Positions 1 to 64,000 of a stretch of DNA of 64,000 bases are shown here, piece after piece. A program made the translations under genes and the position numbers. The first letter of the stretch is position 1. The number at the start of each line of letters is the position of its first letter. Source of the DNA: Eledone cirrhosa (Eukaryota); NCBI GenBank assembly GCA_964016885.1, contig OZ024750.1:32116001-32180000 (forward strand). Direction: 5' to 3'. The notes below the pieces were generated by a model. It ran no database searches. It was not told the origin of the DNA and saw only the letters and a program-made list of their open reading frames with translations.

Positions 1-15
1 TGTTCTAGGATCAAG

Positions 16-1537
16 GTGAACGGCTACCTTTCGAAGCCGTTCGAAATCACACGATCCATTCGACAGGGGTGCCCTCTCTCCTCCCTTCTGTACGTATTGA
101 CTCTCGAGCCTTTACTGAGGAAGTTGGAGTTGTTGCAGGGTATCCCCCTGGAACCAGGATTGAGCAAAGCGGTGTCGGCCTACGCCGATGACGTAACAGT
201 AATGGTATCAACCGACTCGGAGATCGAGGCGATCGGTACCTTACTGGAGGAGTACGAAAGGTTGTCAGGAGCGAAACTGAACCGGGAAAAATCCATCGGG
301 CTGCAACTCGGAACGTGGAGAGGCAAACCGATGCCTCCTGACGGTGTCGTCGGACACTGGACGGAGGGCCCGGTAAAGTTGCTTGGGGTCTGGTTTGGAC
401 CGGACCTCCAGGTGGAAAAGAACTGGAACGAGGTTACGAACAAGGTGTTTGCACTAACCCAGAAATGGGCCAAGTGTAAGCTGTCCCTAAAAGGCCGGGC
501 GGAGGTGGCGAACATTTACATAGCGTCCGTCACTTACTACCGCCTGACTGTCGTGCCTTGCCCTAAGGAAACACTCACCACCATGGAACGCATGCTCTTC
601 CAATTTCTTTGGAAGAAGCGTCCTCCTATGGTGAGAAGATCCATCTGCTGCCAACAACCTTCGAAAGGAGGGCTGGGGATGCCGTGGTTGATGATGCGTA
701 GGCACGCATTAAGGCTACGGCACCTACAGGTATTCCTCACTGGTCAACCGGTGTGGGCTCCGTTCGTGAAACGAGCCTTTCCGAGACTCGTCTCACTCAC
801 CGAGCTACGGTCCTGGGTCAAGCAAAGATCCGGAAAACTGGGAGACTGGCACACTGAGTGTGCTCAGGCGCTCAGGGCTCTCTGGCAAGCGGGCCGGGCC
901 ATCGGTGGAGAATCCACCTCATCATTCTATAGAGGGCTGGTGGCTAGCAGGGGCGATGACACCCTTGGAGAGTCGCTGGACATGGAAGAAGACGAACTGG
1001 CCAGCCTGTTCGGTAGGACTTTCGGCCCAGGACCAATGGACAACTTCCAGAAGTCACTGGCCTGGCAGTGCTACCGAGGGGCTCTACCCGTTCGAGAGAG
1101 GCTCTACAGACACGGGCGCCCGGGCAGGGATCCCTCAAAAAAGATTTGCCCTAGATGCGTGCGTCACGAAGAAACCGTAGCGCACGCATTGGTGCAATGT
1201 CCGGGCGTGGCTGATCTGTGGGGCTGCGCCGATTAAATTGACCGCCGAGTCCGTGGTGACAATCAAACCGCCTCCCCTCTTCACAAAGGAAGCAAAGGCG
1301 GTTTTTCTGTGCGTAATAGCCATGTTGAAAGAGGTTGTTTGGTGGACACGATCGAAAGGTCTGAGGTCAGGCAACTTCCTCTCTGGCCATAGTCTGGTCT
1401 ACTTCTTCCGATATCACTTCGGAAGAAGGATAAGAATGGAGAGAGAGGTGCTTGGCCACAGGCAGTTTTATGAAAGGTGGGTGATAGTGGCGAGAATGGC
1501 TCGTGTAAATGGGCCTTCTCTGTATACCATCCTGTAG
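16..1537 (+). pseudogene. L1/Tx1-clade non-LTR retrotransposon ORF2, 3' half (RT C-terminal part + zf-RVT), disrupted near 1236
   Basis: ORF has RQGCPLS, AYADD, GAKLNREKS, KGGLG and CPRC..HEET..HAL..C motifs. After a stop at 1234-1236 the C-terminus continues in another frame (1238-1537). Runs off the window's left edge. Confidence 0.92.
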
Positions 1538-1752
1538 GTAAAGAAGTAAAGGAGAGGGGAGCACCTTCTCCATATGCTCCCCGGGCAAAGGATTGCACAC
1601 TTTTTCGGGGGTGTGTGCAACCCCCATCACGTCCCCTCCCTTTTGAGGTTATTTTCGATTATTTTCATGTTACACCCTTTTTACTCGATTATATGTAAAC
1701 TCCCCCTTTGTATTTGTCCCTTCTTTTTATGCCTTTATGGTAAATAAAGAAA
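1538..1752 (+). mobile_element. 3' UTR of the Tx1 element with AATAAA
   Basis: AATAAA at ~1743, then a short (ATCT)n and (CT)n/(TA)n. Confidence 0.6.
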
Positions 1753-1801
1753 TCTATCTATCTATTTATCGTCTGTGACCCTCCCTCCCTCTCTCTCTCG
1801 C

Positions 1802-1854
<53 letters not shown>

Positions 1855-1889
1855 TTACAGAAATTCATTGGTTGTAATGTTATCTATAT

Positions 1890-2076
1890 AATTGTTTCTA
1901 CTTTTGGCACAAGGCCAGCAATTATTCCAGTATATTACTGGTACTTTATTTTATCGACCCCGTAAGGATGAAAGGTAAAGTTAACCTCGGCGGGATTTGA
2001 ACTCAGATCGTAAAGGGACGTAACTATGCTGGAAAGCATGTCCGACACTCTACCGATACTGCCAATTTACCGCCCT
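1890..2076 (-). mobile_element. tRNA-derived SINE, family A (central domain resembles Meta/MESC type), 15-bp TSD
   Basis: Reverse complement has A-box GGCAGTATCGGTAGAG, a GAGTTCAAATCC B-box, CTTTCATCCTTACGGGGTCGATAAAATAAAGTACCAG and tail GTAGAAACAATTAT. TGTTATCTATATAAT occurs at 1878-1892 and 2077-2091. Confidence 0.88.
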
Positions 2077-2179
2077 TGTTATCTATATAATAAAATGTTA
2101 TCTATATAATAAAATATATTTATAGATATACAACACTTATAGATTACTCTCGGTATTTTGGTCTTTGTATTTATTATTG

Positions 2180-2235
<56 letters not shown>

Positions 2236-2236
2236 T

Positions 2237-2268
<32 letters not shown>

Positions 2269-2271
2269 CAC

Positions 2272-2303
<32 letters not shown>

Positions 2304-2424
2304 GTATATAAATATGTATGTATATATATTATATATATATATGCATATATATATATGTATGAATATATATATATATAATGTATATATATATAATGTATAT
2401 ATATATATATGTATATATATATAT

Positions 2425-2630
2425 GTAGGCGTGTGGCTGAGTGGTTAGCGAATTGGATTCACAATCTTGAGATTGTGAGTTCGATTACTGGACCGGGCGA
2501 TGCGTTATGTCCTTGAGCAAGACACTTTATTTCACGTTGCTCCTTCTACCTGGAGTTGCGACCGATAGATAGTATTAGCAACTGGAAAGACCAACGGGAA
2601 CGTTGTTTCCTCGGTCCGATTTGATGAAAG
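2425..2630 (+). mobile_element. tRNA-derived SINE, family B (CORE-like)
   Basis: TGGCTGAGTGGTTAG A-box, GAGTTCGATT B-box, GTCCTTGAGCAAGACACTTTATTTCAC CORE-like segment. Confidence 0.75.
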
Positions 2631-2646
2631 TCGATCGATCCTTTCC

Positions 2647-3020
2647 TATATATATATATATATATATATAAGTATGTATATATGTATATATATATATGTA
2701 TGTATATATGTATATATATATATATGTATGTATATATGTATATATATATATGTATGTATATATGTATATATATATATATATATATGTATGTATATGTATA
2801 TATGTATATATGTATATATATATATGTATATATATATGTATGTATATATGTATACATACATATATGCATGTATATATGTATATATATATATGTGTGTGTA
2901 TGTATGTATATGTATATATGTATATATATATATATGTGTGTGTGTATGTATGTATATGTATATATATATATATGTATATATGTATGTATATATGTATATA
3001 TGTATATATATAGATATATG

Positions 3021-3051
<31 letters not shown>

Positions 3052-3567
3052 ACATATATATGTATGTATATACATATATATATACATATATATTTATATA
3101 TGTATATATGTATATATGTATATATATATATATATATTTATAAATGTATATATTTATATATGTCTATATGTATACATATATTTACGTATATATGTATATA
3201 TGTATATATGTATATATATATGTAAAAGAAATCAAAGAACGCCTACATACTCATACGGCAATGTTTCATCCATACCGTGGGGCAGGACTCATCTGAACTT
3301 TATAAACAAAAATATAGTGTTGAGTATAAGCTCTACAAAGCTGAGTCACACGAACATTAGATATACAGTACAGCAAGATAATAGGGAGAATGAAAAGGAT
3401 GGAGAGAATGCGTAATGGGGTTGTTATTCAACATTATGGCTAATATATAAGTATATATATATACGTATATATAAGTATATATATGTATATACATATATAT
3501 ATACGTATATATATATATATATACACATATATATACGTATATATATATATATACATATATATATACG

Positions 3568-3602
<35 letters not shown>

Positions 3603-3650
3603 GTATATATGTATATACGTATATGTATATATGTATATATATATACGTAT
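2647..3650. repeat. compound (TA)n/(TATG)n microsatellites with a short unique insert
   Basis: direct inspection. Confidence 0.9.
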
Positions 3651-3710
3651 CTCATACAAAGATTTTCCTTTTGAAGAAATCTTACTTCTCGCTCCACATA
3701 ATATCTTTAT

Positions 3711-4243
3711 GTGGATTGGCAGTATCGGTAGAGCGTCCGACACCATGCCTTGCAGCATAGTTACGGCCCTTGCCATTCTGTGTTCAAATACCGCCGAGGT
3801 TAGCTTTGCCTTTCATCCTTACGGAGTTGATAAAATAAAGTACCAGTAATGTACTGGGTAATTACTGGCCTTGTGCCAAAAGTAGAAACAATTATTATAT
3901 AATATATCGGCAGTATCAGTAGAGGATCGGAGGCCATGCTTTGCAGTATAGAGTTATGGCCCTTGCCATTCTGAGTTCAAATCCCGTCGAGGTTAACTTT
4001 GCCTTTCATCCTTACGGTGTCGATAAAATAAAGTACCAGTAATACACTGGATAGTTGCTGGCCATGTGCCAAAAATAGAAACAATTATTGTATAATATAT
4101 TTATTATGGCCCTTTACGTTCTGAGTTCAAATCCTGCCGAGGTAAACTCAACCTTTTATCTTTACAGGGTTAATAAAAAGAAAGTACCAGTGATGCACTG
4201 GTGTGATTGCTGGCCATGTGTCAAAAGTAGAAACAATTATTAT
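3711..4243 (+). mobile_element. three tandem family-A SINE copies (3711-3897, 3908-4089, 4105-4243)
   Basis: each has GTTCAAAT...CTTTCATCCTTACGG..GATAAAATAAAGTACCAG...AGAAACAATTATT or a close variant. Confidence 0.85.
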
Positions 4244-4403
4244 TATATCATTCTTATATTATTTGCCCACTTGTTCCTGAGAGTGTCGTGGGGACAGAGT
4301 CCTCAAACATTCACTTCAGAGGGTCCTGTCAGAATCAACCGTCTCTAATTGATCCGGCTGAAACCCCAAGCGAGACCAGCCAAACTCATTGATTTTATCC
4401 AAA

Positions 4404-4484
<81 letters not shown>

Positions 4485-4529
4485 TAAACAAATAATGAAC
4501 AAACAATTCTTTATATTAAACAAAAAAAG

Positions 4530-4684
4530 TTCACTATTTAACGATCGTTTCTAGGGCATATATGTGTTATAATTGGTATGCATATTTAACAGATCTATGT
4601 ACAAAATTATACAAAATTATACAAATTATCAAGATTAAATATACATACCTAACTCATATATACGCCGTCTTCAGAAATAATGAA
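4530..4684 (-). ncRNA. type I hammerhead ribozyme (mirror of 12086-12240)
   Basis: reverse complement: TTCATTATTT-CTGAAGA-long stem II-GAAA-CGATC-GTT-AAATAGTGAA. Confidence 0.8.
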
Positions 4685-5453
4685 GTATATTTATTGATAA
4701 TAACAACAATTCAAAATATCAGTTCAAAATTGACCAATGAAAACACAAAGGGTTAAAAAGCAGTTTGGTGTGTGTATATACATGTAAAACCCCACACACA
4801 TTTTACAATAATGTGTGTATAATCTGTATGTGCATACTAAAAAGATGGATGCAAATAAAAAATTTCAAGGTTAATATCTCTGTAAGCTTAATGCGCTGAT
4901 AAGATACGCAATGATACTTATGGAGTCAAGCATATAAATATATTTTTTTCATACTCACACATATCAGTATAATCACACATACATGTGCGTATATATATAA
5001 ATATACACATAACCACGAACACACAAACACACACACTCCCCCACTCACATTTATATATGTGGATATAAAATCATAAGCAAATAGAAATTAAGTCACTCAC
5101 ATAAACACACTGGTACACACATTTCAAGATCAAGATACAGAAATTAGGTGGGAGGGGGGGGGAGGGGTCAGTATTAGACTGTCAGACCAGACAACCTTAA
5201 TATAAATGTATCTATAAATTATGAAAAATAAAAAAATAAAAACAATAAAGTATAATACATATAATATAATGTACGTACGCATACAGATATACATACACAT
5301 ACATACATGTACGCGCACATAGAGATATCTATACATACATACATACACACATACCTATACTGTCATACACACACATACATTTACACGAACATACACATAC
5401 ACATATAAAAAGATATAAATACGGACACACACACGCGCAACACATACATACAT

Positions 5454-5504
<51 letters not shown>

Positions 5505-5613
5505 TATACACACACACGTAGACTCATATATATATACATACACATACATACATTTATACACAAACATATATATCCCACACTCATACCACCATAAAAACAC
5601 ATACAAACATCCA

Positions 5614-5664
<51 letters not shown>

Positions 5665-5760
5665 ACATACACACACGTACACACATATGTATATATACAT
5701 ACATATATACACACATACACATATATATATATCCACACACACACATAAAATACAGACATG

Positions 5761-5791
<31 letters not shown>

Positions 5792-5887
5792 TTCATTACT
5801 CTTATATATACACATAGTATATATACATACACAACCTCACTTATACACATATACACATAAGTTATATTACAATAATAATAAAGAATA

Positions 5888-5918
<31 letters not shown>

Positions 5919-6067
5919 CATATATATACACACATATACACATATACATACACACACATACACATACATACATACATACACATACATACATACACCTAAA
6001 TATAAACATATATAAATACACACATACGAATAAAGACATATATTCACACATAGACACCTATATACAC

Positions 6068-6099
<32 letters not shown>

Positions 6100-6129
6100 C
6101 TATATACACACACATACACATACATACAC

Positions 6130-6169
<40 letters not shown>

Positions 6170-6198
6170 GGACACACATACAGACACACATACACACT

Positions 6199-6229
<31 letters not shown>

Positions 6230-6800
6230 GTGTATGTGAGTGTGCGCCAATACATATATATATATATACACACACACATACAAACACACACAAACTCATA
6301 CATATGCATACGCACACACACACACACATATACCACATAGATACGAAGATAAACATATAAATAGAGAGACATACAAATATATACAGAACCCATATACACA
6401 TACATACAAACACGCATATACATATATATACATATATACACACATATATATTCCTATATACAAGCATACACATACACACACATTTATACATATACATACA
6501 CATATACATATCACACATTCACATACACGTACATATATAATACATATATATACATACATATACATATATATGTATGTACAATCATATATACACACTCAAT
6601 CTTACATTCATATTTACATGCTCATATATGTATTTTTATATTTAGAAATAAATACCAAAAAAACTATAAAGACACCCATCTACACATATATTCATACATA
6701 TACACTTACAAAAACAGATGATAATAGTATGGGGGAAAGGGGGGGTTTGGAGAAGGGGATCAAAGTAAATATATGTTTCAAGAAACATATAATATTTTCC

Positions 6801-6893
6801 AATATTTGGCATTATTTGGCAATATTTGGCATTATTTGGCAATATTTGGCAATATTTGGCAATATTTGGCATTATTTGGCAATATTTGGCATT
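6801..6893 (+). repeat. 10-bp tandem repeat (AWTATTTGGC)x9 at the PLE1 inversion junction
   Basis: direct inspection. Confidence 0.95.
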
Positions 6894-8817
6894 GAGAAGT
6901 CCACACTTCAACCTGAAAGATCACAAATCTAACTTTAACTCTAATCCTTCTATTAGACTTATATGTCCCTCCAAATCAGATATTGGAATAATTAGCAAAA
7001 AAATTTTAGATAGAGTCATCCCACAAATAAGAAAATACGTTATTTTACCACTCTGGGAAAACACCTCCCAGGTAATTAATTGGTTTAAAAATATTAGGTG
7101 TAAATCTTCTGCTTCTTTCCTACAGTTTGATATAGATAATTATTATTCTTCTATATCACCCATACTCCTGAACAAAGCATTAATATTTGCTAAAAATAGA
7201 TCTAGTTTAACTTCGGATGACATTAACATTATTACACATGCTAGACAAACACTTATTGAATTTCAGAATGAATACTGGACCAGAAACACTTATAGTAATC
7301 TTTTTGATATTACTATGGGTTCAAGCGATTCTGCCCAAATTACTGATCTTGTGGGCCTCTTTCTCCTTTTCAACATAAATGCCTCTTTTCCCCACCTCAA
7401 AGGTGGTTTATATCGTGATGACTGTCTTCTTCTTTCTAACAACCTTAGCCTTTCAGAAATCGAAAAAAACAAAAAGCATATTAGAACTTTCCTTAAAGAC
7501 TATTATAATCTTAATATTACTTTTGAAAAAACAAGTAAAGTAGTAAATTTCCTAGATATAACTTTAGATTTAGCTACGGGTATATACCAACCTTACCATA
7601 AACCTAACCAAAACTTACATTACATACACTCACAATCTAATCACCCTAAATCTATCCTTAAAAACCTTGCATATAATATATCACTTAGAATTTCTAACCT
7701 TTCTTCTAACCAAGATGTATTTGATAAAAATGCGACCTTTTATAATGAAGCTCTAGATAGAAGTGGCCACAAAAATAGATTAGAGTATATACCTTCTACT
7801 AAAAATACTGAAAGCATACAGCATAATATTACCAACAAACACCAAATGAAAAGTATACACCTAAATGCCACCCACAGTATACCCCAAAATACTAAATCTT
7901 TTAATATAAAGTATAGTAACCCTCAAAAAACTACTCATCATAAGACTATAATAAATATTAATAATAAAACTCCTAATAAAAAAGATAAAACACCTAAATC
8001 TACAAATATAACTAAAAATAGTTGTGGTGAGATCATTAACATTATTCCTCCTAGTAAAAATCATGATACAACATATAAAAATAATAAAAATAATAAACAA
8101 CATAGAAACCGTAATAGACGAGTTACTTGGTATAATGCTCCTTTTAATTTACAAGTTAAGGATAATATTGCTAAAAAATTTTTTTATATCCTTGAGAAAA
8201 ACTTCCCGCCAAACCACAAATACCATCAAATCTTAAATAGGTCTACAGTTAAATTCTCATATTCTACAACAAATAACATAAAACAAAATATAAGTGCATA
8301 TAATGCATATAAATGTAAGAAAACTATAAGTATACCACCAGTACATCAAATTAACAATAATATCTCCTCAATTACAGAATTAACGAAAGGATGTAACTGT
8401 AGAAACAAAACAAACTGCCCATTAAAAGGGAATTGTCTTGTTAACAACATAGTCTATAAATGTAATGTTAAAACTAAAGATTCTATTTGCTCATATATAG
8501 GAGCTACCTCTAACAATTTTAAGACAAGATATAATACCCACAAACATAGCTTTAAAAATGCCGCACTGGCTAATACAACATCTCTAGCAGAAAAAATCAA
8601 TAGTTATAAAAATAAAAATATAAAATATGATTTGACCTGGAGTGTGCTCAAAAGAGCCACCCCTTATCAAAATAATAGAAAGGAATGTAGATTATGTTCC
8701 CAAGAACTATTTGAAATAATGAAGTCTAGGGATATCTTATTAAATAAAAGACAGGAATTAATTATATCGTGTAATCATAAACTAAAAAAAACATTTAAAT
8801 ATTATAAACCTAATTAA
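6826..8817 (+). CDS. 5'-truncated PLE polyprotein: reverse transcriptase + GIY-YIG endonuclease (Nematis-like); genuine homology starts near 6894
   Basis: LKDHKSNF..RLICPSKS, FDIDNYY, ITMGS, LYRDD, VNFLDITL, SNHP, WYNAPF, CNCRNKTNCPLKGNC, IVY..YIG..FKTRY, CRLC..E..LN, CNH. Confidence 0.93.
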   Translation: MALFGNIWQYLAIFGIIWQYLALRSPHFNLKDHKSNFNSNPSIRLICPSKSDIGIISKKILDRVIPQIRKYVILPLWENTSQVINWFKNIRCKSSASFLQFDIDNYYSSISPILLNKALIFAKNRSSLTSDDINIITHARQTLIEFQNEYWTRNTYSNLFDITMGSSDSAQITDLVGLFLLFNINASFPHLKGGLYRDDCLLLSNNLSLSEIEKNKKHIRTFLKDYYNLNITFEKTSKVVNFLDITLDLATGIYQPYHKPNQNLHYIHSQSNHPKSILKNLAYNISLRISNLSSNQDVFDKNATFYNEALDRSGHKNRLEYIPSTKNTESIQHNITNKHQMKSIHLNATHSIPQNTKSFNIKYSNPQKTTHHKTIININNKTPNKKDKTPKSTNITKNSCGEIINIIPPSKNHDTTYKNNKNNKQHRNRNRRVTWYNAPFNLQVKDNIAKKFFYILEKNFPPNHKYHQILNRSTVKFSYSTTNNIKQNISAYNAYKCKKTISIPPVHQINNNISSITELTKGCNCRNKTNCPLKGNCLVNNIVYKCNVKTKDSICSYIGATSNNFKTRYNTHKHSFKNAALANTTSLAEKINSYKNKNIKYDLTWSVLKRATPYQNNRKECRLCSQELFEIMKSRDILLNKRQELIISCNHKLKKTFKYYKPN

Positions 8818-10542
8818 TAACATTATTCTAGAATTTAATTTAATTTAAATGTTAGTTAACCTATAAATTTAATTTAATTAATATTTTATTACAGATGAGA
8901 AAATATTATGTAATCATTAATTTTGAAAAACCTTTAAATATTACTAATATATATTCAGTAATTTAATTTATAGATTAATTTTAACTTATTTTAACCTTTT
9001 ATTATAATTTTTTAATTTAGTTTAACCTTTTATTATAAATTTTTTTATTATAATTCTTTTACAGATAAAATATAACAAAATAATATCATGTATCCTATGA
9101 CGGAGAAAGAATTTTTAGTATTATTGACCTAATTAATATACATTTTGGAAATATATTTATTATTTGGTTTTAGCTTTAATCAACCTAAAACTTTAATTTT
9201 AACTTTAATTTGCTTAAAATTAGTATCATTGTACAGACAAATTGCAGAATGTCATGTAATCATAGAATGGGAGGTGTTTTTGGATATATACCTAGTTAAT
9301 ATATTCTGTGCACATTTTTTGAAAAAGATATGTATATCTATATGTATATGTATATGTGTGTGTTGTACGTGTATCTGTATGTATATTTATGTGACTATAT
9401 ATGTATGTATGTGTATATATATGTATATATATATATATATATGTGTATGTATATGTATGGGTATGTGTATGTGTATGTATATGTATATGTGTGCGTATTA
9501 ATTTTGATTTTTATTTGCATATAATTATATTATGCTATTGATGAAATACAATATCTGCTTTATGTATTGTATACCTAATTAACATATACTAATTAACATA
9601 TACTATTGAAATAAATATATAATTTTTAACTTAGTTAACATATAATTTATATGCTACTACCGATGTAATACTTTATTTTATTTTTATTTTTATTTGGGTT
9701 TCTTTTCCCTATTCATCTCCTAATATTGATACCATAACGTTATTAACTTTAATTTAGTTATAATGTAATTAATAATCTACTACTGTTTGACTTCATAATT
9801 CTGCCTCAAATATTATAAACCTAACTAATTTACACCTTGGAAATCAATATGTTGACTATCTTTGGTTTAGTTGACATATGATTAATAGTATACTTTTTTA
9901 TTTTGTGATGCATAGATTTCGTATTTCCTAGCACTGAAAATATGTTAGGAACATACATTGAATTAAGATATGGAAAATATTATATGTTTCTTGAAACATA
10001 TATTTACTTTGATCCCCTTCTCCAAACCCCCCCTTTCCCCCATACTATTATCATCTGTTTTTGTAAGTGTATATGTATGAATATATGTGTAGATGGGTGT
10101 CTTTATAGTTTTTTTGGTATTTATTTCTAAATATAAAAATACATATATGAGCATGTAAATATGAATGTAAGATTGAGTGTGTATATATGATTATACATAC
10201 ATATATATGTATATGTATGTATATATATGTATTATATATGTACGTGTATGTGAATGTGTGATATGTATATGTGTATGTATATGTATAAATGTGTGTGTAT
10301 GTGTATGCTTGTATATAGGAATATATATGTGTGTATATATGTATATATATGTATATGCGTGTTTGTATGTATGTGTATATGGGTTCTGTATATATTTGTA
10401 TGTCTCTCTATTTATATGTTTATCTTCGTATCTATGTGGTATATGTGTGTGTGTGTGTGCGTATGCATATGTATGAGTTTGTGTGTGTTTGTATGTGTGT
10501 GTGTATATATATATATATGTATTGGCGCACACTCACATACAC

Positions 10543-10573
<31 letters not shown>

Positions 10574-10602
10574 AGTGTGTATGTGTGTCTGTATGTGTGT
10601 CC

Positions 10603-10640
<38 letters not shown>

Positions 10641-10670
10641 GTGTATGTATGTGTATGTGTGTGTATATAG

Positions 10671-10702
<32 letters not shown>

Positions 10703-10851
10703 GTGTATATAGGTGTCTATGTGTGAATATATGTCTTTATTCGTATGTGTGTATTTATATATGTTTATATTTAGGTGTATGTATGTATGTGTATGTATGT
10801 ATGTATGTGTATGTGTGTGTATGTATATGTGTATATGTGTGTATATATATG

Positions 10852-10882
<31 letters not shown>

Positions 10883-10978
10883 TATTCTTTATTATTATTG
10901 TAATATAACTTATGTGTATATGTGTATAAGTGAGGTTGTGTATGTATATATACTATGTGTATATATAAGAGTAATGAA

Positions 10979-11009
<31 letters not shown>

Positions 11010-11105
11010 CATGTCTGTATTTTATGTGTGTGTGTGGATATATATATATGTGTATGTGTGTATATATGTATGTATATATACATATGTGTGTACGTGTGTG
11101 TATGT

Positions 11106-11156
<51 letters not shown>

Positions 11157-11265
11157 TGGATGTTTGTATGTGTTTTTATGGTGGTATGAGTGTGGGATAT
11201 ATATGTTTGTGTATAAATGTATGTATGTGTATGTATATATATATGAGTCTACGTGTGTGTGTATA

Positions 11266-11316
<51 letters not shown>

Positions 11317-12085
11317 ATGTATGTATGTGTTGCGCGTGTGTGTGTCCGTATTTATATCTTTTTATATGTGTATGTGTATGTTCGTGTAAATGTATGTGTG
11401 TGTATGACAGTATAGGTATGTGTGTATGTATGTATGTATAGATATCTCTATGTGCGCGTACATGTATGTATGTGTATGTATATCTGTATGCGTACGTACA
11501 TTATATTATATGTATTATACTTTATTGTTTTTATTTTTTTATTTTTCATAATTTATAGATACATTTATATTAAGGTTGTCTGGTCTGACAGTCTAATACT
11601 GACCCCTCCCCCCCCCTCCCACCTAATTTCTGTATCTTGATCTTGAAATGTGTGTACCAGTGTGTTTATGTGAGTGACTTAATTTCTATTTGCTTATGAT
11701 TTTATATCCACATATATAAATGTGAGTGGGGGAGTGTGTGTGTTTGTGTGTTCGTGGTTATGTGTATATTTATATATATACGCACATGTATGTGTGATTA
11801 TACTGATATGTGTGAGTATGAAAAAAATATATTTATATGCTTGACTCCATAAGTATCATTGCGTATCTTATCAGCGCATTAAGCTTACAGAGATATTAAC
11901 CTTGAAATTTTTTATTTGCATCCATCTTTTTAGTATGCACATACAGATTATACACACATTATTGTAAAATGTGTGTGGGGTTTTACATGTATATACACAC
12001 ACCAAACTGCTTTTTAACCCTTTGTGTTTTCATTGGTCAATTTTGAACTGATATTTTGAATTGTTGTTATTATCAATAAATATAC

Positions 12086-12240
12086 TTCATTATTTCTGAA
12101 GACGGCGTATATATGAGTTAGGTATGTATATTTAATCTTGATAATTTGTATAATTTTGTATAATTTTGTACATAGATCTGTTAAATATGCATACCAATTA
12201 TAACACATATATGCCCTAGAAACGATCGTTAAATAGTGAA
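12086..12240 (+). ncRNA. type I hammerhead ribozyme with ~116-nt stem II, predicted GUU site
   Basis: stem I TTCATTATTT/AAATAGTGAA; CTGAAGA 12096-12102; GAAA 12219-12222; palindromic stem III AACGATCGTT. Confidence 0.8.
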
Positions 12241-12428
12241 CTTTTTTTGTTTAATATAAGGAATTGTTTGTTCATTATTTGTTTAATATTTTATCTTGAC
12301 TCTGTATACCGTTTATCTTTCACCGAAATTGGATTTTCATTACATCTCTTCTTTCCATGATATCCGGAATACATTGAGTTCTTCATACGGATTGGATACT
12401 ACCGTAAACTCTTGGTAGATTTATCTAC

Positions 12429-12461
<33 letters not shown>

Positions 12462-12489
12462 AGATAGATATTTTATATATAGATAGATA

Positions 12490-12923
12490 AATATACACGG
12501 GTGTGTATGATTGTGTATAGAAGATTATATTAATAAGAGGAATTCCAACTTTGTCTGATTTACTCGTTTTATTTACAATCCTTTAAAATTTATAATGGTA
12601 TTATAATGAAATAGTATGATAGAATATTAAATGTTAAGTGTTAATTGAACAAGTACATTCATGGTTTCGCAATCTTCAGGTTCATAATGTGTGGTGACAG
12701 TCAAGTTTGCAATTTTCAAATTTCCACAGTTGAAAATTGCAAACTTGACTGTCACCACACATTATGAACCTGAAGATTGCGAAAGCATGAATATACTTGT
12801 TCAATTAACACTTAACATTTAATATTCTATCATACTATTTCATTATAATACCATTATAAATTTTAAAGGATTGTAAATAAAACGAGTAAATCAGACAAAG
12901 TTGGAATTCCTCTTATTAATATA
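12490..12923. mobile_element. small fold-back element (arms ~12526-12719 / 12730-12923, left tail ~35 nt) with a minimal or degenerate HHR-like motif
   Basis: near-perfect inverted repeat; CTGAAGA-TTGC-GAAA at 12770-12784 and mirror; (TA)n flanks. Confidence 0.75.
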
Positions 12924-12934
12924 CATATATATAT

Positions 12935-13127
12935 AGGGCGTTGGATTGGCAGTATCGGTAGAGGGTCGAACGTCATGCGTTGACGCATAGAGTTATGGCC
13001 CTTGCCATTCTGAGTTCAAATCCCGCCGAGGTTAACTTTGCCTTTCATCCTTACGTGGTCGATAAAATAAAGTACCAGTAATGTACTGGGTATTTGTTGG
13101 CCTTGTGCCTAAAGTAGAAACAATTAA
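12935..13127 (+). mobile_element. family-A SINE
   Basis: full-length match to the other copies. Confidence 0.88.
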
Positions 13128-13154
13128 TATATATATATGTATGTGCGTGTGTGC

Positions 13155-13206
<52 letters not shown>

Positions 13207-13757
13207 ATGAGTGTATATATATAGATATACATGCGTGTGTGGGGGTGTATCATAAAACTATGGCTGCCTCTTGAAAAGAAGGATGACGTGATATCACCAA
13301 GTATTATACTTATTCACGCTATTAATGAATATATGTAACAAAACAACAACAAAATATATCTGCAAAGCCAATATACTTTGATGTATGCCGCAGACACAGC
13401 CTTAACATTTAGTAAATGTTTAAAACGACAACATGAATGAGAAAAAGTATAAATATATTTTCTTAAAAAGACAACGTGTCGATGTTTTGAGAGAGACACT
13501 TTTGTACATTTTAAGATAGACGCAGTTATATATTATTCAATCATGTTTGCACACGAATTGGCAAAATTTCATTGGAAAATTATCAACTGCAAAGTTTGTA
13601 CTTAATTTTCTGTGAGGGGGCTGTGAGGGGTTCGTAGGTAGCTGTGAGAAGAGATTGGACTAAAACTACTTTTGATTAGATACTACAAATACTGCTCTTA
13701 TCTGAAATAACCGATAGCAAAGTAGGAGTTTGTTCAGTATCGTTAGAATGAAAACAT

Positions 13758-14070
13758 AAACAACAACAACAACAACAACGACGACAACCGGTACACCTCC
13801 ACTACTGTTGCCACCAACAGAACAACAACAACAACAACAATAAAACCAACAATACTGACACCTCCACCACCGTTACCACCAAAAACATGAAAAACAACAA
13901 TAAAACCAACAGCAGCAGCAGCAGCAGCAGCACCTCCACCACTACCATCACCCAAAACAGGAACAACATCGAAGATAACAACAACATCAAAAATAACAAC
14001 ACCAAGAACAACAACATTTCAACCACCACCACGAAAACAACAAAAAAAAACAGCAACAACAACAACAAAA
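13758..14070. repeat. degenerate (CAA/CAG/CAC)n microsatellite
   Basis: direct inspection. Confidence 0.85.
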
Positions 14071-14307
14071 GCCTGATACACTTGATCACATACATAGACA
14101 CCTAAGGCAATTGAACCCCCCCCCCCCCCTCCTCCCCCGTACGCTACAACACCCCACTCAAACAAAAATAAAGAAATTAGACAGAAAAGTTTCAAGCCCA
14201 CACATAACCAGAGTTAGTTACAAGAAAACACTTCAAGTTTCAAAACGTTTTTTCATACACTTTTTTTTAATTTTTTAATGGGTTCTGTTTTGAAGAGACA
14301 ACACCAC

Positions 14308-14327
14308 AGTAGTAGTAGTAGTAGTAT

Positions 14328-14375
<48 letters not shown>

Positions 14376-14715
14376 TGGTAGTTGTAGTTGTAGTGGTAGT
14401 GATAGTAGTGGTAGTGGTAGTGGTAGTAGTAGTGGCAGTGGTAGTGGTAGTAGTAGTGGTGGTAGTAGTAGTAGCAGTAGTGGTAGTGATAGTGGTAGTA
14501 GTGGTAGTCGTAGTAGTGGTAGTGATAGTAGTGGTAGCGATAGTAGTAGCAGTAGTGTCGGTAGCAGTAGTATTCGTGGTGATGGTGTTGGTGGTATTAG
14601 TAGTGCTAGTAGTAGTGGTGATGTCAGTGGTCGTGGCAACAGTAGTATATAGTAGTGATGCTGGTGGTAGTAGTAATAGTAATTGTGGTGGTTATGGTGT
14701 TGGGTGGCGTTGGTG
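14308..14715. repeat. (TAG/TGG)n microsatellite
   Basis: direct inspection. Confidence 0.9.
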
Positions 14716-14840
14716 GTTAATTAAAAACTTGTCTACCTTGTTAAGCAGATCTTCGATCACTCCATCCTTGACCATCCAAGCTTTCCTTCTGGCATTATTC
14801 AACGTGTTCTTCTTTTACACACAGAAACACACACACATGT

Positions 14841-15040
14841 CGATTGGCAGTATTGGTAGAGCGTCAGACACCATGCTTTGCAGCATAGAGTTATAGCCTT
14901 TACGTACTGAGTTCGAACCACGTCTTTCATCATTACGGGATCGATAAAATAAAGCACCAATAATGCACTGGGGTCGATTTAATGGACGTTCCCCTCCCCC
15001 AACAATTGTTGGCCTTATGCCTGAAATAGAAACCATTATT
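14841..15040 (+). mobile_element. family-A SINE, longer 3' variant
   Basis: GGCAGTATTGGTAGAG..GAGTTCGAA..GATAAAATAAAG..GGGGTCGATTTAAT..TAGAAACCATTATT. Confidence 0.75.
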
Positions 15041-15229
15041 CAACGTGTTCTGTTTCGGATATTGCCGGAGAAGATCATGACAATCCCAAAGATATGTATT
15101 GCATAAATTGGAATTAGTTTCAACTTTGAATCTCAGCAGTACATTGAATCATTCAACTAATGCTGTGATTCACTTGAAATATGTTTACAGTTGATCCAAG
15201 TAAATAGAAGATAAATTATTATTAGCTTT

Positions 15230-15445
15230 CGTCTGGAGCTGGAGGCTGATTAGGCTGGTGCTTCTTCCGGTTTCCGTGGAATGAGATGATTGAGAGCACA
15301 AGACTCCCCCACCAGTCCGTCGCAGGCTTAAAGTCTGTCTCGAGCCCGGAGGCTCATTAGGTTGGTGCTTCTTCCGGTTTTCGCGGCATGAAGCGAGTGA
15401 GACCACAATACTCCCCAGTGCGGACAGTCCTCAATCACGCTTTCC
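15230..15445 (-). mobile_element. SINE 3' fragments (duplicated), related to 58560-58690
   Basis: TAGG(C/T)TGGTGCTTCTTCCGGTTT occurs twice; CAGTCCGTCGCAGG is the reverse complement of a CCTGCGAYGGACTG segment. Confidence 0.5.
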
Positions 15446-15565
15446 AGTGTGTCGTGTGGGCTCCTGCAGCAGACTAATGACACGCAATTCTGTCCAGTAA
15501 AGCGAATGAATGGGCGTCCCGGCATCGATCTACTCGGATTGGTGACTATGCCGTTCCTCCACCGA

Positions 15566-15654
<89 letters not shown>

Positions 15655-15762
15655 CTCTCTCTCTCTTTCTGTTATATATATATATATAAGTGCGTATATA
15701 TATTCTGATATGTATTGAGTACCTTACTGTGGTTACCCCTGATTGAACCAGGAATACACACA

Positions 15763-15818
<56 letters not shown>

Positions 15819-15887
15819 CAAGGTTTAGCAAATAAGAAAAAGTTTCAAAATAAATTTCAAAAAATTCACTGTACTAAATATGGTTAT

Positions 15888-15970
15888 CTTTACCCAATCG
15901 GTTTCGAGTCTCAAAAATAAATGGATAGTCCTTGCGGGTTTCCATTGAAAAGATAAACTCTCGTCAGAAG
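15888..15970 (-). ncRNA. candidate type I hammerhead (GUA), short stem I
   Basis: reverse complement: CTT-CTGACGA-GAGTT..GACTC-GAAA-CCGATTGG-GTA-AAG. Confidence 0.5.
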
Positions 15971-16378
15971 GTTCTTTTCACTCGGAGAATATAAAATTCC
16001 CGAGTTCAAATTACGAACTGGCGCTATTCAAAATTGTTCCCGAGATGAGAATGAATGATGTGGAAGCAATTCTGTCCAGTGCCGTGTGCAAAGATAGAAG
16101 GCAGTGGCAGGGAGGTCAATCTACTACCACTATAAATAGCAGCAGTCAACCGACCAAATTTCATCTCGACCAGGGGGAGATTAATAATAACAAAGTATAT
16201 ATTCCTACACGCAAAAAACGAATAGGGATGTATTATCCAACCATATGGCAATGTGGTTTCATGGCAGGTTAATAAATTAACGAGCCAGAACATATATAAC
16301 CAAGGTTTAGCAAATGAGAAAAAGTTTCAAAATAAATTTCAAAAATGTATGCTGTGTATGTGTATATGCATGTATATG

Positions 16379-16460
<82 letters not shown>

Positions 16461-16602
16461 CATATACATGCATATATACATACACAACGCATACATACAC
16501 ACACACATATATATAGAAACACACACCTATGTATACATATACATACACACATATATATATACACACACACACATTTTCTCCCATATCTTTTTCTATATTT
16601 GT

Positions 16603-16925
16603 TTAGTTGTATTTATAATATTTTAATGTCTTTCTAATTGTATGGTTACATGCTATAATGAATTCTTGTCTTTTATTTAATAGAATGTTTTTCGATTTAG
16701 TAATTTCAAAAATTTCCTGGTAACATAGTCCACACTCCCTTCTATTGGCCTGATAAGAAATGGCTTTCTTTAGAATCTTCCAAGTTAGTTTATAATTAAT
16801 ATTCTTCCTTTTACAATTATTAACTGATCTGCTAAAGAAGAGGTAGTAGCTAATATCGTGTTTCGAAAACTGTGGGTGAGTGCATAAAATCTAGATTTAA
16901 ACGGATTAGAAGGGGATCCAATATA
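16603..16925 (-). pseudogene. frameshifted PLE GIY-YIG endonuclease relic (PLE1 family), absent from the ORF track
   Basis: manual translation YIGSPSNPFKSRFY..SFRN..LA / [51 protein letters not shown] is colinear with the PLE1 C-terminus. Confidence 0.85.
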
Positions 16926-16974
16926 GGATTGATTAGAGTCCTAGCTATATTCCAAATAATAGTGCTAGTATTTG

Positions 16975-17188
16975 TATTTAGAAACGATCGTAAAATAATA
17001 AGTTTTACTATGAATTAACCGTTTTATGTTTAATTTCATTGTTTTCACTATTTGCATTTTTGACTCTGTATCCAATGAATTATATCGTTGAAATTTTGTA
17101 TTTTAAATTTTGCTTCACGACAAATTCTACATACGGATTACATTGAGTTCTTCATTCGGCTTAGACCCTACCATTAATTGGTGGATAT
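16975..17188 (+). mobile_element. PLE1-family 3' end (HHR 3' half + conserved tail)
   Basis: GAAACGATCGTAAAATAAT; GACTCTGTATCC...GGATTACATTGAGTTC...CTACCATTAATTGGTGG then (TA)n. Confidence 0.8.
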
Positions 17189-17998
17189 ATATGTATATAT
17201 ATATATATATATACAGTATTTTCCGTAGTGTTGTAATATAAATATTACACACAGTAGATGGACAGCTCACGTAGAGTTTGCTCGACGGTTCCAGTTGTAG
17301 TTCCAAAAGTAATCCGGAGAAAAATAGAAGGATTTTAATGGATACAGTTGAGTTAAAAGGAATTTATTGACACGTGTTTCTATAACGGTTACATAACCTG
17401 AAAACAGCTGCTATCTACAAAGTATTAGTTATGCAGACATTCAATATTTCAATGTTATTATCAACTGTCATTTCATAGGAATCATTTTACTGAGGACCTG
17501 TTTGGTTTTTATAGAGAATATTAGGAGGGAGGGGTGAAGTTGTTAGAAGAATAGTTGAGGGAGTGGTTTTTTGATAGAAGTGAGAATTGTTGGTGGCAGT
17601 GAGTAATTAGATTCCCATCTGTTGTTTTGACCAATATATTATTGGTTATTTTTCTAAATCTATAGAAGGATTAGAGATAGTATAGATATGCGTGGTTGGT
17701 TTTGTGTTTGCACTTAATTAACATTCAGACTTAAATTTTTCTTTCAAGTGTCCGTATCCTTTCGCCCACACATTCACACACAAACATATATGCACACCTC
17801 TACAAAATACATATACTCACATACACATACTTACATGCTCATACTTACATACATATACACATGCATACATATATACACATATATACATGTACATACATAC
17901 GCGTTCATGTGTATACATTTTCATACTCAACTTATCTTTATATACACACGTATAGACACACACATATATACACACATACTCCAGTCTATGTGTATATA

Positions 17999-18090
<92 letters not shown>

Positions 18091-18508
18091 TATATAAACA
18101 CTTTAATACATGAATGCACTTACATCTAACTATACACATCAAACATATATATATATTTACTTATTTATATACATTTTCACATATATATACATACTTATGG
18201 TTGCTTTTAGACACATTCATTATAGCATATTTGCACCTATTCTCATCAGCATATCTTTCCATTATTAGTGTGGTAATTTAAGGTTATTAATATACATATA
18301 TATGTTGAGAAGAGATTGTTTTTATATTTTTCTAACTAGATTGAGGTTTATATAGTTGTGGGGATGTCTCTCTTTTATGTAATATTCAGCCTTGTAGTGG
18401 GAAAAAAGGGTTTTAGTTCGGTGACGGCAGAATAATGTTCGTTCAATTCTGTTATTCAGCAATTTCCTCTTGTGTGTGATTATGTAATAGATCTCAAGAT
18501 TAAACAAT

Positions 18509-18994
18509 TTGCAGAAATTTTGGCCCGCAATACTACTCCAGAGAAAACCCAACGTACACAACTGTAACTGCACCTATGCTGACAACTTCCCCCTCGGCAA
18601 TAACTGCCTGGAAAAAAATATTATTTATAAGTGTACCATTAAATCCGGAGGCAACGAGTGGTATTACGTGGGATCAACGGCAACATCGTTTAAATCTCGA
18701 TTATATAGGCATTCTTACTCAATAAAACACCAGAGCCAAAGAAATGTAACAACTTTAGCAGAAAAAGCTTGGACGCTCAGGGATAGCGATCAAAAGTTTA
18801 CCCTAAAATGGGAGAAATTAGCTAAAACCCAAAGCTTTTCCAGGAGCCAAAATTTCTGCAAATTGTGTAATCTTGAGATCTATTACATAATCACACACAA
18901 GAGGAAATTGCTGAATAACAGAATTGAACGAACATTATTCTGCCGTCACCGAACTAAAACCCTTTTTTCCCAATACAAGCTGAATATTACATAA
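18509..18994 (+). pseudogene. 5'-truncated PLE GIY-YIG endonuclease domain
   Basis: CNC..PLGNNCL, IIY..YVGST..FKSRLY.H, CKLCNLE..LN, CRH. Confidence 0.9.
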
Positions 18995-19273
18995 AAGAGG
19001 GCATCCCCCCAACTATATAAACCTCAATCTAGTTAGAAAAATATAAAAACAATCTCTTCTCAACATATATATGTATATTAATAACCTTAAATTACCACAC
19101 TAATAATGGAAAGATATGCTGATGAGAATAGGTGCAAATATGCTATAATGAATGTGTCTAAAAGCGACCATAAGTATGTATATATATGTGAAAATGTATA
19201 TAAATAAGTAAATATATATATATGTTTGATGTGTATAGTTAGATGTAAGTGCATTCATGTATTAAAGTGTATA

Positions 19274-19379
<106 letters not shown>

Positions 19380-19893
19380 TATATACACATAGACTGGAGT
19401 ATGTGTGTATATATGTGTGTGTCTATACGTGCGTATATAAAGATAAGTTGAGTATGAAAATGTATACACATGAACGCGTATGTATGTACATGTATATATG
19501 TGTATATATATATGTATGCATGTGTTTGTATGTAAGTATGAGCATGTAAGTATGTGTATGTGAGTATATGTATTTTGTAGAGGTGTGCATATATGTTTGT
19601 GTGTGAATGCGTGGGCGAAAGGATACGGACACTTGAAAGAAAAATTTAAGTCTGAATGTTAATTAAGTGCAAACACAAAACCAACCACGCATATCTATAC
19701 TATCTCTAATCCTTCTATAGATTTAGAAAAATAACCAATAATATATTGGTCAAAACAACAGATGGGAATCTAATTACTCACAGCCACCAAAAATTCTCAC
19801 TGCTATCAAAAAACCACTCCCTCAATTATTCTTCTAACAACTTCACCCCTCCCTCCTAATATTCTCTATAAAAACCAAACAGGTTCTCAGTAA

Positions 19894-20019
19894 AATTATT
19901 CCTATGAAATGACAGTTGATAATAACATTGAAATATTGAATGTCTGCATAACTAATACTTTGTAGATAGCAGCTGTTTTCAGGTTATGTAACTGTTATAG
20001 AAACACGTGTCAATAAATT
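19894..20019 (+). ncRNA. hammerhead-like fold with variant core CCUAUGA, GUC site (mirror at ~17361-17486, minus)
   Basis: AATTATT-CCTATGA-ATGACAGTTG..TAACTGTTAT-GAAA-CACGT-GTC-AATAAATT. Confidence 0.55.
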
Positions 20020-20050
20020 CCTTTTAACTAAACTGTATCCATTAAAATCC

Positions 20051-20143
<93 letters not shown>

Positions 20144-20160
20144 TATATATATATATATAT

Positions 20161-20356
20161 AAGTTAAGACAATGAAATAAAAAATCAAGTCATTAGAGAT
20201 GTATATCTAACTTCATTTTTTATTTCATTGATTTAACTGTTTTCCTTTTAATGTTTTATTGTTTTCCGGGATTTATCTTAACCTACAACATTTTCAACAT
20301 ATGGATTACATTGAGTTGTTCCTGCAGAATAGACCCCACAACTTACCGTGGATATC
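20161..20356 (+). mobile_element. miniature PLE1-type fold-back (arms ~25 bp) plus conserved tail
   Basis: AGTTAAGACAATGAAATAAAAAAT / ATTTTTTATTTCATTGATTTAACT, then GGATTACATTGAGTT..CCAC..GTGGATAT. Confidence 0.65.
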
Positions 20357-20374
20357 TCTGTGTGTTTGTGTGTG

Positions 20375-20428
<54 letters not shown>

Positions 20429-20600
20429 GAGAGAATTAGTAAATTTGTATTCCAATGTTACTAAGTAGTTGCATTGTACACCTTCGGTTTATGATAATAT
20501 TTTTATATTATCCAAATAGCGGGGTATAGGTAACCCATACACTATAGAAACAATTGTTACCTAATAAATTCTTTATACCCGCATTTCCGTTTCATAAACT

Positions 20601-20692
<92 letters not shown>

Positions 20693-20779
20693 TTGTATAT
20701 ATATATATATATTTATAAATATGTGTATATATATATATATTTATATATATGTGTATATATATATATTTATATATATGTG

Positions 20780-20810
<31 letters not shown>

Positions 20811-20813
20811 GTG

Positions 20814-20919
<106 letters not shown>

Positions 20920-21260
20920 TATCATTAGAGAGATTGCCCAGTACTCCTCGCGACGTTGCTGTCTTTTGCTCTGGTGTTGGCTCAGTCGTTCACACCTTCC
21001 TTAATATTGTAACATTAAAAGAATATATCTGTAAACGTTTTAAACTGAATACGAAATTATATATATATATTCATATATATTATATTATTTAACTATGTTC
21101 ATACATTTGTGTGTATGTTTGTGTGTGCCTATAAGACGAAATAACGTAACTTAAGCCAATATCCTTAAATACATGGTTTCCATTTTTATTTATCAATAAA
21201 TGTCTGTCCAGTTATCGTTTACAATGCTATAGTTATTGTATCTGTTTCACTTTCAATTAG

Positions 21261-21415
21261 GTGAACGTCCATTCGTTTGTCGTCGGAATGATTGTAACAA
21301 GACATTTGCCAGGAATGAAGAATTGACACGTCACCTTCGTATTCACACTGGTTATCGCCCTTATATCTGCCGTCACTGTCAGCGGAGATTTGGTCGGAAG
21401 GATCATTTACGCAAG
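21261..21415 (+). CDS. hkb: internal exon of a Huckebein-like C2H2 zinc-finger transcription factor
   Basis: acceptor TTTCAATTAG|, donor AAG|GTAAC; encodes (G)ERPFVCRRNDCNKTFARNEELTRHLRIHTGYRPYICRHCQRRFGRKDHLRK. RNEELTRH / GRxDHL match hkb-type fingers from memory. Confidence 0.8.
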
Positions 21416-21445
21416 GTAACTGCATCACACACACATACACACACA

Positions 21446-21565
<120 letters not shown>

Positions 21566-21684
21566 CGTGGTTTGCTTGAAGCATCGTGTATGTTACAGAC
21601 AAATGTGAAGTTTGAAGGCCACGTCAAAGAAATCTCTTCTTCGGAGGTATGAAACAAAGGACATGTCCGGAATGTAAGTATATA

Positions 21685-21751
<67 letters not shown>

Positions 21752-21752
<1 letters not shown>

Positions 21753-21955
21753 GGAAAAAGTATGACCCTGGCAGCAGGGCTCAAGCCGTTTCGACTATTT
21801 CTGGACGGCTATTTCTTGTCCAGAAATAGCCGTCGAAACGGCTTGGGCTCTGCCGTCGGGGTCATAATTTTTACTATTTCCCAGTCTACTACCCTAAGTA
21901 TTGAGTAATCTGGTGTGGTAGGGTCCATCTGGTTTCTTACCACAATTCCTTTGTT
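21752..21955 (+). mobile_element. short fold-back element (arms 21752-21874) + one-sided tail, in (TA)n; same family as 59050-59250
   Basis: GGCTCAAGCCGTTTCGAC..GTCGAAACGGCTTGGGC hairpin; the tail matches the reverse complement of 59050-59130. Confidence 0.75.
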
Positions 21956-23096
21956 ATATATATATATACACTTACATACATGTATACATATACAAAATCT
22001 GCCAACAAAATAGTATACTCACATCAGGCAAAGATATATAAACGTATATTCAATTATTCAACAGAAAATTTCTTATATACACCTATCCCAACATGGAAAT
22101 TCAACTTGTATATGTCTGTGTAAGGAATATACATACCTAGATATATTTAAACATCTTAATCATTCATGCAACTGTTTTCTTTTCCTGAAATGTGTAAAAA
22201 TGTTTTCTTTTCTGTTCTTTTCTTTTGCGGACTCTGAATATTAGTGAAGTAGAAGATCGCCCGCAAGCTCAGTCGTTGTTTAGTAATAAGTAGCTATAAG
22301 CTTGTATCAAATATGTTCGAAATCACAGTTATGTTATTTTATTTTTGATTAGGTTATTCTATTTTCTTTTATTTTTTTTGTTATGTGCGTAGAATTTTGT
22401 AAAAGTGTATAATGATTTTTTTTAAAACTCATTTGTATAAAAATTTAATATAATGCTTTTTTTTTAAAAATAAAATGCAACCCATATTAATTATTTATTT
22501 ACTATAGTTTATAACTTTGCCTATTAATCCGTATGGTGAGCAAATGGGGTCCCACTATACACATGAATGTCGTAGAGTAAATGAAAGTCGTGGGTTGCGA
22601 GCAGTGCCGGATTTGGGATAAATGAGGCCCTCTGCTAGTTAAATTCTGAGAGCCCTTAATTGGGTTCTGAAGGAGGCAAAATACCTTTTTGGCAGGAAGA
22701 TGCCACCCTGTCCCACGGGTCCCTGTGCTGAAACACACCTAAGCCCACTGGTAAATCTTGCACTGGTTGTCAGGAAGGTTTTACGATTTAAAGGTCTGCT
22801 TAATTTGGAAGTTATAAAACATTAACAGACATTCGGTTTAAGACGAACAATGTTCTTTTTTAAATTGAATTATAATGACACATTAATATGTGATATAATA
22901 CTGTGATTGCTGAGTTGTATAAATGTCGGCTTAAAACAGTTTTGATTACTCAGCTAAAGTTGTCATTTCGTGTAACAAATTTTTAAAATAGTCTTTTTTA
23001 AAATTAAATTATACTGACATGAATATCTGACAAAATACTGTGATTGCTTGGTTGTATAGCTGTTGACGAGTATAATCTTGTTTTGATTCTTTTCAG

Positions 23097-23282
23097 CATG
23101 AAATTACCCACCAGAGTGCACGGGATAAAAAGGTTTATGTTTGTCTTGTGGACGGTTGCACACAAAGTTACACTCGATCAGACGCTTTGGCAAGGCATCG
23201 TTGGAATATTCACTTAATTAGCCCACAAATAAATAATGTTCGTGTCGGAACCATAAATACACAGGGCGAGAAAATTAGCTAA
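23097..23282 (+). CDS. hkb: terminal coding exon of the Huckebein-like zinc-finger gene
   Basis: acceptor TTCTTTTCAG|, phase 0, matching the previous exon; HEITH completes the finger, then VYVCLVDGCTQSYTRSDALARHRWNIH...KIS*. Confidence 0.85.
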   Translation, partial: HEITHQSARDKKVYVCLVDGCTQSYTRSDALARHRWNIHLISPQINNVRVGTINTQGEKIS

Positions 23283-25535
23283 AAACAAAATTTATATAGA
23301 ATTTCTCTCAAATAAAAATAATTTATATGGAAGATTTGTTTCAGACGAAAGTAAATTTTTGTTATCTTGACATGTAGACAATAACAGCCATAGAACACAC
23401 TGACCGAAGAAAATAGTGTAGGCAGTGGAAGTACCAAAGAACATAATAGTGCTAAACTATAACGTATTATAATGTCGAAACAATACATTATAATACTTAT
23501 ACAGTAATTTGGTTACTAAACACTCCAAATTCGCTTGAAAGCGGTCTTAACCTTTATCTAAATAATATTTCAAGAAAATAATTACTGTATATGATCTTGT
23601 CCAGCATAATTGTTAAAGTAAGAAGTAAATTGTAGGAATAGGAAGGATAAACATGTTAGTAAAAAATAAATAAATAGTACTCTTATAAATATATCATTGT
23701 GATGAGAATTCTTTCATCATAAACATGAAATCATAAATGTCGCATGAAAAAGAAAAATGATTGTCTTGTTCTGGATAACTATGATTATTGAATATAGATC
23801 TTCAATATTGTTTTCTTAGTGCAAGTGATAGAAAGTTCGACAGTACACATAGCAACATGTAGAGCCACACCGAGACTTGTGGTGGTAGGAAGCGGTGTTA
23901 CAATTACGTGCAGACGACATCTTAGTTTTACAGTTGTTTCACGTCTTATTGTAGACAAAAAGAAGATTTATCTCACAATCAAACGGATTAAGAATTATTT
24001 CTGAATTGTTTACAAAAACATATAACCATTTTAAATCCATCATTACGAGGTGTGTCTTTAGACAATCAAAACACAAAAAAAGGAAACAATAGTACTATGA
24101 CTAGCCATTTTAACTTTTATATTAAATATCTAAACATTATTTTCACTACCAATTATAGAAAAGGAATATGTTCACAACTAAGTACGTTTATGAAATTTAA
24201 CTAAATTGATGTACATTAAAAGGATATATGGTGTCAGATTCTGTCCTAATTTAATATTTATTCACAAACCTCGTGCCGTTTGGTTATCATTATTCAACCA
24301 ATAAGATCGGAAGACATCTACCTTTTACTGAAATTTAGGAAATAAAATGGAAAAATCCTGTAAAATGCATTCCTGTTGTTACCCATGTGTATATATATAT
24401 TTTTAAATTTAACTACATGGAGAATAAACACGACTAATAAGATAAAGAAGACCTATAGGGATTCCGTACATTGACCGTCTACTCCATTATGTCGGGGGAG
24501 GTTACAGTCAAAAAATTTGGCGCTAGCATATCGCTGATATTTATTCTATGTTCTCCAGAATGATAAAATACAGTCAACTATGGCATAAAACTTAAAATGT
24601 GAAAGGATGTAAGTAAATACAATAAGATATTTCCTGCACCTCGTTACCGTTCTTGCCTCTAATATGCTTATTCATGTTTCTCTATATTTGTGGGGGAAAT
24701 ACAAGACTTGCAGATGAGTTTAATTGCAAATCATGGAAAATGCCCAGAGCCAAGTGATAGTCAACGAAGGAAACGGAAATTCCCAATTTCCAGAAGCTGG
24801 TTATTTCCCTCACATTATTGATTTAGTTTATTGGCTTGGATGGTATTATTGACACGGATAAGAGAACTTAGATGAAAGGAAATGCTGCAGTGCAGTGATC
24901 AATACAATATATTTCAATCCATGTAATATACATATATAAATAGACGTAATACGTTACATATATTACATCTAATTTATTAGACACTGCCTTATTTTAGATT
25001 TAATATTAATCGAATTGAAACTATTTCAGAAAATATTGCATCTAAAACGAGGATGGTAAAAGGAAGTTCATATTTTAAAGGATTAGTATATATTACATAA
25101 ATATGATATTCCTCATAAATAAAATACAAATGGTTTCAATTATTTGAAAACATTTTATCCGTATCCATGTATCCGTAAACGGGTCAGGTGCTTAAACATG
25201 CAGGTTCCTCTCTCAATCGAAATTACGTTTTTTCATGTTTTTACGGTTATTTGAATATCAATTAACCTAATTTCGGATTATTCGCACAGAATTTCAAGGA
25301 CTAGTGAATACTTAATTAGCTATACTCTGTAACCTGAATTCGAAAATAATACTGGAGCTAACATCGGATTTGCTTTTTGTTTTTTTTTACAAAGTTTGAA
25401 AGTGAATTTTGAATTGCTGATAAATATATAAAAACGTTTGATGAAAGAGGTGTTATCTACAGTGGTGCGAATTTCGTATAATTTTATGAAAATTACCGCT
25501 TGTCACACGGTCAGCTACTTTGATATTTGCTGAAT

Positions 25536-25973
25536 ATTGGCAGTATCGGTAGATGGTCGGAGCCCATGCTTTGCAGCATAGAGTTACGGCCCTTTATGAT
25601 CTGAGTTCAAATCCCGCCGAGGTTGATTTTGCCTTTCATCATTACGGAGTCGATAAAATAAAGTACCAGTAACGCACTTGAATCGATTTAATCGACTTTG
25701 CCCTCCCCCAAAATTGCTGGCCTTGTGCCTTTATAAGAAACCATTATTAGATATTCTGGTGGTGGATTGGCAGAACCGTTAGAGCGTCGAATACTATGCT
25801 TTACGACACAGAGTTATAGCCGTTTATGTTATCAGTTCAAACCCTACCGTGGTTAGCTTTGCCTTTCAGCCTTACCGGATAGATAAAGTACCCATAATGC
25901 TCTGGGGTAGATTTAATCAACTCCCCCTTCCCTTTAAAATGGTGGGCTTGTGCCTAAAGTAGAAACAATTATT
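25536..25973 (+). mobile_element. two tandem family-A SINEs (25536-25749, 25759-25973)
   Basis: A/B boxes, central domain and AGAAAC(A/C)ATTATT ends. Confidence 0.85.
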
Positions 25974-26163
25974 AAATAGATTTAAAATATTTGTTACACA
26001 CACATATGATTGGCATGTCGACTTCATTCAATGTACTATTTCATTCCTATTCAGCATTTATAAGAGTCGGGTGAGTTCCTGTCACTATTCGAAGAGAAAA
26101 TTAACATTGGAAATGTTGAGTGCTCCAACCTGCATACTGAGTTGTCGGTAAACAACCAACACT

Positions 26164-26234
<71 letters not shown>

Positions 26235-26257
26235 TTATATATATATATATATACACA

Positions 26258-26308
<51 letters not shown>

Positions 26309-26461
26309 ATACTTTGGGAGGGTCATGTTGCCAATAAGAAACACACGCACCAGTTGCTTTCACTTCAATTTAATTTAATATATATTTATAAATTTACAAA
26401 TTTATAAATTTCTGGTTGGTTGGTTGGTTCCACAACCAGATAGTTGTTTATATATATATAT

Positions 26462-26506
26462 AGTCATAGTTCTTTCGTCACACACTCTGTGACCTCTTCA
26501 GTGACT
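26462..26506 (-). ncRNA. minimal type I hammerhead (mirror of 26612-26656)
   Basis: exact reverse complement of 26612-26656. Confidence 0.8.
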
Positions 26507-26611
26507 GGGGATTTCTTTCTTCGTTTCTGTGCCTTTCCTTTCTTCTATCCTACGCCAAAATGGCGTAGGATAGAAGAAAGGAAAGGCACAGAAACGAAGA
26601 AAGAAATCCCC

Positions 26612-26656
26612 AGTCACTGAAGAGGTCACAGAGTGTGTGACGAAAGAACTATGACT
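26612..26656 (+). ncRNA. minimal type I hammerhead, CUA site
   Basis: AGTCA-CTGAAGA-G-GTCACA gagtg TGTGAC-GAAA-GAAC-TA-TGACT. Confidence 0.8.
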
Positions 26657-26873
26657 ATATATATATATAAACAACTATCTGGTTGTGGAACCAACCAACC
26701 AACCAGAAATTTATAAATTTGTAAATTTATAAATATATATTAAATTAAATTGAAGTGAAAGCAACTGGTGCGTGTGTTTCTTATTGGCAACATGACCCTC
26801 CCAAAGTATAACAATATCGGTTTCAACACACGATTTCAGATAAAGAATCTTGCTAAACAAATTCAGAAACGAA

Positions 26874-26905
<32 letters not shown>

Positions 26906-26968
26906 TTATATATATATATATATATATACACACACTTACATATGTATACATATATATACACGCTTACA

Positions 26969-27002
<34 letters not shown>

Positions 27003-27003
27003 C

Positions 27004-27048
<45 letters not shown>

Positions 27049-27049
27049 C

Positions 27050-27094
<45 letters not shown>

Positions 27095-27105
27095 TATATA
27101 CATAT

Positions 27106-27151
<46 letters not shown>

Positions 27152-27324
27152 GAATAATCGAGTATCGAAAAATCGGCGCACGAGTTCACGATGAACAAAA
27201 TTCGAAATGAGCGGCAGACGGCTCAATAATTCAGATAAATCAGAGCTATAACTATCGTTAAAATACCGTCACACATAGAACAAGTCTATAATCAACCGTA
27301 CGACCGAAAAATTGCGATCTGGAA

Positions 27325-28240
<916 letters not shown>

Positions 28241-28372
28241 TAGAAGTTCTATTTAATTCGTTGGGATACAACAAGTAAATATTTTTATAACTGATATAAA
28301 GCACTCAACAAAATTTTTGGAGTAAAAATACAATATATTAACAAATGGAAACTATATTTATAAAACCCTATT

Positions 28373-28437
28373 TATTTCATTATACATATTTCAAGGACAC
28401 CAAAGCAAATTATGGTGCGCTTTCATCAGATAAAATA
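28373..28437 (-). ncRNA. type I hammerhead (mirror of 30343-30407)
   Basis: reverse complement of the 30343-30407 motif. Confidence 0.75.
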
Positions 28438-28516
28438 TAATATAGATCAGTTTATTAACAAATATATATATATATGTGTATATATATGTATATATATATA
28501 TGTATATATATATATA

Positions 28517-28550
<34 letters not shown>

Positions 28551-28566
28551 TATATATATATATATA

Positions 28567-28640
<74 letters not shown>

Positions 28641-29848
28641 TATATATATATATATATATATATGCATATATATATATATATATATGCATATATATACATA
28701 TATATATATATATATGCATATATATATATATAGTTTATAAGGGAGGGGATTAGGAGTGTGTAACACTCCACTTATCCAATAGGCAGTATAAGGTTAGCTC
28801 GATGTCTGGATATACTTCTGTTGACCAATAGATTCCTGCCCGAGTGTGAACCTTTTGTGATTACCCCACCGCTCAACTGTGTGAATGCACACCCGTGACT
28901 TTCGAGTGTGAACTTCTGTGACTGCCATGAACTTCTGTGACTGCCAAACCTGGGATGTCTCCATTGCATTGCAATGGTCAACTCAATCGAGTGTGGACAT
29001 AGCACCTGTTGATTATAAATCTCATTTGAACATTTGATTGTTGTGATATGGCTAACTGTAACACTTAAGGCGTTTGTGTGCCCCTGATATATTCAAGAAA
29101 TATATTCAAAAAATATATATCTTATCTCACTTTACTTTATTTTATTTTATTTCATTGTATTTTATTTTATATAATTTTATTTTATTTATTCTCTACCCTT
29201 TATCTTTATTATCTGTATATTTTATATATATTTTTTATATTTTATATTTTTTATATATATTATTTGTCTATTTTTTATCTATTTTTTATCTATTTTTTAT
29301 CTATTTTTATCTACTCTTATCTATCTTATCTATTTTTGTCTATTCCTTATCTATTCTCTATCTCTTATCCATGGTTAATCTATTTTTTATCTATGGTTAA
29401 TCTATTTTTATCCTTTGTTTATCTTACTTTTACCCATTGTATTTTTACCCATTGTATATCCACCATTTATCTCTTAACTTTTGCATACTCGTCCATGATA
29501 TGTTATTTGTATTAGTCTATACTATATGTGTTGCATATGGCTGCCTATTGTGTGGTTGCATGCGGGTGCTCATGCTTATGCGTATGCTTGTATGTAACTG
29601 TTTGTTAACAGCACCCTGCCCAACTGTGACTGATAGCACCTCTTATTTTTCAATGCTTATTTTTCAATGTTTATTTTTTATTTCTTCAATGTTTATTATT
29701 TATTTTTTTACTTTTCACTATTCTTTATCCTCCAATTTTATTTTCTACACTCTATTTACTCTACTCTTTAAACCCCTCCCAACTTATGGCATCCCCATAT
29801 ATATTCTTCTGTCTTGGCTTTGTTATTGCTTGTGTAATATGTAATCAC

Positions 29849-29908
29849 TCTTTATGCTCTGATGAGTTCCACTTATAGTGTGGACGAAACACTGTTAGCA
29901 AGTAAAGA
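29849..29908 (+). ncRNA. minimal type I hammerhead, GUU site
   Basis: TCTTTATGCT-CTGATGA-GTTCCAC ttatagt GTGGAC-GAAA-CACT-GTT-AGCAAGTAAAGA. Confidence 0.82.
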
Positions 29909-29958
29909 TATACCTATGCTCTAAGCGTTCTTTGTTGTTGATTATATATATATATATA

Positions 29959-29994
<36 letters not shown>

Positions 29995-30342
29995 TATATA
30001 TATATATATGCATATATATGTATATATATATAATTACGTTAATACAACACTCTCTCACTTAGGGTTTTCTCTCTTTCTCTTTCTTTTGTTTTTCCTATTC
30101 CTTTTCTTTTTCTTTTCTTTTCTTTTCCTCCTTTGAGTTTGCTCTTTCTTTCTCCTTTTCTTTTTTTTCCCTTATTCCAACGGCTTAATTTAAATATACT
30201 GGGATTTACACCTCTCCGACACTAATTTGCATAATAGACCAATGATAAAATTAGTAACCTCACTATCCGGGAGCTTCCAACAGACATGGTCGCATTCTTT
30301 TAAGGGTATGTCAATATATGTTTATAAAACTGATCTATATTA

Positions 30343-30407
30343 TATTTTATCTGATGAAAGCGCACCATAATTTGCTTTGGTGTCCTTGAAATATGTATAA
30401 TGAAATA
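30343..30407 (+). ncRNA. type I hammerhead, AUA site
   Basis: TATTTTAT-CTGATGA-AAGCGCACCA..TGGTGTCCTT-GAAA-TATGT-ATA-ATGAAATA. Confidence 0.75.
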
Positions 30408-30447
30408 AATATGGTTTTATAAATATAGTTTCCATTTGTTAATATGT

Positions 30448-30499
<52 letters not shown>

Positions 30500-30544
30500 C
30501 ATATAGAGATTACAGTAATCAAAGTTCAGTTTAAGTCATTTATT

Positions 30545-30591
30545 TGCTTACAATTGTTTCCTCCAAACCGAGGTTTGGATTCTTCGGAGCA
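30545..30591 (-). ncRNA. hammerhead with core variant CCGAAGA
   Basis: reverse complement: TGCT-CCGAAGA-ATCCAAACC tc GGTTTGGAG-GAAA-CAATT-GTA-AGCA. Confidence 0.6.
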
Positions 30592-31137
30592 GCTATTTAT
30601 AACATACTTGACCTACTTTTCAACCCAAGAGAGACATAAAACATATGCGCATATTGATCAACAGTGGGGTGACATTCATCAAATGAAATAGCATGGCAAT
30701 TTACATATAAAGTGTTACATGATTAAAATTAAAATAAAAATAAAATAAAATAAAAGCAAGAGTGAAAATAAGAGTGAAAATAAAGATAAACATGAAGCGT
30801 TGGCAGTCTATGAAGATAAAGCAAGAGGAAAGCTTAGAGTAGTCAGTGCATGAAGCAATCTCCCGTGTAGCATGCACGCTTGTCTTATCTATACATGATT
30901 AGAGTGCGTCAGAATGATATTTGCAGGGTCAGGCAGTTGAAGCAGGCAATCGATCTTATTATATAGGCTGAATTATTAAGTCATTTATTCTCATACATCT
31001 GTATGATATACAGTCTCGGATGCGGGGAAACACCAAAATATCAAAAACCTTCAACATACTATAAACCTTATTGTATCGTAGGCAAGGTCGTACCACTGTC
31101 CTTGCTCACACCACCACTCACATAATCCATGGGACGC

Positions 31138-32662
<1,525 letters not shown>

Positions 32663-32754
32663 TGCAAGTAAAAGGTAAACAGAAATAACAACAGAAACGG
32701 TACAACATATGAAAGGCATATATTAGGTTAACGCTTGATATAGTAGGAAGTGGG

Positions 32755-32792
32755 TATTAACGTTTCGGACGCTAGTCCTTCATCAGAAGAAA
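32755..32792 (-). ncRNA. minimal PLE-type hammerhead, weak stem I
   Basis: reverse complement: CTT-CTGATGA-AGGAC tagc GTCC-GAAACGTT-AA. Confidence 0.55.
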
Positions 32793-33020
32793 GAATGAGA
32801 AATAAAATAGATTGAGGGGACGGGCGCGATGGAATTGGAAAAATGTCTTGAGATAAAAATAACAAGACATATTTTGCAAAACTGTTGGTGCTGGCGTTTA
32901 GTGTATGAATTTTTTTTTAGAAAAGTGGATTAGGGAGCGCATCTACCAGCAATGGAAAGAAAAGGCCGTTTTGTAAAAAGAGCTATATTTGAGCACGTGC
33001 GTAAGCATGTGTTTAAGTAA

Positions 33021-33206
33021 TTAATTGTTTCTACTTTTGGCACAAGTCCAGTAATTACCTCAGTGTATTGCTGGTACTTTATTTTATCGACCCCGTGAGG
33101 AAGAAAGGTAAAGGTAACCTCCGCGCGATTTGAACTTAGACCCTAAAGGGATGAAACTCTATGCTACAAAGTAAGGCGTCCGACCCTCTACCGATACTGC
33201 CAATCC
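33021..33206 (-). mobile_element. family-A SINE with TSD TGTTTAAGTAATTAATT
   Basis: SINE match; the duplication occurs at ~33010 and ~33208. Confidence 0.85.
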
Positions 33207-33461
33207 ATGTTTAAGTAATTAATTCGAAATAATTAATCACGAAACCTCTGTTTTTGTTTATATTTATGTAAGACTGTTTAGGGAATGTATTATTTGATTA
33301 CGTAATTAATTCTGCTAACATATAGTCTAGAACTAGTTGTTGAAACTGTCAGAGCTCAGCCGTCTGGCTCCCACTCTTTATAATATGGACATAATTTACT
33401 ATCAAAGGTATCGCGTACTACATTGAGTAATGGTCTAACTAGTTCAAAACTGGTACTATCA

Positions 33462-33574
<113 letters not shown>

Positions 33575-34466
33575 CACACTCAAACAGACACACATACACA
33601 CACACACAAACAGACACACACACACACACACATACACACACGCACATATATATATATATTTATTCTGGAATCTTTTAGGTGAGGAATATAAAGGAATTTC
33701 TGTGATACTGTGGTCATTGGATTTTATTTATTTCTCCGACTGTCAGCTATGTAGCTATGATAATGCTTGTGATGCTTATGCAAGGTGAGCGTTGGTCAAG
33801 TACGTTATCTTAACAAATATGATATTTAGGAATACTAATCTAGTGGTTCAACTCAGGTCGTTTAAATGCACTGGCTGACGTCGTCGTCGTGAAAACATGA
33901 ATTACATGGGTTAGAATCAATATTTGGAAGAACAGTTTGAGAACATTGTCCGACAGATGCAGAAGAACTAATTGAAAAGTAAAGTCGATATCAAACAACT
34001 TTGGCACTAATATGGACGCTGTCATTTATGTTGGCCAGCGTATTTAGAGTATGAATATTTTATGGGCTTTAGTCATGTATGTGAAAGCTATTCTTAAAAG
34101 AAATTAACAAAGAACCAACAGTGATACCCTAATACATACCATTGGAGTTGACATAGTTCATTAATATCTAATGTGGATATTTTCCAGGGATGTTGATAAT
34201 CGCTTACATGCTAAAGTAATAAACGAAATAATTTGAATAGTTCTTATTTCAGATCTCTTCAACGTATCCATATTTCATGTTTCGCTTGGGAAATATTGAT
34301 TTTTCACAAAGACAGCTCAAGAATGAGTTTCCATATTCGGAGGCAGAATGCCAAGGGAATCTAATGAAAATGTTGCGGAATTTTATGATATTTTTCTGCA
34401 ATATATTCTGTGTATAAACACAATAAAATCCTCAGATTTATTTCATCTCATTTTTTATCAACGTAG

Positions 34467-34524
<58 letters not shown>

Positions 34525-34678
34525 GGAAGATGCTTTTGTAGATGACTTTCAGCTTGTGGATTCTCTATATAGAAATTTAAAAGATAATGCTGAAGGTGTG
34601 ACGTTTGAATTTGGAAGCTGGTGTAGAAATACTACGTTGGCTTTTGGTCTCTCTCTTTTTCTCTCTCTCTCTCTCACA

Positions 34679-34757
<79 letters not shown>

Positions 34758-35907
34758 ACTGTAAAGCTCTGTCAGCTGTATCTCCTTTGTTTGCTGAAAA
34801 TTAAAGTAAGTGAGACTGTCACTACTTTAAAACAATAGCGTAAGGTCTTCGAAATGCTTTTAATTAAGCATACAGTGTATTGCAATATATATATATATAT
34901 CCATATATATATATATATAATCATTAAAGCTACTTACTACCAGCTGGATCTACAGGCTAATGAAATGCACGTACCTCGCATGGTGCCGTTGTATTAACTG
35001 GCCTTGAATAAATATAATCAAAACACGCTACGGATTTGGATATTTTTACCTAATTATTATTACTATATATATATATATTCACACAAACATATATATATAT
35101 ATATATCCATGTATTATGGCTAACTAGTGAGATTTGTAAATCTGTATATTAGTGACAAAGGTTATTTGTCACTAATGTACAGATAATCTTAATAAAGATA
35201 TAGCCCCTCGACAGCGGGAAGAGAGCAATCTGTTAATTTACCGGACGATTTATGATTTGTTCTGTTCAAAACTATTGCAATAGGTCCATCCGGCTTTATG
35301 GGACTTCGAACCACCTCTCAGCATAATTTCATCGGAATGGGGATGACGACTATCCGAAAAACCTAACCCCGCAAGGTAAACTGGTACTTTTAGCACTCCT
35401 GCGACAACCTTGTCGTAACGGACCCATGGCAATCTTGCACGACATGCTGTGATTTCCTCTGTTTATCTTAAAGACTACGAGATTACTAATATGAAAAATC
35501 TAAAATATTCAGGAAAGATTTAGGCATGCTTAGGCATCTCTAGGGAGACCTATTAAGAGTCGTTAAAACATTAGGATCTGTCATTGTACTGCTAGAGGTC
35601 AGAATCACACGTTTCTGAATTCCATATTTGCATAAATTTAATTAAAATTTCTAGCTTGTCCCCGCTTTTCTTTTCTGACCAAAATTTAAAATTCAGGTAA
35701 TGATTGTTCTCGTCACTGAACATGAAATTATAATTAATTACTTTTTTTCCCCTTTACAACAAGTATGAAAGTCGCCTGCTTCAGATGCCGCAGTCGCCGC
35801 TAGAAAATAACCCCAGTTATTCTCTCTCTCTCTCTGTCTCCCCCCCCCTCTCTCTATCTATATATATATATAATTCAAGAAAAAAGAGCGACATGGTTCG
35901 CTATACA

Positions 35908-35967
<60 letters not shown>

Positions 35968-36978
35968 CTGTGTATATATCACGTGTCCAAAGTATGAAAT
36001 CAAAGGAAACAGTCTTAGATTTGTTTTAAATAAATTATGCTAAATTCTTACATAGACTTATTTGTTTGTCATAAATTTACAGGGAAGGGTGTAAACCATT
36101 TATCATGTTTATTTTGTGGTTAATAAAGAGACAAAAAATTAAAAGGAGAGACATTTTATTCTGTAAGGCATTTAGCGCAGCATTCTACCTATGCTACTAT
36201 TCAACAGATTTGAAGCTGATTTACGACTAATTTTATTCACTGTAAGGCTAAGATTGTTAGCTGATGTGTATACTTGACGGTGTAACTAGTACTTTAAGAT
36301 ACAGACATGGAAGAGGTGTTAAGTAATTCAATATCCGTGACACCTGAACTCTGTACAAGAGTTGAGAAACAATATATGCATGGTGTGACAGAAGTTGAAT
36401 GTTTTGTTCTTCCACTACCATCTTTATATATCATATATATATATATATATCACCTTTCGAAGAGTGATGATAGATGTCGGTGGTAAATTGTGAATAGAAT
36501 ATATATTTCAAAAGAGACACGTTTAAACTCCCAGGAAATTATAAATCTTGAATAATTCAAAAGGTACAAACAGTACAATCAATACAATAATTAGTTTGGC
36601 TGTTATCCTTATATTTCTGTTGCTATAGGACGATCAGATTTGACTTAACGACAGAGGGATTTCAATACGTATGTTCACTTTGTAACTGCAAAAGCTAATC
36701 TACTATAAAGATATAAAAATCGATTCATATATTTTCAACCGAAACCTTTTTTTTCTCCTGTCACTCTCAGAACGACTGAAAAGTTTTACAAATGTAATTT
36801 ATTATTTGATTATCTTTTTTTTTTTTTGCTTATCTTTTGTTTCTAATGCAATATTGTTTTTAATGTTTATCTTGCATATCACCTCTGCACACGCAGATAT
36901 CGACTAAACAACTAAATAACTGACAAGTGAGTGCAATCATCACACGTAAGCATGCGTATGCATCTGCCAGAGATACAC

Positions 36979-37012
<34 letters not shown>

Positions 37013-37028
37013 CACATAAATATACATA

Positions 37029-37069
<41 letters not shown>

Positions 37070-37116
37070 ATATATGGTGTGTGTTTATATGCATGTAAGT
37101 ATGTGAATTCATATAA

Positions 37117-37230
<114 letters not shown>

Positions 37231-37481
37231 TTCAAGAGAAGACAAGACAAACAAGACAGAGATGCAAAAACAAAGAAGTGGGTGGATGCCTGATAAGAAG
37301 TGACTTTAACTAAAAAAGAAAAGTGCTCAATACGTTTGTTGGATAGAGGCACTTTTGTTCTGTGTGTGTACTTACTTGAATATTATAAAATATGAACGGT
37401 CTTCCCGATTTATCACTGACTACCTTTTTCCTTTTTAACAATTACGGTTATTTCCAACACACACACACACAAACATATGTA

Positions 37482-37551
<70 letters not shown>

Positions 37552-37684
37552 GTACATCCGGGTTTCAATCGCGGGTAACGACAGTAAGTAAGATAGTGAT
37601 GTATATATCATATTTAATAAATATATATATTATACTCACACACACGCATATATATATGCGTGTGTTCGTAGGTATGTGTGTATG

Positions 37685-38405
<721 letters not shown>

Positions 38406-39003
38406 TAGTGTATTTTGCAATACACTGTATGCTTAATTAAAAGCATTTCGAAGACTTTACGCTATTGTTTTAGAGTAGTGACAGTCTCACTTACTTTAAT
38501 TTTCAGCAAACAGGGGAGATAAAGCTGACAGAGCTCTGTTTCGCACTTTTTGGTGCTTATCAAAGCTAAGTACTCCGCCTGGTTGCTGAAAATCATGAAT
38601 ATTTGATTCTTATAGAATTCTAGTAATAATCAGGAACTGATTATACGGAGCGGTTGCCGGTCAAGCAGAAATTGAAAATTAGAATTGGTGCTCTGAAATA
38701 GCGATATATATATATATGAATATTTATATAGTGTATTATGCAATGCTAGTATGCAGATCTGACTGATCAGCCAGTCTGCTAATATGCAAAACAATCCGAT
38801 CAGTCACTGTGGATTTTTGAAAATAGCATATATTTTCACTAGCTCTGACAGTTTTGCAGGTGAACAGTGAGTTGTACTGATGATACCCAGAAACATTAAT
38901 GAAGTGTTCATTCTACTGATATGGCTATAAAACTGAGGCTTGTTTGCATAATTGCAAACGAATCGAATGTTATTATTAATATTTGAAAAACTCAGATTAC
39001 ATT

Positions 39004-39084
<81 letters not shown>

Positions 39085-39291
39085 GCTGATGTGTTGACGA
39101 GTGGTAAATAATGTATTGGAGTCGATTGACGCAACCTCAAGCGATTAGCGAACTCTAGACGCACCTGATCAACGAAACAGTTGTCAGTACTTTACATGTT
39201 TTATGGTAGAAACGCGTCACACTGGCACACAATGCAGATAAGTTCTACGAATGGTAATGTCACTTACATCCCCCCTAACACACACACACAG

Positions 39292-39328
<37 letters not shown>

Positions 39329-39355
39329 ATATAAGATCAAAAGATGGTTAAAGGA

Positions 39356-39440
39356 GTTCCATGTATTTTATTATGCGCATTTCAAAAACAACATCATCAT
39401 GCAATAATATTTGTGTTTTCATCAGATAAAACAGGAGAAC
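39356..39440 (-). ncRNA. type I hammerhead (mirror of 43743-43828)
   Basis: reverse complement with a 1-nt indel in stem II. Confidence 0.82.
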
Positions 39441-40464
39441 ATGATATGAAGGCTAAAAAACACTTGTGGATAGTGCAGTTTTAAATCTACATATGAAAAG
39501 TGGTTTTAGATTGATGTGTGATATTGGGAAAAATATTTTATTTAGAGAGGGGGGGTGGAAAGGATGAAAAAGGGGGAGGAGATGAGAGGGAGAGATGGGT
39601 GATAGAGAGAAAGAGATAGCTTTTATAACTGAGAGGAGATATACTGTCCCACACAGAGAGGTTGAAACCGTTGGAAGATAATGTATAAACCCCAAAAAAT
39701 TTTTGAAAATCAACGAAAGGAGGATATGTGCGAGGAAAAAGTATTTTATTTAAGGAGGGGGGCTGGAAAGGATGAAAAAAAGGGGGAGGAGATGAGAGTG
39801 AAGGTGGAGAGGGAGAGATGGGCGATAGAGAGAAAGAGATAGTTTTTATAACTGAGAGAAAGATACATTGCCTTACACAGAGAGGTTGAGAAACCGTTGG
39901 AAGATAATGTATAAATTAAAGGAATTTGAAAATTAACGAAGGGAATTTATGTATGAAGATAGAGAGAAGAAATAATAATTGTGGATGAACATTCTAACGT
40001 CAAAAAAAGGGTATGTTGTGGCAATTTCAAAATTAACGAAGAGAAAAATTATTAAGGTTTGTGTGTAGAAGGATTTGAGAAAAATAATGTGAAGTTAAAG
40101 TTTGTATATTGGAGGAATTGATAATATATGCGAATAGAGTTAATATGTATTAAGAATGAGTTCGTTGATGGGGAGAAAAAAAAATAAATTAAGGATGAAA
40201 TTGAGATTAAAAAGATTTATGAGAGAGAGAAAAAAAAAAAAAAAATGATTGCGGATAAATATTCTAACGTCAAAAAAAACAAAAAACAGATGTATATGTT
40301 ATGAATGATTTTACAAGGTGAAGATAGAGTGAGGTTAATGAGTAAACAAGTATTATAGAGTGTATAAAGCCCTTTAAAGTATGGTAGGAAGATGGGTATA
40401 TTTTAAAGAGGTGTATGTATATGTGCCTTTGAGAAAAGATTCTAAATTGATAAAGAATTGAATA

Positions 40465-41583
40465 TTAACTGTATACTTTGTGAAAAGTTCTATGGAATTT
40501 ATGCAGGCAGATAGAAAACAAATCTGTGCGTCTATTTATTATAGAATCTAGGTTAGAGATAATGGTAAATTTTTCATTTAGGCAGAGATTACAGATTTTA
40601 GATAGAGAGCTGTTCAAGTATGAGGATGCAGAAGAAATCTTCTTCCAAAAGATGGTATATTTAATGTTTTTGTCTTTTAAGGACCATATGAGTTCTGAGA
40701 GAGCAGTGTTAGTTCTTTTAAGTTTGTATTTGAAAGATGAATGATGATTATAGAGACGAGCTTTAAAAGAGGTGGAAGTGGAGCCAAAATAGGTGAAGGA
40801 ATTGGTGCTAGTTATAATTTTACATTCATAAATTAAGTTTTTATCGAGACAATGATTGTTGAGAGGACATTTATTTTTAATGCGGCAGTTGCAATTAGAG
40901 AGATTATTAATGAGTGATCTAGTGTTATCTATAGAAGGAATTGGATTGGAGAAGTTGTTTGCGATAGGAATAATAGGAATAATAGTTTCTTGATTTAGAG
41001 TTGGATTATGAACATTTAGCGAAGTTGTGTTTGACGTTGTATTTGGGTTTACAGAAGTTAGCCTAGGGTTTACAATGACGTCGGGAGTACTATTACTGTT
41101 ATTATGAAATTCAATATTGGAAGGAAGATATTTAGTATTTAGTATTTTATTGTTGTGTTTAGAGATGATGTTGGAAATATTGGAGGATGTAGAATACGAA
41201 AATTTGATGGTGTGTTTGTTAAATATTTTACTATAGATATGTGAGGGAGGGAAGCATTTATTTAAGGCACTAAAAAATAATTTAGGAATATTGTTATTAA
41301 TAGAGATGGAGAAAGGAGGATTATACCAGATTATGTTTTTGTATCTAGGTCTTTTATTAAAATTATTGGAATGGTCATGATTAATTATTCTACTGTAAGT
41401 TTTTCTAGAATTTGTTTCTTTACTATATTTGATTTTATCTGGATAGCCGGCTTTAGAAAGTGCGTTATTATAGTAATTGGCGTTAGCATCAAAGATGTTT
41501 TTATTAGAAGATATGTTAGATATTCTATTTCCAATATTATTAACTATAGCATTCTTGATATTGGTAGGATGGTTAGATTTAAA
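40465..41583 (-). pseudogene. inverted copy of the truncated PLE3 ORF (thumb/linker + GIY-YIG)
   Basis: identical translation from SNHP onward to the + copy. Confidence 0.9.
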
Positions 41584-41598
41584 GTTGGTATCGTTAGA

Positions 41599-42717
41599 TT
41601 TAAATCTAACCATCCTACCAATATCAAGAATGCTATAGTTAATAATATTGGAAATAGAATATCTAACATATCTTCTAATAAAAACATCTTTGATGCTAAC
41701 GCCAATTACTATAATAACGCACTTTCTAAAGCCGGCTATCCAGATAAAATCAAATATAGTAAAGAAACAAATTCTAGAAAAACTTACAGTAGAATAATTA
41801 ATCATGACCATTCCAATAATTTTAATAAAAGACCTAGATACAAAAACATAATCTGGTATAATCCTCCTTTCTCCATCTCTATTAATAACAATATTCCTAA
41901 ATTATTTTTTAGTGCCTTAAATAAATGCTTCCCTCCCTCACATATCTATAGTAAAATATTTAACAAACACACCATCAAATTTTCGTATTCTACATCCTCC
42001 AATATTTCCAACATCATCTCTAAACACAACAATAAAATACTAAATACTAAATATCTTCCTTCCAATATTGAATTTCATAATAACAGTAATAGTACTCCCG
42101 ACGTCATTGTAAACCCTAGGCTAACTTCTGTAAACCCAAATACAACGTCAAACACAACTTCGCTAAATGTTCATAATCCAACTCTAAATCAAGAAACTAT
42201 TATTCCTATTATTCCTATCGCAAACAACTTCTCCAATCCAATTCCTTCTATAGATAACACTAGATCACTCATTAATAATCTCTCTAATTGCAACTGCCGC
42301 ATTAAAAATAAATGTCCTCTCAACAATCATTGTCTCGATAAAAACTTAATTTATGAATGTAAAATTATAACTAGCACCAATTCCTTCACCTATTTTGGCT
42401 CCACTTCCACCTCTTTTAAAGCTCGTCTCTATAATCATCATTCATCTTTCAAATACAAACTTAAAAGAACTAACACTGCTCTCTCAGAACTCATATGGTC
42501 CTTAAAAGACAAAAACATTAAATATACCATCTTTTGGAAGAAGATTTCTTCTGCATCCTCATACTTGAACAGCTCTCTATCTAAAATCTGTAATCTCTGC
42601 CTAAATGAAAAATTTACCATTATCTCTAACCTAGATTCTATAATAAATAGACGCACAGATTTGTTTTCTATCTGCCTGCATAAATTCCATAGAACTTTTC
42701 ACAAAGTATACAGTTAA
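41599..42717 (+). pseudogene. 5'-truncated PLE ORF (RT thumb, linker, GIY-YIG), Nematis-like
   Basis: SNHP, IIWYNPPF, CNCRIKNKCPLNNHCL, LIY..YFGST..FKARLYNH, CNLCLNEK, CLH. Confidence 0.92.
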
Positions 42718-43742
42718 TATTCAATTCTTTATCAATTTAGAATCTTTTCTCAAAGGCACATATACATACACCTCTTTAAAATATACCCATCTTCCTACCA
42801 TACTTTAAAGGGCTTTATACACTCTATAATACTTGTTTACTCATTAACCTCACTCTATCTTCACCTTGTAAAATCATTCATAACATATACATCTGTTTTT
42901 TGTTTTTTTTGACGTTAGAATATTTATCCGCAATCATTTTTTTTTTTTTTTTTCTCTCTCTCATAAATCTTTTTAATCTCAATTTCATCCTTAATTTATT
43001 TTTTTTTCTCCCCATCAACGAACTCATTCTTAATACATATTAACTCTATTCGCATATATTATCAATTCCTCCAATATACAAACTTTAACTTCACATTATT
43101 TTTCTCAAATCCTTCTACACACAAACCTTAATAATTTTTCTCTTCGTTAATTTTGAAATTGCCACAACATACCCTTTTTTTGACGTTAGAATGTTCATCC
43201 ACAATTATTATTTCTTCTCTCTATCTTCATACATAAATTCCCTTCGTTAATTTTCAAATTCCTTTAATTTATACATTATCTTCCAACGGTTTCTCAACCT
43301 CTCTGTGTAAGGCAATGTATCTTTCTCTCAGTTATAAAAACTATCTCTTTCTCTCTATCGCCCATCTCTCCCTCTCCACCTTCACTCTCATCTCCTCCCC
43401 CTTTTTTTCATCCTTTCCAGCCCCCTCCTTAAATAAAATACTTTTTCCTCGCACATATCCTCCTTTCGTTGATTTTCAAAAATTTTTTGGGGTTTATACA
43501 TTATCTTCCAACGGTTTCAACCTCTCTGTGTGGGACAGTATATCTCCTCTCAGTTATAAAAGCTATCTCTTTCTCTCTATCACCCATCTCTCCCTCTCAT
43601 CTCCTCCCCCTTTTTCATCCTTTCCACCCACCCCTCTCTAAATAAAATATTTTTCCCAATATCACACATCAATCTAAAACCACTTTTCATATGTAGATTT
43701 AAAACTGCACTATCCACAAGTGTTTTTTAGCCTTCATATCAT

Positions 43743-43828
43743 GTTCTCCTGTTTTATCTGATGAAAACACAAATATTATTGCATGATGATGTTTGTTTTT
43801 GAAATGCGCATAATAAAATACATGGAAC
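43743..43828 (+). ncRNA. type I hammerhead, AUA site, palindromic stem III
   Basis: GTTCTCCTGTTTTAT-CTGATGA-AAACACAAATATTATT..GATGATGTTTGTTTTT-GAAA-TGCGC-ATA-ATAAAATACATGGAAC. Confidence 0.85.
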
Positions 43829-43944
43829 TCCTTTAACCATCTTTTGATCTTATATTATGCATACTCCAGTCCTACAAACTGTAGAGTGCTTCTTATCCGA
43901 TATCTGCATTGCTTTATTGTATTACAATAAAACTCACCTCCTAC

Positions 43945-43982
<38 letters not shown>

Positions 43983-44086
43983 AAATAGAGTTGTGACACA
44001 CGAGTTGTGATATATCAGTAAAAAGTAAATGAAACGCTGACAAATTTTCACTGGGAAAAATTTGTCAGCATTCTCTTTTCCTTTTT

Positions 44087-44124
<38 letters not shown>

Positions 44125-44719
44125 GTGTGTGTAAGTGAGAGTTTGGGTAAGAAGTTCGTTTACGCAAACACTACTATTTACAAATAGGTTAAATAATTAT
44201 AATCATTTTGGCAGAAATATCAAAGTTTCGACGGTGTCGGTTTTTTTCAACATGTAGGTAAATTGTGTACGTTATCATATGACGGATGTTTTACAATTAC
44301 GGGCGGATAGAATTACTCAATATGAGGATTGTTAAAGTTCAAAATATTACAAGAGTTTGAGTTTTCTAAAACAATTCATATTATTTCATGTTCAGATTTC
44401 CTGTCATATTTCCTGATTTTCTTTGTTAATATAATAGCTATCGTACAATATAAACATCTGCTACCCTCTAAAGAATAATTGAAAATTCCCATTCGATGAA
44501 AGGAATAATGATTACACTATTAATCTTTATATCTATATACTACTAAAACTCTATAATTGCTTGCTTGCTTGTCTGTAATGTAATACAGCCAAAAGGGCGC
44601 ATAATAGGAAAATATTTGAAAGAAAGTTGACCCTGAAATGGGTATACAAATGGAATAAAACAACTTTCGCGCAAATCGGAGCAAGGGTTTCTAAGATATG
44701 GGCTCTTCCGGGTACCTTC

Positions 44720-44813
<94 letters not shown>

Positions 44814-44904
44814 GTTGTGAAAGAGTAGATTGAAATAGAGACATAGAGAGAGGGAGAGGAGACAGAGAAGGAGAATGGAAGAGAGAGCTGGTGGTGTTGT
44901 TGTT

Positions 44905-44935
<31 letters not shown>

Positions 44936-46555
44936 ACACACACATATATATATATATATATACATACACACACGTATATATATGGGCCTTCTAGTTTCAT
45001 TTCACATTATATACATGTCGGCGAATATTTTCGTTATTTAAAAATTATTTTTAAGTGAACATGACTTTTAAAAAAATATTTTGAACTGAACGTGACCCAA
45101 CGGGTCACCGGTTGTCTAGTAATTAACTAAAATGACTAATTATGGTTTGTACAAAATGTTATTAACATAAATAGCATTACTTACTATATTTAACTTAATT
45201 TGGGTCTATTTAGTCTGCGAGGAATAGATTTTCTCCGATAATGGCCATAAATGGTTAAAAGATAAGAGTATTAAATTGTGACGTCACTAATTCATTTACG
45301 TCATTGAAGAAGGAAAATTGTGTTGGTTCCATATTAAAGATATCAGTAGACGTTTAATAAAAATCTTTCAATCAAATATGTTATCTAAGAAAATCTATTA
45401 CAAGATACAAACACATCTTAAACTATTTAGGTGACTTTCATGACTTTCTTCGAATATATCCATACATTGAATGGTTGACTGTATATACGTGTTGTATTTT
45501 CTAGAAAAAAAAAACTTTTCTCGTTCCTTCTTCCCACTCTCTATCTGTCTATTTCATCTTTTAATTCTTATTCTATCTTCAGATGAGGGACTATATCAAC
45601 CGTTAAACTAATATATATTTTCATGGTACTGTGTCATTTGCTTTGTTATTTCTTTTTACTTTTTACACACACATTAATTTATATGTTTACTACATTCGTT
45701 GCGTACTATGATAATTAATTCCATCCAAAATACTACAGGGATCCCAGTTATTAAGAGATACATATTCATCCAGGCCCAACCCTCTCGCACGATTATCTTT
45801 ATCTCGTCACTTAAATTGTTTCTCTTCCTTCACTCTCATATACCATCCTCTTAACAGAATCCTCAATCATTTTTACTCTCAATTTTCTCGCACAACCCTC
45901 GTTCTACAATGGAGTTCATGGGTGAAATGTCTTATTTGGTAGGTCAGGACAGGTTCAAGACTAAAGAGTTCTAACAATCATGACTGTTATCGAGGTAATA
46001 TAGTCCGTATATTAAAGGACCACCAGAATGAACATAATGTATCAGGAATTGTCATAAAGTGTCAGGAATTATCATTCAAGGGACATCAGGGTAAGAAACT
46101 ATGAGATTAAATTCCATGAGACGACACTTTATAAATGTGACCAGTTCCTGTCATACGCAGTAACAATGTAGTATAACTCCTTACCCCTGAAAGAACAATA
46201 GAAACATAAGTCAGAATACTACAATCGTCACAATTACATATGAATATATATATATATGTTTGTTTTCACATCGTTAAATTCTGGTATAGCAAATAATCAA
46301 AATAATCTTTTCGAGGAAAATACTGAAATGGCGGCGATTGCATTCCTCAGGCTAAGTGTTACATGTGTAGATACAAGTAGACATGTTATAGGTTTTACGT
46401 TAACATGGATTACATTCAAGGCATCGGTGGTGAGTGAGAAATATATATCATTGATTTTAATTCCAGTTGAAATCTATTTTTTTTAACATCTATAACATCT
46501 ATAACATCTATATCTGAAAGCAGTACTATTGACAATGAAGTTTGTGTGGGTGACA

Positions 46556-46978
46556 TATATTATCTAATAATTGTTTCTACTTTTTGGCACAAGGCCAGCA
46601 ATTACCCAGTGCATTACTGGTACTTTATTTTATCGACCCCGTAAGGATTAAAGGCAAAGTTAACCTCGGCGGGATTTGAACTCAGAATGGCAAGGGCCGT
46701 AACACTATGCGTCAAAGTATGGCGTCCGACCCTCAACCGATACTGCCATTCCACCGCAATATATTATCTAATAATTGTTTCTACATTTGGCACAAGGCCA
46801 GCAATTACCCAGTGCATTACTGGTACTTTATTTTATCGACCCCGTAAGGATGAAAGGCAAAGTTAACCTCGGCGGGATTTGAACTCAGAATGGCAAGGGC
46901 CGTAACACTATGCGTCAAAGTATGGCGTCCGACCCTCAACCGATACTGCCATTCCACCGCAATATATTATCTAATAAT
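46556..46978 (-). mobile_element. two near-identical tandem family-A SINEs separated and flanked by ATATATTATCTAATAAT
   Basis: ~203-bp direct repeat; the flank motif occurs 3 times. Confidence 0.9.
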
Positions 46979-47440
46979 AGTGTCTGATTTAGACATATCA
47001 ACAATTTAGAGTGTGTGTGTGTGGGGGGGGGGGGGGTCAATTTAAATCAACCCCAGTGCGTAACTGGTATTTTATTTTATCGATTTAGTAAAGATGAAAA
47101 CCAATGCAAACTTCGCCGCTATTCAAACCCAGAAGTAAAGGGTCGTAATTCAATGTCGCAATGCATGCTGTCCGACGTTCTATCGATTCTGTCAACACCA
47201 CCTCCCTTATATATTACCTGATAAAAAAGTAACAAAATAACTCCCCTTAATTGTTTCCACTTTTGGCACAAGGCCAGCAATTATCCCAGTGCATTACTGG
47301 TACTTTACTTTATCGACCCTGTAAGCATCAAAGGCAAAGTTAACCTCGGCGGGATTTGAACACAGACCGTAAAGGACCTTAACTCTATGCTGCTAACATG
47401 ACGTCCGACCTTCTATTCATACTGCCAATCCACCGCCCCT
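46979..47440 (-). mobile_element. two further family-A SINEs (diverged 46979-47210; 47248-47440)
   Basis: central domain and B-box matches. Confidence 0.75.
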
Positions 47441-47731
47441 TAATAATATTGATAGTATAAACCACCTGCCCAAACTACATTGTCAATGGTGTTCCTTAGA
47501 TTTTCAGATATTGTTTTAAAGAGGGGGGGTAAACATAGAAAAAAATTCAACAAGGATTATAATGAATGTCACGGACTAATCAATGTTTACGTAAAATCGA
47601 TAATACATCTGCTATGGTTTATGTATGAGTAATCGATATCATAATAAATTGTACACACATTTATATTTGTCGTAACATTATTGACAGTTAAACAAATATT
47701 TGAAATGAAATTATATATATATATATATATA

Positions 47732-47944
47732 ATTATTTCTGAAGACGGCATATGTATGTGTTGGTATGTATATTATATTTGATAGTTTGTATAATTTTGT
47801 ATAATTTTGTACATAGATCTGTTGAATATGCATGCCAATTCTAACACATATATGTCCTAGAAACGATCGTTAAATAATGAACTTTTTTTGTTTAATATAA
47901 GGAACTGTTTCATTGTTTTATTCATTATTTTTTTAATATTTTAT
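47732..47944 (+). ncRNA. solo PLE1-family 3' fragment with long-stem-II hammerhead (47732-47878), no tail
   Basis: ATTATTT-CTGAAGA-CGGCATATG..CATATATGTCCTA-GAAA-CGATC-GTT-AAATAAT; ends TTTAATATTTTAT(TA)n. Confidence 0.8.
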
Positions 47945-48202
47945 ATATATATATATATATATTTTTCATTCATATATATTTTTATTTGTTTGACCCGATT
48001 TTTCTTGATCGTAATTTTGGCTGTGCGAATGATTGTTTAAGCATCGTCTTAGTGTGTTGGTATTAAACGTTAGTTATAGCTCTGGTTTATCCGAACCATT
48101 GAGCACTTTGCCGCACATTTCGAAGATTGTTTTTCGTTATTTCGTGGGCCGAAGTTTCGATTCTCGATAATATTATTTGTATATATTCTCGATAATTTTA
48201 TT

Positions 48203-48264
<62 letters not shown>

Positions 48265-48368
48265 AATAAAATTATCGAGAATCGGAACTTCCGCCGACGA
48301 AATAACGATATATATATAACGATATATATATATATATATACGTGTTTATTTATATATACCTGGGTGTG

Positions 48369-48424
<56 letters not shown>

Positions 48425-48572
48425 AACCCTACTACCATCTACAAACTGACCAATGAGAATTAAGACTATTCTGCTGACAACTTTACATTATTCCTAACAA
48501 GCTCATATGTCCCAAGCTCATAGGTACCATCAACACTATAAACACAGAGCTGGCATATCTAAGAACTGACTA

Positions 48573-48628
48573 ACTGCCTGATGAGGTCATAGCCATTCAA
48601 TGGCTATCATCGAAATATATATAGCAGT
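48573..48628 (+). ncRNA. type I hammerhead, AUA site
   Basis: ACTGC-CTGATGA-GGTCATAGCCAT tca ATGGCTATCATC-GAAA-TATAT-ATA-GCAGT. Confidence 0.82.
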
Positions 48629-48851
48629 AAATAAAGGGTTATGAGTTCATGCAATTGACTTATGTTTCGTCACTATATATATATATATTTATATATGTGT
48701 GTGTGTGTGTGCTTCTGAGTGTGTGTATATAGTTCAAGGAGACATCAAACAGGGGTACAAAAAGGTTTACTAGTTTCACGCTTTATATTGGAAAGAAGAA
48801 AGTTTGACGTGTCCGGCTTAAACCCTTCTTTGTGAGTACAAAATATGCATA

Positions 48852-48906
<55 letters not shown>

Positions 48907-49078
48907 CGTAACACTATCCACTGATAAACAAATATGTGAAATGAAGTTATATATATATACATATATATATACATATATATATACATATATATATACATAT
49001 ATATATACATATATATATACATATATATATACATATATATATACACACATATATACATATATATATACATATATATAT

Positions 49079-49147
<69 letters not shown>

Positions 49148-49151
<4 letters not shown>

Positions 49152-49270
49152 GATTCCTGGCTTTCACCAAGGCGGCCGGTGTTCGATTACCGGCCTGGGA
49201 ACTTTATATTTATCAAGGGCGGTGCCCCAGTATGGCCTCAGCCGGATCGCTGGAACAGGTAAAAGGGTAA
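49148..49270 (+). mobile_element. 5'-truncated tRNA(Glu)-like SINE fragment
   Basis: GGATTCCTGGCTTTCACC..GTTCGATT..CCGG resembles the tRNA-Glu 3' half, followed by a non-tRNA tail. Confidence 0.5.
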
Positions 49271-49386
49271 AAGAGTAATATATATATATATAAGTGTGCG
49301 TCTGTGTGTGCGAGGGTTTTATATATAATTAATTACGGATACATGATTTTATATATATATATATATATATATGTGTGTGGGTGTGT

Positions 49387-49476
<90 letters not shown>

Positions 49477-49559
49477 ATCAACTGGTAAAGACTTCCTTTG
49501 GTCAGGAATGACTGAGTTTTCCATCTAGAAATTCCTCTCTCTGGTAGAAGCCAGGCCAA

Positions 49560-49760
49560 GATATATTTGTGGAAGATCAGCAGTTGTTTATGTATACGAG
49601 TCTTCCCTGTACACAGCACGGTAAGGCAATGACCGACACAACTTGGCATCAGTAACGACGCAACTTATTTCTACAATTGAGTGAACTACATCAACGGGAA
49701 ATAACGTATCTTGCTCAAGAAGACAACGCATCGGTTCGAGAATCTAAATCACAACCCCAC
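49560..49760 (-). mobile_element. diverged family-B (CORE-like) SINE
   Basis: reverse complement contains GCGTTGTCTTCTTGAGCAAGATACGTTATTTC. Confidence 0.55.
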
Positions 49761-50180
49761 GAAGCTCTTACAGTTTTATTGTATATCAAGATATGTTATG
49801 TATATTCATATATATAAATATAGCTGCAATAGTTGACCCGTATAGACGTTATTTCTAACTCAGAAAAATTCATTAAAGTTTTTTCTTGAAATGGCCATTA
49901 ACTATTATATCTTGAGAACAATACAGAATTAACTGATTAATTGATTAATTGTGTTAATTAGCTAGTGTTGTAATCATGGGGAAAAAAGGCAGTATGGAGA
50001 ATTATGCAGGTAAAACTATATTCTTTACTTAAATATGTTTTTACTTGCTATGTTCTCAATCTCGTAATATTCCTGAATAATATTTTGAATATTAATGTAC
50101 TGCAAAATATGGATTTTTGCCTGCACAAAGCATATTTGAGTTAATTATTTATTTTAATACACACACACGCACACACACAT

Positions 50181-50242
<62 letters not shown>

Positions 50243-50283
50243 ATTTCTAAAGAATGAAACAGTTCTAGTCCTGTAGAATCTCA

Positions 50284-50365
<82 letters not shown>

Positions 50366-51182
50366 AGAGAGAGAGAGATTATAAACAATCGTTTTGCCCC
50401 AGTAAATTCTTCTTTAAGTCAACCACTGGCACATATGTTATTGATTGTAATTTAACCAACTTCTATGTTACATGACATGAACAACTTCGGTTTAGAGAGA
50501 TGTAAACTTAACCACAGACATACATACACAAACAGACACAAGTGTAACGTTTGCAAGATATGTTTTGGAAAATAGTCATTTGATATCTTGCTCCCTACCG
50601 CACTCTCACAAAGTGTTGATAGGATTATAAGTAGTCAAACTAACAGGTTTTTATATCTACATATCTATGAATCTATCTATCTTCGGAATCAAGTACAACA
50701 CAACATTTCTCTTTCCCTTTACACACACACACACAAAGTCACAGTACGTCTTGTGTGAAAGAGAGAGAGGAAGAGACGTAAGGTTGAGGAAAGTGGAGAG
50801 TTGAAACAGTGTGTAAATAAATAAAGATTAAAGCTATCGAACGCTGCTATCATTTCTCCCCTCCCCAATCCCTAATCACTCTCTTTCTTTCTCAACCCAT
50901 CTCTCTCTTTTTCTCATACCCTCTCTCTCTCTACCTCTCTCTTTCATACCGCTCTCTCTCTTTATTTCTCTACAGAATAGAGAACAATCAAGAACCCGCA
51001 GATCTCTCTCTCTCTCCCTGTCTCTGTCTTTATATATGTATGTGTGTGTGTGTGTGTAAACCAGCGTTCGTCGCTATTCTCTCTCTCTCTCTCTATCTAT
51101 CTTAACATATTTTGTACCTCTCTCTGTATAACGGCCTATCTCACTCTTTCTTTACCTCTCTCTCTTTAGATGTATTTGTATA

Positions 51183-51260
<78 letters not shown>

Positions 51261-51317
51261 TGTGTGTGTGTGTGTGTGTGTATGTGTGTGTGTGTGGGTG
51301 TGGATGTGTGTGTGTGT

Positions 51318-51361
<44 letters not shown>

Positions 51362-51538
51362 GTTTCGTGCAACCAACGAAACAATATTTATCTAGGGGCC
51401 ACATTACACAAAAGCTTGAAAATTTTATGCGTACAAAACACTCAGGGGAACATAACGCATGTATGTTCCAAATTTGAAGAAAATCGTTTGCAAACTGTAG
51501 AAGTTATGTGGGTACGGACATACACATCCTCATTTTTA

Positions 51539-51586
<48 letters not shown>

Positions 51587-51589
51587 GAT

Positions 51590-51640
<51 letters not shown>

Positions 51641-52572
51641 CGTGTGTATATGTCTGTATGTATGTATGTATATATATATATTCACACAGAACTTTAAAAT
51701 CCTGCCCCCTTTATAAGTACTCAGATTCTTTCACACAACAACAAAGAATAAATAAAGACAAAATATTTATTAACAGATTTATACCATAGTTGAAGTTGTT
51801 CATACACACATTTTCTCAAAATTAGAGTGTCATTTTTAAAAACATCTCTAATGACTTTTTTTTTCAAAATTTTAGTGAAATATTTCTCAAACATTCTCAT
51901 AATATTTTCTCTAAAGGTTTTCAAAAATGTAACGCGTTTCCTCAATATTCCTAAAAAATATTTCAAACCTTTCTTAAACACGTTTCTTAACATTTTTCAA
52001 TAAACTTCATCGAATTCTTTTTTAAAGTTGTTCAAGACTTTTCCCAAAAATGTCAAAACATATCTTAAAATACTTCTTAAAATGATTCTTGAAAATATTT
52101 CAAATATTGTGCTCAAATTATTCGTTAAGATTTTATCAAAATGTCTTCGAAAAAGGTTTCAAGTACAGACACATGAACTTTCCTCTGATATGAGAAAAAG
52201 GACGTAGTACAATGTAACATGGTTCATTATACCTTGAAATTCACAGTGTCATAGCGGCATAACGACATATATTTTATGCCTTCCATGTTGTTGTGTAGTT
52301 CAGATTGTTTACTTCTTCACCTAAAGATAATATGATAGATAACAGCTCTCAAATTAGATTAGGTGACAAGTGTATAATAAAGTATTTCAGCTTTTAAGAT
52401 GTTCTCTCCTATGACGGTGTGTTCAATACTATTTATATGGATTTACATTATCTCAGAAATCAAACACTCCAGAAAGAAATACCATTTTAAGGGAAATTAG
52501 TTTATGGTTATCTGTAAGCTTCAAAGAATTTAGGAGACTTCAAAATAACTGAAGATTCCCATGGGTCACAAT

Positions 52573-52577
<5 letters not shown>

Positions 52578-52609
<32 letters not shown>

Positions 52610-52623
52610 CGTATGTATGTATG

Positions 52624-52665
<42 letters not shown>

Positions 52666-52813
52666 CGTATGCATATATATATATATATATATATACATAC
52701 CTATGCATGTATATATATATACATATGTATGCATGTATATATATATACATATGTATGTATGTATGTATATATATATACATATGTATGTATGTATATATAT
52801 ATACATATGTATG

Positions 52814-52894
<81 letters not shown>

Positions 52895-52909
52895 ATATAT
52901 ATACATATG

Positions 52910-52947
<38 letters not shown>

Positions 52948-53040
52948 CGTATGCATGTATGTATGTATGTATGTATGTATGTATGTATGTATGTATGTAT
53001 GTATGTATGTATGTATGTATGTATGTATGAATGTATGCAT
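52578..53040. repeat. (TA)n/(TATG)n microsatellite
   Basis: direct inspection. Confidence 0.9.
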
Positions 53041-53798
53041 GCCTTAATTGAGATTCTAAAATTGTATTTTAAATTATTTTCACACCGAGATTTATAAAAC
53101 TAAAATTGTATAGATTAAGTATTTGATAAATTATTAGATTCTAGATAAACATTTTAATGCGCATTTTCAATAAAGTGAGAACTTCAGAAATAAATCACAT
53201 TTTCAAACTGTTATAACCAACATTAATTATTTGATATATTGATATAACGTCAGAGGTACGGGAATAATATGTTTAAGGAGATATGATGTACAAAAATTAC
53301 ATTTTCTTTTTCGAATATCGAAAAGAATTTTGATTATAATGCTATGATCCCATGTGTTTGATATCGAAAAGTAATTTGTTACGAGAGAAAATAGAACAAA
53401 TATTATTTTCCAAAAGCTATCGATTTGTTTTATGTTATTGATAAATATAAACAAACTGTTCAAACTATTTTTAGAACCACTGAGCGAATATAAACTTTCT
53501 TAATTTAAAGTTAGTAGTTTCAGCCTTTTTTACTATGAAACATATATTAAGTTGGGCCTATATTACCTGGAAGATACTGTACAAAGTGTTCCTATTCCAT
53601 AGACATATATGCCCAACTTAGACTATTTTTCATAGACAAAAATCGCTGCGACTAACAGATTTAAATCCGAAGCTTCATAAGAAAAAGTTGCTTGAATTTT
53701 AAATGTTATTCGAATTGAATACTGCTATATATACCTATTGCTGGTTAGAGCTAGGTTTGGTAATATATAAATAAAATAGCATCTGGTAATTTGTATAG

Positions 53799-53868
<70 letters not shown>

Positions 53869-53874
<6 letters not shown>

Positions 53875-54098
53875 GAAGGTAATATCAGTAGTGGTAGAGC
53901 ACTCAGTCCATGGGACGAGTTAGGTAGAGGTGGTTACACAACAGTTAGTTCACCATACCGAGAACAATTGCTTCACCTTAGCGGATCCTCAGCTCGTAAT
54001 GGGCATGGTGTTCCGTATAACCATGCCCATTACTAGCTGAGGATCCGCTAAGGTGAAACAATTGTTATCGGTATGGTGAACTAACTGTTGTGTAACCA

Positions 54099-54100
<2 letters not shown>
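53869..54100 (-). mobile_element. short HHR fold-back (arms 53930-54008 / 54020-54100, tail 53869-53929)
   Basis: CTGAGGA-TCCGCTAAGGT-GAA(A/G)-CAATT-GTT on both arms; (TA)n flanks. Confidence 0.8.
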
Positions 54101-54163
<63 letters not shown>

Positions 54164-54208
54164 CAATGATATTGATAAATGGAAACTATATTTATAAAAC
54201 CATATTTA

Positions 54209-54265
54209 TTTTATTATATACATTTCAAGAGTACCAACATTTTGGTACGCACTCATCAGATGAAC
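54209..54265 (-). ncRNA. type I hammerhead, same family as 30343
   Basis: reverse complement: TTCAT-CTGATGA-GTGCGTACCAA..TTGGTACTCTT-GAAA-TGTAT-ATA-ATAAA. Confidence 0.65.
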
Positions 54266-54436
54266 TTTCATTGTTTTAAAGTTTTGTCTTCTGAAGAACT
54301 CAGGCGTCCATAATTGTCCTCAGCGAAATATACATAACAGATTTTGAATAAAACTGAACCAACTGAAAAATGGCTCAGATTTTTTATTGATATATATATA
54401 TAATATTAATAATTTATATTTTGTATATATATATAT

Positions 54437-54831
54437 CTTCTTGGTTGTCCATTGAAAACGATGATGACATCTTCTTTACTTTAGTTCCCGTCTGCCATGG
54501 GCACGAAGATGACTGTGGAGGCCGATCCTTGACTTGCAGGTCCGGGGACAGAGGTGGAAGGGCAAGAGACCGGAGTCGCTTGGAGCAGCTGTTGATGCCT
54601 TTCTCCTCCTTTCACGGGGCTCAGTGACCACTGCCCGTCCCTTCTCTTCAAAAGAGTCTTTGGCGCGTCTGGTAAAGGCTCGCCACTCAGTCCGGTCCTG
54701 AGCATGAGACTCGAGTTGTTTTGGCGCGATTCCAGTGTTGTTGATACTGGACTTCACGCAGTCTTTGAACCTCTTGAGAGGCCTGCCCCGCCTTCGTTTC
54801 CCCGAACAGAGTTCCCCATACATCAGTTGCA

Positions 54832-54832
<1 letters not shown>
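54437..54832 (-). pseudogene. RTE-clade LINE 3' end
   Basis: MYGEL..GKRRRGRPLKRFKD..K..AQDRTEWR.. plus the C-terminal finger-like CPRTCKSRIGLHSHLRAH. Confidence 0.85.
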
Positions 54833-54877
<45 letters not shown>

Positions 54878-55230
54878 CATTATGATCATTTATTTTTTAT
54901 ATGATACAAGCGATCGTAGCTAGTGACTATTAATCCAGACGAGAATTTACTTCAGGTGAAAAACTTCTATTTATAGAATATTCGATTAGGATATGACTTA
55001 AACTGAATTTTAAAATTATACAATTTATGGCATGAAATAGTGGATTTTATGAGATATTACGGTTATAGAAATTCTAAATATATTTAGTCCTAGTTTTTAT
55101 CAAGTGTTTGTATTTGTGTCCTTTTATGTTTGATTTTGTTACTGTTTCTCCATATTCTAGATAATATTTATATATTACAAATATGGAGTCGAACTAAATG
55201 AAGTTCCTGTCGAACCATGTATATATATAT

Positions 55231-55313
<83 letters not shown>

Positions 55314-55590
55314 GGGCGAAGGGTCCGTGCATGCGTTATAGAATCTTGAGTTGATCAATTGCGTCCGTTGAAGCAACCAGAATTTTGGCTGCTTACTAAA
55401 ACGTATAGACACAAAAAAGATAACACACACACATACACACGCACAAACACATACACACAAACACATGACAGCTTTGAGGCAAGCATATATATATATATTA
55501 TATATATATGGTTCGACAGGAACTTCATTTAGTTCGACTCCATATGTATATATGTGTGTGAGTGTGTGCGAGTGAATTTATATATATATA

Positions 55591-55623
<33 letters not shown>

Positions 55624-55705
55624 CTGTATATGATTGAAGGCTAGGAGAAAAGAGTGCTCTATGTATAATACAGAGTTATTTACTTATGTAATAATGTGTA
55701 TTACG

Positions 55706-55759
<54 letters not shown>

Positions 55760-56080
55760 AATCTGGCTCATCAGAAGATCTGCTAATATGCAGATCTGAC
55801 TGATCAGCCAGTCTGCTAATATGCAAATTAGGCCGATCGGTCACTGTATATTTCAGAAAATATCATTTATTTTCACTAGCTCTGACAGTTGGCAGGTGAA
55901 CAATAAACTGCACTGATGAAGAGTAATCGACCAGAAATATTAGTGTCTGCAGTTCTGTTCACATGCCAACACAAGAGCAAGAATGAGGGGCTCATTCTAC
56001 TGACATGGCTTACAAAAAGAGGGTGTTTGCATAATAGCAAACGAATCGAATATTATTATTAATATTCGAAAAACTCAGAT

Positions 56081-56118
<38 letters not shown>

Positions 56119-56126
56119 CAAAAGAG

Positions 56127-56304
56127 ATCGAAAATGCAACTGGCGTGTTTTGAAGAATAATTATTTGTTTCCTTTACCGCATCTAATGCGAGAAAATCCA
56201 CTAATCCTCCATCTTAATTCTACTTTTGAAAAGCATAAGAGCTGTGAAAGCGGTAAAGGAAACAAATAAATATTCTTAAAAAGACTCCAGTTGCATTTTC
56301 GATT
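56127..56304. repeat. short imperfect fold-back (~55-bp arms)
   Basis: ATCGAAAATGCAACTGG..TTTGTTTCCTTTACCGC / GCGGTAAAGGAAACAAAT..CCAGTTGCATTTTCGAT. Confidence 0.75.
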
Positions 56305-56382
56305 TCTTCTTCTTATACTTTCACTCGTGTAGGATATCTCGTTTCTTTTATTGAAAAAACTTCATTTATATATATATATATA

Positions 56383-57288
<906 letters not shown>

Positions 57289-57812
57289 GTGAGAGACTAA
57301 AAAGGAGAGAGGGGGGAGTGAGGTGAACAAGTGAATGCTTGACTGTAAAATATTGAACCTTAAAAGAAATATTCTAATCATTTGATCCCCTTTGATTCAC
57401 TGCAGTTGTATGTGATTATCCCCTTGAATGAGTATCGCAGTATAATTAAAGATATCTTTAAAAATCGAATATTGATAAGAGACGAACCAACAGTGTGGAT
57501 ATCTAAAACAAAATGTTTAACTGATCAATAATATCAATAGTATTCAATAATCTTTTCGAAACATTGATCCTACGCTTGGAAACTTCACCAGAGAACGGAA
57601 ATATTAATACACATCTTTGACTTTCCCATTTTGGCAGAGATATGAAGAATTCCGGCGAGTGATCGACTACAGATATGTATAAGATATAAATAATTGTAAG
57701 ATGGTAATAGACAGAACGAAGATCTAAAAATTGTACGAGTTTTTATAACAATATACAACTTCTTTTGTGCACGAACATTTCTACGTATATATCATTATTT
57801 GTACATTCTCAT

Positions 57813-57911
57813 TGTTGACTTTGCCTTTTATCCTTACGGGGTCGATAAAATAAAGTACTAGTAATGTACTGGGTATTTGCTGGCCTTGTGCCTAAAGTAG
57901 AAACAATTATT
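57813..57911 (+). mobile_element. 5'-truncated family-A SINE with TSD TTTGTACATTCTCAT
   Basis: 3' half of the SINE flanked by a direct repeat. Confidence 0.85.
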
Positions 57912-58419
57912 TGTACATTCTCATAGTATATGAAAAGCAAAGGGGATCGGCACTGCCGATACCAGCATAGTTACATATCTAGAAATAATTATATTCTTCT
58001 TTTCTGTGTACAAAAAAAAAGAAGAAATATCTAAAAATCTATTTTCCACATGAGATAAACTATGAGCAAAATTTTGATTTCTCATGGTACATAGTGGGGG
58101 TGCGTAGCCTAGTGGTGAAGGTGTTGGACTTACGATCAATCCTTACAGGACAGTACTAATCAGTATAACGGATTTACTTAGCACTTTAACACTTTCAACA
58201 AACTGTACTTTCAAAACAGAAAAAAAATAATAAAATATGAATCTGATTTATTACAGTAATCTATTTCTGTTGTTCATTTCTGTCCTCCAGTCGGCTCATC
58301 CACGTGAGGCTGTGATTCACGTGAGGCCTTAGAATCTTCTACAAAGTTCAGCAAATGTGACTTGTAGAAGCTAATTATTCTACATCAACCTCCTGAAGAT
58401 AAGAAATTCATGCAGACAT

Positions 58420-58690
58420 TTGTCGCATGGCCTAGTGGTAAAGTGTTGGGCTTACGCTCATGATGTCGTAGGTTCGATTCCTGAAGTTGGTTGTGTGTTG
58501 TGTTCTTGACTCAAACACCTCATTTCACGTTACCTCAGCTGAAAATGAGTACCCGCAATAGGTGAAGGTTTAACCCTGCGATGGACTGACGTTTTGTCTA
58601 GTGGGGAGAAGTATTGTACTCTGAGTCGCTTAATGCCACACAAACCGGGATAAGACCCGGATAGATGACGCACAGGGCTCGAGAGGGACA
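58420..58690 (+). mobile_element. family-B SINE (tRNA head, CORE-like and V-like segments)
   Basis: TGGCCTAGTGGTAAAG, GGTTCGATTCC, GTGTTCTTGA..ACACC, CCTGCGATGGACTG. Confidence 0.7.
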
Positions 58691-59049
58691 TTATACTTTT
58701 TAGAATTCTACGCTCTCCAACCATATAAGTCAACAGTAACTGTCCATTAGTTGGACTATGACGTCACGAAAAGTTGGGTATTGAAAAGGTGGATATTGAA
58801 ACAAGTAGTGGAGAAATGACGTGATAAATGTCATGGTGGTTAATATTGTAAGTAAGTTGCCATATGACCTCACAAAATGTCACAGGGTTTAGTAGTCTAA
58901 TTACGTTGCCATATGACGTCAGAAAATGCCAAAGACTTTGGTTTTGTAATGAGACACGCTTGTTTGTCCCGATGGTTAATTGTACGTCCATTTTAGCTCT
59001 TCAGTTTGTTTTATCCAACATATGTCAGACCATGTTGAAACACTACCCC

Positions 59050-59250
59050 TAACGAAGGAACAGTGGTAAGGAACCAGATGGACAATAACGTACCAGAGTA
59101 CTCAATACTTAGGGTAGTAGAGTGGGTAATAGGAAAATGTTTGACCCCCACGGCAGAGCTCAAGCCGTTTCGACGGCTATTTCTGGACTATTCCAGAAAT
59201 AGCCGTCGAAACGGCTTGAGCTCTGCCGTCGAAGTCAAACATTTTCCTAT
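59050..59250 (-). mobile_element. short fold-back + tail, same family as 21752-21955, opposite orientation
   Basis: GAGCTCAAGCCGTTTCGACGGCTATTTCTGGA/TCCAGAAATAGCCGTCGAAACGGCTTGAGCTC. Confidence 0.78.
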
Positions 59251-59261
59251 ATATATATATA

Positions 59262-59361
<100 letters not shown>

Positions 59362-60545
59362 TGTGTTGTGTAATGTGGATCGTAAAAAGGAAACATGTGA
59401 GTATTCAATGATTAATATTTGTCGTTACATGTTAGCGGTAATTCTGTGTGTCAAGTAGAATTTTTCTGATAGTTAATGCTCTGGTCATCGTTGCAAACGT
59501 GAGAAAGTTGAGATAATTGATATTATAATTATGATGTGGAAGACTTCAAAGACATTTTACATCAATATCTTGATTTCTGTCGCTTTTTTATGCTTTTTTT
59601 CTTGTCTCATACGTGACATTTGTAGAATAGCCTCCGTCAAAATTGGATTAATTAAGCGTCTGATACAAGATTCAAATAGTGAGAATTGGAAAACTTGTCC
59701 GCAGTAATTAAAATATGTATATGTACGGAAGATAGTTGATGAAATGATGACTCCGTGGCAATGAGCCTGTTGTAATAGATCTTATTTAATGTTTATATAT
59801 AAGGAATATGGATAATTTATTGCAAAGTACAACATAATTAAAGAAAACAGGATAGATAATTGTTTAAAAAAGATACAAGAGAATACAAAAACTGCTAATC
59901 AAGCAAATTGATTAATTCGACGTAATTAATTTAGTATTTTAATCACGATGCTAATTACGAAAGTGATTATCTGATCTTTTCTGTTATAGATTTATAATTT
60001 TTAGAAGAAGTGAGAGAGAGATCCTGCTTTCTGCTCTTATCGTTTTAACAAAGAGAGCTACATAATTCTTTCTTTCTATCTTTAATAATCTAGTGTTTTG
60101 CAATATTTCTCTTTGTGTTATGTACTTCTAATTCCATCAAATCGTTTATCCATTCATTCATTCATCTATGGGGATCTGAACATAGCTAATTTCTTCCAGA
60201 GAAATATAAAGAGGGTGCAAGAGAAAATGTGAAATGGAGATATAAAGGAAACTTTGACACTGGACTGCTATTATATTGACCTTGAAAGCAAGAAATACAA
60301 AGTTGAACCTCAAACACAGACAGACAGAACGATTAAACAAGACAGTCTATCCGACGTTAGAACGTAACTGTCAATTCACCGACTTTAAATCAATTATATG
60401 AGATAATACATTTCTTTTATTGGATATGCTGGTTTGTGCAGAACATTTTGAAGGAATTATTGTTTATGTTTACCCTTCATATCAAACCGAGAGATAAAAA
60501 GCAACACACACTCACACGCATATATATATATATAAATATATATAT

Positions 60546-60889
60546 ACTTTTATTATTCAAAATGTTAACAAATGAAAAATATTCGCATAATCAAAATATA
60601 TACTTTATTATATATATTTCAAAGGTACTGTGTAGTTTCAGTACTTTTTCTTCAGACAAAATATATGATTTGATATATGACATACAGCTAAGGTCTTGAT
60701 TATTCAATTCCAGTATTGTCAGTGATTTATTTCATCAAATCTCAACGTTTTTATATCATATATCAAATCATATATTTTGTCTGATGAAAACGTACTGAAA
60801 CAACACAGTACCTTTGAAATATATATATAATAAAGTACCATATATTTTGATTATGTGAATATTTTTCATTTGTTAACATTTTGAATAAT

Positions 60890-60895
<6 letters not shown>
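60546..60895. mobile_element. HHR fold-back (HHRs 60601-60663 minus, 60773-60837 plus)
   Basis: TTTTGT-CTGA(T/A)GA-AAA.GTACTG..CAGTACCTTT-GAAA-TATA..ATA-ATAAAG on both arms; TA-rich flanks. Confidence 0.82.
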
Positions 60896-60962
<67 letters not shown>

Positions 60963-60963
60963 C

Positions 60964-61052
<89 letters not shown>

Positions 61053-61174
61053 TAGTTCCACAACAGTTAGTTTACCATACCGAGAACATGTACTGAGTGC
61101 TACTAATACGGATATAACGCTCACCAGTGTTTTACTATTATATATATATATATATACACACATAGACACACACA

Positions 61175-61272
<98 letters not shown>

Positions 61273-61434
61273 TATATATATATACATGTAAAAGGTAAAC
61301 AGATATAACATAGTCATCTGATCATGTGTTAGTTTAACACAACCACTTCAAAACGCATGGTAGAGCACTCAAAGAAGTCCACAAAAGCGTCTGTAAACTC
61401 CGGAGTAAATATTTCATAATTCACTTCTTTTATT

Positions 61435-61493
61435 ACCGTTATATATATTTCGGTCATAGCCACAATTCAACAGCTATCACCTCTTCAGACAGT
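61435..61493 (-). ncRNA. type I hammerhead, family of 48573
   Basis: reverse complement: ACTGT-CTGAAGA-GGTGATAGCTG..TGGCTATGACC-GAAA-TATAT-ATA-ACGGT. Confidence 0.8.
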
Positions 61494-61588
61494 TAGAAGC
61501 TACACAGAAAACAAAGTTTATTTTGCGGAAAATAATATCAGAGAAAAATAAAGTTTTTAACTGTTATTATAACTGTTATTATAAAATA

Positions 61589-61781
61589 AGGGCGGTGAAT
61601 TGGCTGCATCGGTAGAGGGTTGGACGCCATGCTTTGACGCATAGAGTTACGGCCCTTGCCATTCTGAGTTCAAATCCTGCCGAGGTTAACCTTGCCTTTT
61701 ATCGTTACGGAGTCGATAAAATAAAGTACCAGTAATGTACTGAGTAATTGCTGGCCTTGTGCCAATAGTAGAAACAATTAT
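61589..61781 (+). mobile_element. family-A SINE
   Basis: full-length match. Confidence 0.88.
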
Positions 61782-61829
61782 AAAAGAAGTGAATTATTAA
61801 ATGTCTTCTTGTTTATATATATATATATA

Positions 61830-63200
61830 TATAAATTAATAAAAACAATGAAATAAAAACAAAAAAAAAGGTTGCTTATATTGAAAAATTCATCATTTTA
61901 CGATCGTTTCTGGGATATATATGGGTGTTGGTATGTATATCATATTAAAGATCTATGTAAAAAGAAATATTACAAATAATCAGAGGAGATATACATACCT
62001 TCACCTATACATGCCATCTTCAGAAATGATGAAGTATGTTTATTGAAAGAAACAAAGTATTAAATTTTAACTCTGTAAGTATATCTATCAATTAATATAA
62101 TTTCCTTTTATGTATCTAGGTTTCTTGTTTCTTGATATTTAAATAGTATTAGTATTTCTCACTAACACTCTCATCACCCCAATTTTTTTTCCCTTCGCTT
62201 TTAACAGCATTATTTGATAACATCCAGGGCGGTGAATTGGCAGTATCGGTAGAGGGTTGGACGCCATGCTTTGACGCATAGAGTTACGGCCCTTGCCATT
62301 CTGAGTTCAAATCCCGCCGAGGTTAACTTTGCCTTTCATCCTTATGGGGTCGATAAAATAAAGTACCAGTAATGTACTGGATAATTGCTGGCCTTGTGCC
62401 AAAAGTAGAAACAATTATTTGATAACATCCTTACGGGGTCGATAAAATAAAGTACCAGTAATGCACTGGTTAATTGCTGGCCTTGTGCCTAAAGTAGAAA
62501 CAATTATTTGATAACATCAATCCCGCCGAGGTTAACTTTGCCTTTCATCCTTACGGGGTCGATAAAATAAAGTACCAGTAATGTACTGGTTAATTGCTGG
62601 CCTTGTGCCAATAGTAGAAACAATTATTTGATAACATCAATTTTTTGGGAATCCTTCAATATCTCCTTGATTTGATCTCATTTTAACCCCTATCTCTTCC
62701 CCATTGTATTCTTTTCATTCAAAGCATACATTTACATTCCTCCACTCCTAGCATTAAGTTCTACTGTTATTCTATCAACTTGACCGTTAACTCCTTTCTA
62801 TTGGTCAATTCAAAACCTGTTCCCAAACAGACTTTTTATATTAATACTTTGTTTCTTTCAATAAACATACTTCATCATTTCTGAAGATGGCATGTATAGG
62901 TGAAGGTATATATATCTCCTCTGATAATTTATAATATTTTTTTACATAGATCTTTAATATAATATACATACCAACACACATATATATCCCAGAAACGATC
63001 GTAAAATGATGAATTTTGCAATATAAGGAACCTGTTCTTTGTTTTTATTTCATTGTTTTTATTAATTTATCTTGACTCTGTTTTCCTATGATTTTTTATC
63101 TTTAATTTTTTAATGCATTTTCTCTTTTCATAATATCTTCTATATTTGGATTATATTGAGTTCTTCATACGGATTGGACACTGCCGTTTATTTTGGTAGA

Positions 63201-63203
<3 letters not shown>
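61830..63203 (+). mobile_element. PLE1-related non-coding fold-back (arms 61830-62064 / 62841-63069, tail 63070-63203) with long-stem-II HHRs at 61889-62033 (-) and 62871-63013 (+)
   Basis: TTCATCATTT-CTGAAGA..GAAA-CGATC-GTA-AAATGATGAA; the tail is homologous to 12295-12428. Confidence 0.88.
62210..62640 (+). mobile_element. family-A SINE plus two 3' fragments, each bounded by ATTATTTGATAACATC
   Basis: the 16-bp flank is repeated four times. Confidence 0.88.
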
Positions 63204-63290
<87 letters not shown>

Positions 63291-63321
63291 TAAATGGAAA
63301 CTATATTTATAAAACCATATT

Positions 63322-63385
63322 TATTTTATTATATATATTTCAAGGGCGACCAAGCATGCCTGGTGCGTTTTCAGCAGATAAAATA
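63322..63385 (-). ncRNA. hammerhead relic (core CTGCTGA), family of 30343
   Basis: reverse complement: TATTTTAT-CTGCTGA-AAACGCACCA..TGGTCGCCCTT-GAAA-TATAT-ATA-ATAAAATA. Confidence 0.55.
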
Positions 63386-63877
63386 CAAAATTTGTTTTAT
63401 AAATAACCCATGGAAATCAACCTTAACGGTCGGGAATTCGCTGGATAGTGGAAACTTATTAGGGGTAATTCAAAGTTATGTGTGAATATGCAAATGAATG
63501 TATGAAAAATTGAAAAAAATAACCGTTTATTTAAATTACGCTGGGGAAAGATAGGGAAGAAAGAGAAGAAAGAGAGAGAGAGAATTACTGTTATGAGATA
63601 GATAGAGGGATAGAGATAAGAAAGAAATTTATCAGAGGATGAACTCATGTAACGTAAATAAGTCTTAAGTTTATATTAATGTTACGTATATTTACTAATT
63701 AATGTTAGAATTCTAATATAATACAATATAATATTTACTATTATAAGTATATAGAAAAAATAGATATATAGAAAAAGTAACGGCTTTCAAAATGTTTATT
63801 TATAAGCATACCGCATTTCTTTAGAAATACGAAATTCTAATTCCAGTACAGGTCTGCTCGAAACTAAATTCTAATTC

Positions 63878-63991
<114 letters not shown>

Positions 63992-64000
63992 GTAATTAAA

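Follow-up and report, generated by a model that had tools for sequence, protein, structure and literature searches.

Results

Layout of the insertion

The window (the whole 64,000-nucleotide stretch analysed here, from a 3.0-Gb, (TA)n-rich animal genome) holds an insertion that spans 4476-12428 and in which an inverted arm, a 5'-truncated ORF, a long 3' region rich in microsatellites, a hammerhead motif and a tail follow one another, with 12295-12428 forming the right end (Table 1). The element to which this tail belongs is a Penelope-like element (PLE) of the Hydra clade, a telomerase-related retroelement. Full-length relatives (L102, with the ORF at 484-2925, and L103) encode a single 813-aa ORF with YRDD and YIG motifs (by eye), in which the reverse transcriptase (RT) is followed by a C-terminal GIY-YIG endonuclease, as in the Hydra clade. 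The RWK motif is present as RWR (one change), DKT (read as SDKT) replaces DKG, the CxCx5C linker takes the form CNCRNKTNC, and CRLC (CxxC) and CNH (CxH) lie near the end, while no CCHH motif was seen by eye in the 813-aa protein, as expected for this clade. We assign the element to the Hydra clade because these features match the marks (RWK, DKT, CxCx5C, CxxC and CxH, without CCHH) given in the consulted text of PMC8557442. Most sampled arm ends run into (TA)n, the target of the clade, and the unit is ~6.7 kb long. The protein has 118 homologues and its N-terminus resembles Hydra-1_Obim (by eye); Pfam gave no match on four window ORFs, and no relative was found among the viral contigs searched.

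Two side observations were made in the window. Where the inverted arm meets the truncated ORF (6800-6885), ~8 tandem copies of a 10-nt unit are found, which look like the product of reiterative copying by the RT. An exon-like stretch at 21233-21420 encodes C2H2 zinc fingers (RPFVC..HTGYRPYIC) and probably belongs to a host gene with insertions in its introns.

Table 1. Coordinates of element features in the window.
Feature	Position	Strand	Remarks
Inverted tail-less arm	4476..6801	-	Copy of 9971-12294; runs out into (TA)n
5'-truncated ORF	6793..8817	+	98% identity to the full protein, of which it covers residues 171-813; RT and, C-terminal to it, GIY-YIG with CxCx5C linker
Type I hammerhead motif	12086..12240	+	Core CTGAAGA 12096-102; GAAA 12219-22; predicted cut after 12230
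U-rich linker, hammerhead to S1	12231..12294	+	Final base is the tail-less end point
Tail	12295..12428	+	In register with the first ~135 nt of the tandem copy's 5' UTR; ends ..CTAC, then ATA into (TA)n
Stem S1	12298..12380	+	G-ACTC-TGTAT (12298-12307) with ATACA (12369-73), TT bulge (12374-75), GAGT-T (12376-80)
Subfamily terminal hairpin CTACCG/TGGTAG	12399..12418	+	Weak covariation; not seen clade-wide
Subfamily C tail	17059..17188	+	ACTC at 17063; preceded by hammerhead 3' half only
Subfamily D stub	20162..20356	+	Short tail-less inverted arm (from 20162) and tail with S1 5' strand deleted
Tail, another family	28250..28330	-	S1 at 28323; partner arm ends 30449-30452, 5 nt before the stem
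Tail, unrelated Hydra-type family	43856..43947	+	ACTC-CAGT/ACTG-TA-GAGT at 43863; 4.5-kb arm ends 4 nt before
Tail, family F	56380..56470	-	Arm end at -7
Tail, another family	59052..59131	-	S1 at 59123; partner arm ends 5 nt before the stem
Subfamily B tail	63071..63203	+	ACTC at 63075; the inverted arm (61834-62063) is tail-less and stops at -4

The tail and its basal stem

An earlier note on this DNA had read the tail as a conserved, covarying RNA domain, closed at its base by a stem that marks where the tail-less arm ends and followed by a terminal hairpin. The 15-nt motif GGAWTAYATTGAGTT, on which this reading was built, is indeed exact in all four window copies (at 12366, 17135, 20303 and 63148) and has 9,933 exact matches in the genome versus 12 for the reversed control. 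The proposed basal pairing, hereafter S1, fared unevenly: the minimum-energy fold of the 12295 copy contains it (GACUC-UGUAU/AUACA-UU-GAGUU) together with the terminal hairpin (z -2.06), but the folds of the 63070 and 17058 copies are without it, and the other three tail copies fold no better than their shuffles (z -0.74, -0.97 and +0.19). The 20235 copy, which had been thought to keep the pairing strand, lacks GACT; it is short of 13-14 nt that other subfamily-D copies have. S1, at 12298-12380, is built around a 71-nt inner segment and closes 70-77 nt within the four subfamilies of this genome.

Covariation among the copies of the window, as claimed in the same note, was not borne out: the main S1 pairs are invariant in 17 copies of four subfamilies, and shuffled alignments do as well on every measure (138/500 for the covariation score, 373/500 for double changes). 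The compensatory changes reported for the terminal hairpin come down to one family-wide double change, U-A to C-G, which did not beat the shuffles either. Both this hairpin and the loop of 60-70 nt are peculiar to subfamilies and lie outside the clade-wide signal described below. No hammerhead-bearing inverted arm was found for the 17058 copy. Inspection by eye also suggested that ATCCG might pair with CGGAT across the bulged stem, but subfamily C does not keep this pairing and it was dropped.

The possibility that the tail is an unrecognised ribozyme gained no support, no Rfam family matching it. A search of 12040-12435 with E values up to 10 returned one chance miRNA match and was of limited sensitivity, in that it missed the hammerhead motif as well; across the window, microsatellite miRNA noise made up the picture among the 150 of 383 matches listed. 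An HDV-like fold, considered by eye from general knowledge of that topology, was discarded.

The hammerhead motif and the 5' edge

Upstream of the tail, 12086-12240 folds as a three-way junction (z -5.2) from which hammerhead cleavage is predicted, with an atypically long stem II (~110 nt) and a stem III of 2 bp capped by a palindromic GATC loop. The pattern of its 3' core has 15,022 matches in the genome versus 0 for the control. In a sample of loci (L031-L100), 37/87 arms start at most 11 nt upstream of the hammerhead CUGA core, which corresponds to 12086-12095 in the window; a script had scored 48 such arms, of which 11 were removed by eye because the reference was unfit for their subfamily. 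These arms form near-perfect palindromes of ~420 nt, and their start differs from the hammerhead cut site. Such starts suggest that an RNA 5' end lies there, perhaps a transcription start, and we take the TCATT word at this edge to resemble an initiator element.

Six of the hammerhead-edge arms are joined directly to the 3' end of a ~190-nt SINE-like repeat, which presumably carries tRNA-like boxes and is found at 12936-13126, 46555-46985, 61590-61781 and 62226-62637 of the window and at L048, L065, L067, L069 and L078. The fusion of its 3' end to the hammerhead edge suggests template jumps between the two RNAs. As a separate observation, family F (L241 and L242), which has many long ORFs, shows the hammerhead core CAGAAGA in place of CTGAAGA, so that cleavage may be dispensable in that family.

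A second stem beyond the tail

In tandem copies the tail continues into a 5' UTR, with the ATG about 155 nt further on, so the tail is the start of the next unit, and the order within a unit is hammerhead, linker, S1, spacer, second stem (S2) and ORF. In subfamilies A and B, S2 (GCTC-CTA..TAG-TT-GAGC) lies just past the tail end, closes 60-105 nt and finishes about 30 nt before the ATG. Read-through matches with a GCTC-type word after the tail end number 491 versus 10 for the control, with examples from all four subfamilies. The tail at 12428 falls 5 nt before the expected S2 start. S1 and S2 are 138 nt apart here versus 43-79 nt in 26 other families.

Among 42 tailed hammerhead cores (see below), 3 read through and 5 break early, which leaves 34. 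The ends of 31/34 lie 3-9 nt before S2 (27 at -4 or -5, and 4 others), and the remaining three are at -13, in (CT)n flanks. It is on the basis of these 31 ends that S2, and not the terminal hairpin, likely sets the far end of the tail. The tail is therefore no self-contained domain, as its far end precedes a stem that is itself uncopied. The reading of the earlier note, in the form that S1, the large loop and the terminal hairpin together make one protein-binding domain with starts at the S1 base and at the RNA 3' end, is in our view very improbable: all four subfamilies retain the hairpin, with a single double change, and the distance from it to the tail end is about 10 nt, but the unit continues beyond the tail into S2 and the ORF, and the offset before S2 is identical in families without such a hairpin.

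Arrays of three units are present in the genome. A further array, at G000:C1:269187982-269189973, holds five subfamily-C tail/S2 read-through matches at a spacing of ~280 nt or multiples thereof and is possibly non-coding and retrozyme-like, with both stems kept.

End points of insertions

The positions at which insertions end were scored at 87 hammerhead cores in the first 32 Mb of contig C1, with patterns that favour subfamilies A and B; a DNA search of the genome itself returned near-identical full-length matches that are uninformative for end points. Forty-two cores continue into S1 and 45 are tail-less. As the earlier note had stated, the window arms at 4476, 47941 and 61834 stop at TTTAT, and in the sample 42/45 tail-less ends lie 4-7 nt before the ACTC of S1: 31 at exactly -4, 11 at -5 to -7 and 3 scored elsewhere, one of which is an alignment artefact of a deletion. 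The fixed end before S1 is real. Together with the ends before S2, these positions indicate that both tail ends obey one rule.

Two features of the ends bear on how they arise. Five of the 45 tail-less ends repeat their final 4-16 nt, a stutter that would be expected of an RT restarting at a fixed site, and in (CT)n flanks the ends move to a TCT site. A longer ATATA match to the (TA)n target, located in the linker, is used in only 1/45 tail-less ends. One could suppose that the function of the stems lies in translating or transcribing the ORF and that the ends merely reflect T/A-rich microhomology with nearby (TA)n. End points do overlap TAT or ATA, and S2 is found 35-70 nt before the start of the ORF match in 24/26 families; the near absence of ends at better TA matches nearby, and an offset that holds at both stems across unrelated sequences, make this explanation most unlikely, and the stems may have an additional role in translation.

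The stem in other families and organisms

Beyond the four subfamilies, the window holds tails of other families (Table 1). In full-length copies of family F elsewhere, S1 is followed, immediately beyond the end of the tail, by a minimal S2 (GCTC-C-TTCG-G-TT-GAGC). Several further structures were noted on inspection. Another Hydra-type family forms a 4.5-kb near-perfect palindrome at 39329-43855; its centre measures 15 nt, each arm contains a hammerhead and the tail is on one side. A family with a GIY-YIG fragment (18491-18994) occupies 17190-20053, its left arm tailed with a TCTC-CGG..CCG-TC-GAGC stem and its right arm ending 3-4 nt before the stem; the 20235 copy is a separate insertion beside it. 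Hammerhead-bearing palindromic stubs lie at 12531-12918, 26305-26813, 53930-54099 and 60548-60893; in the 53930 stub a stem bulged by 1 nt lies at some 9 nt from the arm end, and no such stem was seen by eye in the 12531 and 26305 stubs. Canonical GCTC..TT-GAGC stems of one further family, at 48079-48110 (+) and 27215-27246 (-), both continue about 100 nt into (TA)n, and no hammerhead was found for this family.

To extend the comparison, an alignment of 40 proteins was used to retrieve 90 metagenome and genome-bin loci, which group into 72 families at 80% identity and whose proteins are only 34-44% identical to the query. The word NN-GAGC-RC occurs 4.6 times per kb in the sense strand of the 5' UTR versus 0.56 in the antisense strand and 0.36 in ORFs, and 110/122 occurrences have RCTC within 110 nt upstream. 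We assembled 85 non-redundant stems from 51 families, picked by flanking words without requiring pairing. Their successive inner positions pair in 81/85, 56/80, 38/50 and 23/37 cases versus shuffle means of 64, 34, 19 and 14, position 5 is unpaired, and the bulge is TT in 63, TC in 13, TA in 8 and other in 1. With one stem per family, 124.6/151.4 cells are paired versus 81.2 in shuffles, a value that 0/200 draws reach. Where the inner part is 11 nt long (eleven stems), 5/8 pairs show double changes, with a score reached by 0/500 shuffles; for 22 stems with an 8-nt inner part, mostly S2, covariation was not significant (36/500 and 122/500 shuffles). The shuffles ignore kinship, so that these fractions are not probabilities. 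A single hairpin of 19 nt is the smallest stem, and base identity at the end point is not conserved.

Both stems are present in 26 families, with S2 positioned relative to the ORF as given above. In 17/31 end comparisons among the foreign loci, the end falls 0-8 nt before a stem (9 at S1, 8 at S2, in 13 families); 11/31 are far from a stem (by eye: broken sister copies, inversion junctions and TA-run alignment), 2 near ones were dropped as TA-run alignments and 1 is at -12. No stem was obtained in 21/72 foreign families, many of them cut contigs. By eye, the stem is also visible in published consensus sequences of PMC8557442 from coral, sea cucumber and copepod: in Hydra-2_Amil, Hydra-2_Ajap and Hydra-1_Ajap (at its extreme 5' end) and, if one mismatch is allowed, in Hydra-1_Crog. 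Hydra-type PLEs with (TA)n flanks were also present on 13 contigs (L198-L210) that are catalogued as bacterial genomes or bins and likely represent contamination by animal hosts.

The same fixed offset would arise if each stem directed an RNA cut 4-5 nt upstream, by a protein or by self-cleavage, and copying then began at an ordinary RNA 3' end. End positions would be identical, and in the main text of PMC11167929 RNA-seq read ends are described as coinciding with the start sites. We nevertheless regard such a cut as quite unlikely: the tail has no Rfam match, a smallest stem of 19 nt, with no conservation at the end point, does not resemble the core of a ribozyme, and independent cuts lack the coupling that would be needed for the single tail per insertion described in the next section.

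One tail per insertion

Among outward-facing inverted pairs of arms, exactly one tail is present in 23/28 (p 0.0005). Three pairs scored as tailed on both sides are inner read-through pseudo-LTRs (pLTRs) with a tail-less far end, and one scored as tailed on neither side is a three-part insertion with one tail, so that 27/28 insertions have a single tail. L043, in which neither arm is tailed, is a true exception; at L235, outside the 28-pair sample, both arms are tailed. At L008, L009, L108 and L110 the tailed arm begins inside the tail and has nothing in common with the other arm. Such non-overlapping arms require two syntheses, unless the centre was deleted later, palindromes being unstable. 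Snap-back of the tailed cDNA was dropped as a general rule, since the tailed arm is the shorter one in about nine pairs and non-overlapping in four; snap-back copying may account for some of the perfect palindromes.

On the basis of the end positions and the covariation across families, we think that the tail is bounded by two bulged stems of the form RCTC-helix-loop-helix-TY-GAGY, each of which probably binds the RT-endonuclease and sets an RT start 4-5 nt on its 5' side. Binding of the protein to the stems and RT initiation at them are what we infer from sequence and by analogy. A cis-acting stem at a fixed distance from an internal start, as in the earlier note, is well supported by end positions and cross-family covariation; the hammerhead, the second stem and the identity of the tail with the 5' UTR had escaped that note, and the hairpin and loop on which it dwelt are extras.

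We envisage that the RT-endonuclease, possibly as a dimer, would nick both strands of a (TA)n target and that the protein bound to a stem would present the bases 4-5 nt upstream of it to one nicked strand. One 3'-OH would prime before S1 and yield the tail-less arm, and the opposite 3'-OH would prime before S2 and yield the tailed arm; the two cDNAs would extend toward each other and be joined head to head. The tail would then be the distance between the two starts, and a few bases of primer-template pairing would fine-tune each start. S2 is never copied at a 3' end, so linear copying would lose one signal pair per generation. For full-length tandem copies to arise, the template would for this reason have to be circular or come from a parent of several units, or the RT would have to jump between templates.

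Alternatively, the stems might act in DNA, with cDNA hairpins cut at a fixed distance by the GIY-YIG endonuclease and the cut ends joined to the target. The consulted text of PMC8557442 ascribes the tail to resolution of an intermediate by the endonuclease, that of PMC11167929 cites tail-dependent cleavage by the Drosophila Penelope endonuclease, and our strand test on the stems (G-U 17 versus A-C 10) is compatible with either an RNA or a DNA hairpin. Against this, the terminal stutters and the target-dependent shifts of the ends fit priming better than a fixed cut, the non-overlapping arms need two syntheses, and the RT starts of a lizard element map onto its tail ends (main text of PMC11167929); we consider cutting of DNA hairpins unlikely and retain RT starts set by the stems.

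Discussion

The element class, the tail and internal initiation were already known; what the literature searched does not describe is a covarying stem that occurs twice, each copy at a set distance from one of the two ends. A pair of priming events from opposite target strands is familiar from L1 twin priming, in which it leads to inversion, the second start being set by chance microhomology and the arms being non-overlapping. By contrast, both starts are fixed in the element described here and the arms usually overlap.

The closest precedent is the lizard (Anolis) Poseidon PLE, PAc, to which the earlier note referred: two internal RT starts flank its tail (Frangieh et al. 2024, PMC11167929), so that the precedent is real. 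As reported in the main text of that study, both target strands are cut and extended, and RNA about 55-60 nt 3' of the start is needed. PAc resembles the present element in its AT-rich target, the hammerhead upstream and a tail bounded by two starts, which in our case are proposed ones (PMC11167929), and the tail found here agrees in part with published tails of this type, from which it differs in length (~135 nt versus 30-40 bp). PAc belongs to another clade, however, an AC-rich stem-loop within the ORF is the site of its starts, and the main text of PMC11167929 describes no repeated signal or fixed offset.

Within the Hydra clade, tails are 30-40 bp long according to the consulted text of Craig et al. 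(2021, PMC8557442), in which their origin is attributed to the endonuclease and a structure within the tail is not described. The likeness extends to an RT followed by GIY-YIG, a hammerhead, (TA)n targets, an inverted 5'-truncated copy and a one-sided tail, whereas units in that text are mostly under 3 kb versus ~6.7 kb here, with a stem II of ~110 nt in our element. Animal non-LTR retrozymes have type I hammerheads and tandem units, a circular RNA template has been proposed for them and they have been linked to PLE pLTRs; unlike the present element they are non-coding, and the parts of these reports that we consulted describe no RT start signal (PMC7229834; bioRxiv 10.64898/2026.07.22.740005). 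No description of a twin-stem signal was found in the text of the openly accessible literature searched.

We put forward, tentatively, that the stem is a portable RNA start signal of ~20 nt, used in duplicate, and that the RT works as a dimer, with one subunit on either stem, so that the two strands of a cut target are primed simultaneously. If so, dual docking would by itself explain the one-sided tail and the outward-facing inverted arms; the tandem pseudo-LTRs would follow if a circle made by the hammerhead, or a template jump, is added. A portable signal would also mean that the stem, grafted 4-5 nt behind any RNA, would set the start of copying, which could allow a chosen start point in an RT-based insertion tool.

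How PLE tails and inverted ends form is an open question, named as a next task in the consulted text of PMC8557442. The study of PAc (PMC11167929, main text) found internal starts without a defined signal, and the twin stem supplies mutants with which such a signal can be tested, in an element that comes with young full-length ORFs. The finding also bears on how RNA templates are positioned in the sister group of telomerase.
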